Shown: positions 1 through 64,000 of the stretch, piece by piece | Position numbering within the stretch: position 1 is the stretch's first letter | Layout of the letters: every line of letters starts with the position of its first letter | From: Oculina patagonica | Lineage: Eukaryota | Direction: 5' to 3' | Assembly: GCF_052425735.1 (NCBI RefSeq) | Contig: NC_135769.1 | Location: 5,394,001 to 5,458,000 of the forward strand | DNA length: 64,000 nt | The notes under the pieces: generated by a model | The model's database searches: none | Told to the model about the DNA's origin: nothing | Seen by the model: only the letters and a program-made list of their open reading frames with translations | Translations under genes and position numbers: made by a program

Positions 1-521
1 TTTGGCTTCCATAGCAAGTTCTGGGAACGAGCGTACGGAATCTGTATACCTAGTGTTCAATAGACCAGGCAAGGCTTCGCGGCAAACTGTATAGACTCTG
101 TCAATAAGCGACTCTCAAGAAATGCTGAGAAGAAGAAAAAACTGCTTAGAGTCTAGTCTGAAATAGCCAGAAAACCAACAAAATTTGTCAATTCAGTTTT
201 TAGCTAGTTATTTGTTGAATGTAGCAGCAGTAAACGACCATCGTTCGTAAATTTTCTCCCACCCGAAATCTTTTCAGTGACGCAGGTTCAATTCTCTACT
301 CAATCACGAATCCTTTGTTCTTTCAGCAAACAAACATTTCCAGTAATTTCTCCCAATATTGGAAAGTTTAAGAAGCTGCGTGTCAGGTTAGCGAAGTCCA
401 CGTGGTATAACTGGTGGAATCCTAATGGATGGAAGTTAGAAAAGGTGAGTATGTACGTACGTTCAGCTCATCATTTATCCATCAGGCATTACAATCATGC
501 TTTATTATACATTGTGGTTAA

Positions 522-1466
522 GGTGGTCTTCTACCCTGAAACATTAAGTTTCTTACAGAAAGACCATTTTTTGAAACATAGACGGTTACAATCTCTAAAT
601 ATTTGCGAAACGGATTTGCAAAGAATTTTGCTCTAATTTCGCATTGATGTGTGTTTAAATTACGAAATCTACCCGCTGGTAGCGATATTGTAACCTAGCA
701 ACGTCCATAGCAACCGTTGTTTACAATCAAAAAGGTGCTTACAAATAAAACACAATACAACATATTTCAATTATATCTTACACGAAAGCTTTGAAGTGAT
801 ACGCAATGGGAAAACGGCAATCTTTGTCTTGAACATCATTCCAATTTTCATTTTATAAGCCCATTATCGCAAGTTACCATTTGCATGACTTATGTGTAAT
901 TTGGTGTTGAATTGAAGGCAACATTAATGTTATTTCTCTAAATCTATCCCCTTGCTTTCCACACCCCCGTTGCTACCCCCTCCCCCCCCCCCCCTCCCAA
1001 CGCACACACGGTTGGAAGGGCTACATTGGTCTCTTAATTAAAGACATAAATAAAACTTAGTAAAACTTTAAAGCTTGATTTCTCGGATAGCACAAACAGT
1101 CAGATCACCAATATTTCAAAAGCGATATCTTTCTAAGGTTTCAACCAAAGGTTCTGAAATTTTCAGGATTGGAAAAACACACCATTCTCTATGTTATAAA
1201 TCTAAAACATATAAAATTTATTAAATCGTTGGCCTATTTTTAAGTTAATGTTATTAAATATTACCTAATAATAGTTAACAGGTTCTCATTTTCAATAAAA
1301 ATATGACTCAAAACACTCTTTTTAGAGGTTTGACAACTGGAGAATTTAATAAAGGACAGAGTAAATTTCATTGCATGCTTCTCGTGAAGTTCTTTAAAAT
1401 GGTAGCAAAACCGACTGACAAAGCTTTTTTAGAAAAGAAAAATCATATTTTGAGTGGAAGACCACC
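522..1466. mobile_element. Non-autonomous DNA transposon, Kolobok-like
   Basis: TTAA-GGTGGTCTTC ... GAAGACCACC-TCAA terminal inverted repeats; no ORF. Confidence 0.55.
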
Positions 1467-1774
1467 TCAATATAAGTAGCATGTTATTGTTTTTGAATTT
1501 CCCTTAAAAGGCTGCTTTCATTGCTGCTTTACTACTCAGACTGTTTTCAAACTGGTATACGGGAAAAAGTTTAGCCAAGTAAAGCATCCGGCCACAGTCT
1601 AGTTCCTCAAGAAACTGGAGGTGTAATAATTAACTGAACCGTGGTTTCTGTCGCATAAAGTGGTTTGGAATATTGAGTGTTAATCCTACCTGCATGGTTT
1701 GGATAGTTCCCTTTAGCAGGTTGTTCCTCATTTTTAATGTTTTTAAGCTCCCCTTACAATTCACCTCTAGCCAT

Positions 1775-1890
1775 TAATACATCTGGGTGGAGAGAGGCAC
1801 TATGAGACAAAAGTATCTTGCCCAAGAACACAACGCAGTGTGACCCCGGCCATGCAGGGCTCGAGCATGATCAGGCCACCGCGCCTCCTT
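1775..1890 (-). mobile_element. tRNA-derived SINE fragment (same family as 14026-14484)
   Basis: Reverse complement of GGAGGCGCGGTGGCC..GTGTTCTTGGGCAAGA..AGTGCCTCTCTCCACCCAG. Confidence 0.65.
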
Positions 1891-2738
1891 TTGCTGAGTA
1901 GGCGTGATAAGTATTAGGCATCTGTCGCACAAAGTCCATAGATTTAGCGCGCTGTAAAGGTTGTTGCTGGTTGGTAGCAGTGTTTGCTGTGGCTTAACAA
2001 TCCAATTTGAGATTTGTAGATACGTGCCGCAATTTTGGCTGGTGAATTGTGCCTCGTCCGGTGAATGTTGTTGAACTCTCCCAACTGGCCTTTCTCTTCG
2101 CTCTGTCGGCTGCCAGGGTGATATGCTGTTCTTCAACTTGATAACTTTTATATTGTCTAGAGGAAGCATATCATCAAAAAAACTCGTGATTCTATCACTC
2201 AGTTGTCCAAAATATTTAACAAACATCAGTTTCAACTTTGAAAACTCCAAAGAACTCTAGATCTATTTCTGTTCATCGACAGCACTCTTTTAGTTAGCTT
2301 TTAGTTTAAATTGTCACGGCATTATTTTCTCCCCTAGGTGGAAATAGAAACACCAAACAAGAAAAAGATACTGCTGAAGTACAATGACTGGATGTACCCT
2401 GGAGATCATGTTATTCTGAAACCATAAAGATGACAAAAGATGATTAGCATGAAGAAGGTTGTTGTTGACTGTGTTAATACTGGACATACCTTCACGCGAG
2501 ACTGATTTCCGCGGGACTCACAAAAGCGCGGAGGCTTGATAGTATTGCATTGTGCATCTTTACTGCACATAATTTCGCGCGTGATTAGAGAGTAGTACAT
2601 TAAAATGGCGGCTTTTCCTTTATGGCTTGAGATCAGTGCCAGAGAGGTGTCATTTTCTCGTAAACGAGCTAGTATGATGACTTATTATCTTTTTTCTCGT
2701 TTTGAAGTTAGAAATAACTTTTTTCTGAAAAATTGATA

Positions 2739-2854
2739 TACAGTCAACTCTCTCTTAATGGACACATCTATAGACTCTATAAGACGGACACCTCTCTAAG
2801 ACGAACAGTTGGAGCCGGTCCCGACGGTGTCCGTTTTAGAGAGAATTGACTGTA
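2739..2854. mobile_element. Tc1/mariner-type MITE (TA-flanked)
   Basis: TA-CAGTCAACTCTCTCT ... AGAGAGAATTGACTG-TA with internal GGACAC repeats. Confidence 0.7.
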
Positions 2855-3184
2855 GACCAATTCCCAGTGTAGGGTCAGTGTAGAATAAGAAACAATCGTC
2901 GAAACGTGAATTTTAGCAAGTATGTAATCGTAAATAAAAGCATTACGATATTATAAGGAATTATAAACAAGGTGCTCTTGCTTCTAAACGAGTACGAGCC
3001 CCCATTTTTGTTTCAAAATTTAACTTGCTATAAGAAAAGCAACCAATGTAAACTATTTTTTTTTTTAACAAAGTACAGTACTTAAAACGTGCTTGATTTA
3101 TTAAGCAATTAATTTTTTATTTTTATTTTTTAGGCTAGGTTTAAATAAAGGATACAAAGAGACACTACTAAAGCTATTTACATG

Positions 3185-3436
3185 ATAGAGCAGTTTTCAA
3201 TAAAGTGTCGTTAAACCAAAACCAAAGTTATCACTCTGACCAATCACAAAAGGCACGGAAAATCCACCAATCAAAAGTAATTACATGTAGCTTGCGCGAA
3301 GCGCAGGAAAACAAACGCGAGCAAGTCACGATTGGTTTTAGTTTTACTTCAGTGATTGTTAAACCAATCATAGCGTAGTAATGCAAAATCAAAGCAAATG
3401 CCAATTACTTTCTACACTCAAGTGAAAACGGCTCTA
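3185..3436. mobile_element. MITE family 'ATAGAGCAGTTTTCA', copy 1
   Basis: TIR TAGAGCAGTTTTCA / TGAAAACGGCTCTA; homologous to 8442-8640 and 61026-61311. Confidence 0.75.
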
Positions 3437-4424
3437 TATAGCTAGACTTGCTCCAAGTCGTTCGTTATGATATCGAGAGAATTTTTGGTTGTCTCTAAGT
3501 GAGCATAATTTTTGATTTATCCAGATCGAGAGCGGCAGATTGCTAGTCTTACTTATATCATCGCGAGGCCAAAATATATCTCGTGCGCTAAGCGCGTGTG
3601 AAAATGGCTCAGAACGACGGTTGTTTTGCAGCTGACGCACGTGTCGTGCTCGCGATTTCTCGATGCCCTCGCGTGTCTAACACGCAAATCCCGCGCGCAT
3701 CCAGCCTGATTTGTGAACGACCGACTTGGAGCAAGTCAAATAAATGGTTTATTATAAGTTTTTTTTCTCAAAAAAGGCAATCGAGTTACGACAAATAATA
3801 TCAGCATCGAGCGTTATAAATGAATACAGAAAACACTACGAAGATTAGACTGATTTCCCTCGAATAATTATAGTCATCTGGACTGGTTCACATTTTATAG
3901 CTGATTGTATTATTAAAGATGCAAACGATTTCTCAAAGTGGTTTATCGTGTATTGACTGACCTATCCAGCTACGCACGTACCAAATTCAGTTCCTCTCGG
4001 CCGCACACAACACACGCGGACGAAGCCGAAGGCGAGATCCTCGTCGCCCAACAGATTTGAAAAAGATTTCACTCTTCTCAGACACTCACACAACCAGCCT
4101 TTTAAAAACTAACGTGAATTGGAATTTCAATACAGTCCCAAACCGTTGAATCGGCCTTGCAATTTTTCCTTTAGCCTTTTAAAAGTCAACATTTATGGCG
4201 TGTTTTCTTTTTTAATTACCAAGTTAAACAGCATAAGAATTTTGGAGCAAAAACCGCGCGCGCAGGCTCTATTTCCTCGCGGTCAGATTTCCTGCTCTTC
4301 ATTCTACGAAAACCAGATGAAACGGTTGAAACAAAATTGAAATTCATGTGTGCGACAGCCCGGGCTCAAAATTAGTGTTCCGCGCGATTATCCCAGGGTT
4401 ATCCCTTCCCCTTCACTCTCCCCT

Positions 4425-4470
4425 CCCTTCCCCGCCCTGCTCTCCTTCCTTTTGAGCATCCAATCGTGCG
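4425..4470 (+). promoter_or_regulatory. Putative IPO7 proximal promoter (GC box and CCAAT box) in a CpG-rich stretch
   Basis: CCCCGCCC at about 4430 and CCAAT at about 4460, 130-165 bp upstream of the ATG; CpG is retained here, unlike in the gene body. Confidence 0.4.
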
Positions 4471-4594
4471 GGTCAGCTGCCTCCGCCCTATAGCGCATGA
4501 CACATTTTGCCGGGGAAGAATCGCGGGAAGACGAAAAATTGCACATGGAGTAAGCGAAGAAATATTTATTTTATCACCAAAAAATAACCTCACG

Positions 4595-7500
4595 ATGGAT
4601 ATACCTCATCTAGCCACTATCTTGTCGAGTACTTTTGACCCAAACTTAAGGGAGGAAGCGGAGAAAAAGCTAAATGAGGTAAGATTTGAAAACTCGTGCT
4701 TCTTTCGTAAAGGATTTTACTCAACACGCATCATCCGATATTTGCGAGCCACTTTTACTTTGTTTCCTAAATTAAGACGTAATTATAGATCCAGTAGATA
4801 ATCCTAAATCTAACTCTTAAATTAACCCTTTTTTTATAACTGCGTTGTCGTCAAATAAGTCAAAAAGTTAGGAGCCTTGCGGGTAAAAGACTCAACGATT
4901 GTACGTTAGTCATGATTTTGAAGATTAAAGTCCACAAATAGTTTTATCGGTTTTTCTTTCCGGCGTTTTCTTCTCACAGATTCACAAGCTTCCAGGATTC
5001 CTCTCGCTCTTACTTCAAGTGGTCATGTCAAATGAAGTGCAAACTCCAATACGGCAGTCTGGTAAGAAATTGAAACGATATGAATTAGTTTTACCAGGAA
5101 TAAGCTTACTTACGAAAGATGCCCTATGGCGAAGGCATATTTGTCGTATTACAGAAAGGACAGAATTATCTGCGGCACTGTGTTGAGAAATGGTTCGATA
5201 CAAGATCATTTTTATTCCGAAAAGACACCAATGTGCACACTTACGTAAATATATTAATTCTGCTCACTCAATGTACACGTAATGTACATGACTTTGTATA
5301 TTGACAAGGAAACAAAGTATCGTTATAAGGAACCTAGTCTGTGGTATAGTATATGGTCTTTACATGTGCATGACAAATTAAACAATGCCATTGAGATATT
5401 GTACATGAAAAGGTGATGGCAGAAGTCAAGTCTCCATGCCAGATCACCACAAGGCATAAAATGTGTAGTTCCAGAAAATATCCATACCCCCACCACGGAG
5501 GGTATTTCACGTAAGACCCCCCACCTCTCTGGAATTTCCGTTTTTGTAAAGAAAAATAAACCCCCCCACCCCTCCGGAATTTCCAAAAGTATATTGCGTA
5601 CCCCCCAGCCCCTCTGGAGAAAAAGATTACTTGTACAATGCTCTAAATTTTAGGCCACCTCTCTTGTAAACAGTTATAGTGTATAACTGATCGATCGGAA
5701 GATATGTTAAAATGATACATACATGTACTGTTGAAGACAAAATACGGAAATTTCCTCAAAAGTAAACAAACAAGATATCTAATCTGGTAGTCACTTGTCA
5801 AATTACCTTGTTGTATAACCATCCATCCCTTTTCATTCCAATCGCTTAAGAAAACCGCTAAATGTATCATAACACGGATTTGAAGAGTGTTGATATAAAC
5901 ATTCACCGTATACGTAGCCGTGATCACAAAATTGCTAATGCTCGCTGAGAAAGCAAAATTTAACAGAAAAATTACAAACAAATATCCAGAAATAACAAGA
6001 ACAAGTTAATCTCGAGTTTCTGACATCATTACACTATTTTCATCGCTAATAAACCTGAAACTTTTCACAAACAAGGACGATTTTCTTCGATCGAACGTGA
6101 AACAAGCAACGCTTGACACCAGTGCATTTCGGTCAAACCACGTGACAAGTTTCGGGGGACTGGTAACAAGTAATGGCGGATGAACGAACATGGAGGATTT
6201 CAGTGAAATTATTTGCTTCCAGTGTGCTTTCAGGAGAAAGAAAACCCGTTTTAAAAGTAAAGCGATTGCAAATCAAGAACCCAGGGTGCTATTTTTGCTA
6301 TGTAACACATTTGTAGAGTAGTTAAGAAACAATTTTTGAAAGTAGTTTGTACTGCATCAAACTTGACCGTCTGGAAACGTAATTTCACTGGCAACCCCCC
6401 TCCTCTTCGGAATTTCCTGGGCCCTTGACCCCCCCCCACCCCTCTGGAATTTCCAATTCCCTCCGTGGTGGGGGTATGGATATTTTCTGGAACCACACAA
6501 TTGACAAAATTGACTTTTTTGGAATATATTTGTCACTGATACTAAAAGACACTTTCAAAAGCTACAATCACTTGCAAAATAGTTGGGACACTCTCCCAGA
6601 AGTTTCATTTTCCTTCAAAAAACATGCCTTTGTTGAAAAAAGAAACAAAAAATTTTCATTCTGACCCTTCCTACCCCCGGCCAGGGATGTAGCTGAGAAA
6701 AAAAACTGAGCCGGCTCATTAACAAACTCAGTTGGCTCTTATCTACTCCCCTACCCCCTCCTTTCAAGCAAGGTGTTACTTATAGGTTTGAATGTACTCC
6801 TGATATGCCAACAATGTTGATCTGGGGGAGATGGGAGAGCAGAAAACCACCAGGCATTGTTGATAAAATGTTTAAAATGACAATGAGTGTCTAAACTCTT
6901 TTTGCAAATGATTGAAAAAAGCAAATTATGCCTTAATTTGGCTAAAATCCAAGACACAGTTCCTTTAATGGGTAGCAGCAAATTTGTTGACAGGAGTCCT
7001 CAGACTGTCCAGTGATGTAGGGGGTCAGTGGTATTGACATACTACTAGCCACTAGGCTCAAACCTTATTCCTTAATTGATAAACTGATTAAATTTGTTTT
7101 AAATGATTGCATTTGTTAATAGGTGGAATTTACCTTAAGAATATGATTGCTCAGTACTGGAAGGAGAGGGAACCTTCAGAATCAGTTGATGGGGCTGTTC
7201 CATTTGTTATTGCTGAGCAAGACAAAGCCACAATCAGAGAGAATATTGTTGAGGCAGTTATTCATGCTCCTGAATTAATAAGGTAGGAGGTCTAATTACC
7301 GGTATATTAATAATAATTTGTGTCTTAGTACAAAACCTGAGATGTTTATAATCATCATCATTCTATACTTCCATCATTGAACTATGTACTGTATGAGGTC
7401 CAGAGAACATGTAAAATACAAAAGCACATTTGCTGCCGCAGTGAGTGAGCCTGAAGCTAGCAAGCGAGGCAGCTCTCTAATCGGCAAAGGATTAACTTAT

Positions 7501-10500
7501 GGGGCCTGCAATCACTTTTTTTTACCAAATGCAACGAATTGTTGTTGGCGGTAAGATCAAAGACACAAGAAATTGTGGTCATGCACGAATGGAAGATTCA
7601 TGATGTGCAGTGGAGTTCAATGTGATCCTTGTGCTAATGCGACCTTGTTGATTTGCGCTTTGATATGTGACCAGGCGCAAGGCAGGATTTCAAACAAGTG
7701 ACGTCGTTAAGTTAACTGAAACAGTAAAGTACTCTGCTTTTCAAGGAAAAATTTGTTTAAAAGTTCATGTGAATCGACTCAAAACTCACTTCAGTTTAAT
7801 TTTACTTCTGTGACTTCTGGTGTGACTTGCAACTTGAAACCGATATCATGAAGGCCTGCGCGAAACATTGTGTGTCACGCAACAGGGGGGACAGCCTGGC
7901 GTAAAACTTTTTGCATAACCACTGCCTACATGACCGAAAGTGCACTGACACGAAAGTGGATCCTGCCTGAGTTCTGGGCAGACTAAATCATACCTAAATC
8001 GCTTCCTGAGGAATTAATAATGCCATAGTAGACGTCTGTTAAACTTTCATTAATCCTACAACACCTTGCATTGATCTCGCCTGCACTTCCGAACTTTTGG
8101 TTGTTACTGACTAGTATAGTTTTATTGAAGAGTTTCAGTTTCCATAAGTTTCCTTTAACGTACATGTATGTTTATACTTCCTTGATATCGCTACAAATAA
8201 TGGTCTGTTCTTATGTTAAATCTCAATCAATTTTACAATACTTATTAACCGTTTCAAACATAAAAAGTAGTACAGTTCATAAAGTTACTGCAAGCATCAG
8301 TTCTACATCGTTCTTCCCCTTTGGCAGCATTTCTACCATTTTGGTATACTACATGTATTTTAATGTTAAGTAGCGATCCTGCATTACACTATGCTATTTC
8401 ATGACAGGGCTAAATGCACTAAATACTAAATGGTTTACAGATAGAGCCATTTTTATTGAGTGTCATAAAACCAAAAACCAAAGCAGTGAACCAGTTGAAA
8501 CTCAAAGCAAATACATGCAACTGATATGAAGCAGGGGAAAATGTGTGTGTGTGTGTGTGTGTGAGTCAAGATTGGGTTTGGTTTTACTTCTGATTGGTTG
8601 AGAAAGTAGCGGGTGTTTTTTAGACCAGTGACTGAGGAGTTACAGTGGATCTTACAGATTCACCTGTTCTATTTTTTATTCCAGAATTCAGCTTACTGTA
8701 TGCGTAAGTCAGATCCTGCGACACGACTTTCCAGATAAGTGGCCAGGAGTGATTGACAAAGTGAATGGATTTCTGGCTGAGAACAGTCAGGGGACGTGGA
8801 TGGGTGCACTGCTCACTCTGTACCAGGTGGTCAAGAAATATGAGTAAGTTGAAGATTGTTAACTGCATTAATGCCTCTGTTCTGTGTTAAATCAGGATGA
8901 TACTTCCAGTAATTAACATGATACATGAGCAAAATTTAATGAAGTAAGAACACATTAGAGTAGAATCCCGATTTCTGAAACCTCAGGGGGAATGAAAATT
9001 GCTTCGAGAAATTGGGAGGTTTGAGAAATCTAGGGTGAAATGTGTGCTTCCAGAAAATATCCATACTCCCCCCACAGAAGGGATTGGAAATTCCAGGAGG
9101 GGGGGGTCACAAAGTCTCAAAACTTTAAAGCAATGTATGAAGCTAAATTGGAATTTCCAGAGGGGTGGGGGGGGGGTCATAAGGCAAATCCCTTCCATGG
9201 GGGGGGGGGGTATGGATATTTTTTTGGAACCACACAATCACAGAGAAGTACATGTAATATCCAATGAAAACAAAAATTGGTTTGAGAAATCAGGAGTTTC
9301 AAGTAACTGAGGGTTCGAGAAATTGGGATTGTACTGTTTATTTGCCATAACAAGGAGCCAGTTGAATCTCAGATGTTTTTAGAGTAGGAAAGACTAATAT
9401 TAAGTCATGAACTTCAAAGAGATGTCCATGCAAGGATGACACAGTGGTTAGAGCACTCACCTCACACCAGCATGGTCCTTGTTCAAATCGTGGACCTGGA
9501 GTCGTATGTGGGTTGAGTTTGCTGTTGGCGCATGGTTCTTGTCCTTTTTCTGAAGGGTTTTTCTCCATGTTCTCCGGTTTTCCTCCCTCCACAAAAGCCA
9601 ACATTCCCAAGTTCCTATTAGATCAAGAACCCGAGGTTCTTAGGTTTGTCAGTTGTAAGACTGTTTCTGTATAGTTTCAGACAATTCCATAGTGATGTCA
9701 TTTTTTGGGAGGTACCGTATTAAGTTTGTTTTCTCTAGAACAGCATTGTTATGAGTTGTCGTGTTTTTATATTTATTTATGTACTGTTAATTTCTTTTAG
9801 ATTCAAAAAGCCAGAGGAACGTCAAGTTCTTCACAATATTATGCAAGTTCTTCTGCCTGTGCTTTATCAGAGGTTCACATCTATAATGGAAGACTCTTCA
9901 CAAATGTCTGTAGAAATACAAAAACAAATACTAAAGATATTTTTTGCTCTAATTCAGGTTAGTATCTGAATTATTTATGATAAATAATATTTATATATAT
10001 ATATACAGGTATGCAAAATCTGATTTGACATTCCATTTCAACCCTCCAAGTTTATTTTTTCCTTAGTAGCCATTTGGCCACCGACTGCTCAAGTTTGGTT
10101 GCCAGTGAAAAATTTTAGTCGCTAAATAATTATTAAGCTCACGCTTTCAATCCATCTTCTCAATTTTAGTCGCCAGGCTGGTGACTTTTGTTCCAATTTA
10201 GTTGCCAGCTCCAAAAGTTTAGTTGCCATGGTGACTAAAATGGTCTTAACTTTGGTGGTTGCATTTATTTAGAAGTACTGATATACATTTAGAACTGATG
10301 AACATAAAAAACAGGGCTTTTGAGATTACTACCCTTTAATTTGTTGTTCACTTCCATTGCTTTTTCAAACATTTTTCTTCTTTTAACAAAATTAATGCCA
10401 GTGAGCCAGTTCAGCTTACTAGCTATCTCAGCATGTCTGGAATGTAATGGTTGACATTATTTTTTGTTTCATCAGTATGTCCTTCCCATGGAATTAATCA

Positions 10501-13500
10501 CATCAGATTCATTTGGAAAGTGGATGGGAGTCTTTCAATCTGTGGTGGATAGAGAAGTACCACAGGTAAGAATCACTGTCTAAACTAGACCTGTACATGT
10601 ATGTACTGTGAGATCCTGATTTCTTGAACCTCTGATAACTCAACCCAAAAATTGTTTCCATGGGATTTGCTTCAATCACTAAGTTGATCATGTTAAAAGG
10701 ATACTATCCATGCCACTACAATTCCAGGACTTTCAAGAACTGGCTAAACGTGTGTTACATCACGTTGTTGAGCTGTACTCAAACAAATAATAAAGATGGA
10801 ACACATGTCATAAATCTAATTAACTCAACCAATCAGAGTCCAATGTACTAGTAACAGCCTAAATTATCATAATTCTAACAGAACATTGCAATTTTACCCC
10901 TGACGTTTTAAACTTTGATTCTTCATTTCCCTTGGTGGTTTGGAAGTTGTGATTCCAGTGTACATAATTATAATTTTATAAGCTGACTCTTATGTTTTGC
11001 ACACTAACAGACCATTGAAAATACCATCCATTAAATTTAGCATTTACATGTCATACTGTTTACTGTGTGATAATTTTATAATAGCTTACATTCTACTGTA
11101 TATTGTACATAATTGTACATGTACAGCCCACACATTATTTTATTATTCAGTTTTGAGCAGGAAGTCTCAGAAGCCTTTCTAGGCTTATTGAGGAGACCCT
11201 CTTTACTAAAATTTAATACAAACTCAGGCGATGTATGAAATTATGAAAGTCTAGGTTAATTAATCAATGTAATGTAATAGGGCAAGAAACAAGCTACTAT
11301 TTAATTCTACTTATAAAATCAAACAGATGATGAGAGAAAACTATTAATTTTTATACGAAAAAGAAGAAAATTCAAGCATTTTCTATACATGTAGCTATAT
11401 TAATTTTGATTTTTAAGGATAAAAATCAAAATCAATCACATTCATGCCCTTGAAGGTACAGTTATTTTATTGTCTCTTGAATTCAATGTACTGTAGGTTT
11501 GTTTGACTAAATATAACACAAATATTTACAATACAATACTTTAATTTGACACTCCCCTTACGGGGCTTTTCAGTGACAATAAATTGCAGTAGAAATTACA
11601 ATTTTAAAATTATAAAAATTACAATGATAAACATTACATGTACAATGATAAAAATAACAATGATAAAAATTTGGATAAAATGATGCCATTGTGTCAATTT
11701 GATGTGTCTATGTACATGTACATGTAGATGCGTCATTGTTCATTGCATTGTTTTTTTTTTTCAGTGTGCACTGGAAGGTGATGAGGAAGAGCTAGCCAAA
11801 CTTTCTTGGTGGAAAGCAAAGAAGTGGGCTTTACACATTCTCTGTCGGTTGTTTGAGAGGTAAAATCTTATTTTCAGTGCTAGTCGTCATTCACTGGCCC
11901 AATTACTATTGAAAATCAAATTCTACATTTTATTATAATATAGATCTATGTGTCTGAGTGTTTGACTGGAAAATTGACCACTCGTAAATTCCTACCAAAC
12001 TGGGACCATAGTGTTGTATTTTTATATCCTCACATGTGAAGATATTGAAGAAAATCATTTCCCACCTTTGTTCAGTTGTTTTGTTTACCTTTTACTCAAT
12101 TCCTGATTTTTTTGTTGATAATAAAAAGAATAACAGTGGCTTGAAGATATGAATTTTATTTTTCTGTGTTAAAAACAATTATTTTATTCATTTGCTGCAC
12201 CATCATAAAATGTTTTTACCACTTGAAAATAAAATTCAAATTTTTGCACCATTGTTTAATATTCTCCATTTTCTTCGGTAGATATGGTACACCTGGTTCA
12301 ATAACAAAAGAATATGAGGAGTTTTCAGAATATTACTGCAAAAGTTTTGCTGGTAAGTCAGCTCTGACAATAATACAGTACACGTACTGTACAAGATTGC
12401 ATTACAAAATTTTGGTGTGGTGTTCAAAAGTACATTGTCATAGGAAGTTTTCTTAATTTAACATTGGGCTTATTTTGGGTTTGTAGTCAGTGTGACACAG
12501 ATTCTCCTTAAAGTATTGGATCAGTACAGACGGAAAGTGTTTGTGGCTCCACGCGTCCTGCAACAGACAATAAACTACTTGAAAAATGGGTTAGTTATGA
12601 GCAGATTATTTGTCATCCTGTGATCTACATGTACATGTACCTTTTAGACTGTCCGTAGGGTAAGAACCTTATTGGAACACAGGAAAATTACAAGTTGCCT
12701 TTAGCTTTGAAATGAGGCTGGTGCAAAATTTTATCATGATTATTTGCGTGTTAGTTAAACCACCTTTAATGAGAACATTTTCAGTTGCACCATCATTCAG
12801 AAACAAACAAAATAAACTTTACAAAAGTTTCAATGGACAGTAGTTTAATTGGTTGATTAATTAATTAATTTTTTTATAATTTTGTACATCTGGACTGTGA
12901 TACCATTTTATAAACTTTCAACCAAAGTCAAATTAAAATCTCAAAACTTACCGTACATGTACCTTAAAAATTAACTATAATCACTGATGCATATAGGTAC
13001 ATGTAATATCAGCACATTATACTACTTAAGGTGCATTAATTTTATTTTGTGGTACTGTTCAGAGTAATATATACTTGGAAAATAATGATTTTGTTTTAGG
13101 ATTTCAAATTCACTTCACTGGAAAATAATGAGGCCCCACATCCAGGTACTTGCATTGTTTTCTTTCTTAATACAATGTAATTATAAATTATATGGGGACC
13201 TTCAGATTGATTCAGAACACAAGTACGAGATCAAGTACAGTATGGCTATGACTTTTGAATTTCAATCCAGTTAATTTGCCATGTAGCCCTCACTCCTTGT
13301 TACTGACCAGTTGAAAAGGAGACTGTCAGTACAAGATTGCTGTGAAATGTGATAATTAAAAGCATATACAGGTGTAAGCACTAGGTTTTTAAAGTCGTAC
13401 TCCTAATCAATCTCACACTTATACTTGTACTCATATCTTAAGGTTCCCTTAGCATTGTCCTTCTGTACCTGTAAATGAATATAATCGACCTCTAGTATTG

Positions 13501-16500
13501 ATGGATATTTCCTTGTATTTGAATGAGCCCTGCAGGCTCCATGCTCATCAAATAGGCCATTTCCGAGTTACCTTAAACCTCTGCTTCAAAACAAGTCTAC
13601 GTACGAAACCATTCATATGAAAATGAGTTTCACCTACAGGTACATTTTTCATGCAAATCAATCTCATTTTTATTTGAATGATTTCGCACATAGACTCGTT
13701 TTGAAACAAACAGAGGCAAAGGATAACTCGGAAATGGCCTATTACACCACATCTCATCAAAAATGTACAATGGTACTACATATAAACACAAAGTTATTCT
13801 AATGAGAGCTATATTTATTTATTAATTAACAGGCAGTAATCCAGGAGGTTGTGTTTCCATTGATGTGTTACACCGAGGAAGATGACGAACTCTGGCAAGA
13901 GGATCCTTACGAGTTTATAAGAGTTAAATATGGTGAGGAAAGAAATATAAGTCCTTGTGGCAAAAAAATGTCATTTTTCTTTGCTGTTTTCTGCACAGTC
14001 CCATAAAATTATTGATTTTAAATTGGGAGGCATGGTGGCCTAATGGTTAGTGTGCTGGACTCTGGATTGAGTGGTCTTGGTTCGAGCTCTGGCCAGGGTC
14101 ATAGTGTCGTGTTCTTGAGCAGGACACCAGGATGTTCATTACGCATCGGAGATGGGAGAATTCTCCCGCTACTATGTAGAATTCTCCGGCTAAATTTCAA
14201 AGGCCTGCACCTATTTTTTTATCAAGATGCAGAACCTTTAGAAATTATTCTCCGGTTAAATAACACTACTCTCCTGCTATTACAATTCTTAATGAAAACC
14301 ATGGGACACTTTACTCTCACAGTGCCTTTTTCCACCCAGGTGTATAAATGGGGTACTGGCACATTTGATGCTGAGGGTAACCCTGCGTTGGACTAGCATC
14401 CCATCCAGGGGGGAGTAGAAATACTCCTAGTCACTTCATGCTACTGAAACCAGGATAAGCTCTGGCCTGATGGCCCACTACTGGNNNNNNNNNNNNNNNN
14501 NNNNNNNNNNNNNNNNNNNNNNNNNNNNNNNNNNNNNNNNNNNNNNNNNNNNNNNNNNNNNNNNNNNNNNNNNNNNNNNNNNNNNNNNNNNNNNNNNNNN
14601 NNNNNNNNNNNNNNNNNNNNNNNNNNNNNNNNNNNNNNNNNNNNNNNATTACGGAAATAATAAATGCAATCTTACCTCCCATTTACAGATATCTTTGAAG
14701 ACTTTGTCTCACCTGTAACTGCTGCAGCAACTCTCCTTCACACTGCCGTTTCAAAACGAAAACAAGTCCTTGATCCTACAATGGTGTTCTGTGTACATGT
14801 TCTTAACCTGCCAGCAGAACAGCGGGACCCGCGGCAGAAGGATGGTGCTCTTCACATGATTGGAACATTAGCTGATGTGTTACTTAAGGTAATAAAAATT
14901 TATAATATTATTATTATCAATTTTGATTTAGAGCAGGGTTTGACAACTACATTATTCTAGGGAGCCTGGGAGAGAAGGGGCCAGGGACTCCATGGATGGT
15001 GAGAGAAGAGATGGCAGTAAGAGGGATTCCCAAGGTGATAAGAACTGGGAGAAATTGGGGGAAATCTTGGAACATTGCTAAATATTTTGCAAAAGAAATA
15101 CATTGTTGCATATTGGTACATGCAAAAGGACGGGGAACCACTATAGGGGGTGGGGAACGGAAGTACCCCCAGTGCATTTAGGACAATGTGCCCTCCCCCA
15201 GGGATAAAAATTGTAATAAACTACTATAACAACTTTCAGGGCTGCAAATAATTTTTTCGCTTGAAAAGACATATGTCCTTCAAAGAGACCATCTTGGTCA
15301 GACAAAACAAAATTGTGGTCGGACAGACTTTCATTCATTGTTGCTGTTAAACGATTTATGATAGAGAAATCGTCTGGATATCATGTCCGACCACACTTGG
15401 GATTTTGTCGGACATGAGTAAATTTTGGTCGGCCAATTGCTGATGACCGACTGTTATTTGCAGTCCTGAACATTATATTGCTCAAGACTGCTTACCACTG
15501 GTATTGTAAGTTATTTTTGATTGTACTCTTTTTTTTGGTTTCAGAGAAAAATGTACAAGGTGCAGCTAGAAAATATGTTAGTCCAACATGTTTATCCCGA
15601 GTTTAAAAATCCACAAGGTTATCTTCGAGCCAGGGTAGGTGGAACTTAAGTAAAAGTGGTTCAACTTTACCCTCGGTACAATTTGGTATTTTCCTTTGTT
15701 TTGGTGAATCGTTAAATGGTATTATGTAAAAAGGAATATAAAACACAAGAAGATACCAGACTGTACCACATTCAGTATCTGTTTGCTTAATGAATAATGT
15801 CTATTGCTTCTCCAACTTTAACAAACTCTCTTACATGTAGTACAGGTCTGATAATCAAATGTATTTTATTGTTCTTGCAGTTTAATATGCTATTATCCCT
15901 TACAATTGAGTAAAATAAAACAAATACAGTAAAAACCCGCTTATAAGAACACCTTTTTTTGGCGGTTCAGGCTGATTTGGTTCTTATATAAAGGGTTATA
16001 ATCTGCAAAATCAGTCTGTAAGTGTTCTTAAGTGTTCTTAAAAAAAGTTTCTTAAAATAAGGAACATACTAGGCTACCAATAGATGAAATCAATATATAT
16101 ATGCACACAATTGTATTTTAATTTTAATAAAATTGATAAATCAAGGCAATACTGTACTGTAATTGGGGTGGAACTATTATGTGTGCAATGAAAAGTAGTG
16201 TTGATCTTTGATATTTTTCCATATAAGAACAACTTTCATTTTTCAGGCTGAATGTGTTCTTATATAAATGGTACTTTATTTCCTAAAATCAGGCCTGGGT
16301 GTTCTTAATCCACTTGTTCTCATACACGGGTTTTTACTGTATGTGTTATTTTTTTAAGGCATGCTGGGTCTTGCACAGTTTTGGAGATATAACCTTCAAA
16401 GAAGAAAGAAACCTAGCCACCGCTGTGGATTCTGCCCGTATTTGTTTAACTGAAGATGATGATCCCCCTGTTATTGTTGAGGCCGCCATTGCTTTGCAGT

Positions 16501-17121
16501 TTCTCATAGAGAAACAGGAAGGATGTAAGTTAAACAAACCTTTGATTTGGGACTTACAGTACCGCTCAAAAGTAAGTTACCACCTCTCGTCTCGTTTCTC
16601 GCGAGACGAGTTTCTCGTCTCGCGAGAATCAACGAAGCGGAAATGTCTGGCATAAATTACGGCAATTATCTTACGAGAAAACGATTAATCTCTATTTGCA
16701 TCAGGGGTGTAGCTAAGAGCTGGCTGCTGGCTAATTCCACTGGTTGAAAGAAAGATTATCACCAGCTGAAATGTAACAAGAAAACAAAGATTTGGGGTAA
16801 TTTTGAAGGTACAAAGAACAGAAGAGCCAGCTGGGCTGTTCAGTGAGCCTTCCTATTACAAACATGTACTGCAACTGTACCTACAGGTACCTAATCAAGG
16901 AGTATGAAACTTGGTTTTCATGCAAAACGCTAGGGTTGTTTGATGGTCAAAATCAAAGTTTCCAGTGTTCAAGTTGGTCACAGGCAGTACAGAAGAATTC
17001 AATTGCAGCTGATATAATCAAATCAGCTGCTGATAAACATTTGCATGCATTCATTACTGGAGAATATTATGATTGCTTTTTCTTTGTGGGCACAAGGCAA
17101 AATCACTGCTTTCGAACATAT

Positions 17122-17156
<35 letters not shown>

Positions 17157-20100
17157 TATCATCATCATCACTCTGTTGTCTAATGCATTTCATTTGTTGC
17201 CCTAATTGTCATAAATGTAGCGACAGTATTGACAATACTAAAAATTAATTAATAGTGATTTTTGACAGTAAATGATAGATGAGCATTGGGGGTTAAGAAA
17301 GATTGCTTTTTTATTTGCTTGTGTAATTGTAGAAAAAAATATGTCTACATTTGAACATTTGGAATATTAATTTCATGTGTAATGTGAAGATTTTCCATTC
17401 TTTAACATTTGCAGCTAAAAAGTATATTGAACCACACGTGCGACAGATCATCCTGCGTAAGTTATAATTATTTTAATTTCTATCGTTTTATAAGTTAGTA
17501 GCATTTAACCTAAACCTTTAAACATTAATTTGTATTTTGTATTTTTGTATTCCCTTTATTACGTGATTTTCATGTGTCGCATAGTCCTAGAGAGTGGTAA
17601 AACCTTTCTTTTTGTTTTTACACTTTTTAGAACTGTTGAAAGTGATTCGTGAAACAGAGAATGATGATTTAACAGGAGTGATGCAGAAACTCATCTCCAC
17701 ATATGGAGATCAAGAACAAGTGGCAAGCATTGCCATAGATATCGCCAGAGATCTGGTGAGTCTGTTTAGAGTTTCCAGCCTGAATTGTGCCTTTGTAAAG
17801 ATGAATTCTTTAACAAAATCATATTAACTGTTTACACAGGCAGGCACCTTTGTTCAGCTGTTAGATGGTGATGATAGTGACGAGAAAGCTGTCACTGCCA
17901 TGGGAATTCTGAACACATTAGAGACAATGTTAAATGTCATGGAAGGATCTAAAGAGGTACAGTATGAGTGATAAATTGAAATTGGTTGGTTTGTTTGGCA
18001 TCCTGTTAAAGCAGTTCATGCCCTATGCTGTTACTTAATAGACGGGGGGACACTTGTGATTTCTCGCATGAAAACACACACTAATTGAATTCTTTTGATT
18101 CCTCATTTTTAGAATAAAAATTCTATCCATTCAAATGGCTTAGGTCATCCATTGAAAAAAAAACTCCATCTGTTTACCGTAATGATTCGATTTAGCGCCC
18201 TCCTTCCAATAAGCCGCCCCTTCCGAATAAGCGCCCCCCCTTCGAATGTGTTTTTGTCAATTAGCGCCCCTATTCCAATAAGCGCCCCGTTCTTTTTAGC
18301 GCCCCTATTCTTATGAGCGCCCCTATTCTAAGAAGCGCCCCCTATTGCGGATAACTGCCCCTACTGAAGTCGTCGACGTCGACTAGATAAACTCATGAAC
18401 ATTCACCGTACCGTACATGTATATGTGACCCTCCACGGGAAAACAGTGAAAAAGGTGAACGCACGGGCACGCCAAAATGGCACGCTAAACAATAGGCAGT
18501 GTGCAAAATGACACGCCAGCTTCCGAGCAGCGTGTCAGAAGGCACGCCTAATTAAAAATTTCTTTTGTTAGTATCGCACGATAAAAACAAAGGCGCGTGT
18601 CTTTTCGAACAATGTTCCGTGTCGAGCACTGTACTGTGCGAAATGGCACGCCAGCGTGTCAAATAGCACGCAATTCAAGTGTGCAAAATGACACGCTAGC
18701 CGTGTCAAAGAGAAACGTTTAACTTACCGTTCTCTCGTCATGTAAAACTATCACACGTACAAGCTTTGCAAAGTCAGTGCTCAATAAGCGTAGTTGTAGC
18801 GGCAGTCGTATAAGCCGACTTTCGAAACAAACAAATTAACATTGAATCGCAGATTTTCGACGAACCGAGCCTATTAATTGAGTATCAATTTCAAAGTAAA
18901 CGACAGAAAATCGGAGATAAAACCAGCGAAAGCTTACGTTAGAAACTAAAGCCAAATTTATCGTCACAAACGTTGTCGCTACGTTTCACCCGCCGACTGA
19001 CCCACCATGTTGACAAAATAGTCCTTGGTCCCAGTGTTTCGCGGCCGCGCATGGGCTGGTCAGGAAACGGGAAAATGACTACTCTTCCCGCCCAAGGCAG
19101 ATAATCGGGACGGGATTAATAGACTGCGAGCATTCTCTCTCATTTTTCTTTTAAATCCGTGGGACGAACGCAAAAAAAGCGAGCGATCGAGCGTGTAGTT
19201 CGGGCGGCGAGCTACTAGAAATAGCAAGCGATCGAGCGCGAAGTTTGAGCAGCGAGCTTCGCGATCGATTGTTCTTTAATTTTGCGTTCGTTTCAAAGAT
19301 TAAAATTTATAACGTTTCACATTAACCTTTCTCGCCCGCGGATTCTTTTCCCCCCGGAAACCTATAAACTTTGACATAATCACTAAGGAAAGTTCTTGTA
19401 CGATAAGAAAAGAGTAAAAAAATGTATTACTAGTTAAAATCTATCTGTCTTTGTAGTCTGCGAAGGACAGGTAGTTTTCTGCACTGAAAAGCCTTTTGTT
19501 CTTACACTTGACAATGGACTTACCAAAGTTGTGATAAGTAGGAGGTGATAACTTTTTTATAAAACGGGAGAGCGCGTGCAAAATAGAAAAAAAAAAAAAC
19601 GCGTGGGATTTTGAGAGCGCAAAGCAAGGATTTAGTGGGTCGGTATTTTTTTTTCAAAGCTTAGATTGCAAATTGCTATCGCGGTTTGAGTTCAACTCGC
19701 AATCAACAGATCTCGATGAACTGAATTCTTGCGAGCAATCTATATTTTTAAAGCACGATTAAATATCGTGGTTTCACTAATTGAAGTTATTTCTATTTTA
19801 TTTTCGCCTTATGCATAAGCCTCGTACGATCTGGAATTAGCTAACTGTTATGCACGTTCATCGGGTAAGAACGTAAGTTATGCGAGCTTGTATGTCTTGG
19901 TATGATAACAAAAAAATTGAAAAGCATTTTCTTTCTGTCTAGCATGTTTTTCTTTAGATAACTTCGACCCGTTCGTGCCATAAGAAGTTAAATGGGTGTA
20001 AAAGTTACAAACGAAGGCTGGTTTGGGGAGCCTGTCTTATCGCACGCGTGCGTGCCATATCGCACGCGTGTCATTTCGCACGCGTGTCATATCGCTCGTT

Positions 20101-21865
20101 AAGCGTGCCAAATAGCACACTTCTCTTAGATAAAAGCTTTAGCGTGCGAAACAATATCAACCGTGCCATTCTTTGTTTTACTTATTAAATATGCGCATAT
20201 CCGTGCGATGTGTGACACGCTTAGCGTGCCGTGCCATGACACGCGTGCCCATGCGTTCACCTTTTTCACTGTTTTCCCGTGGAGGGTCACATATGTTTAC
20301 TGCTAAAATGAACAATTCTTTAAAAGTAACTGAACTTTAAACAATTTGTTACTGTAACAGTTAATGTTATTGACAGTTATTTTAATATTTATTAAAATTT
20401 TGTTTGGAGCATTTGGTTGTTTCTCAAAAAAATTTAATAAGCGCCCTGTCTCGAATAAGCGCCCTCCCTTGAGGTGCCAAAGGTAAATAAGCACCCCGGG
20501 CGCTAAATCGAATCATTACGGTAAATGGATTGGGTCAACCTGTTTGAATTAGGTTACAGATGGCTAGAAAAATTCATTGTCACCTGTTAAAACTGCCCTA
20601 CGGCTACCCCAATATTGTTGTAAACCAAACTTTAAGTTCATGCATTTTATAGGAAGCAACATTATTTTTATCAAGTCATGTTTGCTACTTATACTGTACA
20701 AGCTTAACACAGTTTTATCTGTTTTCAGATTGTACATCAGCTGGAACAGGTCGTTATCTCTTTAATAGCAAAAGTCCTGGAGCTCTCTGTGATGGGTAAG
20801 GATTAACTTTGTACACAGATTACCGGTACACAATGCACACGCACTTTGTAGTTCCATTGAAAGTTTAAATGTAATGTTTTCGCATTTGTTATGTAACATA
20901 ATACAATGCTTACATTGAACGCTATCCCGGCCCTATGCCCACTTTGGGCTTTGGCCATAAGAGACTGAACGCTTTATAAATCCACCTTGTAACAACAACC
21001 GTTGCATTGACGATGATGGATGAAACTGTCAAAACATGTTTGTAAATTAAAGAAAGTTGTCCTGTTCCTAATTTTCTATAAATATATTTTTATTAATGCA
21101 TTTACTTTAATGCTACATACATTTCATTTATGATACATGTACAGTCTGTTTTGTGCCATTGTCCAAGTGAGAGTAGTCCTGAAAAGTACTGTTGTTAGTG
21201 ACTGACCCCGGGGGGGTACTGCCATGAATTTCGGATAGGGGTGTAGCCAAGGTTCTTAAACCCAGACCCTATTTAAGGATAAAGAAAGCAAAAATTGATA
21301 CCCTTTTTAAGGCCCAAAACCGAAAATGGCACCGTATTCTTGAAATGGGAGGAGAAGCGTTCCTTGACGACCCAAATAACGGCTAACCGCGCATGGCAAG
21401 ACACAAATCTTTATAAAATCGCTTTACTAATACCTGAACAGAAAATTCAGTTTTAAGAAACCTTTTTTTTCGTTAAGCTGGGCATTTATTGTAGCTAATA
21501 GAATTTAGGTACCCTATCTAAGGATTACACCGGGAACACATTGCCCCCGGGTGACTGACATTTAAACAACCTGAGCAGAAGTCATCTCCACAGTCAAGAA
21601 GATTACTATGAAGATGACTTTTATCCAGTTTGTCAAAACCTTAGTCACCAACAACAGTTCTTTTCAGAACTGCTCTCACCCTGAATATCACAATACTGAT
21701 ATACATGTACTACCTGTTCTCTAGCTGGGGATTTCGCTACTATAGTCACTTCTCTCCATGACACTGTGTTGGTATTGTAAAATTCATGATCATGCTTGGG
21801 GATGCAATGGTAAACGTAAATGTACTTCTTGAATCAATGGACAACATTGATGTTTATAACACCTT

Positions 21866-21896
<31 letters not shown>

Positions 21897-24800
21897 CATG
21901 TTCAGAGTTTTACGAAGATATCTTGTCTATCATCTGTACCTGCACATGTTTTGAGATCTCACCATCCATGTGGACAGTATATTATATGCTGTACGAGGCT
22001 TTCCAAAGAGATGCGTTTGATTATTTTGCAGGTACAGTATGTTTTTTAAAATGTGCTGTCTCTCTTGTTTCTAATTCTCCACACAGGACACTGTCAACAT
22101 TGTTGATCCTAGCAATATGCATTACGGTATTAATATTTACCGTACCCAAATTCGCAAGTAGCCAATCAGAAGCACGATCTACTGTCCTGATATCCTACGA
22201 TATCAATGCACTGACCTGATATGCCACCATATCACAGTCACTTTGAAGTAAAGTAGTGTTACTGTACGATGAATTGAAAAGAGGTTTTACCAATAGAACA
22301 GAACCCCGTAATCTAAATTTAGCGGTGTTTACCAGTCGTAAAAAGAGAAAAACTTTCCCGCCAAAACTAAACTTGAGCGCGCTCGCCAATTGTGCTATGT
22401 TTGCCGACAAGTACTGAGACATTCAGACTACGTCTCGCCAAAATACGAACCATGGCTCGACCAAACTCGCCTGATATGCCACCGAAGCGTACCAAAAAAG
22501 GTACGATTAGGTATAATAACAGGTCTACTAGCCTAGTTCTCTACAAGTGTTCTTTAAAGCTCAGTGGTTAGACCAGTGTACATAAGGTTAACAGTTTGAC
22601 TCCCATCCTTGACTGAGATTTTTTCTTTGTTCCATGCCCATACCAATAGAATTAATTTTACATCTTCCTCAATTCAGTTCTTGTGTTTTAACTATTTCCC
22701 ATTTGCCACAGAAATGATGCCATGTCTTCACAACTACATCACAGTGGACACGCCTGCCTTCTTAGCAAATCCTAAGAACCTAGAAATCATATATAACATG
22801 TGTAAAAAGGTATGTGCATACTAGCTATGCAACGTTTTCGAGTAGCAGACCATGAAATTTCCCACAAGTGACTTGATTTTTCTTTGTACACACACACGCT
22901 GCCGGCTAGGCTTCAGTTTAGCAGGAAAACTTGGGGACAGTGATGAACGCCGGGAAACTTCACTGAAGTTTCTCAGTGTTCATTACTTACTCTAGTTGAG
23001 TGAATTTGACCCGTTGGATACCGCAGGATATGCAACTAGTCTGCTGATTGGCTGTATTTGTATGTGAATCTGTGTGGATTGAAGTGTTTACTTCTCTTTA
23101 TGACATAAACTGCTTGGGAAAACCTTGCCAAGTAACAAGTGACACCTTGAGTGGCCATTTAGGATCAAATCCTGAATTTTGTTTCTTTGTTGCCTCATTT
23201 ATTATTAGTACAGTCAAAGCTCTCATAAGCGGGCGCGAACGAGAATGGTTTTCGTAAGCGGCCACTAGAGGAGTAGGGGATAGATGGCCGCTTACGGGAG
23301 CTTGCCCAGCTAACAATAACCAGACGGACGTGGATGACGACAAAACAAAATAATACTGAAATATTGTACTGTATTTACTGTAAAATCATTGTGATGAACG
23401 GCTATGTAACGTTGATTGATAAAAACAAGATACTGAGGTTGTTTATAGGATTTTCTTTGGTTTGTCGGCTTACGGGAGGTTAAAAACAAAGAAAAAGTCT
23501 AAGTTGTAATCTCTGAAAGTGTCCGCGGCCACTTACGGGAATGTAAAAATACAGAGTTTGTATGGGAGTTAAAACAGGGTTTCAAACAAGGCGGTGGTAA
23601 GTAGAGCTGTCCGCTTACAAGAGTGTCCGTTAAGAGAGCTACGACTGTATTCAGCAGATTTGACTTTTGATTTATACACTTCTCTTATCTCAAGATGATG
23701 ACAGATTCCTCATCACAAGAGGATCAACAGTGTAATGCAGCAAAGTTGTTGGAAGTGACAATACTTCAATGTCGTGGCCATATGGATCAGGTACTGTGCT
23801 GTCTGGTTCATGGTAAAATGTCATAAAAGTGTAACTGTACAGTTTACAATAATTATAGAGGCTAGTCAACAACTTTGGGTGTGGCAGAGGCTTTGTCCAG
23901 CACCTACCATTATGTCTCTTTTGAGTAGTTAGAACAAAATTTCAACAACATTTAAGTAATGAATTATTTGTTTGTTTATTTCTTTTAAGTGGCTTCCTTT
24001 CTATGTGGAGGCAGCATTGGAAAGATTGACAAGAGAGGTGAAGGAGAGCGAATTAAGAACCATGTGTTTACAAGTGGTAAGGAAGAATTCAATGATTTAA
24101 ATGTGGTCAGATTTTGTGGAACAGTACTTAATATAATTTTATACGACCACTACTCAATGTAGCCGAACTTCGTGCAACATTAACTGTGTTGGAATTACTA
24201 CACTGCCTGGATGTGATGCTATCTTATTCATGACAGCTTACTCCAAGAACATTTTCTAGATCGGTCTGCCCCCTGCGAACAATTTAACAATACCTATTGG
24301 AACATCTGGGTAGAGAGTGAGCTTGTGAGAGCAAACTATCTTGCACAAGAGCGTGACACAAACACAATGGCGAGCCTTATGAACCCTCAACTCAGACACA
24401 ACCCTGATAGAGTAACTATTTGAACACCTTTACATCCTCCTGCTTATATGCAAGATTGTCAGAAGCATACTTGTTTCAGAGATGTGGAGCTCCTCCCTCA
24501 CTGCAAACCATGGCATTAATCATTTTTTAATATTTTTGTGATTGCAGGCTATAGCAGGATTAATATACAATACTCCACTTCTGTTAAGCATACTGGACAA
24601 ACTTCAGTTTCCAAACACTAACGAAACAGTCACAGCACAGTTCTTCAGTCATTGGGTTAATGACTTCGACTGCTTCTTTGGGTAAGCTGACAAAAGAACA
24701 CTTGATATCAGTAAGGTTAACTGCTGCTACCTCTGTTGTGTTGGTTTTTCACTGCAACATTTCCCGAAGACAAGATCATACAAAGCAATCGCAACATCTG

Positions 24801-25729
24801 AGGAGCAAAGCTACCTTGAGCTGCGAGTAGGGCCGGCACCCGTGCCTGCACTAGTAGTCAGTCAGCAAGTCATCCTTCCACTAGTTAGGATTTAAAGGGA
24901 CTATGTCACCGATTTTACCAGATTTTTATACCGCCAAAATATATATTTGTGTCGCAGGAAACCTTAAAATAATAGTCCATTTTTATTACAAATTGCTATA
25001 TTACAGCACTGAAAAGTTCTGTTAACGAGCATCTTTGGCTGCAGATGGCTCGGATAGAAACGGATTGCAATTTGAAAAAGTTAGGCAAACGTTTTCAAGT
25101 TGTTTCCGTGTGTCTTTGAAATATCGATAATTATAGCCGTAGCTTGATTTCTATCCGCAAATTAAGGTAAAATGCGAAATCTCCGTGACATAGTCCCTTT
25201 AACAAATCTTTTGTGCAGTATGGTAATTGAAATACTTCGCTTGTTAGATCACAGTGTCATCTTCAAAACAGCTGTGTTACATAAATTCTTCTTCTTTCTA
25301 TTTGTTTTTTTACAGTATCCATGATCGTAAGGTGTTTGTGTTGGGATTCTGTGCACTCATGGATCTACCAAAAGAGATGAGGCCACAGGCTCTCCTGCAG
25401 TGCTCCCCCCAGATTCTCCCGGCCTTGATAGTTCTATTCCAAGGGCTCAAAAGAGCGTATGAAAGTAAGTTCTGATGCCAAGTACTTCTTACTGGTCTAC
25501 ATGCATGTCTTCTAGGACTAGTTATTGAGATTCAGACAGGCAGGCAGGCATACAGACAGACAGACAGACAGACTGACTTCAGGACAGGCAGACAGACAGA
25601 CTGATTTCTCCAGGATTAGACAGGCAGACAGGCAGGCAGACAGACAGACAGACAGACAGACTGACCCACAGACAGACTGACTGACTGACGGACAGACAGA
25701 CTGACCCACTGACTGACTGTCTTCAGGAT

Positions 25730-25763
<34 letters not shown>

Positions 25764-27970
25764 CGTTTGAGTTGATCATTCAGTTGTTAATAAAAATTGC
25801 TTATTTTTTCAGACAGAGGTGATGATGACGGTGACAATGAAGATGATGATGAGGGGGATTCAGATGAAGGTATTTAAATTAAACCTGCAAAGTTGTTTGT
25901 TAGTCCTTTGTGTGTAAATGTTTGATGGTGTATGCAAACATATCTACAAGCCAAACTGTTACATGTATGGCTTGTGCTGGTTTTGATCCAGTTTTGGACT
26001 TTCTTAGATGAGCTGGCTAGTGATGAGGACGAAATCAACGAGGATGATGTTCAGTATATTGAAGGTCTTGCTCAGAAGGTATGCATTTGAGTTCTCATAA
26101 GTTACAAAAGATTCTAGCCCAGCCGTCCTTTGACAGTGTTGTGACTTACATCGGAATCCGCGTGGAATTTGAGTATTTCTTGGACAAAGTTATGTACCAA
26201 AATTATTTACATCTTATTGCAAACTTCTGTGTTACTGTTTCAAATATCTTATCAAAAGAAATCATTTCCAACAACACCAAACATCAAAAACAAATTTCGA
26301 AGTTCCACTGAATTGCACTGATCGCTTAGAAGACGATTTTACAAAAAAACTACACGGGAAATTTTACCTTTAGTTTATATGGTTCTTGCAAACTTTGAAA
26401 TTCATTTTCTCGGGCTCTGATAGGAAATTGTGGTTGGTGTTAACGCGGACAAATACTTACAACTTTAGTTTTCAAAAGAGGTAGAAAATAACGCAATATG
26501 ATATAAATTGTTCTGGTACTCGATTTTTGTCCAACTTAAATTAATATTACTCGATTTCCTGATGGATTCCGTCTTAGTATCATGTGATATCTTCTATTGT
26601 TTATGTGCAGGCTGCTGAGCATTTAGATGATGATGACGATGTTGAAGATGAAGAAACAGCTCTTGAAAACTTCACCACGTCTGTGGACAATGAAGAAACT
26701 GATGAGTACATCGCCTTCAGGACTTCAATGCAAGGTAACACTGACTGTGCCGTATGTTTTATCAACCTAAACGTCGCTTTCCAATAGTTAGTAGTGTTGT
26801 TTGTAGAGTCATGTCTATTGTTTTTCGGCAAGGTCTCTGTAACAAAGGCTCCAGTATTCTCTCTTTTTTTCACAAAGTGAGGAGCAAAACTATCTTTCGG
26901 TTTAAGGGACCGTGTCACGGATTTTAGCCAAACTTAGGCACAAGAAATGACCATCAAATTCGTTTTAATATATAATATAGCCTCTTAAAACAGTGAAGGA
27001 ATATTTAAATAACACACCAAATGCAAAAGAAGGCACGGATGGCCAGAAGTGTCGAAGATTGAAACGGATTGCAATATGGGTTTTTGAAATGTGGTCCGAC
27101 GGAACCGTTTTCAAAGTTAATCTCGTTTGCTTGTAACTTTAAATTGCAACGCCCGGGAGACACATTTTGCTGCTGTTAAGCTATGGTTTTGTCATTTAGA
27201 ATCATTGAATTAATTTCTTTGCAAAAATGTAGTTTCATAGTGAATAAAGGACAAAATTCAATAGCAAATCATTAACTTAGCCGTGACACAGTCCCTTTAA
27301 AGGGAACCTCAAACTAGCAGTTTACCAAGATAGAAAAATACCAAATAGGTAATAATAAACAGAAATGCGCAGTGATACAAACAGAAAGGGAACTGCCTCA
27401 ACAATGATATTACGATTTGAGAAGATCGGAAGGGATTACCGTCTATCTAACTGCTGTTTGTATTGCGTTATAGCTCTCGAGACTAGTGACCCTGATTGGT
27501 ATACGGCACTAACCAGTGTCTTGACAAACGAGCAGGCCAAATCATTACAGGAAGTGTTTCACCTGGCCGAGCAGAGGAAAGCTTCATTAGGTGAGTAAGA
27601 CTACAAAACACAGAAAGTAATTTCAATCGGTAGAACAGTCAGTCGGGTGGGTGGTTGCTTGGTCGATCTATTGGTTGGTCTATCGGTAGGTTGGTCGTCT
27701 TGGCAGTGGGTCGGTTGATGTATCGTTTGGTTGGTCGGTTGTTTGGTCGGTCCGTTGTAACCCTGTTGGCTGTTTTCCTTAGCAACTAGAGGGGTAGCAG
27801 GGTGCAAAAGCAGGGTGCATCGTTATCATTTTGTAATGGTATTTTAAACTGACTGTGGTCTTGAAGTGTTTTGTTATCCTTAATTTACAGAATCCAAGCG
27901 AATCGAGCAACAAGGAGGATACATGTTCACCAACATGACTGTACCGAATTCCTTCAACTTTGGACAGTAA
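4595..27970 (+). CDS. IPO7: Importin-7 (importin-7/8 family karyopherin beta), complete 29-exon gene, about 1030 aa
   Basis: Exons with GT-AG sites and consistent phases: 4595-4678, 4980-5061, 7123-7282, 8685-8843, 9801-9957, 10476-10565, 11765-11859, 12282-12352, 12487-12589, 13100-13145, 13833-13932, 14689-14888, 15545-15634, 16359-16524, 17415-17456, 17631-17755, 17840-17956, 20729-20795, 21906-22031, 22712-22809, 23695-23790, 23990-24076, 24548-24681, 25316-25464, 25813-25869, 26008-26078, 26611-26734, 27474-27590, 27891-27970 (sum 3093 nt). Diagnostic motifs: [26 protein letters not shown] (IBN_N), [88 protein letters not shown], an acidic loop, and C-terminal [19 protein letters not shown]. 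Confidence 0.96.
5462..6499. mobile_element. About 1 kb non-autonomous DNA transposon in IPO7 intron 2
   Basis: About 40-bp TIR TGTGTAGTTCCAGAAAATATCCATACCCCCACCACGGAGGG with its near-exact reverse complement ending at 6499; shorter relatives at 9041-9236 and 44836-45012. Confidence 0.85.
8442..8640. mobile_element. MITE family 'ATAGAGCAGTTTTCA', decayed intronic copy containing (TG)n
   Basis: Aligns by eye to 61026-61311 with CpG>TpG/CpA changes. Confidence 0.7.
8959..9337. mobile_element. Palindromic MITE with a nested second MITE (9041-9236)
   Basis: Outer AGTAGAATCCCGATTTCT..AACCTCA / TGAGGGTTCGAGAAATTGGGATTGTACT; inner TGTGTGCTTCCAGAAAATATCCATAC / GTATGGATATT..TGGAACCACACA. Confidence 0.7.
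9430..9670 (+). mobile_element. tRNA-derived SINE (Meta-domain type)
   Basis: Degenerate A box (CAGTGGTTAGAGC) and B box (GTTCAAATC), then GTGGGTTGAGTTTGCTGTTGG..GGGTTTTTCTCC..TCCGGTTTTCCTCCCTCCACAAAA. Confidence 0.7.
13551..13743. mobile_element. MITE with GGCCATTTCCGAGTTA TIRs
   Basis: AATAGGCCATTTCCGAGTTA ... TAACTCGGAAATGGCCTATT perfect inverted termini. Confidence 0.75.
14026..14484 (+). mobile_element. tRNA-derived SINE interrupted by a 176-bp TIR element (14128-14303)
   Basis: A box TGGCCTAATGG, B box GGTTCGAGCTC, body CTCACAGTGCC..CCACCCAGGTGTATAAATGGG. The insert has TIR CAGGATGTTCATTA/TAATGAAAACCATG and a GGACAC duplication on both sides. Confidence 0.8.
14485..14647. other. Assembly gap
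   Basis: Run of N. Confidence 1.
15925..16341. mobile_element. TA-flanked Tc1/mariner-type MITE
   Basis: TACAGTAAAAACCCG ... CGGGTTTTTACTGTA; internal ATAAGAAC repeats. Confidence 0.75.
17122..17170. repeat. (ATC)n microsatellite
   Basis: About 16 ATC units. Confidence 0.95.
18177..20521. mobile_element. TA-flanked MITE (outer element of a nested insertion, IPO7 intron 17)
   Basis: Perfect TIR TA-CCGTAATGATTCGATTTAGCGCCC / GGGCGCTAAATCGAATCATTACGG-TA; subterminal AATAAGCGCCC repeats. Confidence 0.85.
18421..20294. mobile_element. 1.87-kb non-autonomous DNA transposon nested in the outer MITE
   Basis: About 52-bp near-perfect TIR ATATGTGACCCTCCACGGGAAAACAGTGAAAAAGGTGAACGCA..; subterminal AAATGGCACGC-like repeats; GT on both flanks; no long ORF. 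Confidence 0.85.
21160..21690. mobile_element. Penelope-type palindromic repeat with an inserted CCCGGG-terminated element (21207-21551, 8-bp TSD TGACTGAC)
   Basis: AGTCCTGAAAAG.ACTGTTGTTAGTGAC / GTCACCAACAACAGTTCTTTTCAGAACT arms; TSD at 21199-21206 and 21552-21559; related copy at 55845-56115. Confidence 0.65.
23209..23650. mobile_element. TA-flanked MITE
   Basis: TACAGTCAAAGCTCTC.TAA ... TTAAGAGAGCTACGACTGTA; internal CGCTTACGGGA repeats. Confidence 0.7.
24892..25202. mobile_element. Kolobok-like MITE (TTAA TSD)
   Basis: TTAA-AGGGACTATGTCAC ... GTGACATAGTCCCT-TTAA. Confidence 0.75.
25533..25762. repeat. (CAGA/CAGG/CTGA)n compound microsatellite
   Basis: Visible directly in the sequence. 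Confidence 0.95.
26902..27300. mobile_element. Kolobok-like MITE, relative of 24892-25202
   Basis: TTAAGGGACCGTGTCACGG ... CCGTGACACAGTCCCTTTAA; shares internal AAACGGATTGCAAT..TTTTCAA. Confidence 0.7.
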
Positions 27971-29498
27971 CACAGCTTACTGGTGCACGTCCTAGGTGAA
28001 CTGACTTGAGATTAAAAGCTTTTGTTCTACGTCTAAGCAGATGGAGCCACAGTCATAGAATTCGTCGTGAAACGTTATTGGCATTGACATTGATGTTTGC
28101 ACGAGTTGTTCGTGCGTTGTGCAATGGTGTGAATTCCGTGATGACGTGTTGCCTCATCCACGCCAGAAACAAAGTGCGTGACATCTGGTGCTTCGGTGCG
28201 AGCAAAGAAAACGAGCAAGGAGAACTCAACATTTCCATTACTTTTGATTGCTAGAGTGATTTTCAAATCGCCTGCTTTTGCTGTATATAATTGTAATTTT
28301 ATTTAGGATCGATTTGTTGTCCTCAATTTGAACGACTAGAAAAGCATCCTCTTTGATTTATTGGGTGTGTGTGTCAAAGGAAAAAACCTTGCAGGCTCTT
28401 CAACCAATCACAGGCTGTTTTAGTAGTCGAGAAGAAATACCATGAGAAGCTAAGGACAGTGAACTCTTAGGTTTCTTTTTAAACTTTGATCTGCTACATA
28501 ATTTGTTGCTGCTGCTGTAAGCTCTGTGTTTGTTAAATGTTATTTCAGTCGAGGGAACAAGCTTCAGTGTTACTCCGAATCTGGCCTGAGCCTGCAGTTT
28601 TCGTCCCGGCGTTGCTAAGCAACTGAGAGCTCGTGCTATTTTCTGATTGGATAATAACAATCGGAAACTTTACGAATTCTTTAACGAAGATTTGCCGAAA
28701 ACGGCACTTGTTCCTCCCGACTGAATTTTGTATTTGAGCATGTGATCTTGGCATAGAAACTTATTTTCACTAATTAAAAAGACAGGATTAGGCAATTCAT
28801 ATCTTTTGGCCTTTATTATTTAAGATTTTTTATCTTAGCGAGGTTACAAATTGCTCACTTACAACGAGAACTTGAAAAACTGAAGGGTCCTGAGTAGCTG
28901 CGGTCCAAAGATATGGTGCAAATCAGGTGTTAGACATCAAGGATTTAAAAAGACAGATAAGGCTGGAAAGACAGTGGATAACTATATTTTATTAAAAGAG
29001 CAAGACAATTTGTTTTGTTGGTCGTTATTCAAGCGGCGCTTAAGCTATTTTAATAACCTTCACGTTTTGTTTCTCGAGTAAATACATGCGCTTTACTACT
29101 GTTTTGAACTTTTTAAAAAGTTTCTTATGTACATTGTACTCAACGATAAATCGGTGAACTGACACTTTTGCGGGTTTAAATTATTGAAGGCGAACGAAAC
29201 TATACAGGTTTTTACGAATGTGCAACTATTATTGGTCGTGCTTTCCTCGTAAACCAGCCGTTTCCGATTATCGTCAATGAAGGGTTCGGTCACTGCCAAA
29301 TTGCAAAGCAGGAACAGTTTTTTAGTTTTCTAAGCTACCTAGGGTATTGTCAAGCTTGTTTTGTACTTGTTCAGTTCAGCGAGCTGTGTGCAACTTGCAG
29401 ATAAGCGTTCCAATGCATATCAGCAAGCACTTGTTCAGTTCAGTTCAGCGAGCTGTGCGCAGCTGGAATATGCGTTTACAGCTAGCAGATATGTTATG

Positions 29499-32400
29499 CT
29501 ATATTTCATAAGAAGCTGGTGAATCGTGCAAATATATTATACGATTCCTTCTCGACTCTGCGGTGCGAAAATTGCCTTCAACGTTTTGCTTACTCGCATT
29601 GTCAGTGCCACTGTTATCAAACATTTTTCTTAGTGTGTCATTCTCTTGTTTTCTAGCAGCAGTTTCTTCCCCCATTTCACATGAAATTTCTACAGATTCT
29701 TCAGATCCTGAGCTTTGCTCTTTCTCATCGTCGAGGTGCACAGAAAACTCGATTGCTTTTGTCGCCTCCGTCTCGAAAAAGGCATAGTTTAATGCCTCCT
29801 CGTAAAACACTTCTCTCTGGTAAGAATGGAAATGCGATGTTTTGAGTCCTTCGGTAGAAAAGTTGCCCTTTGTCAAGTCCAGACTTGCGTTGTCTGGTTT
29901 TGATGCCTTCATTTGCCTTCTCTTCTCCTTTATCGCAAGGATGATGGTTTCGACAATGTCAGGAACGTGTAGATAGTACGTAATGAGAACCACAGCGATG
30001 ACAAATATTATGACCAGAAAAGGAACCAAGTGCCATGGAAACTGCAAGGCTGGTGTGGTGACAGGATCATCCGTTGGGTAGCTTGGGACTAGAGAAAATA
30101 TTTTAACAGAAGAAATGTTTTGTTATTTCTTTGTTTAGGTCATTGCCCCGAAAAAGAACTGAACATAGATTTTTCAATTTTCCTACTGGTTGATTACCTA
30201 AAGGAGACTTAAATTTTGAAATAAAAAAGGTGGGTTCCCCATATTCGTTTAGGAGCAGGAAGATTTTGTATATACCACATAATCCCTTATAATTCCCTTG
30301 CGAATACTGGCAAAGTAAACATTTCCAGTGATAATTTATTTTTCAAACATATGAATTGGTCTGTTTTCGTTTTACAAAAAAAACTTGATCGCTACACCCA
30401 AAATATGAGAAAAATTGAAAGGTCAACACACTCGTTAACGAGAAAGGGACGGTTTATTTTTTATCTCGCGGACTAAGCTGCATAAAAAAAAAAAAAAAAA
30501 GCCGTCATTTTGTTTCTGTGTGCGCGCTATTTACGCGCAAAATTCTGCGCAGTAAGGATGCGCAATGCAATACAGGCCCCATAACCCCACCCCTTAAACT
30601 CATGGTTTTTTTTTTTTTAAACGCCCTTCAATATCCTTAATTTTTGTTAACATTATCATACATTGTTAAGCTGAATGGTGATAATCATAAAGACAAACTT
30701 CAACTTTAAGATATTGACATGAGACCAGATTCACGAAGCTTTCCCAGGTTAACACATTGTTCTGAATCAAAACCTTACCTTACGAGAGATTCATGAATCT
30801 GGCCCCTGGTGTCCCAGTGATTTGTACATTCTGTACATTTTCCCAAGAAATTTTGGGTCTTTACATTTTATGCGTTTTAGCTTCTAAAAGAAAGAAATCA
30901 TTTCCTAACCTGAACTCGATGGCGATAAAGTGGGAGACAAACTCGACAACGACGGTCGGACTTGAAAAGTTGATGATCCGAGTTGCTCTTCAGAACTGCT
31001 TGCCCTTTCAGACTTATCGATTACAACAAGGCTACCAAGGTTCATGGGTGCACTGAAGGTGGTTGCTCCCTTTGCTGTTTTGAGAGAATCCGTTGGTATG
31101 GTCTTGAGTGTGTCGTGAGTACTCTGTCCGTTTGTATGATCTGTGGATGCACTATAAGTTCCTTTTACTGCTCTGAGGGAATCCGTCTGTAGAGTCTTCA
31201 GTGAGTCGTGAATACTTTGTCCATGTGTATGATCTATGGATACACTGTAGGAGGAAGTCGGCTGTGATGTTCTGGGAGAATGCACTTGTAAAGTTTTGAA
31301 TGAGTCGTAAAGACTTTGTCCACTCGTTTGTCCAAGTGTTGGATCTATGAATGCACGGTAAGTTTCTTTTACAGTCGCGAGGGAATCCGTTTGCAGAGTC
31401 TTGGATGAGTCATGAGTACTTTGCCCATGTGTCTGGTGCATAACAGAGTCGTGAGATGCGAACATTGTGCTTGACCCACAACACGTAGAAGTGGCTCTGG
31501 TGGTCGTCGCTTGGACATAAATGGATGTGACATGTTGCTGGTGTGATTCGGTAAAACTGTGAATGGTCATTAGAGTTGCATATGTTGTGAAAGATGTTGG
31601 CAACGAATTAATTTCATTGGACGGGTTGAGGACTATGCTGTGCTTCCCATGTAATGTGCTCCCTGCCGTCAAAGTTGTTGAATAATCTAGAAGAACAAAG
31701 ATATGCATTGAGTCGCCTTTAGCATCAATAAATTCTTTGATAGTTTTTCTGTCTAGATCTGGAATCGAGCAGTTGTCAAGAGGTTGTCCGCTGTCTTGAT
31801 ACTGACGCGGTCCTGATGTTATGGGTTGTCTGTCTATCTGTCTGTCTGTCTGTGTCTGTCTGTCTGTCTGTCTGTCTGTTTAGCAACAATAACAATAGTA
31901 ATGATAACAAAGACTTGGCAAAAAATAAAGCTTTGCAATATGGCCCAACATCGCAAGCTCGTATGCGTATAATATGCGTAAAAATATTTAAATTTACCAT
32001 TCGAACCATCCATAACAGATGCCCGAAAAATGTAGATTGAGAACATTTTACCTGAAGTCCTCGATAGAGAAGAGAAATTAGTGCTGATCATGATTGTCTT
32101 TTCGACAAAACCTACAGTGGCTATTATGGACTTATTCCAACTTGGAATACTTGAGAAAGCAAGTGTGTTTGTGGACGTGTCACCTACAGATGCACTGAAA
32201 TATGCATTTCTTATGCTACTCTTTGAATTGGAGTGGATATGGTAATTCCCTGATTCCCATGACGATGATCCATTGTGGTGGCTGTCTAAACTCGATGCTT
32301 TTGATGTCGAAGAAGTTGAATCAGTTGCGTGTGGTGCAATGCCTGCCGGACCGGTTTGGTTGTGCATGTAAGCCAAGCTATGTAAACTAGTGTATTGCGT

Positions 32401-35400
32401 CTTTTGTATGGATTCCTGGTGCAGACTGCTGATGGCTGCTGAATTGACCGGTGCGTCTGTCACTATCGAATCCTCGTGGGTTGGGTTGGTGAGGTTTGAT
32501 GATAGCTTCATCTGAGACAATGGTAAGTCTCCACTAACTGACAATGAAGATTGCAAGGAAGCACTTGTTTTTAAGGATAATCCGATATTGTCTTGGAAGC
32601 TGTTTCCGTTAGAAGCATAAACTGTGTGGGAGCTTTCTACAGATTGGTGGAGTTGAAGAATACTTCGAGAAATCAAGGAAGCAGAATAGCCACTCGTGAT
32701 ACTTGATGTATAACTTACAAGGGTGAGTCCTGGTTTTCCAGATGCATGTACGGTATCTTCCCTTGGCAGGGATTGTGTTTTGAAATTGGACAAAGTTGGA
32801 TGCCAGACCAAGGTAGATATACTCGTTTTCCTTGCACTGTTTGTATTGTTAGTACGGTGGATGGTTCTGTCACTGAGAAAGGAGCTGCTTAACATTTGAA
32901 ATCCTTCCAGTGTGGAATACATGTAAGTTGTTCCTCCTACGCTATCAGTATTTTGAACTCCTTCTTGGGGTGTTGGTAATGCTGAAGATGGTGTGCCGTG
33001 GAATTGACTCGGAGAAAGCGCGCCTTGATATTGACTTGAAGAGTGCGTAGTGCGGGATTGACTTGGAAGTAGTGTGCCATGAAATTGAATTGACGACAGT
33101 GTGAAACCGAATTGGTTTGAAGATAGTGTGACGCCGGTTGGACTTGAAGAAAGTGTGACAGGAGGTTGACCAGATAATGTAACATGGGAGTGACTTAAAG
33201 ATAGTGTGACGCGGAATTGGCTTGAAGATGGTGTGACACTATAGCCCGCTGAAGGTACTATAGGATCGGATTGATTTGAAGACAGTGTTGTAACGCGGAA
33301 TTGATTTATAGATAGCGCGACACTGGCTTGACTGGAAGGCAATATGACATCAGAATGACTTGATGGCGTGGTAGTGCTTGGCAGTGTTGTAGAACTGGAG
33401 TGGTTGGAACCTGACCATGAACTCGTTTCACCTGTTGATGAAAAAGGACAAAGATTGCAACAGTTAATTGTACGGTAGCTGCAAGGCATGAACCACTTTC
33501 AAAACTTCTTTTTCCGCAAAGAACTAAATTGGGTAACTATAGTGGATTACCTGGACATGTAGCCAACACACACTCCGTTGTCTCCCACGGCTCTCCAATC
33601 TCTGAACAGTTCTTGCCGGCAAATGCTGGAGGGGGATTCGTACAATTACGAGATCTATTCCTGACCCCAGTGCCGCACGTCACGTGACACGCTGACCAGT
33701 TGGACCAGCTCGTGTAGCCGCCATCAACCGGTGCTGTAAGAAGAACATTATGTCATCAGTTCAATTTTAATGTATATATTGTACAGCTGGTATATAGATT
33801 AAAAAGCAGTTTCAGTAAAAAAAATAAACTGCAAACTAAACATTTACAATTGCTTTTAGTATTACACTCTACTATTTGTACCTTCAATTAATGTTGTTTA
33901 TTCTATCTAACGGTTTCTTTCCGACCATGGTAAATCGAATCATCCCTTATCTTATCTTTGTGAATATTAATTAGGAAACAAGTGACAAAAAGTACGTAAG
34001 AGCCCAATGAGCCCAGTATGTAAAGAATAAGGTATGATCCCAATAGCTCCAAACTGTCAGAATGTGTGGTATGACGAAACTAGAAATATTGTACACTTTC
34101 TCAATGGACGCGACGCAGGTTACCTCCCATACGTTTGTCAGGTCACTTGGCAATTCGCCGTTCCCGTATGAAAATAGTGTGTTGACCAAGAACGCAACAC
34201 AACGGGAAAACGACCACATACCGAACATCAAACCTTTAGATCCAAAAGCTCCAACACACTAACCATTAGACAGAAACTTAATATTTTAGTTTAAAACAAT
34301 CAGTCAGTACTTACTGCAGTTTGACATCAAACAGCTCCGCCTCTCAGTGTCAGCCACGTCACCACATATCAGCTCCAATCCACTGTCAGGTAGAGGGTTT
34401 ACGCATGACCTGGATCTAGTCTGGTTTCCATGACGACATGTTTGGGAACATTCTGTCCAGCTGGTCCACTGTGTCCAAAATCCTCTGACTAACGACAGAC
34501 GGAGCGAGTACATGAGAGATTATTCTCCTTTCCCAGAAAACACTTTGGTCAATTCTTCAGCACCAAGGCGTCAACTCTTGGAGCTTTGAGGGGGTACATG
34601 CACCTCGCTCGTCAGTGATCCTTACTTTTCCTTTTATGTGCAGTTAGAGAGTTAGTTCAAGTGATGATTATATGCAGTGCAGAGTGAGTAACTTGTGCGA
34701 ATGTGATCCGACCTCAGTGTTTTGCTGGCAAATTAGCCTTGCAGCCTGTGTTATCTCGGCTTATTGTCCTTGACAGTGCATGTGTTCAATTTTATCCTTG
34801 GTTCAATTTTATATTTATTTGTTTTAATTAAAGTTATAATCATACATTACCATACCCAAAACAAAGGAAAATAAAATTTGAACCAAGGATAAAATTGGAC
34901 CAAAATACATGCAATCATGGGTAGCAGAATTTGACTGCAACCAACCAAGCACAGCGTAATCATTTTGCTTGCAATATCAGACAATTTTCGTACCGACAAG
35001 GACATTAGGGACCTTAAGGTCAGGGTACAAGTTCTGTATGAGATTGAGTACGAGAACGACTTTCGAATTTCAATTCAGTTACGTTCCCAGAGCCCTTACT
35101 CCTCCCTGTTTCTGACCAGTTGAAAAGGAAACTATCGGTGCAAGATTGGTGTGAAGGGAGTTAATCGAAAGCATAAGCACTAGTTTTAAAAAGTCGTACT
35201 CGTACTTAATCTCGTACCCCGACCTACTCTGATATGAAGGTCTCCATTGTCTTGACGTGCCACCGTATTCTAAGAAGCAATATCAAAAGAAATACAGCAC
35301 AGAAGGAAAACACAAATAAATATAGCTAGATCTAGAATATTAAATATATAGATTAAGCAAGCTCCCACGGTCCCTTTCTGCGCCAAAATCTTAAAACTCC

Positions 35401-37770
35401 ACGTTGTGCAGCAAAATTATACTAGAGCTCCAGGCTCCTCGGCGATAACTTAAGGGCTCCATGGTTCCGGCCACCCCTCCTCCCCTTTGGGCCACTGGTT
35501 AAACAAGAGTTGATTTTGTCTTCCAACTAACCTTTAAAGATGTTGTATGCACAACGAAATCCATGAAATTCTTTATCCCTATCTGATATGAACCGTATGC
35601 TCATATTTCCATCCCGTTCAAATGTCAGAGAATGATTTAACACACCGCAGTATCTTCCCATCACTGGGGAGTCAGGTGAAGGGCCCGCCAGTATCTCAAT
35701 GAAATCAAAAATGCAGCCCTCCTTGTATTCCAATGCAATTTCGTCACATTCAAGAGTGATTTGCATCGCGGGATGGAGCTGTATCGTCCACAAACAGTCC
35801 ATATAGTTCGGGTAGTTGTTAGGGTAGTTGGGCGGGGTTATTATTCCACTGGTCTGATTTGTATGTACTTTACAGTCACCTAAATGGCGGAAAATAAACA
35901 AGGGATTTTTTGTTTTAAGATACAACTTTTACTTGTTCTCTTTTAGCAGTACCATAAACCATAATAAACAACGAACAGAAAGTACGCCCACTTGATCTCC
36001 AAAAGAACTTGAGTCATGGTTATGCAATTTTTGTATAATACATCTGAAATGTTTATCTTATGTGGTGATGACTTATTATTTGTGGCACTTAGTTGCGCTG
36101 AAATGGCGTCATAAATTGCGAACTCCGCCGTCTTGCAGTTCAAGATATTTGCTGTCAAAAAAATTGTCAGAAAATTACTCAAGTCTCCAAAATGGCTTAA
36201 AAACTAAAAAACCTGGCTCTGTATGAGATGTTTTTAGACATATCGACTCTGGAATGTTTTCTTGACTCACCAGCGTGCTGCAATTGAAAGCCTCGTTGTG
36301 AGGCATCGATGATGTCATCAGAAGCAAAGTGCAATAAAAGATGAGTCCCAGATGAAGTGATCTGCGTAAACCCTGGTGTCCCACAATACCTCGCGATCAG
36401 CGGAGACGCCATGCTGTCTCCATCTCTGATTTCTAAGTAGTCTGTGTCGCATGTTGTCTGTTGGGGGAAAAGATTCACTCAGTACACTTTAAAGACCGTA
36501 ACCACATATAACCAGACTCGGGGAGTATGGGAGAAAGTGAAAGTATACTCCCTTTAATTCTTTCGCGTCCTTTGGCGTCAAATAATGGAGGGCCTGTGAA
36601 CAGTCTATCTGACACTTCGGGTGGTCCTTTACAAGATTTTTGACTGTATCACCCACTTTTATGTTCGACAATGTCACAAGACAGTTTTGAAACTTGAGAC
36701 CTACAAAGAGTCCGCGTCACAATAAGTTTGGCCACTTCGCCCTAGCTCTACATGTGTCCATGTCTTCAACCCGCAGGCAAATCCCCGAACCTCGTATTCG
36801 TCCCTTACCTGACCCCGAGGTTTCAGGCCTTCGTCCCTTACCTGGAGATCAAAAATGGTTATCTTCACTCTATTTCCAGGAGACACAGATTTGATCCATG
36901 TAAGACTTGAGTTCGGAGGATACGTGAAAGGGTAGTCTGGAGATGAAATAGAGCCTTCCCATTCTGTGATGTTTACTGGCTCTGCTGCTGAAATGCAATA
37001 AAGCGAAAGTTAGCAGCGAACAAACCAGTTGCATCTTCCGCCAACGTCCCTCTCGCATTTGAACGTGAAAAATAAATTACCATTATAACACGAAGAACCT
37101 TTAATTTTGGCGTTTACCAAATCTGGCTGAGTGCAGTTATACATTTTGTCTTCTTGAAATATCCGGTACAGCAAAATCCCGCGAGTAAAATTAAGAACCT
37201 GCATTTTTCCAAGTTAGCCTTAAAAGGTTCTTACATAAATGGTAATTAGCACAAATAAAGGCTATTTAGGTTCTTTAGAAGATCTTATTTTCTGAAGAAA
37301 AATATACATTGTTGCTAATGGAAGTTTTAGTGGTATTCAGCCTTTTGCTTATATGAAATTTGCACCATTTCATTTTTTATTTGTGATTTTATCGATAATA
37401 ATATCTTATGATTTTCAACATTAGCATGTTCATTGCAACTGGAGAGAGAAGGCTCTTTGGTGTTTCCAAAGAGGATCCAGAATGATGACTTATTTTAACC
37501 CTAACCCTAACCCTAACAAAAATAAGAACCTATTTCCAAATTTTAGGCTAAAGAGGTTCCTATAAGGAGGGGCTCTAATTGGCTAATTTTAGCCTAACAG
37601 GTTCTTATTAAAAATTAGGTTCTTACCCGCGGGTTTTTACTGTATATTGAATGAAATTTACAACAAATTTTTAGTACACGCTCTAAAACCCCTTTGAAGA
37701 GACTACAGTTCTTACCTTGTGATGACTTGAATACGAGGATGCTTAAAAAACAACAGATAAGAATACATTC
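29499..37770 (-). CDS. Type-I membrane protein: signal peptide, CUB, CUB, TSP1, TSP1, Ser/Thr-rich mucin stalk, TM, cytoplasmic tail (about 1280 aa; ATG exon not located)
   Basis: Minus-strand exons with consistent phases: 37770-37716 (ECILICCFLSILVFKSSQ, signal-like); 36987-36842 and 36457-36271 (CUB1: GSISSPDYPFTYP..CDTDYLEIRDG..IARYCG..LHFASD..RGF); 35879-35532 (CUB2: PPNYPNNYPNYMDCLW..CIFDFIEI..GRYCG..FISD); 34488-34315 and 33733-33551 (TSP1: WTQWTSWTECSQTC..RSRSC; GGYTSWSNWSACHVTCGTG.RNRSRNC); 33431-32052 and 31686-30910 (S/T-rich); 30088-29499 (TM LVPFLVIIFVIAVVLITYYL plus tail, stop at 29499). Confidence 0.88.
31827..31879. repeat. (TCTG)n microsatellite
   Basis: Visible directly, in an intron of the CUB/TSP1 gene. 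Confidence 0.95.
37167..37643. mobile_element. TA-flanked MITE carrying a short (TAACCC)3 telomere-like run at 37496-37517
   Basis: TACAGCAAAATCCCGCGAGTAA ... TTACCCGCGGGTTTTTACTGTA. Confidence 0.7.
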
Positions 37771-40700
37771 CTAGGAATAAATGAGAAAAAGTAACTTTTT
37801 ACTCATAGTTCCTCCAATGCGAGAAAAAAATGTAGCCTTATTCCTAGGGTTCCTTCTTCCTGCTTTTTCGCTCACCTGAGAGTTTTCCCACAAACTGATA
37901 ATAAATTTTAAGCCACTTTCTTTATTTTTCAAGACAACACGAAAATTTGATGTCGCGAAAATTTCGTGTGATAAGGCAGTCACTCGTTTGCGAGACCGTT
38001 ACAATGGTTTTGTAAAAACAAATTTAACGCACTGAAACAATTATGAACTGAAACGTAGCTTTGTACGTTCATAAAAACAGCTGGCAACAACAAAAATATT
38101 ATTTATTTCAACTCAATTTTGAGGAGTGACCCGTGTAAGTTACGGGTTGAGGCAGCCTAAAAGACAGAAAATCAAAGTTCGTTTAAAATTTAAACTAATT
38201 TACCTAATGTTACTCAGAAAAATAAGGGGCTGTTACATTAAGAACTTCCACTAAACTGAGCTGGTGTGTACATAATTAAAAAGGAAAAGATATTAGTGTA
38301 AAAGAGTGTTTGGAATATAATTGATTTTCAACGTAAACTTAATTGTTTTTAAACGTACATACGAAATTTCGGGTTTGAGAAATTTCATTCCCAGTTCACC
38401 CCCTTGTCTAGTCTTGAGAGTTCGCCGGCAAGTTTTACTTTTGTTCTATATAAAGATTTTTCCAATTTTCATACACAATGTAGACCAAATTAAGTACCTA
38501 CGATTATAGGATACTTCTTCGTCGATAATTTACACCAAACTTTTTTAAATTTAATTCAACTCCGATCATTTTTCACACATAAGAAGTACTATCAATAGCT
38601 TTACACAATGCCAACGAGCTTATAATTTATAATCGTATTGTTCGAGACATACACCGAGAGCAATAAGTTCTCAATTGGTCTGGTGTACGTAGTTTCTTGT
38701 TTTCGACGTCTTTCGGTTAAATACCATCTGCTTTGTAAGATCGCATTTAACCGAAATTAAAAAAAAAAGGTAAAAGGGGCCGAAGATTTCCCCGTTAGCT
38801 GTGATTTCTACGTCTAAATGAATTTACCACGAAGAGTTTTGCGCGCACGATGACAAAACCTCGCAACTTTTTTAAACAATTTTCCAAGGCCAGTAAAATA
38901 AATATACTCAACGTGATAAAATATCGCAAAAATATTTTGCTACCACAGAAAACCACTATTTTATCTGCGTGGTGGGAGATTTTAGAGCACGGCCGCCTAC
39001 CTTAACTTTTCTAAGAAGTATGTGTTTCATTCCTTAGCTCGGTTTAATTTTCACACCAAAGCGAAGCCATGTTCTCAAACTTATTTTGCATCCTGTGAAA
39101 AATAATTCATTATTATCTTGCTAACCATACAAACAGTTTCCGCCTTGAAGCACCGCCACCTTATAAATACTTAATTTGCGGTAAAAGCGTTCAATTTTGT
39201 TCAGGTGCGAAAACAGGATTTGTTTTTCTGACAAATGGTCTTTAATCAAGGTACATATACGCAGAGTTTTCATTGTGTATGTACGGGGAATAGACGACCA
39301 AAGCAATAGCTAGAAACGTACATAAAAGAGTCTAACATAGAAGCAAAATAATATACAATACACTCTTTTTTTATAACAACGCGCAAAATTTGGCTGATCC
39401 TAAGAATTTTTTTTATTTTAGCCCAATAATACATTTTTCTTAAATTTTGGGGCAAATCTCAGCCTTGACGTTCTTGTAAAATTGGTTCTAATAGAACAAA
39501 AAGAATGTATAGGGGGAAGACATAGTCCTATGAATTTTCTTTCTCCAGTGTCCGGGAGGATTCTCTACACAGCACTGACGGAGGAACTTGTCGTACATAA
39601 AAGACGGATGAAAATCGTGTTTTTGTACACGTTTGAGTTGTTTCGTTTCCAATTTTCAGTTGCTGCAAAACTACGAAGCTCAGAGGGCTAACCATCACTC
39701 GACGCACTTCAATTTATACATCAGTATATATAATTTCAGTTTCATACGGATAATGCTTCCACACATTTTAGTAAGGTTTTCCCCCTTATAAATTGAAAAA
39801 TCTGCGAGTCTAGCTAGTGGTAATTCTCATGCCCTCCTTATTAATAAATGTCCCCAAATTTAGTATTTTGCAAGACTTGTAATGATTTAACAGGTTTAAT
39901 AGGGCCGCGTTTTGTCCTGGTTGTGTCGAACTGTATACTTCAAGTTTTGTTGTATCATACTTCAATATAAAAAAATACAGTAAGAAAATTCCAGATATAA
40001 GGACACAAATGAGTTTAAACCACCATTATTCCGAGCATTTTTTGTAACCTCTGGCCAGGGGACACAGAGCGCATTTCAATCAGCATTCGTGAGCGTTTTA
40101 CTATTTAGTGAGGAACTTAACCTTAGCTAAAGCTTGGATGTAATTGTTTTAAGAAATGCAATTAATCTCATTTTGCGACTATAGTTAGACAGCGAAGACG
40201 ACCAGAAATCAATCATGTTTAAGAGTTCAACTATAGATTTTTTCAGCCAATCGGCGTCGACTAAAGCAAATCCTCCGATGCGATTGATCGCGTAAATGCT
40301 GACAGTACTTTCGAGAAGCTTGACATAATTAGACCACGAAAATTTAAAAAAAGAAAAAAACAAACACAAATAATAACAGGGTTTAAACACTTTTCCAAAC
40401 TATTATTTCCTTTTTCGAAACTCAAGGGTTTGAGTGAATCACACTCCTAGAACCTGAATGCGGACACAATAATAAAATCATGCAGGGAGGAGGGTGGGGA
40501 GAGTACTTTGGAAAATGTTATAAACATTTTGAATAAGACAAAAAAACATGATATTCAGCTAGCTGACAGATTTTACTTTAAGTTAGCAATTTAAGCACTT
40601 TAGCTTGTTGAAGATTGGAAATTTTTTTTCTTTTTTTCCAACTTTACCAGACTCCATCTCTATTTTTCATATTTTTCCCATGTCTGGAAAACTAGTTTGC

Positions 40701-42502
40701 AGATTTCCATACTTTTTCAAAAATTCCAGACTCTGTCGTCTGCTTGTTCGAGTGAAGGAAGTGAGGATGACTAACCAGTAGGGCGAGGTTTGAGATAGCG
40801 CCTTTTTACGCACTGTGTTACCCAACTAACCAGACACCCGCAAGGCACTAGGCAATGGAGTTACAGCTGTGACATGGACAAAATTAACTCGGATTTTTTT
40901 TAATTTTAGTTTTGAATTAATATCATTCACAATGTTAGTTTACGAGCAATGGGTGACAAAACGGAAATCAGAGGAAACTGGGAAATGTTTGATAATGGAC
41001 CGTTCAGCACTTGAAGCTGATTGATGAATATATTTTGCCACTTAAAAAGATTTCACATACGAAAACGGAACACAAAACTATATAGCTAGCATCCGTTCCG
41101 AGTTCCTTTCTCGTGAGTCACATGAAAAGAAACGTGCTTTTTACCATCAGTTCCAAACTCTTTGAATATAATAAGGACTTTTTCAGACTGGGTGTTTGCG
41201 AACTAACAAAACTTAAACACTTCAACATTAAAACTCAACGTCGTGTCTTTTATAAAGTGGAATTATTGATAAGTCACTTGAAAACCGTCAAAGATGCTTG
41301 GCTTTTGGAGTACGCTAGAAACTCGGATAAAATCCGAAGAATTTGCTGGATAATAATATATGTTGTCATATTTATATTAGTAAAAAGCGAAACATTTACA
41401 AGCTTGCTGAGCAGTTCGAAGAGACACTCGTAAAACAGGTTATCCTAAGACTAAACAATAATTTATAATAAAAAGAAAACTCAGCCACGATTCACTTCTG
41501 AATGATAAGCAGTTTTAATTAACCTTTTAACTGCTGATAAGATGGCATACATTCATATTAATAATAACACAGGCCACTTGAGAACCAATAAGATGCTTGG
41601 GCTTTTGAGTAGCCAATTGAATGCTCTTGACTTAACCACACCACCAGCGAAAGACCTCCGCTGTAAAATCTGCAAGAGGAACACACAAGAAGAGTAAATT
41701 TACAAATAATTATAATTAAAAAATTAACTTTTACAAGGCTTATAAAACGTGAACGACGGTGTAACCGTGTTTTCTTGTAACGAAAAATTGAAGCGACGTT
41801 ATAAACCATTGTTCTTTTGGGACACTCCTTTGTTGAAGTTATAGAGATAATTATTAAGAGATTAGATAATAATACTAGACAATTGAAAACTGGCCACAAA
41901 ATGGCCACGAGGCAATAATTTTCTCTGGAATGCCAATCGGGGGAAAGATGGCTTGTTGCCTAGTCCTTAATAGTAGAACACACGCAAGAATGAAAGAAAG
42001 ATTTTTACAACGCGATCTTCGAAATCTTTGGTAAATAATTCCTACTTTGAAACTAAATCTCAGTAATTGGTATATTTGTATAAGTGGCCGACATTGCGCA
42101 AGTGGATTCTCGTAGAGGTTGACTTTCTTCGCCGACACGGAACAGAATTCCTGGACTTTTATCTTATATATTTACCAAAGAATAACGCCACAATAAATAG
42201 AGATAAGTCTTATTAATTTTGCGGTTGCATTGCTCGGCCTCTTTTTATGGAACCAAGCCGTTACATTCTTCTGAAAACAAAGACGATACAATTGTTGTAT
42301 GCAAGTGTCTGTAAATCTAGTCACGCCAATTATCTTAGGTATTATGCTTTGAACCAATCAGCGAGCGCGCTTAAGCTGATAACTTATGAATCCGCGTCAC
42401 TCTATTTCCGATTGCTCTTTTGCATATGGAGGTCAAGATTACAAAAGATTTCAGCTTCTTCTTCTAGTTCACCGGCTGCACACATAACAACAATCAAGAA
42501 AT

Positions 42503-45500
42503 ATGTCTTCCTATTCAGAAACGTCGAGCGGTAAGTTTCGATACGTTGTTTGTTAAGCTGTGGTTTTGACAGCTAGATGGACAAGTTTAGAGTCCGAAAG
42601 TGGGAAAATACGCCGTATAAACTCTCGCTTGTTTGCATGCTAAACAGTAATGACCTCAAGATCAGAATCTTTCGTTGAAGGCAGTTAACAGATAAATTGT
42701 TTATTGCTGTGAATATCGCTTTCACTTGACCCGAATGCTAAAAGTACCCCGCGAACGACTGCATTCTTGATTTTGGTCGTTTAACGGCATTCTTATCGAA
42801 ATCTTCCACAATCATTGAATACCTGATAAATGTCATTGCAATTTAATACTGCTGTAATTTTAAATCGTTCTTTGAATGTATTAGAGAATTGTTGACAAAA
42901 CAGTGTTGAAGCGTTTTACTTGGTGCAATTTAAAATTAAAAGCTTAATAAAGAGAAAATTTCTTGTTTCTAAACAGAGGAGAGGAGGCGGAGGAGACGTG
43001 AACGCGCCGAGCAAGAAAACTCCGCTGAGCCTGAGGAAATGGTAAAATGGAATATTTTAGTAAACTATGCATGCTAATTATTGCTGCATTGGCGTTCTAA
43101 ACTCCCTCTTTATGCAAGTAATAATTCCCTTTCTGCGTTTAGTTTCGTATTCTGACCAAAATACCGTCTTTGGAAATCGATTTTAGCCAGCCATCTTCAG
43201 ACACAGTTGTTTGGTGTTGAAACAATTAATAAAACTTTTAATTATATGTACATTCCTGAGGTGTGTCATTACCTTCACTCGACACGAAAACGTGCATGTT
43301 CGTATTTGAAGCTCTATTTTAAAACCTCCAGGACTTTCCGGTTGTGGATGCTATTATTATTTTCACTCGTTCGCAGGACAAGATTCCCTTGTTGACATAA
43401 AATCTACCGTATCGCGTATATGCAGTTTGTTTTTAGTGATTATCTTGATTTAATGATCTTATCTCGCTCGATGGTTTGCCGTAGTTGGATGCGTTCGTCT
43501 CGATCTCTTGTCGTGGTCACAAAACAGTAGTGTGTTTGTCTTTCTGAATACAAAAATTCATGTTTAGTAGATTTTGAACTGGGGATGTCAAGCAAACACT
43601 GTCTTTGGACTCCCATAAATTGAATTTAGGGTCAGATTTTGTGGTTTTTGTCAATTACACTGTACAAATGTAGAACAATTTTGATACAATAAAAGGTTTC
43701 GTCTTTATATTCGCTCAAATTATTATATCTATTATTTAGCAGGCTGAGTGAAATTTATCACGTACAAAAACTAGATATATACATGTTTGTGTAACCAATA
43801 TATTTTTCTTTTTGCCGGGAGGGCCGGGAAGGGGGGGATGTGTTACATGCACAAGGTGTTTATGTAGAAAGAAAATGATATATTGTAAATAACTTTGGTG
43901 CAAGTTTAAAGCTCCATGTTTGGCAAAACAATATTAATCTGTTGCCGCTTTCCGATAAAGTTGCAAATTTTGGCTAGTTTGGGACTTAGGAATTTGCCAA
44001 GACTGTGCTGCACAATTCAGTGTACAACAATAATTTCTGCAGCTTGCTTATCTGTAAAAAAAATAAAGACTTCCATTTGGCACAGACAGAAAGAAAGAGT
44101 GCAGTATATTGTATACAGCTATTTCGAGAAACGTTGTCGGAAAAAAGCACAAAACTGCACAAGCCAATCCCTAAAGGTAGTATGGGTAGACGTATTGAGC
44201 TACTGCACGTTTTGAATACTAATGAGATATAACAACAAAATAAGCGCAATTTTCAGGTTTTCTTTCTTTTCAGACATGTAGAAACGAGGTACGTTTAGAC
44301 CCTCTGAAGTTCAGAAGAATTTTTCCTCACTCAAAGACATGCGACAGTAAATGTAAAGCTACAGATATAGGCCTCCTGAGAAGAAAAACAAATTCTCCAC
44401 GTGCAAAAATACAAACTTGTAAATTTCCTCTAGGCCAATATGCAAAATTCCAGTGAATACCCAGACCACCTTTCGGTCTTGTCGCGTGCACTTTGATGTT
44501 TTTTTTTCGACAACCTTTCTCGAAATAGCTGTATAGGAAATGAATATTTATAACTGAAGATGATGACCTGGAAAATTATATATAAAAGAAGCAAAAAATT
44601 GCAAACTAATCAAGTTTAACTTGTGTTTTCACTTTGACCTGGCTTTTGTCAAGAGTAGCAAAAAGTAACTTCATCACAATTTTCTGATAACTAATATAAA
44701 CAATAGACAACCATATTTGTATTTTGGTATTAGACTGGAACTAGTTTGCAATGAAGGCTAATGTGGAAATCTTTTCAAATGCAAATGCAATGAGGCTTGA
44801 TCTTGTTAATGATATTCCCCGCATTAGTCTCCATTGTGCAGTTCCAGAAAATATCCATACTACCCCATGGAAAGTCATTGGAAATTCTGAGGGGATGGGG
44901 TGTAGGGTCTCAAAAACCAAAGTATGGAAATGATCTGGAGTTTCCAGAGGGGTGGGGTATTTAACCTAAAAGCCTTCTGTGGGAGGGGTATGGATAATTT
45001 CTGGAACAACACATTACAAGCTAGTTCCAATCCAATACCCAGAATACGAAAATGGTCTATAACAAATGTCTGACTGACTAGGGTCCCTTCAAAGAGTCAC
45101 AAGAAAACATTTCAATGGAAAATGCCATTGTTTTTTTAAAAAGTTCTCCTCATTGATGGCCATACATTTCTTTTAAAACATGCTAAGAGAATTTAATGGT
45201 TCATCAGGATAGTAGCCAGTCACGCTACTGACTCCAAAGCTCAGTCAGTTTATTATTGATTTTAAAATTTTCCCTTGATGTACAGGCTTATGACTGCCCC
45301 CACCCCTCTGAGTATTAGTTGGTCAGAATTTTGTGAAATCAAAATATCCAGATTTCAAAAGTCACAATTATATTGCATATGGGAATGACAATATTATTTC
45401 TTTTTTAATACCCCTTAATTTAATTAGTATTCGCCATTATCTTATTCTTTAAATTATACAGTAGCTTTGCAGTTGTCAAAAAAGATAAATATTCAAATAT

Positions 45501-48500
45501 CTGGGTCATGGTTCATTTCCTGTTAGTCTTTTCTGTTTCAATTTTTAGACAAAATGAAAGCTTATTTTATCTTTTATGTAACTTGAAATTGTTTTTGAGT
45601 TTATGATGAATTGAAAAATGTAAAAAAGGGAAATGCACTCCTTGAGAAAAGCATAGTGTGGGTGACAGCTGTGCTCTTCCTTGAAGAGCTGTTCATTGAG
45701 AAGCTACAAGTAAAAAGTTCTGGATCTTTCTTTGACATAATTCTTTTTGCATAATAGCTTTTTAAGAAATTAAATATTTGAAGCACTAACCTGTCATAGA
45801 TTCTTTGTATTTAGCCTTGTCATATATTTCTCTTCTTGTCGCCTTTGGATTCAACAACTGATCTGCAGTCAGCAACAGCACTGCCAAGCTTTATACATGT
45901 AACACGCTTCTTCCATCCTTAGGCATAAAGACTCCTTCTGTCAGAAAGCTTCATGTAGCACTTGTGAATTAGTTTTCTTTTATTTGACTGTGCTTTTCTT
46001 CATTGTGACATTTTGCTTCTTTGGGAAACCTCCTAGAAAAAAAGGAAATACACACAAAACTTGGTGCCAAGGATTCTACTTTCTATGATGATAAAACAAT
46101 TTCAGAAATGAAACATTTTTTCTGATTCATTTTATAAGGCTTGTAATGGTTATCACAAAGTCATCAAATTGTGCAATCTGTACAGTGATTTCATGTGATT
46201 CCTGATGAAGCATTAAGGAGCCAGTAAAATGCAGACGTACATCTGTAAATATAGTTTCTCCAGTATACATGTAGATCTAATGGTACAAATTACTGAGCTG
46301 TGTCAATTCTTATCTAGCAGAACACCCATCGACATGTAAACATTTCAAGAAAATCATCCCTTTCTATCAATGATTTTGTGTTTGCTTAGCTTTCTTGGGC
46401 ATGTACTTCTTGAAGAATCTTTCAAACAGAAGTAGATACAGTGGCAAATATCTCAGTGGTATAATTATCTCAGTATTCCAGCCCTGCATATCTCCCTGCA
46501 TGTACAATGTACATCACTGGCACAAGGTCGCCTGATCTTTCTTTTAGCAAAATAAAATGATAAAGAAATTTGTACCTGAACACTTGACTGTACACATTGT
46601 ACACTTCTTTGCTTGGACAGGCATCAGTCTCTATTCTTGTATGTGATGGAATGTGCTTGGTTAGTTGACCTATCTCAATGTGTTTAATTTCCACTCCAGA
46701 GTTGCGTGATTCTTGTCAGTGAAAACAGCAACCAAACCCTAATGTCTATATTTACATCAAAGATAGCTGTAGGTTTCATCAGTGTCACAATTTGATCCTT
46801 TGTCATTCTGTTCCAAATTTCATAAGTTTGCACTTCATCAAAACAGATGTAAATGCACTCTGCTGTTATTTCAGGGATTGACTTTTCACATGAAATGTTT
46901 TTAAGGTTCATTTTCAGGTATAAACAGTGTAGCAAGTTAAGAAATCCAAGTTGGGATGCAAAATGTCAATTAATAGCATTGATGTGTTTGTGTAGCCCCA
47001 TGACAATTGGATAACCACAACAAAGAGCAATTGATTGAAACTTGCTCAACAATAAACTAAGGCTTGTTTTGTTGTGGGGGACCTGGGGCTGATGGAAACA
47101 AGAGATAGCCAAAGAAAACTAATGAATGTATGACACAGATTGTAAGCATTCCAGAGGCCAGCTAATCAATACATTAGCAGACGCCTTGGCTGCTGTCCTG
47201 TACTGCTGTTTTGAAGCTCCCTGTCCTCTGCACCTTAATTTGCTGTGATCTTCACAGAGCTCTTTCACCAAGACAAGCTTGCCATCTTGCGTGTAGTTGA
47301 CTCTGTCATTTTAAGTCTTCAGATACTAAAATGGAGGTAGGGTAACATGATTTTTTGCCTTTATCAAATGTGAAGTTGTCATTTACAGAGCAACATGACT
47401 GCTCAATGGAGGCAGGGTCACTCCCTTGAATTGAATCTGTTTTCTAACTCTATTCCAAAGTTCTTCATGTGCAAAATTGCATGAGATCAACTGAAGCTCT
47501 GATTTCTAAACATAAAGGCATTTTATTCAGTAGACATGGAATTGCACTAAAAATTCTAGAGCCAGCCTGTTTCTCTAGTTAGTCTGGTCAGCTCACTGAG
47601 CCTTCATTTATGTAAATTATTTTGTTTACACTGGGATAATCTGTAGCTCAGCATTTGATCACTGCTTACATGTCACCAAAATTTGCCCCGGAGAATAGTT
47701 TCTCGTGTTGTTTTGGCTGTGTTTATAACTTCCATCTGTGCAACAGATCCCATCCATAAATTTCATCTTCTCATGAGAGACCTTGAACATAGTATTTTGC
47801 TTGTTGTGTTACAATGGGGCTCTTCTTGGTCAATTAGCATAAATCTGCTTAGCTGGGGCAATCTGTTCTAAAAGTGAATCTCAGAGATTTCTTTGCTCTC
47901 GAGCCATACTCTTAATATTTATTTTATTTACGTTGTTTGTGTCTAGCCACTTTTGGCATGTGGATGCTACAACAGAAAGGCTCAAAGCCAAATGATGAAA
48001 GCTTATGATAACTGCTGGATGCTAACCCTGAAGTAAATTTGCATTTCGCTCACAGCAGAGTTCCCATTATGGCTTATATTCAACTGTGTGTAATCCATGA
48101 AGGTCTTAGAGTTTTAAAATGTATTTTTTTAAAGACCCTTGCATGCATTTCAGCTCTTGCTGCTTACAGTGTACATGTATCTGTCAAAACTACAGGAAAC
48201 CGGCCTCCTTTTATTTCACAAAATGTTTGTGTTGCATCTGTATTAAACATTCTCGTACAGAAGGGTATCTGTTTCCACTTATAAGAAATTACAACCATTT
48301 TTCTGTTTGGCTGAAACCTTAAAACTGATTTTTGACTCTGTCAAGGGTTTGCAGTGTGAACATTTTTGGACAAAACAATAATTACAGGCTTTTAAACTTT
48401 TCTCTATATTTGGTCATAGTATTTGATTCAGTGGCTTTTTAACATATTCATCCATTCAATGAATCAACCAAGAGGTCATGCCATAAAATGACCCCACCCA

Positions 48501-51500
48501 ATTCTACAGAAATTCCTGAAATGTTTTCTCTGAGCTCTGTGGCTTATCTGGTAGATTTTAGCTCCAAAATGTGCATGGAGTGCTTTAAACACCCAATTAT
48601 TTGATTCTGTAGGAAAACTCATTGAGAAAAACTCTTAATTAACAATTATCTGCATGCAAAAGCATTAGAAACTTAAAGAAGAGGTGAAGCACAGTAATTG
48701 TAGTGTGACACTGTTGCTCTATTTGTATAAAATTGCTTTGTCAAATATCTGCAGTTGTTAAGCTGTTGACAAGAAACCCATGAACTCTTGAAATTTTTGC
48801 TCTGTTGCTGCACTGAACACAATAAGTGTTAAAGTTTACATAAGTTGGAATATTTGCTTTAGTGGATTTGGCGACTGTTCATTTAAAAACATGAGACAGA
48901 TTTTTCAAGTGCTCAGTGACTAATTAGCATTTTTTTAATTTGTAGAGCCATGTATTGTTGAACCAATTTATGATAAATTAGTAAAAAAAAATTTCACTAC
49001 AGTTGTAACATGCAATGTTCTTAGATGAATGTACACATAGATAAGAGAGCATTTTTTTCCTCTTTCCCATTTTGGAAATCAAAATTTCTCAGCAGCCAAA
49101 ACAAATTTGTACTAATTGACATCCCCTGTAATGACAATTTCTATGTATAATTCTGTCATTAATTATTGTTGTACACATTGAACTTATGTGTCCTTGTTTA
49201 ATTGTCTAAAGCTCTAATCATTCAGATCATTGAAATGCAAGCATCTCAGCTATATTCCATGTACCATCAATCAATCACAGCATTATTTTATTGGCATGGC
49301 AGCAATTACTTGCTTCCATGTACATTTTAAACAGCACATGAATTTTGAAGTCAAATTAAATCACATACAATATTGTAAATGCTGATTCAGTAAACTACAT
49401 GTACACTGTATCACTGTAGTCAAGGCCAAGGCAAAGTCTTACTTGTCTGCAATACATGGGAAGAGTGAAAATTACATAATCATGTAGTTTAGCTGGTCAT
49501 TGAAACTAATTGGTCTGTTCCACTGTGATGTTGTTTGCTGTCAAGATNNNNNNNNNNNNNNNNNNNNNNNNNNNNNNNNNNNNNNNNNNNNNNNNNNNNN
49601 NNNNNNNNNNNNNNNNNNNNNNNNNNNNNNNNNNNNNNNNNNNNNNNNNNNNNNNNNNNNNNNNNNNNNNNNNNNNNNNNNNNNNNNNNNNNNNNNNNNN
49701 NNNNNNNNNNNNNNNNNNNNNNNNNNNNNNNNNNNNNNNNNNNNNNNNNNNNNNNNNNNNNNNNNNNNNNNNNNNNNNNNNNNNNNNNNNNNNNNNNNNN
49801 NNNNNNNNNNNNNNNNNNNNNNNNNNNNNNNNNNNNNNNNNNNNNNNNNNNNNNNNNNNNNNNNNNNNNNNNNNNNNNNNNNNNNNNNNNNNNNNNNNNN
49901 NNNNNNNNNNNNNNNNNNNNNNNNNNNNNNNNNNNNNNNNNNNNNNNNNNNNNNNNNNNNNNNNNNNNNNNNNNNNNNNNNNNNNNNNNNNNNNNNNNNN
50001 NNNNNNNNNNNNNNNNNNNNNNNNNNNNNNNNNNNNNNNNNNNNNNNAAATATTCCTGCTTGTTTTTAGATCAATAATCTTCGTACCCAAGTTAAGAACA
50101 CAGAAGAGGAGAACCAGCGCTTAATCAAGGAAGGAAAGTAAGTTTTTGTGTTTGTACATGCTAAAATTCAAGCTTGGCTAGTTTCTTTTGTACACGAGAC
50201 AAAACTATTGTGTGTACGCGGGCTTTTAACTAGTCGAGGGTATCGAAACGAAATGATGTGCCCTTATTGTGTATTTAAAGTTAAATGTAGCTTCATAACC
50301 TTAAATGTTACAATAGAACTTTAAAAACATACCTTAAGAAAGAATGAGACTTTGTAAAAGTCCTTTGTATTTTCCCGTACTGAGCATTCGTTTCTTGCAA
50401 ACGTTCTCCTCAAGTTGTCACGTGACTTTCCGTGGCGGGAATTTGGCTTGCACCGCCTGCGCAGGCAGATTTTGTGGGGTAGCCCTCGGGGTAGTATGTA
50501 CGATGTGGAAGAAATACAATTTCTTGTAATTTAAATGCAATTTGTTTTTCTTCAGGAAAATGGCTCCACAAAGAACAGTGGTAAGTCGTGTTATTACAGT
50601 ACATTTATTTGTTGATTTTGTTATTCTGATTTCTTTCCAGTATTGATCATATAAGAAGATTCATTGTTCCAGCCATAGCTAAATTTGTTGTTAATTTTCT
50701 TTTTTTCTTCTTTCATAAACAGAAGAAGACCCTTCCACCAAAGGTGAATTAAATAACATAATCATTAATGTACAAGGCTACGGTTAGCTAAGTACATGTA
50801 TATGGAAACTTAGTATATAAACGAGAAGGGACCTGGGAACTAGATGCCACCTGTGATAACCTGAAGTGTTCTGTTGAAGGGAACTTAAAAAAATCGAAAG
50901 GAGTTTCTTACATTTAGAAAAATTAGGGACTTGTTTTCTAAAAATTGTGTGGGATGTACTTTTGCTTTAATTTCAACGGATTGGACTTTGGTTGGGGTGT
51001 AGAATAAAAATTCCCAAAAGTGTTAATACCAACAAACCCTTTTGTTGACGGCTTTCACTTTTGTCTATCTCGTCCAACAGAAAGGAAACTTTGTAAACGT
51101 TGTGCGTAAAGCCCAGGCCGCCGCATGGGAGGAGAAATTCATGGCAATGAAGGCAAAGCAGAAAGAATCTAACAAGGTCAGTTTAATAACAAGTTGTTTA
51201 ATACACTCAACTCATGGAAACGAGTACCATTTTCGGTTGCCTTCGGCATTTTCGCTGAGCGCGCGGTGATCGTCAGAGGTTGCTAGGGCTAGGCAACGAA
51301 CCTCGTGCTGTTTACTGATTGGTCTATAGGAATCGTGAACTCTTCGGTTTCATTCACGAGGGTTTGCCCAAAATGGTACTTGTTTGCAGTCCACCCGTAT
51401 TGTAAATGGGTGTTCTGATACTTGCAGGGAGTTCAGAATTCATTCGGGGTTTTCCATGTGAATGAATGCTTGGAAACTTTGCGCGTTTTGTAATTAAGTT

Positions 51501-52402
51501 CGATCCAATATCAGGGGCAAGTGTAATACCATTTGGGTTTCGCGGTTAGGTCCAATTGCTTTTATCATTGCAGAAAAGAACATTCAATGTGTTTCTCTAA
51601 CGAAACAAAACCCGAATCAAAACACTTTAGACAAATGATGTAATTTGTTGAAAGCAAGTAGTCGATCACATCACGATATTGTTTCTAACAAGTGCTGATG
51701 TTTCACAAACCTTTTTCGCGACTTCATTTACTCGAAACTTCGGAAACACGCGATTTTAAAACCGTCCAACAACAGACTTTACGACGAAGAAGGTCCAATG
51801 TGGGAAAAGCCGTCGTGATGGAATTGTGGATCAGGAGAAAATAAAGTGATAAAAAAGGTTCGTTGAACGGGCAAAAAACCTCAGTTTTATGCAAAATATT
51901 TCGCGTTTGTAACTTTTACTATAAAATTCGTTTCCTATAAAGACAAAAGTTGAGCTCTTTGTAACTCTGGGTAACGCGTAAATGTTAACACTGTAAATTT
52001 TGTCCGTTACAGATGAGCGAAGAACTCATGAGCAAAATGAACCGAGTCAAGCGCACGGACGGCCCTCTGCTCAGCGGACTGAAGAAGGGCAAGAAGGACA
52101 AGAAGAAGGATGAAAAAGAGGCCGCCCCAGCCTGGTCAAAGACCCAGCTGAAAAAGGGAGGCAGCAAAGGATGGGAAGAAGGCAAGAAGGAAGGCGAGAA
52201 GAAACCCGATTGGTCAGGACGTGTGGCTCTTAAAAAGACCGAGAAAAAGGATGCCGGAGATCTGGGCGACAGCAAGCGACAGGACTGGCGGGATGGCCTG
52301 AAGAAAGCTCCCAAAAGCCCTGGTGTCGAGGGAGGCGAGGGTGACCCGGAGTGGAAAGGTGTGAGCCTGCGCACAACCGGCCGTCACGACGAAGATGATT
52401 AA
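42503..52402 (+). CDS. Troponin-I-like, Lys-rich putative actin-binding protein (partial; middle exons probably in the N gap)
   Basis: Phase-consistent exons: 42503-42530 (MSSYSETSS), 42977-43041 (EERRRRRRERAEQENSAEPEEM), possible 15-nt micro-exon 44274-44288, [gap 49548-50047], 50070-50137 (INNLRTQVKNTEEENQRLIKEGK), 50556-50580 (KMAPQRTV), 50723-50743 (KKTLPPK), 51081-51176 (KGNFVNVVRKAQAAAWEEKFMAMKAKQKESNK), 52013-52402 (terminal exon with EKKPDWS and QDWRDGLKK). AATAAA at about 53250. The gene structure is well supported; the product call rests on remembered motif similarity. Confidence 0.7.
44702..45061. mobile_element. MITE with a nested 'TTCCAGAAAATATCCATAC' MITE (44836-45012)
   Basis: ATAGAC..GTATTTTGGTATTAGACTGGAACTAGTTTG / CAAGCTAGTTCCAATCCAATACCCAGAATAC..GTCTAT. 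Confidence 0.7.
45600..48000 (-). pseudogene. CpG-decayed coding-like relic (dead gene or transposon ORF) antisense within an intron
   Basis: Minus-strand segments read as protein interrupted by stops, many of them TGA in Arg/Gln-rich context, e.g. 46032-45791 GFPKKQNVTMKKSTVK*KKTNSQVLHEAF*QKESLCLRMEE..IQRRQEEKYMTRLNTKNL*Q with AG/GT flanks, and MAREQRNL*DSLLEQIAPAKQIYAN*PRRAPL* near 47900. The region is strongly CpG-depleted. Confidence 0.35.
49548..50047. other. Assembly gap (500 N) inside the troponin-I-like gene
   Basis: Run of N. Confidence 1.
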
Positions 52403-53249
52403 ACGCAAACTTGTTTAGGATTAGGTAGTCTTGCTACGAAAACAGGTTTTCTTAAAGCATTTTAAAAGCCAATTTTTTCGGCTCTTTTTGTATGAATTTT
52501 TTTCTATTATTAAGCCCGTTTAAGCCTTGTAGTTAAACCGAACCCGTAGAAAGTGGCTCAAATGAGCGCAAAAAGGAAGTAAAAGGTGTTTTTTTGGGTA
52601 GCTCCCACCCTCTTACCTCCATAACTCTGTACGAAACTAGAATTCTTCTTAAAATGCCACAATGACAAAAAGCACGTGGAATTAGTTAAACCCTTTTAGC
52701 CATGTGGCTACCATACAAATTCTCCTAACTTTTCTCCATACAAAATATACAGCACTGGTAAGAAGAATTTGTTTTAGTGCTGATCGAAAGCGAGATTCTC
52801 GTATCTACTTTGTGTAATACTGGGTGAAATAGTGAGGAGAATTTATGTGTGGATCACTTTCGCGGCTTGAAGGGTTAACAGTCGGTACGATATGTAGTTT
52901 ATGGAGTTAAAAGGGTCTTGAATCATTCCTTCAGTTCACTTATAATGCATCACGAACTCATTGCGTTGCCGTGGCTCGATCGATGAGTGCAGTTATAAGA
53001 GAGCTGGAGGAAAACCGGAAGTAAGTATGGATAAAACAAATGACGGTTGGAACGGATGCTCAAAGTCAAAAAGTTGTTTTTTAAAGTTGTGTAAGTCATT
53101 GTAGTTCTTGTGTAATTTTCTTAGTTTTGCATTTTTATATTGTCTTAAGCGTCATGAGAGTTTTTTAAAGTGAAATATATCCTGTAATCGGGCTGCATTA
53201 AATGTCAGAATCATATCGTTTGTATTTTTGTTTATTTTTTCTATAATTC

Positions 53250-53255
53250 AATAAA
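53250..53255 (+). terminator. Polyadenylation signal for the 52013-52402 terminal exon
   Basis: AATAAA about 850 nt after the stop, followed by GT/T-rich downstream sequence. Confidence 0.55.
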
Positions 53256-53524
53256 GTTCGTTTTGTAGCAAGTCACTGTTGATTGTTTTTGTTGCGTGGT
53301 AGTGTTCAGTCGTGTGTGATTTGTCACGCTTTCGCCATTAGAGTGATTTTATTTAACCCGTGGAACAACATCTAACAATTAGTGCTAAATAGTGACAACT
53401 AAACAAAAGAAAACAATGGAATAAGCGTCTAATAGTATCTATTTGAGTAGTAACTATTTCACGGTTGAAGTAAAATCACTCTAAGGCTTCACATGCAGTG
53501 AAGATTAGCAGTTCGGGATATTCC

Positions 53525-54513
53525 TAGCCTGAGTATCAGGCTTTTCTAAGGGGTAGGGGGAAAAGGAAGGAGCGCGGACGGAAAGAAAAGCCTGACACAG
53601 ACGCTTTAATTCCAGTTTTCCATCCCTCACGGCGTGATAAGCGTCAACCAATCAAATTCATTTCCGGTTGTCACTTGCGAAGCCGGACCAAGATATAACT
53701 GATAAGACACAATACATCTTGCAACAATATTTATAATGCCGATCCCGGCATCAATAAAATGCAAGTAATCAACGTTTTCACGGAACATATATCTTGTCCT
53801 TACACGGCGAAAATTTCGAGAGTTTAAAGCATATCTTACAAATAGAATTGAGCAAAAACAAACTAGCAAAACATGTGGCAAAGAAGTGTGAAACAAACAG
53901 GAAACCACGCAGCGCAGACTATTATGCAATGACCTCTAGACATTTCCTTGGCCACAATCTTACGGCTCTATTTAATACATAATGCCTCTAAATAAAACAG
54001 TGCCCCTCAGAAAGAAATGAGAAGCAAATTACATCGAAAAACCGAATTTAACACAGAACGGCAAGGGTACAAATGTCACAAACGCAAGCCCGTCACCTTT
54101 ATTTTGCTAAAACTTCCAGGACGTCGACTTTCCGTTTCACAAGCAGCTTTCGAGGCATAATTTCTGTCCTCTATTACGTCTAATTCTAGGAAAAACTGTA
54201 GAGCGCCTTCACGAGCCGTTTAGAAGTCGTGGCCTTCCATAAATACACTGAAATAACGCTGAATAACGTCGAGCGAAGTTTTCGTTCACTGTTCGTTCGC
54301 GTGGACATCAGTTCATAGAAGACGCCGTTATGAAATTTTTATTTCCGGCCGGTGGTGTGACGTCAGGGCCCATTGTGAATTACCCAATCAGCGCCACATC
54401 CAGAATCTGGATGTTCGACATGATCCAATCAAAGCGTTTGTGTCAGGCCTTCCTCTCCTCTTTCCTTCCCTACCCTTCCCCCCTCCCCTTAGGAAGGCCT
54501 GATACTCAGGTTA
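53525..54513. mobile_element. About 1 kb non-autonomous DNA transposon with a 9-bp TSD (Mutator-like)
   Basis: TIR TAGCCTGAGTATCAGGC / GCCTGATACTCAGGTTA; perfect TSD GGATATTCC at 53516-53524 and 54514-54522. Confidence 0.85.
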
Positions 54514-55381
54514 GGATATTCCTATATTTAAGGACAGGCATGACGTCACGGACCTATTGTTATCGGGGAAAATGGCGGACGAATGCACCTCACTATTATT
54601 CAATCGATTGTTTCCAGGCTTTCTCAGCTTCCATTCGGGACTTTTAATGTAAGGAGTGCTTAAAAATGTAGAGATATCCCGAACTGATTACTGGACGCTT
54701 CTAGCAGACAAGTGACAAACTTTCGCGCCAAATTAGCAGTAAGGGAAAGCCTGGGTCCAGGTGACTGTTAAACAGTAGATTGTTTTCCTCGAGATACCAT
54801 CGCGCAAGTTAGCCGGAGGCGCAAATAATCGCAGGAACTTCGCGGTGCGGTCACGCTCGACCCTCGTTCCAAACGTAATTAATAATGTTTTCCCTATGCT
54901 TGATTTCCAGCCGTTTCCCAGCCCCTCCTTCCCCCTGAGATTTGAAAATCTAGTTCAGGTTCTCTTAGATTCAATTTCTGCATTCTGGGAGTATTTGTGA
55001 CGAAAAAGATATTGGCCTGCTGCACCAGTCCCCCTTGGCCATCAAATAAACGGCACGCAATGTATGCAGAAGCGATGACCGTGGTTCCGCAAGGGGTCTT
55101 GTATAATTTGTCTCTTTCGTCTACTTTGTATTAGGCTTTTCTAACTGCCCGGGAGTATTTTGCATTTATGAGTTATTCTTGCACTTAGTTCCCAATCCCA
55201 TTCGGTTCTATCGATCGTTCGATCCGCCGCGCATGCAACAGAACCGGTCGACCGCCTCATGGCATAAAGCGATGCCGTCATGACGTCATCGCTTTAAATG
55301 ACAAAAATTCCCTTCACCTCTCCTCATAGGATTAATCAGTAGCTTTCTTACGATCGATATTCCGTCTCGATCTGTTTGTAG

Positions 55382-57856
55382 GGTCCTGAGTGGGCTCGCA
55401 CTGCCAAGAAACATAAACCAATAAGTTCGATCCTCGGCAGACCGAAAGAGCATTCCGAAGCAAAACCGAAGACTAAACCGAAGCCCGATTGGAAGTCGAC
55501 CTCTCTACGAAAGAAAGACCCGCCTAAACCCGCAATGACACAATCGGACTATTGGAAAGAGGCGAGGCCAGACTGGGCCAAGGGAAAGAGTCCTATCGAG
55601 AAACCCAAAGTACCAGACAAGCCAATTGCAAAAGGAAAGGCAAAGGATTACTGGGAAGAGGCGCGGCCAGACTGGAGCAAAGGAAAAAGCCCTGTGGCGA
55701 AGCCAAGTACTGGAGATCTAAAGAAGGTTGAAGAAAAGAAGAAGTATGATTATCCAACGCCAGATTGGGCAACTCGTGTGCGTAGCAAAGATAAGGTGAG
55801 ATTACCTGACAAAAACAACAATAACAACAACAACAAAACGTTTACTGTGATCGTCCGGGGTCAGGGTAGTGTTGTTAGTGACTGACGTTTCGGCGACTTG
55901 ACCGCGGTCGGAAGCACGCACGTTCAGCCTAATTTTCACCTTCAGCTAATCTCAAACCCTTATCTTACTCTGTCTGGCGCAAAAAAGTGAAAGGTGAAGT
56001 GCCTCCCTTCCGCTTGGCCGTGGGAGATCTGAGTTCTAGCTATATAGATTACCGCTCACCATCAATAGACCTCAATAGTCCTTTTCAGAACTACCCTCAT
56101 TCGCGGACGATTACACTTCATACGAACTTATCTTTTGGGTTTAAAATCTAGTTCAAACAGACGAAACAAAACAGCGTTAACAACAGCAAAAACAAAAATA
56201 ATCAATAAAGGAACTGTAACAGTGAAAGCATTGTTTCCTTCGTAATAGAAAGGCTGTCTGGTATGATAAAATCCCTAACTTAGCTGGCGTGTTAGATAAT
56301 TCAAAGAATCTATTATCAATAACAAAAAATAATTCAATTTAAGAAGTTGGCTGTATGATTGCATCCCTATTTCGTTCCAAGCGCCTCAGATCCTCTGACA
56401 ACCCTCTACCTTAAAGCCTTAAAGCGCACTGTTATTTTTTATTCATTGACAAAGGGAATATCCACTGCATAAAACATTCCGGTTTAAAAGCTTTTGCTGA
56501 TTTTTAACTTCTTTGTCCCCTTTTATTAAGGCCTCAGACGAACAAGACGGCAAGAAAAGTCTTTTGAAAGCCGAGTTGGAGAACATGTTTGGGAAACCCA
56601 AACCGAAAGTGGTCAGTATTAAATTGTTTTAAAATTTCATGGAGATGGAGCTCCTTACTGAGTGTCGTAAAATGCAAAGCAAAGTTATCACATTTGGCAG
56701 TGCAATCGACAGTGCAATCACAATTAGCCATGTTCTAAACGAGCAGGGGACTGGGCACGAACATATTTTCTCTTCGGTACAAACATTCAATATCAATTGA
56801 ATTGAAAAATGGGGCATGTCATCTGAAAAAGCATCCAAAAATTAGTAATTTCACCGAATTTGATTGTTATTGGTTTAAACCCAAAGGCATGGTATACTTT
56901 TAGTATGGATTGGAGGGACAGGCGTCCTCCAATCCATACTAAGCTCTCTTATTTTAAAAGTGTACCATGCCTTTGTGTTTAAACAAATAACCACCAAATT
57001 CGTTAAATTTACTAATTTTTCGATGCTCTTTCAGATTACGTGCCCCATTTTCAATTCAATCGATATTGAATATTCGTACCAAGAAAAAAATATGTTCGTA
57101 CCCAGTCCCCTGCTCGTTTAGAACATGGCCAATAAAAGTAAATGGCCCTTGAGCCGAGGATGCCTAGGGACTAGGCTGTTGTTCAGCTTTTTTAATTTTT
57201 TTAAGTCCTTATCAGATCCAACGTTAAAACAAATGTATGACTATCATTAGGGAACATAGTAATTCAAAGTAATTTTTGCAATGTTTTATTTCCCTTTTTG
57301 CCCAACAAACAGAAAAGACGCCATTCCTCTGAAGACATGGCGGAAAGTTATCGCGCGAACATACGGTGAGTGAAATCAAGTTCCTTGAATGCGCCTTTTA
57401 GTTTAGGAAAAGCACGTATGGTAAAGGTTACTCACCTTAGATCAAAGGTGTGTTGAGCCTAAAACCTGCGTTGGAGCCTATATCCGGTTTCCGTAATATG
57501 AAGTGACTTGGAGTATTTCTTCTCCCCTGCATGTAATCATCGTTCATCGTTCAAGGAAGTCGTTTTCTCCTTATGTAGCTTTACTCATCTATAAGATGCG
57601 ATAACTAAGCAAAATACAGAGAAACAAATGTGCTTGCTGAGTTTCTCTGCCGTCGAGACCCGTACAAAAGCGGATAGAAGGGAATTTGTATTGCCAGTGC
57701 TTTCTTTGCTAACGTACTTCAATAATAAATTTTAAATCCTCCGACAGAAAATTTGCCGACCACCGTCTAAGTGTCAGAATGAAAACGAAACATCGACCTT
57801 CATCCAATCCCGTCAGGCAGCTGTTGTCACGTGATGATATCAGGAGTGAGCTGTGA
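55382..57856 (+). CDS. Lys/Pro-rich PDW-repeat exon block ending in a supervillin-like motif; probable alternative 3' end of the upstream gene, or a separate gene
   Basis: Exons 55382-55795 (GPEWARTAKK..KPDWKS..DYWKEARPDWAKGKSP..DYWEEARPDWSKGKSP..PDWATRVRSKDK), 56531-56611 (ASDEQDGKKSLLKAELENMFGKPKPKV), 57313-57365 (KRRHSSEDMAESYRANIR), 57748-57856 (KFADHRLSVRMKTKHRPSSNPVRQLLSRDDIRSEL*). All are GT-AG, with phases 0,0,2 consistent. Confidence 0.75.
56726..57130. mobile_element. About 400-bp foldback/palindromic MITE in an intron
   Basis: GCCATGTTCTAAACGAGCAGGGGACTGGG ... CCCAGTCCCCTGCTCGTTTAGAACATGGC; the arms are complementary nearly to the centre (TTAGTATGGATTGGAGG/CCTCCAATCCATACTAA). Confidence 0.85.
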
Positions 57857-58044
57857 GCTACCAACAGGAAACACAAGGCACAATTAACAAACCTAACAAC
57901 ATAACTAGCAAAGCAGCGCAATCAAATTCAGTGCAAGAGAAGATGACTTTATCCTCTTTCAGTAAAAGTAAGCGTGCACCATAACTTGTTTGTGCACGAT
58001 AAAGCATGAAACAGTTGTTAATTGGTTTGAATCAAACAAACATT

Positions 58045-59561
58045 CATCCTCGGAGACCCAGGGGCAGTTAGTGGGGCGAGGAAAACGCGAAAATGCGGGT
58101 AGAAAATAGCGCGAAACTGCGAGGGAAAAAATCAACATATAAAAGTTGTATTGACTGAAAGTGCCCCTGGGGAAAGAGTCTTACCAGACCAGTTCAAAAA
58201 GCTCTCTGAATACTGCCTCCTGATTGGGCAGAAAAATCTTTTGTATTCCCTTTGTATTATTCTGCCCAATCGGCGACCAGCCTGACTACAGTCCTTTTGG
58301 TGTGTTCTCACACGAAATATGTACACAAAGCCAGTTCGTTCGCCATATCTGTCTTGCTTGTTCGCCAAGAATTTGCTCGGGAAGGAAAAGTTTCGGCTAG
58401 TGCCTCCCCTGGTTGAAAACGTCGAAAGTTTGACGGCCATGCACGCGGAGAAACGGCGGATTCTTCAGATTGTGGTTGATCGCAGGTATCGTAACACTTG
58501 CATGCTGTTTGCGAGTTTTAAAAGTTTGTGTGCGATATGCTAGTTGCACTGCTGTAATGGATGCATGTTTTCAGATTTTTTTCTGGGAAGATCAATGACA
58601 GCTTAACGCGAAACTTTTCCAAACAAGAGTAATTTTTTTACGAACAAGCCCGGCAGATGTGTCAAGCGGCCGTCTAGCTACGCGTGCAAAACGTGCAGCA
58701 GCGATTCCTAAGTTTTTTATAGGTGAGATAATAGAAGATCGATCGCAGCTGGAAGCGAAACTACAACAACAAAAAAAGTTTATTTAAACAATCATATTAT
58801 TTACAATATTTTTCACCTCTCACAATTAGCCTAGTTATTTGAGGCGGGAGGTGAAGAAGAAAATGAAGAAGAAAAAAAAAATAAACAAAGTTACAAAAAG
58901 GTAATACCTTATCTACATTAAAGAAAAGATAGTAATAAGAAAGATAACTTCGAATATCATAGCAATAAATTAAAATAACAATGTGTTTTAAGTTACATTA
59001 AGCTAAAGATTTTAGGAAGTCAAAACTATTTCCAAACAAACTTTCAAGACCTTGCATTTTGTAAATTTTTCCGTCGATCGACCGATTAGATACGCGCGCG
59101 TGTAATGCGTGCAGCACCAATTGTAGCACTCAAATGACGGTCATATTTCCCGAAGACAAAATGTTCCCAACACTTCACATCCAAGTTGAGGAGGCACTAG
59201 CCGAAACTTTTCCTTCCCGAGCAAATTCTTGGCGAACAAGCAAGACAGAAATGGCGAGCGAACTCGCGAACGTGGCTTTGTGTACATATTTCGTGTGAGA
59301 ACACACCAAAAGGACTGTAGTCAGGCTGGTCGCCGATTGGGCAGAATAATACAAAGGGAATACAAAAGATTTTTCTGCCCAATCAGGAGGCAGTATTCAG
59401 AGAGCTTTTTGAACTGGTCTGGTAAGACTCTTTCCCCAGGGGCACTTTCAGTCAATACAAATTTTATATGTTGATTTTTTTCCTCGCAGTTTCGCGCTAT
59501 TTTCTACCCGCATTTTCGCGTTTCCCTCGCCCCACTAACTGCCCCTGGATCTCCGAGGATG
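58045..59561. mobile_element. 1.5-kb foldback/Mutator-like element with about 360-bp TIRs
   Basis: 58045-58405 is the near-perfect reverse complement of about 59190-59561; flanks ACAAACATT / ACAAACAAT (9-bp TSD, 1 mismatch); explains the mirror-image ORFs 58132-58440(-) and 59229-59474(+). Confidence 0.9.
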
Positions 59562-59629
59562 ACAAACAATCAACATATCGGTTGATTTCGTCACCGAAGT
59601 ACGTTGCTAAGCAACATAACATATTCCTG

Positions 59630-59784
59630 AATGTGATAAATGATCATCGCAGTGAATTTCCAATTTAAGCAATTGGAATAAAGAAGCCTGAAAAAATTCA
59701 GGGCTTCAACGGGATCCCGTTGAAGCCCTGAATTTATTCCAATTCCTTAAATTGGAAATTCACTGCGATGATCATTTATCACAT
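59630..59784. repeat. Palindromic repeat (hairpin with no central spacer)
   Basis: ATGTGATAAATGATCATCGCAGTGAATTTCCAATTTAAG..GGGCTTCAACGGGATCCCGTTGAAGCCC..CTTAAATTGGAAATTCACTGCGATGATCATTTATCACAT. Confidence 0.85.
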
Positions 59785-60579
59785 TCATATCCATCCACAG
59801 TTCATATATGAATCATTTCATATACATTACATCATAACATATTCCTATTGCGTCATGCTGGCGTGACATTATACTCGTCACCAGGCTTCACCGGTTAAGA
59901 GACACGATGGGTTTTGGGGACGAAAATGTCACGGAACACGCGTGGTAGCGAGTAATCGTGCTTTTCTGATTAGGAAATTAATTATTGCCAAAAGCGGCAC
60001 TTGTTTCCCCAACTGATATTGAGACAGTTATTTATTATTTTTACTATTACGTCATTTGACCATATAGGGTCAAAAGAACATGCCATATACAAGAGCTTAT
60101 TGCAGTGTAGTATCCAGTTGTGGAGGTAAATAACGTGAAAAATGTAATGGGATAATAAATCCATTTATGGTGGTTTTATAAATATAATATTTGTAGACAT
60201 TAAGGTGAATATATTTGTTTCTTGGTCTCAGTTTTGAGACGCAAGGATGTAAATTTGAGGATTTTCTTGTAAATTTCCGTATAATGTTATAAGTATTTTA
60301 TTCTGTCCCATTATATTGAGACAGTATAGACTGTAAAAGTTTCAAACGAACGCATTTAACCGGCAAATAGGTTTCGATCGATACAAGTGTTTCGAAAACA
60401 CTTCAGTGAGCAATGCCAGCACCGTCAGCAAGGTAATGTGCAAACATTTATTTATGACAATAAAATCAGTAAGAAGACACTGACAGCAAGATTTTATTTA
60501 AGTTTTAAAGTTTTAAAACGTAAAATGAGCTCCCTCTCCGTTTTAAAGTATAATTCAAGTACATGTATGTACAGTTTTT

Positions 60580-60976
60580 TTGTCAGATTTGGCGCCCCAT
60601 ATGAAATATAAAAGAGGTAAAGATGTTTCAGATTTGAACTTTCTGGAAATATTGAAGCTGTAAACTATCTACCAAAACACAAAAGAAATATCCCGTCTGC
60701 CCTGTATGCTTTATTACAAGAATTGTTACCTTTTTAATCAGATTCTGCGCCCCATATACGCCCCATTTACGTCCCCTAAAAGAGTTAATGATCCGGGTCC
60801 AAAAGGAGCAAGGTTGTTTATTACTGGGAAAGATTGAAGCTGTCACCTATCCATCAAGAAACAACCTATTTCTCATAAACTCCGATATATTAATTTCAGT
60901 GTATGTTTTATCACAAGTAATAGATCTCTATTTGTCAGATTTGGCGCCCCATATACGTCCCATAAAAAGTTAATGA
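60580..60976. repeat. Degenerate tandem repeat, about 3 units of 160-195 bp
   Basis: TCAGATTTGGCGCCCCATAT recurs at about 60583, 60738 (variant) and 60935. Confidence 0.6.
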
Positions 60977-61025
60977 GCAGTGTTTAAGATTAAGGAAGAT
61001 TCAGGATTGAAACTGATCACAAACG

Positions 61026-61311
61026 ATAGAGCAGTTTTCAATTGAGTGTCGTAAAACCAAAACCAAAGCAATTACACTGGCCAATCACTAAGGACACAGA
61101 CAATCCAGTGAACCAATCAAAACTCAAAGCAAATACACGTAGCTGGCACGAAGCGCGGGAAAACGTGCGCGAGCGAGTCACTATTGGTTTTGGTTTTACT
61201 CCTGATTGGCTGAGAAAGTGGCGCGAAATTTTTAAGCCAATCACTAAGCGTAGTAATGCAAAACCAAAGCAAACGCAATTAACTTTCGACACTCAAGTGA
61301 AAACCGCTCTA
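61026..61311. mobile_element. MITE family 'ATAGAGCAGTTTTCA', intact CpG-rich copy
   Basis: TAGAGCAGTTTTCA ... TGAAAACCGCTCTA; internal CCAATCA repeats. Confidence 0.8.
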
Positions 61312-64000
61312 AACTAACTAAATTGGTCAAATGGTCAGTAAACGCTGTAACTAAAGGGGAAGTTTCACGGGATTCTTGTGTAATTTCAAAAACAAAGAAA
61401 CATTTCACTGTTAAAGGAAACTTTTAAATAATGTCCCAGGTTCGTTTATTATAAATTACCATCCAGTCCACTAAAACTGTCGACGAATGTCTCTGTGGCT
61501 ATGGGTGAAAAGGGTCGAAATGGATTGTTATCGCTTTGTTCTCGTATTTTTCTTTCCAAAATACGCTAGAAACGATCATGATTTGTTCTTTTTTTCAAGA
61601 ATTCGGTTGATATCTTTCTCTCAGTGTTCTAGGATTACCTCTAAAAGTAGAGGTAATGTACTGGGTGCACAGTTTCGACGTAAAACAATTAAAATCCCCA
61701 TGATGCTTTCCCTTTCAAGCAACTTGTACTTCCAAACGACTAAGTGCTTACAGCAACTCACGCAGTCACTCACTGCGCCACGTGCAAATACACGTGTAGT
61801 GCGCAGATGTGTAGCTGTGCGTGGGTTTAAAGCCAGGAAGATTATATAAGACGCCTTTTTTAAAATTTGTTTTTCGACCTTGTGTCAGCAACATCTGTCA
61901 TAAAGGTATTACATCCGCTGATTTCACCCCCGTCCACACCTGGTGGTTCGTTACGTGCGTCGCACCCCTCTATTACAACTATTGAAAAGGTTGAACAACG
62001 GGATAATGTTCTAAAAGTATACCCTTGTCTCGTTTTTGGTTGGTTTCCTAAATTTACTCCAGACTTGCCAGACTAAAAATATCTAGGCTTTTCATAAACA
62101 GACGACGCAGTTAAGCTCAAAACTCTTCCAAAACAATTGCAAAAAAAGCACTAGGTTTCCCCTACAGCTGCAGGAACGTTTCTAGAACGGCTTTTCCTAA
62201 CGAGGAAGAAGTTAACATTAACGCCTCGTTTTTAATCTTAGCAAAACTGCAGGAAGTGAACATTCTTTTTCATGGAGTTGAGAATCCCCGCCCCTTATCC
62301 TCTGTCGAAAAACAGAAAACGAATTCGCCGGGTCACCTTTACATTTCGACTAGTTGAGGCTGAATTGATAATAATATCATTTACACTACTGTTTAACAGT
62401 GTTAAATGAACCAGCATTTATTCACCATAAGAAAATTGTGGAAAAAGACTTCAGTTCTTCAATTGTTTAATTATAAATTTGAAGCGCAGTTGTCTTTTTT
62501 TTTTAAAAAAAAGCTGCAAATCATGTTGTGTTGAGTTATTTTCTTCGGTGGCAATTTCAGCTTTTTTCGCCGGCGTGATGTATATTTTCAAGTTTGTATT
62601 TTACCTTTGCTTTTCTAACCAACTCGTTTCTTAATTTTAACCCTTTAACTTTCAAACGTGTTTAAAAAAAATAATTTATTCTTTGTTATGTCAATATTTT
62701 CCCAAGTAGACAAGTGATATGAAGAAAATAGAAAATCACAATGTATTACCAAGTTCTCCCAACTAAAATCCAAAGCAAGATATGGCACTTAATAAGGAGA
62801 ATTGGCAGTTACACGTTAAGTGTAACCATAGATTTCCAGTTGTTTTATTTTTACAGGTGGGAGAGCATTGCTCGTGAAAAGTATATTTTCAGTTGCAGCA
62901 GTTTATTTTGGGAGAGAATAATTGAGAAGCTGGCTAAGCATAGCGGTCAGCTTTAATTTATAAACAAGCCTCAGTGAATTCCGTGTTATTTTTGCAGGCG
63001 GAAGACACTGAATTTCGCAACCTTTCGCAACTTTCTTTAAGAGTTCATAAGAGCTTTTAGTTAGCTTTGCTCGTAAGTCTACACGTTTTTCTTATATGAT
63101 CCTTGTAGCCCTTGTTTTACATAGTGCGTTATTTATTCTGACGGCTTGCAACGGCCAGCCAACTAAAGACACTAAACGGCAAACAGACGAAAAATTGAAT
63201 TGCAGGAAACTAACTTAAATTTCCATTTTTGGCCTGCTTTTTGCTCTTACTGATCAACATAACTTTGCCTAATTTTATTACATTCTGAAGCCCAATACAG
63301 TTGCAATGTTTTCACCCCAGCGCTAATAAAACGCAAAATTAAAATTGTTCAACGTGACTCTATTGGCAGCTAATAATTGTATTTTCATGGCAAAGAATAA
63401 CTTGTTTAAACATGGTATTTGCATTAGTCAAAGAACGACATCTGTCAGTTTTTGAGATGCATTTCGGTTCACGTGCACGTTTTATTCACGTAAATAAACT
63501 TGCTACTACGTGTTCGTTTGGATAAAAATTGTGTTCATTATGAATCGAATTTTGAAATGCAGGTACAGTTAATGAAGACCTACCAATGTACCCTAAAAAG
63601 GGTATTACGATGCACTAAATTTTCACCTCATAAAATTGACAAATTCAACAGGCGATACTCGCCGGTCATCGATATGATGATTTCCGCCGAAAAGAATTGT
63701 TTTATGCCGCTATTCCGGTGAAAGTCTCCAACGCCTGAAACAGTTGCACTAGTAGATTCGAATCGTGCGTGGTTCACCGTTTTGTTTGATATACGAATAC
63801 GGGAACTCGTAGTAAAAAATCTTTTTCGTGTCTAATGGAATATGCGCTACTTTTTACAGTGAGAAACGTGAGAAAGACTTCCCAAAATTCAGCCAATTAC
63901 GACGATCGAACTTTGTTCAATTGCCAATCATGTTCCTGTGTATTCCTGCTCAAAAAAATTGAACATCACGTTCTCATAAAACATCATAGGGCTTTACAAG

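Follow-up and report, generated by a model that had tools for sequence, protein, structure and literature searches.

In the 64,000-nt window of the Oculina patagonica genome analysed here lies a cnidarian gene that is intact and strongly transcribed and has two first exons as well as a choice of two C-terminal modules. We tentatively read its product, which as judged from orthologues would be about 400 residues long, as a thin-filament-type protein resembling both troponin I (TnI) and caldesmon. On the evidence of sequence comparison, the resemblance to TnI at the motif level is non-random, and membership in the Troponin family is not demonstrable.

The original prediction had joined a series of tiny, phase-consistent exons into one peptide. 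All seven exons were found where it had placed them, with GT-AG borders, consistent phases and a translation equal to that peptide (Table 1). RNA joints cover the part from 50070 to 52402: the junctions 50137>50556, 50580>50723, 50743>51081 and 51176>52013 are all GT..AG in RNA contigs from four runs carrying three organism labels, and the RNA depth in this part is 10^2 to 10^3 in the exons and 3 to 25 in the introns. Exons 1 and 2 were placed by splice consensus and likeness to the Acropora N-terminus, not by RNA; in a tblastn comparison exon 2 shows 48% identity to residues 11-35 of Acropora P0051, with a common ..EEM end. The INNLRTQV exon is 83% identical to Acropora, and its intron position is common to Desmophyllum and Paramuricea. 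The micro-exon KKTLPPK is kept in Acropora and in P0031 and P0045 and is skipped by the Desmophyllum model P0006. The tail A exon encodes four P-x-W..L-K-K modules, EKKPDWS and QDWRDGLKK among them, and its 3′ UTR extends past 52894. Every relative of this gene belongs to a coral, an anemone, an octocoral or a jellyfish, confirming that the host is a cnidarian.

Table 1. Exons of the gene and the assembly gap, in window positions, with the evidence for each.
Feature	Position	Strand	Evidence
Exon 1: start codon, MSSYSETSS	42503..42530	+	GT donor, frame; out phase 1; N-terminus like Acropora P0051 and Actinia P0004
Exon 2: Arg/Glu-rich, begins N-terminal extension, ..EEM end, phase 0 out	42977..43041	+	AG/GT borders
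Alternative first exon (5′ end uncertain): M-E from ATG at 47331, donor GT at 47337	47190..47336	+	Run X13 contig
Assembly gap over coding exons: remaining R/E extension, helix 1, most of long helix	49548..50047		Transcripts and Acropora comparison
Exon INNLRTQV..LIKEGK: end of long helix, in phase 0, out phase 2	50070..50137	+	Joint 50137>50556 in three runs
Micro-exon (K)KMAPQRTV	50556..50580	+	RNA contigs carry both flanking joints
Micro-exon KKTLPPK (21 nt)	50723..50743	+	Both flanking joints in four runs
Exon KGNFVNVVRKAQAAAWEEKFMAMKAKQKESNK: conserved amphipathic basic Trp helix	51081..51176	+	RNA joints
Tail A terminal exon and stop, Lys-rich	52013..52402	+	Joint 51176>52013 in four runs, depth up to 8600; homologues P0001, P0049
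Tail B exon, phase 0 to 0: GPEWARTAKK.., RPDW[AS]KGKSP twice, TPDWATRV	55382..55795	+	Run X13 contig; Nematostella isoform tails
Tail B terminal exon (5′ border uncertain)	57734..57856	+	67.5% identity to last 40 residues of Nematostella P0025

Between exon 2, which is left in phase 0, and the INNLRTQV exon, which is entered in phase 0, the gene is interrupted by the assembly gap. Contigs from three runs extend the transcripts 243-255 nt upstream of 50070, and these upstream letters, as far as printed, are absent from the entire window; likewise, residues 31-242 of Acropora P0051 (about 212 residues, half of the protein) have no match in the window. No contig joined exon 2 directly to the INNLRTQV exon in the RNA alignment, which covered a stretch downstream of exon 2. 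Thus, several coding exons with about 0.6 kb of coding sequence lie in or around the gap, which must be longer than its nominal 500 N. The equivalent stretch covers about 3 kb in Desmophyllum. A coiled coil had been predicted to lie within the gap, and the long helix of the orthologues does fall in the missing part.

The alternative first exon is covered by an RNA contig of run X13 (47190-47337, depth 2410), the loose end of which continues in frame in the manner of the Acropora ‘MEDEAAKRRE’ isoforms; this continuation is absent from the window. At the 3′ side, an X13 contig joins the Trp-helix exon to the first letters of the first tail B exon, which matches the tail of Nematostella isoforms. 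Since frame analysis indicates that the terminal tail B exon needs a phase 2 entry, at least one further exon should lie between 55795 and 57734.

The gene had been called unrecognised, a description that has to be corrected, as RefSeq models exist and some are automatically named ‘troponin I-like’. RefSeq names vary by isoform (vicilin-like, trichohyalin, ZC3H13, ATRX, caldesmon, troponin I), and in Nematostella the isoforms of one gene bear five different names, one isoform being auto-named caldesmon. In Acropora the ‘troponin I-like’ name is found only on isoforms with an extra R/E-rich exon, the C-terminal motifs being common to all isoforms. Because the name tracks this exon and not the shared C-terminal motifs, and because the Nematostella names are inconsistent, we rejected it as evidence of homology. 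The ‘troponin I-like’ naming is apparently due to the low-complexity N-terminus, which ‘vicilin-like’ and ‘ATRX’ also follow, and these names are evidence neither way.

Orthologues were found in Actinia, Nematostella, Exaiptasia, Acropora, Desmophyllum, Paramuricea and Rhopilema, representing Hexacorallia, Octocorallia and Scyphozoa, and the same exon chain recurs in several genera. Their layout comprises an alternatively spliced Arg/Glu-rich N-terminal extension, a 24-residue helix followed by a coiled-coil-type helix of about 65 residues, a conserved E-G-K-K-x-A-P linker, the conserved basic amphipathic helix G-x-F-x-N-V-V-R-K-A-Q-x-A-x-W-E-E-K-F-x-A-M-K and a Lys-rich, disordered tail in which [KR]-P-x-W-x(3-5)-L-K-K occurs in 4 to 5 copies. 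AF2 predicts helices at residues 3-26, 35-99 (pLDDT above 90) and 121-147 of P0011, followed by a disordered tail, and gives the jellyfish orthologue the same layout; the Trp helix corresponds to residues 121-147 in P0011 and 135-160 in P0032. The helix order in the models of two orthologues is comparable to the TnI succession of helix 1, loop, long IT-arm helix, inhibitory segment, switch helix and mobile C-terminus, with the reservation that single-chain long helices define no fold. The Trp-helix exon holds the invariant family columns F, V, K, W, E, K, F, K, and GNFV..WEEKF, the conservation of which had been proposed as a check, proved to be better conserved in Anthozoa and Scyphozoa than any other segment. 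The Nematostella gene has at least 38 isoforms, a diversity typical of tropomyosin, TnT and caldesmon genes. Pfam scans of single exons and of full-length proteins returned coiled-coil noise only, and two ESM-atlas feature searches with a language model found nothing above chance. In an exhaustive phmmer search with the last exon, no more than eight relatives had an E of 0.001 or better, and none of the eight was named or recognised as TnI.

Similarity to Troponin at the profile level, which the original prediction had envisaged, was not significant. The Pfam Troponin model PF00992 (gathering score 26.2 bits) scored insect TnI, the positive control, at 135-143 bits and had no match at E up to 10 in the window exons or in the 13 family members searched (4 + 9); at the same threshold the 13 sequences had no match to the Caldesmon, WH2 and Thymosin models either. 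The cnidarian profiles recovered neither TnI nor TnT nor caldesmon from the PDB, and phmmer and profile searches of the PDB gave noise, with TnI (1j1d_C) appearing once, at E 0.49. The insect TnI profile, by comparison, detected vertebrate TnI in the PDB at E 1.5e-22 and TnT at about 1e-6, and the insect TnI HMM gave the cnidarian proteins negative scores equal to those of their reversed copies. This TnI profile consists of insect sequences only and is narrow, since the best 120 TnI matches listed were all from insects. Common ancestry with TnI and TnT is possible but unproven, and homology to TnI seems to us somewhat unlikely. What stood of the proposed pre-bilaterian TnI-family member is the real cnidarian gene, the coiled coil in the missing part, the conserved GNFV..WEEKF helix, the motif order and the phase-0 intron; the family-level profile tests went against it.

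The motif-level resemblance could be followed along most of the protein. The TnI motifs on which the original prediction was based are correct on real insect TnI sequences and are confirmed in the Drosophila heldup paper, and the order of the cnidarian motifs matches insect TnI. Aligned by hhalign to insect TnI, the C-terminal halves gave P 0.0022, with GKFVKPTLKK-VSKYENKF opposite the Trp helix and EKKPDWS opposite the tail motif; this score was reached by 0 of 60 column shuffles and 0 of 60 block-5 shuffles. The N-terminal halves (P 0.0064 to 0.0074) align in such a way that the end of helix 1, the loop and helix 2 keep their order; this score lies above the column-shuffle nulls, but 13 to 22% of block shuffles reach it. 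The tail against TnI gave P 0.0056. With the insect-only TnI profile, the hhalign probabilities are only 5 to 13%. A Smith-Waterman comparison of Exaiptasia with TnI was significant (p below 0.003 by window shuffle, 0.007 by full shuffle), and four of the six pairwise tests against TnI were weak or not significant.

The closest correspondence is at the C-terminus, where the exact 7-mers EKKPDWS of tail A and PDWSKGK of tail B both fall on the single TnI site EKKPDWSKGK (shuffle p 0.003). The W position of this site is kept from insects to vertebrates (PDWSKG versus GDWRKN), and each cnidarian protein carries its D-W-[SR]-K feature 4 to 5 times. For the inhibitory region, compared as G-K-F-[KV]-[RK]-P-x-L-[RK]-[RK]-V, there are two candidates, each of them only a partial motif: E-G-K-K-[VM]-A-P right after the long helix, and G-[GN]-F-V-N-V-V-R-K about 24 residues farther on. 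When an anemone-type model was compared by Foldseek with 550,129 Swiss-Prot models, C. elegans TnI-3 ranked first (E 0.12) and caldesmon second, neither significantly, and TnI occupied ranks 11 and 24; the TnI top match was not repeated with the model of the jellyfish orthologue. Foldseek and VIA-align searches of the PDB returned generic long helices.

Intron positions were compared with one TnI gene, that of the dipteran Chironomus. The phase-0 intron before INNLRTQV, predicted to match that before ‘ISDL’ in the fly gene, has its counterpart before ISDLNAQV. Two more introns agree in phase and lie one codon off in position, the intron near helix 1 is in phase 1 in cnidarians versus phase 0 in Chironomus, and the loop intron of Chironomus has no cnidarian counterpart. 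As to gene neighbourhood, IPO7 is situated immediately upstream of the gene in this window, and human IPO7 (11p15.4) is on the chromosome arm that also carries TNNI2/TNNT3 (11p15.5).

Taken together, the cnidarian protein and TnI share a charged N-terminal extension with alternative exons. In both, a short helix and a loop lead to a long helix, the I-N-x-L-x-x-x-V end of which is immediately preceded by a phase-0 intron; G-K-x-x-x-P follows this helix at once. They also share a [WY]-E-[EN]-K-F-containing basic amphipathic helix and a C-terminal E-K-K-P-D-W-S / P-D-W-S-K-G-K. However, the long helix of the cnidarian protein exceeds that of TnI by about 20 to 30 residues and contains an internal duplication, its helix 1 is about 15 residues shorter, and about 24 residues separate the helix end from the GNFV helix. 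Furthermore, there are 4 to 5 W motifs where TnI has one, the Troponin HMM has no match, no TnC or TnT partners are known, and the divergence from TnI is much greater than that of TnT. The likeness to caldesmon lies in the charged, helical and alternatively spliced N-terminal and central part and in the basic Trp-containing C-terminal segments, whereas the motif sequences are unlike and the Caldesmon HMM (PF02029) has no match in the cnidarian proteins. In caldesmon, the Trp segments bind calmodulin and actin, and caldesmon suits regulation of the smooth-muscle type. The tail modules end in L-K-K-T-E-K-K, and the spacing from Trp to L-K-K presumably recalls the I-x-x-G-x-x-L-K-K of WH2; unlike Thymosin-beta and WH2, the cnidarian tail has no three-turn amphipathic helix before LKK in the AF2 models and no Pfam match.

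We infer that the protein may bind actin, tropomyosin or calmodulin and may function in muscle, where it would regulate or stabilise the thin filament in the manner of troponin I or caldesmon. The long helix may dimerise or lie along tropomyosin, calmodulin or another EF-hand protein may dock on the Trp helix, and the repeated Trp/LKK modules would bind successive actin subunits, the choice of tail changing the valency. Muscle regulation in cnidarians is described as smooth-muscle-like and myosin-linked (PMC5167519, PMC13485128, PMC12305882). Caldesmon is described as a vertebrate novelty (PMC5167519), and reviews and recent cnidarian cell atlases treat all troponin components as bilaterian novelties (PMC5167519, PMC13485128, PMC12305882), so the statement that troponin is generally regarded as absent from cnidarians agrees with the literature (PMC13485128, PMC5167519, PMC12305882). 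Cnidarian actomyosin has been reported without troponin (PMC13485128), and a study of native Aurelia actomyosin likewise reported none (PMC5958069).

The foremost alternative, which we consider doubtful, is that the protein truly descends from the TnI/TnT ancestor and has diverged very far. Helix 1, loop and helix 2 would then be the precursor of the IT arm, the G-K-K-x-A-P segment or the Trp helix would be the inhibitory/switch region, and the W modules would be a multiplied TnI C-terminal actin-tropomyosin site. Such descent would account for four or five anchors in the same order, tail motifs at positions kept between insect and vertebrate TnI, an exact 7-mer from each tail on the C-terminal site, one exact and two near intron matches, the top Swiss-Prot Foldseek rank of TnI with the anemone-type model, and the alternatively spliced charged extension of both proteins. 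However, every family-level test fails, and the TnI profile detects TnT and not the cnidarian proteins. The inhibitory region aligns ambiguously with two segments, the helix 1 intron differs in phase and the loop intron is missing, the Foldseek result lacks replication, and no cnidarian TnC or TnT partner is known. A specific form of this descent, which we regard as speculative and rather unlikely, is a cnidarian single-chain ‘proto-troponin’ in which the long helix pairs with itself or with tropomyosin, calmodulin serves as the switch instead of TnC, and the multiplied TnI C-terminal sites clamp the filament.

Less probable still is a charged coiled-coil protein that is unrelated to TnI and has no thin-filament regulatory role, such as a scaffold of the nucleus or of the cytoskeleton in general. 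Its short Lys/Trp motifs would be TnI-like because of their composition or because they converged on a common binding surface. The generic coiled coils that are the best Pfam, PDB and VIA matches, the inconsistent isoform names typical of low-complexity matches and the N-half score within the block-shuffle null would all fit such a protein, but two exact Trp-containing 7-mers on one TnI site (p 0.003) and a C-half alignment that preserves order and exceeds both nulls speak against it. The strong conservation of the Trp helix and W modules across cnidarian classes, the very high transcript abundance and the number of Nematostella isoforms (at least 38) likewise argue against it. A set of chance ORF fragments or a pseudogene, suggested by small exon size only, is hardly credible and is refuted by high-depth spliced RNA contigs in four runs and by orthologues with the same exon chain in several genera.

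The tentatively favoured thin-filament-type protein, conserved and abundant, combines a layout like that of TnI and caldesmon with the TnI C-terminal motif and is a concrete candidate for the question of troponin origin; that it is a troponin relative older than Bilateria is a lead open to testing and not an established finding. If the relation to TnI is real, thin-filament inhibition is older than the cnidarian-bilaterian split, and if the single-chain ‘proto-troponin’ is true, the inhibitory arm of troponin predates Bilateria and only the TnC/TnT partnership is a bilaterian novelty. If the likeness is instead due to convergence, a short actin/tropomyosin-binding motif evolved twice. The candidate can be tested in Nematostella, for which knock-down and atlases exist.

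Reading positions 42000-53000 and assembling the exons by script reproduced the seven-exon plus-strand model of the original prediction, with AG/GT borders and consistent phases. In Logan contigs from four RNA runs with three organism labels, compared over 46903-52902, all four junctions 3' of the assembly gap (N gap, 49548-50047, 500 N) were seen as GT..AG, and depth was hundreds to thousands in exons versus 3-25 in introns. We therefore conclude that the coral gene exists with the proposed splicing and that its transcripts are abundant. For exons 1 and 2 the basis is splice signals and likeness to orthologue N-termini, which likewise end in ..EEM. The gene also reaches past 52402, beyond what was originally found: in one RNA contig a second, phase-0 tail exon (55382-55795) is entered from exon 51081-51176. 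Together with the terminal exon of this alternative tail (tail B), it matches a Nematostella isoform tail, with the last 40 residues 67.5% identical and at least one further exon between the two.

Exons of the coral gene placed in the window
Feature	Position	Strand	Basis
Exons 5' of the N gap	42503-42530; 42977-43041	+	AG/GT borders, phase
Exons 3' of the N gap	50070-50137; 50556-50580; 50723-50743; 51081-51176; 52013-52402	+	borders, phase, RNA junctions
Tail B terminal exon	about 57734-57856	+	match to Nematostella isoform tail

Frames across the N gap are compatible, as exon 2 ends and exon 50070 starts in phase 0. Their direct join was not seen in the RNA contigs, for which the stretch compared (46903-52902) excludes exon 2. 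Contigs of three runs reach 243-255 nt upstream of exon 50070, and the part of this sequence that was compared is absent from the whole window, even allowing three mismatches; likewise, residues 31-242 of the Acropora orthologue P0051 (426 residues) have no tblastn counterpart anywhere in the window. The N gap and its surroundings therefore account for about half of the CDS. Since the corresponding exons take up about 3 kb in Desmophyllum, the true gap in Oculina patagonica must exceed 500 nt. One RNA run (X13) has an alternative first exon at about 47190-47336 (ATG at 47331, depth 2410), corresponding to the Acropora 'ME-DEAAKRRE' isoforms; the exon joined to it is absent from the window.

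Several other elements lie in and around the gene. Just 3' of the tail B terminal exon is a near-perfect inverted repeat (arms 58044-58407 and 59190-59562, about 365 nt, 96-99% complementary, about 780 nt apart), which may be a transposon or palindromic duplication, and a second, 55-nt hairpin is found at 59628-59787. An element encoding peptides such as EIPEGWGG has at least three copies in the window (44860-45000, 6251-6496, 8983-9310), one within the large intron of the coral gene. Upstream lies an importin-7/8-like gene (4466-28000, +), with a first coding ORF followed by more HEAT-like exon ORFs and containing a second assembly gap (14485-14647, 163 N); human IPO7 (11p15.4) shares a chromosome arm with TNNI2/TNNT3, a possible macrosynteny lead. 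On the minus strand, long Ser/Thr-rich (mucin-like) ORFs (30905-31708, 31834-33489) and CUB-like ORFs (35527-35925, 36197-36478) probably form one gene for a secreted or membrane protein (29499-36478).

An exhaustive phmmer search identified eight relatives of the last exon, and word-indexed searches recovered full-length relatives from Actinia, Nematostella, Exaiptasia, Acropora, Desmophyllum, the octocoral Paramuricea and the jellyfish Rhopilema. Neither approach found a bilaterian relative; the host is therefore cnidarian, as had been supposed. Scleractinians are closest, with Acropora 77-87% identical exon by exon. RefSeq names the isoforms vicilin-like, trichohyalin, ZC3H13, ATRX, caldesmon, troponin I or 'troponin I-like'. 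Among Acropora isoforms, only those with an extra R/E-rich exon carry the troponin name, although the C-terminal motifs are common to all, and so the naming seems to follow low complexity, not the motifs in question. The GenBank model OS493_028626 (P0006; Desmophyllum pertusum MU826853.1, 2929-2960 and 6506-6715) lacks part of its 5' end, and its final 45 residues translate the Lys-rich tail out of frame, as judged from their match to the window in a different frame; in the helix-1 exon, an extra G in MU826853.1 causes a frameshift.

The protein had been suggested as a possible member of the troponin I (TnI) family. Among 13 sequences, none matched Pfam Troponin (PF00992) or Caldesmon (PF02029) at E up to 10, cnidarian profiles did not find TnI, troponin T (TnT) or caldesmon in the PDB, and a language-model atlas search gave no signal for the cnidarian family. 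For comparison, the TnI motif KKPDWSKGK was back-translated and metagenome contigs were scanned; 9 of 11 loci proved to be full-length mRNAs of insect TnI, matching Pfam Troponin at E about 1e-41, and they bear out the TnI motifs given in the original prediction; a 1991 Drosophila TnI paper carries the same motifs. Several database models of insect TnI (L014 and proteins P0083, P0133 and P0171) concatenate mutually exclusive exon-6 variants into one protein. With a profile of these insect TnIs, vertebrate TnI is recovered at E 1.5e-22 and TnT of vertebrates at about 1e-6, but cnidarian proteins score no better than their reversed copies. The cnidarian family is therefore much further from TnI than TnT is, and Pfam and profile searches do not assign it to the troponin family.

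Two family alignments and two AlphaFold models agree on the segment order: an R/E-rich extension, a 24-residue helix, a loop, a ~65-residue helix (pLDDT above 90, with an internal duplication), a conserved E-G-K-K-x-A-P linker, a 26-residue helix and a tail. The 26-residue helix is amphipathic and basic and holds most invariant columns (F, V, K, W, E, K, F, K); the Lys-rich tail is disordered in the models and carries 4 to 5 [KR]-P-x-W-x(3-5)-L-K-K modules.

The likeness to TnI is not random. Aligning cnidarian and TnI profiles, hhalign gave P 0.0064-0.0074 for the N-terminal part, pairing ..FRR[IV]VEQRE-loop-helix with ..RRRIIEERCG-loop-helix and ELNKLRSDL with EINDLNAQV. For the C-terminal halves (P 0.0022) it paired the GNFV..WEEKF segment (Trp helix) with GKFVKPTLKK-VSKYENKF, W-x-QTKLKK with F-RNQLKxVKK and EKxKRPDWS with EKEKKPDWS; a further run aligned the tail again. 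No column shuffle attained either score; with block shuffles, the N-half score was reached in 13-22% of trials and the C-half score in 0/60. Pairwise Smith-Waterman comparison with TnI gave p from below 0.003 (Exaiptasia) up to 0.27. Among 550,129 Swiss-Prot models, the top two Foldseek hits were, in this order, C. elegans TnI-3 (E 0.12) and caldesmon, and two further TnIs stood at ranks 11 and 24; with the jellyfish model, no TnI was among the top 30. The exact 7-mers EKKPDWS (tail A, exon 52013-52402) and PDWSKGK (tail B) both fall within the single TnI site EKKPDWSKGK, whose Trp is conserved from insect to vertebrate TnI, and sharing of such 7-mers has p 0.003 under composition-preserving shuffles. 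Alternatively, a short binding motif may have arisen by convergence, or the protein may be an unrelated charged coiled-coil protein.

Intron positions bear on common descent. In the TnI gene of Chironomus riparius, the intron directly before ISDLNAQV is in phase 0, which confirms on a dipteran the fly-type position given in the original prediction; the F of GKF is split by an intron in phase 2, and another phase-0 intron precedes KKPDWS. In the coral gene, INNLRTQV likewise follows directly on a phase-0 intron, shared with Desmophyllum and Paramuricea; the K that comes after E-G is split in phase 2, and the intron leading into the tails (..SNK|GPEW) is in phase 0. Thus one position matches exactly and the other two differ by one codon. 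On the other side, the conserved cnidarian intron where helix 1 begins is in phase 1 versus phase 0 in TnI, and the TnI loop intron has no cnidarian counterpart. Common descent with TnI/TnT is possible but less likely than not.

The locus is already represented by RefSeq gene models; what has not been described is the candidate TnI relationship and the architecture. Our literature search found no paper tying the gene to troponin; cnidarians are considered to lack bona fide troponin (PMC13485128) and all troponin components to be bilaterian novelties (PMC5167519). Collectively, the best-supported reading is a cnidarian-wide, abundant, multi-isoform protein that shares the overall layout of TnI/caldesmon and in which the single C-terminal motif site of TnI is multiplied. 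We infer a putative thin-filament-binding function, in which the tail modules would contact actin, the long helix would pair with itself or with tropomyosin, and the Trp helix would be a putative calmodulin/EF-hand site. Such binding would fit the smooth-muscle-like muscle regulation described for cnidarians (PMC13485128; PMC5958069).

Follow-up and report, generated by a model that had tools for sequence, protein, structure and literature searches.

A probable alternative-last-exon gene with two C-terminal tails in the coral Oculina patagonica

In the stretch of the Oculina patagonica genome analyzed here (64,000 nucleotides, hereafter the window; NC_135769.1, positions 5,394,001 to 5,458,000, forward strand), two blocks of coding sequence carrying tryptophan motifs follow one another downstream of the same coding exons, raising the question of whether they are two interchangeable ends of one gene or two neighboring genes. 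A first-pass annotation, made from the sequence alone, had proposed the former, namely a troponin I (TnI)-like core with two tails, possibly specific to different muscle types. Our analysis leads to the same architecture with a probability of about 0.7: the stretch is probably the 3′ portion of one plus-strand transcription unit with two alternative tails. The encoded product is a Glu/Arg-rich coiled-coil protein from a highly expressed gene, which ranks among the top-expressed in the runs examined. Our verdict on the locus is that of an ordinary alternative-last-exon gene, whose splicing mechanism is itself ordinary.

One donor and two acceptors

The shared upstream part comprises three plus-strand coding exons that encode the end of the coiled-coil core, eA (50070–50137), eB (50556–50580) and eC (50723–50743), whose in-frame concatenation is free of stops and which match the proteins P0030, P0032 and P0050 (the last being the Stylophora GenBank model PFX18709.1). 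They are followed by the shared exon eD (51081–51176, plus strand; 96 nt, 32 codons), which ends in AAC AAG/GTCAGT and whose amino-acid sequence is 100% identical in five other corals. Its donor at 51176 is phase 0 and is the branch point of the tail switch. RNA joins eD upstream to 50743, in four of four runs, with loose ends at 50722 bearing eB sequence, and downstream to either 52013 or 55382. Thus, a single donor is connected in RNA to two different acceptors.

The proximal acceptor (...TTACAG/ATG at 52013, phase 0) opens the coding part of tail 1 (52013–52402, plus strand), a Lys-rich segment of 129 codons (52013–52399) with five Trp motifs that is closed by TAA at 52400–52402. The transcript-derived protein P0030 covers the core together with this tail. 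Homologue searches with tail 1 returned mostly 129-residue, exon-only open reading frames because the proximal exon begins with ATG. Downstream lies a conserved 3′ untranslated region of about 850 nt (52403–53275, plus strand) with ATTAAA at 53197 and AATAAA at 53250, which is 72–84% identical to Desmophyllum up to 53298. RNA depth is unbroken to about 53270 and then drops, and poly(A)-selected raw reads concentrate at 52850–53250. The proximal exon is terminal, with its own stop, poly(A) signal and RNA 3′ end.

The distal acceptor (...TTTGTAG/GGT at 55382, with an in-frame TAG directly upstream) is likewise phase 0 and leads into four plus-strand exons that remain open to TGA at 57854–57856, together encoding the tail 2 of about 219 residues. 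Their limits were set by reading the sequence and by tblastn with orthologues. Exon a (55382–55795) has 138 codons, phase 0 at both ends and seven Trp motifs, and exon b (56531–56611; 27 codons), joined to it by 55795>56531, has tblastn matches in five orthologous coral loci. Exon c (57313–57365; 53 nt), whose splice sites were read from the sequence, carries a basic KRRHSS site and matches the proteins P0050 and P0004 as well as the orthologous loci. Exon d (57748–57856) ends the frame and holds RKFADHR...KHRP.SNP...RSEL, the best-conserved motif of this tail, which alone recovers sea-anemone and coral proteins in a profile search. The AATAAA closest to TGA 57856 was read at 58880, past an inverted repeat. 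Tail 2 is single-copy in the O. patagonica genome, and its protein is identical to GenBank ACROYT_G036869. The phases, the stop followed by AATAAA and the open distal block had all been read in this way by the first-pass annotation.

The same annotation had proposed looking for both junctions in RNA. Here, we used four runs, three as contigs (X1, X2 and X3) and one as raw reads, which were taken as RNA from their exon/intron depth pattern. The joint 51176>52013 was dominant and present in all four (depths of 3958, 3693 and 208, plus 7 raw reads), while 51176>55382 was found in one data set, X1, as a single GT..AG contig with a depth of 10.1 and a short side of 28 nt. In X1, the distal-exon contigs have depths of 13.4–15.1, with a variant contig at 4.5, so that the joint reaches about half or more of the distal exon depth, and this route therefore supplies a large share of the tail-2 RNA there. 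The joint 55795>56531 was present in X1, X2 and X3, and the distal exons stand at about 0.1–1.3% of the proximal exon depth across these three contig runs. Coverage at the 5′ edge of the distal exon is scant or absent in X2, X3 and the raw-read run, and 51176>55382 is therefore neither repeated nor contradicted there. Among the best-supported loose ends listed, at low coverage, no joint into 55382 other than that from 51176 was found; a second 5′ partner may be among the 105 less supported ends outside this listing.

Collectively, a simple scheme would accommodate these joints. By default, the donor at 51176 would be spliced to 52013, giving tail 1, its TAA and its 3′ untranslated region, with cleavage at the AATAAA at 53250. 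Rarely, the proximal acceptor and poly(A) site would be bypassed and the donor joined to 55382, 4.2 kb downstream, which would add the four exons of tail 2 and move the stop to TGA 57856. Whether the proximal acceptor and poly(A) site are used would then be the regulated step, tail 2 would be made without a separate promoter, and the tails may serve as alternative interaction modules.

One gene or two

The main rival to the single-gene reading holds that the blocks are two tandem genes, with tail 2 driven by a separate promoter and opened by a short first coding exon that evolves rapidly and lies in the spacer, and 51176>55382 being a read-through chimera. Read-through (conjoined-gene) chimeras typically link the last donor of the upstream gene to the first acceptor of the downstream gene, the form that 51176>55382 would then have. 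Consistent with two genes, most public annotations, among them the GenBank/RefSeq records of Oculina, Desmophyllum, Stylophora (RefSeq) and Pocillopora, list tail 2 as a separate gene, the blocks are expressed at levels about 80–800 fold apart, and the connecting junction occurs in a single contig. However, the annotated starts of these tail-2 genes all differ (MLQ, MLCSKVTKLFK, MGR, or partial), and that of Stylophora RefSeq falls within the tail-1 3′ untranslated region, upstream of its AATAAA. Across the annotated species, a conserved start codon and first exon belonging to the tail-2 unit were not found. Moreover, the junction depth of 10.1 in X1 is comparable in magnitude to the 13–15 of the distal exon, rather than a small fraction of it.

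The spacer itself (53260–55380) was the place where such a first exon should lie. About 1 kb of it is a repeat element with 90-nt terminal inverted repeats (53522–54516, no strand assigned), recognized by inverted-repeat detection and placed outside the gene's coding function. RNA contigs at this element show internal-deletion joints and many loose ends, which indicate other copies elsewhere. RNA depth is 0 at 54650–54849 in all four runs, and it rises to 10–145 at 54850–55250 in three of them. This transcribed material would suit a second gene, and a start site within the interval, or an independent promoter for tail 2, is possible; the signal itself looks repeat-derived. Against Desmophyllum, no DNA conservation was detected between 53298 and 55306, while intron sequence is conserved, at a dS of about 0.6, over the 59 nt that follow the donor and over the 198 nt and 76 nt that lead up to the proximal and distal acceptors, respectively. 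No joint from a spacer exon into 55382 is listed, in agreement with the claim of the first-pass annotation that 53260–55380 holds no coding first exon. The one candidate it had named as a possible independent 5′ exon, at 54500–54760 (ATG open reading frame at 54572), has zero depth from 54650 and no joint to 55382, and was rejected for these runs.

The coding properties of exon a bear on the same question. No Met is present in the distal first exon of Desmophyllum, Stylophora and Porites, the sole Met of exon a in the window is codon 52 and is not conserved, and the preceding 51 codons have a dN/dS of 0.175, indicating purifying selection. Because of these three observations, tail 2 is shown to be unable to start translation alone and to depend on an upstream coding exon.

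Desmophyllum, Porites, Pocillopora, Stylophora and a further coral contig preserve the arrangement of eD before tail 1 before exons a–d of tail 2. Phase 0 holds for the donor as well as for the distal acceptor in all five of these loci, and in four of the five a stop codon stands 0–2 codons upstream of this acceptor. An Actinia contig includes 1.2 kb upstream of tail 2, which is too short for synteny. In Nematostella vectensis, the RefSeq model XP_032231830.2 (‘troponin I isoform X17’) carries this core, 57% identical to the coral one over the aligned part, fused to a tail-2-like end. Its C-terminus matches the coral tail-2 profile (E = 5e-12), and the terminal motif RKFADHR...SNP...RSEL is part of the match. 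This computed model has no eD-like exon, so that the branch point may differ there, and it does not have the PEWAR with which tail 2 begins in corals. The isoform number X17 implies many annotated splice forms in Nematostella. A model that fuses the core with tail 2 is at odds with two tandem genes, and these sequence comparisons favor a single gene. We consider two tandem genes unlikely. One upstream part with two tails exchanged by a last-exon switch, as the first-pass annotation had it, is thus upheld by the junctions, synteny, phase, lack of Met and Nematostella isoform.

Two further alternatives fare worse than tandem genes. Tail 2 might be splicing noise, reached occasionally when the proximal exon is missed and yielding no functional protein, as the distal depth of about 0.1–1.3% of the proximal could suggest. 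Yet its exons stay open and show conservation across six scleractinians at a dN/dS of 0.175, its C-terminal motif is conserved out to sea anemones and all four exons retain their splice sites, making noise a very improbable account. The other, a serial protein in which tail 2 would be appended to tail 1 through a cryptic phase-0 donor (GGT/GTGAGC after 52360) spliced to 55382, is barely credible: exactly such a join is found in PFX18709.1 and the equivalent GT exists in the window, but that protein is a computed gene model, no joint leaves about 52360 in the four runs despite depths of about 300–4100 in the three contig runs, and a contig is continuous through this position.

The tails and the troponin I label

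Under the single-gene reading, the splice would exchange tails of related character. The P-[DE]-W motifs that had been noticed in both tails number two in tail 1 and five in the first tail-2 exon, and they are enriched relative to residue shuffles (p = 0.0006 and p < 0.00005, respectively). The similarity between the tails is weak by pairwise comparison (BLASTP E = 0.002). The ESM Atlas model of tail 2 has a pLDDT of 0.55 and a pTM of 0.15, and the tail is therefore taken as disordered. Both tails are rich in Lys, predicted to be disordered and composed as arrays of P-[DE]-W-type Trp motifs, to which tail 2 adds basic Ser sites and the strongly conserved C-terminal motif. ESM Atlas searches gave scores of at most 0.79 for the core and no usable match for tail 2.

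The TnI-like part of the earlier proposal fared differently, as the label finds no support in Pfam or PDB searches. The Pfam Troponin family PF00992 did not match P0032, P0030 or the window exons at E ≤ 10, nor the full-length Nematostella isoform P0034 at E ≤ 1, and Pfam searches with full-length orthologues and with all exons of 20 residues or more returned nothing meaningful. Searches of all PDB chains at E ≤ 10, by phmmer with P0050 and by hmmsearch with the core profile A2, retrieved generic coiled coils and no troponin; a smooth-muscle tropomyosin chain scored no better than E = 0.48. The name ‘troponin I’ stems solely from NCBI's automatic naming of the Nematostella orthologue, and our literature search found no paper that deals with this cnidarian gene or with its isoforms. 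According to the literature, including reviews, bona fide troponins are absent from cnidarians (PMC13485128, PMC12305882). The gene bears the only ‘troponin I’ label in this phylum, from which troponins are held to be missing, and is highly expressed; its true products must therefore be known before its function is tested.

Implications and comparison with known systems

For annotation, the result is a useful correction to several coral genomes: what is listed as a ‘hypothetical’ or ‘uncharacterized’ tail-2 gene in Oculina, Desmophyllum, Stylophora and Pocillopora most likely represents the distal 3′ exons of the gene before it. Single-cell data based on 3′ tags score the two 3′ ends as two ‘genes’, of which LOC111339132 is a tail-2 example, and existing coral and anemone atlases could therefore already show the use of each tail by cell. 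A functional interpretation is far more speculative. The gene might be a pre-bilaterian thin-filament or cortical-actin regulator akin to a hypothesized TnI/TnT/caldesmon-like ancestor, in which Trp-anchored basic repeats would dock an EF-hand protein (calmodulin- or TnC-like) or actin, and, in some rare cell type of contractile or neural nature, the switch would replace a plain repeat tail by one bearing phosphorylation-type sites (KRRHSS, HRPSSNP). We regard this idea as doubtful, a long shot. If true, it would amount to cnidarian isoform-level control of contraction, which the orphan-gene annotation of tail 2 has so far hidden from view.

Three known systems offer points of comparison. Like bilaterian troponin I (PF00992), the protein combines coiled-coil segments with a charged N-terminal region. 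Bilaterian TnI also contains a GDWRK region, which the Trp in basic context recalls here.

The layout of the proposed switch is of the calcitonin/CGRP (CALCA) type, where one donor chooses either a proximal terminal exon with a stop and a poly(A) site or distal exons with another stop. The coral gene shares this alternative-last-exon arrangement and its differing protein C-termini, whereas the protein is unrelated and usage in whole-animal RNA is extremely skewed to the proximal exon.

At the level of the protein, a parallel is tropomyosin, a coiled-coil protein of the cytoskeleton that is highly expressed and changes its interaction end through alternative last exons. The likeness consists of the coiled coil, the high expression and the alternative last exons, with no sequence relation beyond the coiled coil; the ends of tropomyosin are short and helical, whereas the coral tails are long, predicted-disordered arrays of Trp motifs.

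Exon layout and the two terminal blocks

The locus is best read as a single gene with an alternative last exon, a reading to which we assign a probability of roughly 70%. The DNA of the window is eukaryotic, with a G+C content of about 38% and introns bounded by GT..AG. On the plus strand, in-frame concatenation of the shared coding exons at 50070-50137, 50556-50580 and 50723-50743 with the last shared exon (51081-51176; 96 nt, donor AAG|GTCAGT, phase 0) gave a stop-free translation across all four, with the C-terminal sequence ...KAKQKESNK. Orthologues have one or more further core exons 5' of 50070 (positions 18-94 of a profile of the orthologue coiled-coil core); these were not visible in the readable sequence of the window, 43042-50069 included, and searches of the same genome placed their matches on two different contigs (C1262 and C248). 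A block of N (49548-50047) forms a gap 22 nt 5' of exon 50070.

Two phase 0 acceptors lie downstream of the shared donor. The proximal one, TTACAG|ATG at 52013, opens tail 1, an ORF of 129 codons that ends with TAA at 52400-52402 and is followed by the poly(A) signals ATTAAA (53197) and AATAAA (53250). The distal one, TTTGTAG|GGT at 55382, stands immediately 3' of an in-frame TAG and opens tail 2, which consists of exon a (55382-55795; 138 codons, open) and, from sequence reading and orthologue matches, exons b (56531-56611), c (57313-57365) and d (57748-57856, with TGA at its end). The common phase of the donor and both acceptors, the proximal stop followed by AATAAA and the distal block open from its acceptor had been described in the first-pass annotation, and all were borne out. 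A search of the Oculina patagonica assembly found tail 2 as a single copy.

Several further features were observed around these exons. At 52101, within an A-rich part of the tail-1 coding sequence, three reads of the poly(A) library terminate in a run of A, most likely reflecting internal priming rather than a genuine 3' end. An inverted repeat (58044-58407 and 59190-59562; near-perfect arms of ~370 nt, 96-99%, with ~780 nt between them) begins ~190 nt 3' of the tail-2 stop codon and may lie within or directly past the distal 3'UTR. Elsewhere, long minus-strand ORFs in 30900-37200, comprising a Ser/Thr-rich repetitive ORF (31834-33489), thrombospondin type-1 repeat-like exons (34304-34513) and CUB-like domains (35527-35925 and 36197-36478), suggest, as judged by eye only, a secreted or adhesion-type gene upstream.

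RNA junctions at the shared donor

Runs obtained from a reads search, with a share of words of 0.20-0.25 that is consistent with exon-only content, were mapped onto 50650-56649; they comprised three contig runs from three studies (X1, X2 and X3) and one raw-read poly(A) run (X23). Since the depth in the contig runs reached hundreds to thousands over exons and was close to zero over introns, these runs behave as RNA. The 51176>52013 joint was recovered in all four runs (depth 3958 in X1, 3693 in X2 and 208 in X3; 7 raw reads in X23). The 51176>55382 joint, which the first-pass annotation had named as its check, was found in X1 as one GT..AG contig of depth 10.1 and was absent from the joints listed for X2, X3 and X23, where there was hardly any coverage at the start of the distal exon and the joint could be neither repeated nor refuted. 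Splicing within tail 2 (55795>56531) was seen at depths of 13.4, 4.9 and 4.0 in X1, X2 and X3, respectively, and not in X23, while across the three contig runs the depth of the tail-2 exons amounted to about 0.4%, 0.1% and 1.3% of that of the tail-1 exon.

The main rival is a pair of tandem genes joined by a read-through chimera. Against it, the junction depth of 10.1 in X1 compares with 13.4-15.1 for the distal-exon contigs (one variant contig, 4.5), and thus, as read from this single junction contig, the shared donor supplies a large share, and not a trace, of the RNA extending into tail 2. The spacer between the tails also appears empty of a separate first exon: among the joints listed for the four runs, none led from the spacer to 55382, the depth over 54650-54849 was zero in all runs, and nothing in 53298-55306 could be aligned between Oculina and Desmophyllum. 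Among the listed joints, none left the end of tail 1 (~52360).

The spacer carries an element of ~1 kb (53522-54516) with 90-nt terminal inverted repeats that are 77% complementary. Over it, several joints in the RNA contigs delete internal sequence (53545-53593 > 54476-54491) and loose ends are numerous, a pattern that other, shorter copies expressed elsewhere would be expected to give. Just 5' of the distal acceptor lies a transcribed stretch, 54850-55250, which three runs cover at a depth of 10-145. Numerous loose ends diverge at 55079, one run shows a skip of 108 nt, and the stretch is probably a dispersed repeat.

Orthologous loci and the start of tail 2

Tail 2 is a separate gene in other coral annotations, which would fit tandem genes, but its annotated starts are non-conserved and implausible: the beginnings all differ (MLQ, MLCSKVTKLFK, MGR, or none in partial models). 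In Oculina patagonica itself, part of GenBank ACROYT_G036869 matches the tail-2 exon with full identity; the annotation of that entry gives a protein of 167 residues that starts at an internal Met (55535). The Stylophora RefSeq start (ATG GGG AGG|GT, L005:21925) lies inside the tail-1 3'UTR, 5' of an AATAAA that aligns with window position 53250, and on this placement is not credible as an independent start. The entire region is a single gene in PFX18709.1, the original Stylophora model, but with an unsupported join of tail 1 to tail 2.

We compared loci from Desmophyllum, Porites, Pocillopora, Stylophora and one further coral contig. The order of shared exon, tail 1 and tail-2 exons a-d is kept in 5/5, with a shared-exon protein that is 100% identical and with the shared donor and distal acceptor in phase 0 throughout; a stop lies 0-2 codons 5' of the distal acceptor in 4/5. 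In Desmophyllum, Stylophora and Porites the distal first exon is devoid of Met, and its sole Met in the window (codon 52) is not conserved, leaving tail 2 without a conserved start codon of its own. The 51 codons 5' of that Met evolve under a dN/dS of 0.175 relative to Desmophyllum (dN 0.11, dS 0.63). Together, these three observations indicate, at the level of sequence, that tail 2 requires an upstream coding exon.

Relative to Desmophyllum, at a synonymous divergence of about 0.6, the 59 nt after 51176 and the 76 nt before 55382 are conserved. The tail-1 3'UTR and the 198 nt of intron before 52013 (both within 51815-53298) retain 72-84% identity despite this divergence, a level of conservation suggestive of regulatory constraint, whether on splicing, polyadenylation or mRNA stability. 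In a search of 1.84 billion representatives with a tail-2 profile, the sole long protein retrieved was XP_032231830.2 of Nematostella ('troponin I isoform X17'), in which the same coiled-coil core is joined to a tail-2-like C-terminus.

Two loci showed local irregularities. In Desmophyllum, a segment of exon a is partially duplicated ~170 nt 3' of the exon (L001:11955-12077), the copy having 66% identity to window residues 23-62. In Pocillopora meandrina, the matches to tail 1 and exon a (L003:2931-3321 and 4904-5318) are spread over two or three frames, pointing to frameshifts in both tails of that assembly, either errors or real changes.

Protein identity and type of switch

In orthologues, an Arg/Glu-rich N-terminal region and the coiled-coil core are followed by tail 1 or tail 2. 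The proposed TnI-like nature of this core did not hold: Pfam searches of the gene's exons and orthologues gave no match to Troponin, and no troponin chain occurred among the PDB matches of either a single-protein query or the core profile. Cnidarians are described as being without bona fide troponins (PMC13485128, PMC12305882). The label fails every test run, its sole support being the automatic NCBI name of the anemone gene. The P-[DE]-W motifs noted in both tails were confirmed, with 2 copies in tail 1 (shuffle p=0.0006) and 5 in tail 2 (shuffle p<0.00005). Lys is abundant in both tails, disorder is predicted for each (pLDDT 0.55 in the Atlas model of tail 2), and the two share weak similarity (BLASTP E=0.002). 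Guessing from composition only, the Trp motifs or the motif conserved at the end of tail 2 might serve actin or EF-hand-protein binding, or phospho-regulation.

In the single-gene reading, transcripts would by default terminate in the proximal exon and encode tail 1; on a rare route, the proximal exon and its poly(A) site would be bypassed and donor 51176 spliced to the distal four-exon block. The alternative last exon proposed here for the coral gene is of the same type as that of calcitonin/CGRP.

Follow-up and report, generated by a model that had tools for sequence, protein, structure and literature searches.

A supervillin-type peptide encoded by the terminal exon of a putative second tail of a troponin-I-like protein, probably in a rare long isoform, in the coral Oculina patagonica

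Much work has been done on supervillin, which serves as a scaffold for actin, myosin II and proteins of cytokinesis. In the mammalian protein, the F-actin sites have been mapped to residues 171-830 and the site for myosin II and L-MLCK to residues 1-174, and overexpression of the fragment 831-1281, in which the KIF14 site and a predicted coiled coil are located, disturbs cytokinesis (PMC3842989). An actin-filament motif with the consensus VxxLxxxFE (SFM; V, L or I at P1, L at P4, F or Y at P8 and E at P9) is also carried by supervillin, at 594-602 (PMC13364712). Ahead of the gelsolin core, about 80 residues N-terminal of the first gelsolin repeat, lies a segment of 35 residues that is unnamed, unstudied and nearly invariant from corals to mammals. 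With its position at about 913-948, this segment falls outside the mapped F-actin and myosin II sites and within the fragment 831-1281.

A copy of this segment is encoded in the window, which is the whole stretch of 64,000 nucleotides (64 kb) of Oculina patagonica DNA analysed here. The preliminary description, made from the letters of the window, had placed a last exon at 57748-57856 and given it a peptide of 35 residues followed by a stop. The translation is exact, as 57749-57856 (+) reads into 35 supervillin-type motif residues and a TGA stop at 57854-57856, while base 57748 supplies the third position of an intron-split Arg codon (CG/A) and the AG acceptor stands immediately 5' of it at 57746-57747. 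Since 57748 comes directly after the acceptor and the translation runs from 57749, the interval is therefore the exon itself. It is a spliced terminal coding exon (57748-57856, +), as indicated by its translation, by a GT..AG joint from 57365 to 57748 in the contigs of two sequencing runs (X1 and X2), by a profile match of 31.6 bits and by its identity with the end of the GenBank protein P0194.

To avoid circularity, a profile was built from supervillins only, using 45 instances from vertebrate supervillins and one invertebrate supervillin-like protein with zero cnidarian sequences. When the 2190 six-frame ORFs of the window were searched with it, the ORF of the motif exon was the sole match (31.6 bits, E 1.4e-8, no gaps, positions 2-35 of 36), and the runner-up ORF reached 5.5 bits. 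The gapless supervillin match claimed at the outset is thus borne out by a profile of supervillins alone. The supervillin sequence quoted in the preliminary description was also close, lying within one or two residues of those of mouse lemur (P0078:913-948) and rabbit (P0171:1437-1472); the human protein is absent from the listed sequences. By sequence comparison, homology of the exon-encoded segment to the pre-gelsolin segment of supervillin is confirmed. Over 35-36 residues the two align without gaps, with N-P, L, R and D common to both. Identity of the window copy amounts to 12-13 of 36 residues with the vertebrate and P0038 copies, 11/36 and 16/36 with the coral's own two supervillin-like copies, and 17/36 with that of another coral.

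Searching the whole 529-Mb coral genome in six frames with the 35-residue peptide revealed two other places (E 0.005 and 0.8), and the profile A3 found exactly three copies in this genome (E ~1e-15), the next match having E > 3. Both other copies are small exons with Pfam Gelsolin matches in the next exons, accompanied in one case by a villin headpiece, and at each of the two loci a very long charged N-terminal exon precedes the motif exon. Since motif exons are followed by gelsolin exons at both loci, the coral therefore has two supervillin-like paralogs, in both of which the motif immediately precedes the gelsolin core.

When 1.84 billion representative proteins were compared with a profile made from the three coral copies, 48 matches at E <= 0.001 were obtained. 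These included a lamprey protein named as supervillin (P0043, E 5.9e-5) and P0038, a protein of 958 aa in which the motif is followed by gelsolin repeats and a headpiece. Wherever the context of a match in this search was known, it was one of two kinds, namely supervillin-type or a C-terminal copy in a cnidarian protein; P0036 and P0042 were rejected as relatives, being unrelated repeat proteins that sum short partial matches. The 'supervillin-like' protein of Lampetra planeri has the motif at 1298-1331 of its 2183 residues, and a search with the lamprey region recovered, among the matches listed, 120 supervillins from hagfish to primates, nearly all with the motif (about 110 fit the search pattern). 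Named carriers of the tail-type copy come from Scleractinia (Stylophora, Pocillopora, Oculina, Desmophyllum and Porites) and Actiniaria (Nematostella and Actinia).

The motif leads from a basic stretch over an invariant Asn-Pro to a short helix, and can be written approximately as [FV]-A-[DE]-[HQ]-[KR]-R-x-[VIL]-[KR]-x3-[KR]-x4-[ST]-x-N-P-[VIL]-[KR]-x-L-x2-R-x-D-[VIL]. Among 56 aligned copies including that of the window, which keep a fixed spacing, N21 and P22 never vary, while L26, R29 and D31 are conserved in at least 90%; within the first half, a Pro and the basic residues are conserved too. After N-P, positions 1, 2 and 4 are conserved and position 3 is the most variable, a spacing that would fit a short helix. 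Between coral and sea anemone orthologs, 26-28 of the 36 motif residues are identical (26-27 for the copy of the window; 72-75%), against 22-26% identity over the remaining 182 residues of the tail, so that the motif is, as judged from these alignments, the most strongly conserved part of the second tail. Every tail-type copy stops directly after S-E-L (window, Stylophora and Nematostella) or S-E-F (Actinia), and the end of the window copy would agree with the Class I PDZ-binding C-terminus pattern [ST]-x-hydrophobic, a likeness of sequence pattern alone. Pfam searches of the exon, of full-length relatives and of the surrounding supervillin region found no family covering the motif, and the PDB profile search found no solved structure containing it, in line with the earlier view of the module as unnamed. 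The ESM Atlas look-alike search with the motif gave no usable match, and a literature search turned up no description of the motif or of its presence outside supervillin. A homologue search with residues 425-648 of the Stylophora protein P0049 was also blank, but this carries no weight, as the representative of its 90% cluster is probably the 223-aa form, which the length filter would discard.

The two kinds of carrier differ in everything around the motif. In supervillin, a coiled-coil stretch, gelsolin repeats and a headpiece come after it, whereas the window copy has none of them and forms the C-terminus itself. Gelsolin repeats (PF00626) and villin headpiece (PF02209) were not found in the window, and a search for gelsolin-like exons found none in its 64 kb, while the identical query finds six exons at a coral supervillin locus. 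With the stop directly after the motif, the statement that no gelsolin domains follow here was accurate. The carrier protein is also unlike supervillin outside the motif, as the second tails of the coral, Stylophora, Nematostella and Actinia, compared with supervillins, each gave one significant alignment, which was restricted to motif against motif. The rest of the tail is thus without supervillin resemblance, and the motif is isolated as had been claimed. The word 'mobile' went too far, because the copies of known context fall into no more than two kinds of protein, and only three copies occur in the genome.

Upstream, the second tail begins with an exon at 55382-55795 (+), recognized by its open frame, by RNA contigs from 55380, by an acceptor TAG/G at 55379-55382 and by coral orthologs that start at a conserved [GD]PEWAR. 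This exon is rich in lysine and contains [PD][DE]W modules in repeated form; its coding part starts at the acceptor, far ahead of the first Met at 55535. It is followed by a coding exon of 81 nt (56531-56611, +; joints 55795 to 56531 and 56611 to 57313) and by a penultimate coding exon of 53 nt (57313-57365, +), whose joints from 56611 and to 57748 are GT..AG and in frame. The 3' untranslated region extends at least over 57857-57980 (+) according to the X1 and X2 contig pieces, and the X1 contig goes about 99 letters further. An Rfam search of an inverted repeat downstream gave no match.

Four public sequencing runs were placed on 51990-57980. In two of them (X1 and X2, from two studies), one contig each joins 55380 or 55526 to 55795, 56531-56611, 57313-57365 and 57748-57980; all skipped stretches start with GT and finish with AG, and the contigs pass the stop to at least 57980. 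The RNA nature of both runs is presumed, and they are likely RNA because intron-free GT..AG joints would be hard to explain otherwise. The open frame of 55382-55795 continues through the four exons and closes at the TGA. Transcription and splicing of the exon, on which the preliminary description had made its proposal depend, thus proceed as modelled, as seen from the GT..AG joints in contigs of two presumed-RNA runs and the continuous frame. The spliced translation from Met 55535 equals all 167 residues of the GenBank entry 'hypothetical protein ACROYT_G036869 [Oculina patagonica]' (P0194). Depth on the second-tail exons was 13-25, compared with about 4000 on the neighbouring exon 52011-52943 (tail 1), roughly 200-fold lower, and a poly(A) raw-read run contained zero reads on the second-tail exons. 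The transcript carrying these exons is rare.

The preliminary description had regarded the motif as grafted onto a troponin-I-like protein. This is the case in Nematostella, where XP_032231830.2 ('troponin I isoform X17', 498 aa) carries the motif at its C-terminus, and in one model of Stylophora (PFX18709.1, P0049), where it ends a troponin-I-like protein. In the window, the abundant tail 1 exon contains an internal donor, GGT/GTGAGC, which would end a piece at 52011-52360 (+). When the donor after 52360 is joined to the acceptor before 55382, the frame is maintained and the product reads ...DPEWKG/GPEWAR..., which parallels the equivalent junction ...DPEWKG/DPEWAR... of the Stylophora protein. 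A rare long isoform would accordingly arise by use of this donor inside the abundant terminal exon and the addition of four more exons, and the second tail would be an addition to most of the first tail rather than an exchange for it. The window junction is in frame and backed by conservation but unseen in reads, as none in the runs placed on the window link the troponin-I-like exons to 55382, and several annotations split the gene. Pfam Troponin (PF00992) had no match among the exons (E up to 10) or in the full-length Nematostella and Stylophora proteins P0029 and P0049 (E up to 0.01).

Such split annotations could also mean that the exons 55382-57856 belong to a small gene of their own, with a product of about 167 aa that starts from Met 55535, and are not the second tail of the troponin-I-like gene. 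P0194 equals exactly that protein, and Stylophora RefSeq XP_022801457.1 as well as the Pocillopora, Desmophyllum and Porites models are stand-alone or partial, amounting to such a model in five coral annotations. The end of an RNA contig at 55380 and the approximately 200-fold lower depth relative to tail 1 would agree with this as well. Nevertheless, the frame stays open over the 51 codons that lead from 55382 to the first Met, and these codons are free of ATG and conserved in other corals, and the stand-alone coral models share the common [GD]PEWAR boundary but begin from unrelated, invented starts. Given also the in-frame donor at 52360 and the fused models in Stylophora and Nematostella, we estimate that a separate gene has roughly one chance in four.

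How the motif came to this place may be read from its exon structure. We propose that the troponin-I-like gene acquired its new 3' terminal exon by capturing a copy of a supervillin exon, before the split of stony corals and sea anemones. The motif is a single small exon in all three coral genes, and a module of exon size in all three would fit such copying followed by capture at the end of the gene. The motif exon of the two supervillin paralogs ends four to five codons further on, at a phase-0 donor. The account is not clean, because the three coral genes do not agree in the intron positions on the 5' side of the motif exon, and exon capture is thus something that we infer.

Since the exon peptide truly matches a conserved supervillin segment, a single docking peptide is probably in use in two proteins that are otherwise unrelated. 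The reading that we favour, with moderate confidence, is that the motif is a flexible linear docking motif, originating from a supervillin exon captured by the troponin-I-like gene and expressed in a rare long isoform, which acts in trans and shares its partner or targeting with supervillin. In other words, the troponin-I-like protein would gain the binding partner or the targeting that the motif gives to supervillin. In AlphaFold2 models of primate supervillin (one from the motif to the third repeat, the other from the motif to the C-terminus), the motif has pLDDT values of 42-58 while the gelsolin domains reach 80-90, and short helices flank N-P. The motif is thus predicted to behave as a flexible linear motif outside the folded core, as expected of a linear docking motif. 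More tentatively, at about three chances in ten, the motif may be portable and of ancient origin, docking on one specific partner common to supervillin and the cnidarian troponin-I-like protein.

The basic half of the motif raises the possibility that it is mainly a nuclear import signal, which binds importin and would send the long isoform to the nucleus. Primate supervillin has three NLS-like clusters by PSORT-type rules, and the one in the motif, RPKRR, is the only one within 831-1281, a fragment that Wulfkuhle and colleagues reportedly found in 1999 to carry a dominant nuclear targeting signal. A bipartite rule, RK-x10-(3 of 5 basic), would also fit all four tail-type sequences (window, Stylophora, Nematostella and Actinia), but this rule gives many false positives. 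Outside mammals, the majority of supervillin copies agree with none of the NLS rules, including those of P0038 from an invertebrate, of lamprey and of one coral supervillin, and the most conserved columns, N-P, L, R and D, belong to the non-basic half, which a nuclear localization signal does not need. Nuclear import as the main function is therefore considered unlikely, at about one chance in five.

Direct binding of actin filaments or myosin II, for which the module would be cytoskeletal in the sense of the preliminary description, is somewhat less probable still. Both carrier proteins come from the actomyosin world, and a basic stretch with a short helix is typical of actin-binding peptides; however, the F-actin sites of supervillin at 171-830 and its myosin site at 1-174 do not include the motif (PMC3842989), and the protein's own actin-filament motif is at 594-602 (PMC13364712). 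The motif resembles the SFM in being a short helical peptide in a disordered region, and supervillin is itself among the SFM carriers, but this candidate was rejected: the window has V-R-Q-L-L-S-R-D-D, with Asp at P8, which departs from VxxLxxxFE, and supervillin has its SFM at another site.

A likeness to the inhibitory and switch region of troponin I was also considered, as the motif is basic and the gene at whose end it lies bears the NCBI name troponin I in Nematostella. The window copy shares KF....L.VRM with vertebrate fast troponin I. This candidate was rejected too, as the PDB profile search returned no troponin chain at E up to 10 and the alignment registers were inconsistent, that for supervillin differing from that for the coral tail; moreover, VRM of the window copy is not conserved in other corals.

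Far less probable is that the supervillin motif latches onto its own gelsolin core, in which case the coral tail would bind supervillin in trans: the position before the first gelsolin repeat is constant in all supervillins, but AlphaFold2 leaves the motif at pLDDT 42-58 beside a core of high confidence, whether the model includes the first three repeats or the entire C-terminal half, a weak negative. Chance likeness of basic low-complexity peptides, or a non-coding exon, is hardly credible although the peptide is short, basic and without a Pfam match, given the independent profile E of 1.4e-8, the equivalent place of the two best genome-wide matches in two supervillin paralogs, the 72-75% coral/anemone identity and the in-frame splicing of the exon.

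The best PDB match of the motif profile, with a weak E of 0.1, was a C-terminal peptide from the integrase of murine leukaemia virus, a ligand of the ET domain of BET proteins (7jq8, 2m9u). This viral peptide and mammalian supervillin share RVQ.S.NPLK....RE, and the motif might, as a remote prospect, be a cellular BET ET-domain ligand imitated by gammaretroviral integrase tails. The viral peptide binds as a strand with alternating hydrophobics, whereas the conservation of positions 1, 2 and 4 after N-P would fit a helix in the motif family. The ET-domain ligand is a remote lead only, because this conservation pattern does not suit strand-type binding. Separately, the candidate partners in the coral genome, actin and the ET domain, are split over exons.

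Overall, the observation made at the outset and its link to supervillin hold, and the reading as an unnamed, self-contained module placed on a troponin-I-like protein is largely supported, while 'mobile' is too strong and a cytoskeletal interaction would be a candidate function only. A peptide that occurs by itself at the C-terminus of a muscle-type protein unrelated to supervillin and has been conserved since the coral/anemone split argues for a binding or targeting signal that works by itself, and the 36-mer would be a minimal reagent for finding its partner. If the docking reading is true, the long isoform would bring a thin-filament-regulator-like protein to the partner of supervillin or to its place, such as the cell cortex, the central spindle or the nucleus, and a partner found with the 36-mer would also help to make sense of a piece of human supervillin that is invariant yet uncharacterised. 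Furthermore, the model of the cnidarian troponin-I-like gene is refined by a putative rare long isoform that would pass through a donor within the main terminal exon, and, if the exon-capture origin holds, the locus may represent a case of exon-sized module transfer between cytoskeletal genes.

Two supervillin-like paralogs are present in the Oculina patagonica genome (G000), one at C10:8549800-8579500 (loci L004-L006) and the other at C11:14159900-14189600 (L007-L009). In both, a very long charged N-terminal exon, a single open frame of about 1330 aa, is followed by an exon encoding the supervillin-type motif, by a conserved 'AMAGL.S.ED' exon and by gelsolin repeats, and the gene on contig C10 ends with a villin headpiece. 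In two Pocillopora models (P0193 and P0196) the match to the motif breaks off at ...SREDL, and some 20 different residues (EYERIRLV...) come next, which bear a vague likeness to EYTEQRLN, the stretch following the motif in vertebrate supervillin; this ending could be either a model artefact or a genuine variant C-terminus. The retrieved protein P0036 (387 aa) is an open frame in which a unit with HR.SSNPLKT.DIRES occurs nine times in tandem. It has a partial resemblance to the core of the motif and probably represents the translation of a repetitive DNA sequence.

About 190 nt past the stop codon of the window's motif exon (57748-57856, forward strand) begins a near-perfect inverted repeat, whose arms of about 365 nt (58044-58407 and 59190-59562) are separated by about 780 nt and are 96-99% complementary. 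The first arm is reached by a 3′ UTR contig, and an Rfam search of the repeat matched no family. Within 53385-54493, many contigs from all three contig runs skip approximately 880-940 bases between ~53545-53593 and ~54476-54493; the skip ends without GT..AG and has other letters between its two sides, and it looks like an intronic repeat or insertion polymorphism rather than splicing. The window also includes 663 N, with a run at approximately 49547-50050.

The first tail of the troponin-I-like gene (52013-52360) and its proposed second tail (55382-55795) are built from one repeat type, in which [PD]-[DE]-W is separated by a few residues from a pair of basic ones. The abundant terminal exon, which encodes the first tail, contains an internal donor, GGT|GTGAGC (52349-52362), 13 codons upstream of its stop, and the acceptor at 55382 (55379-55382) joins in frame with this donor, so that the second tail would lengthen the first as an extension of it, instead of being its substitute. 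The resulting long isoform would carry about eight [PD]-[DE]-W units consecutively.
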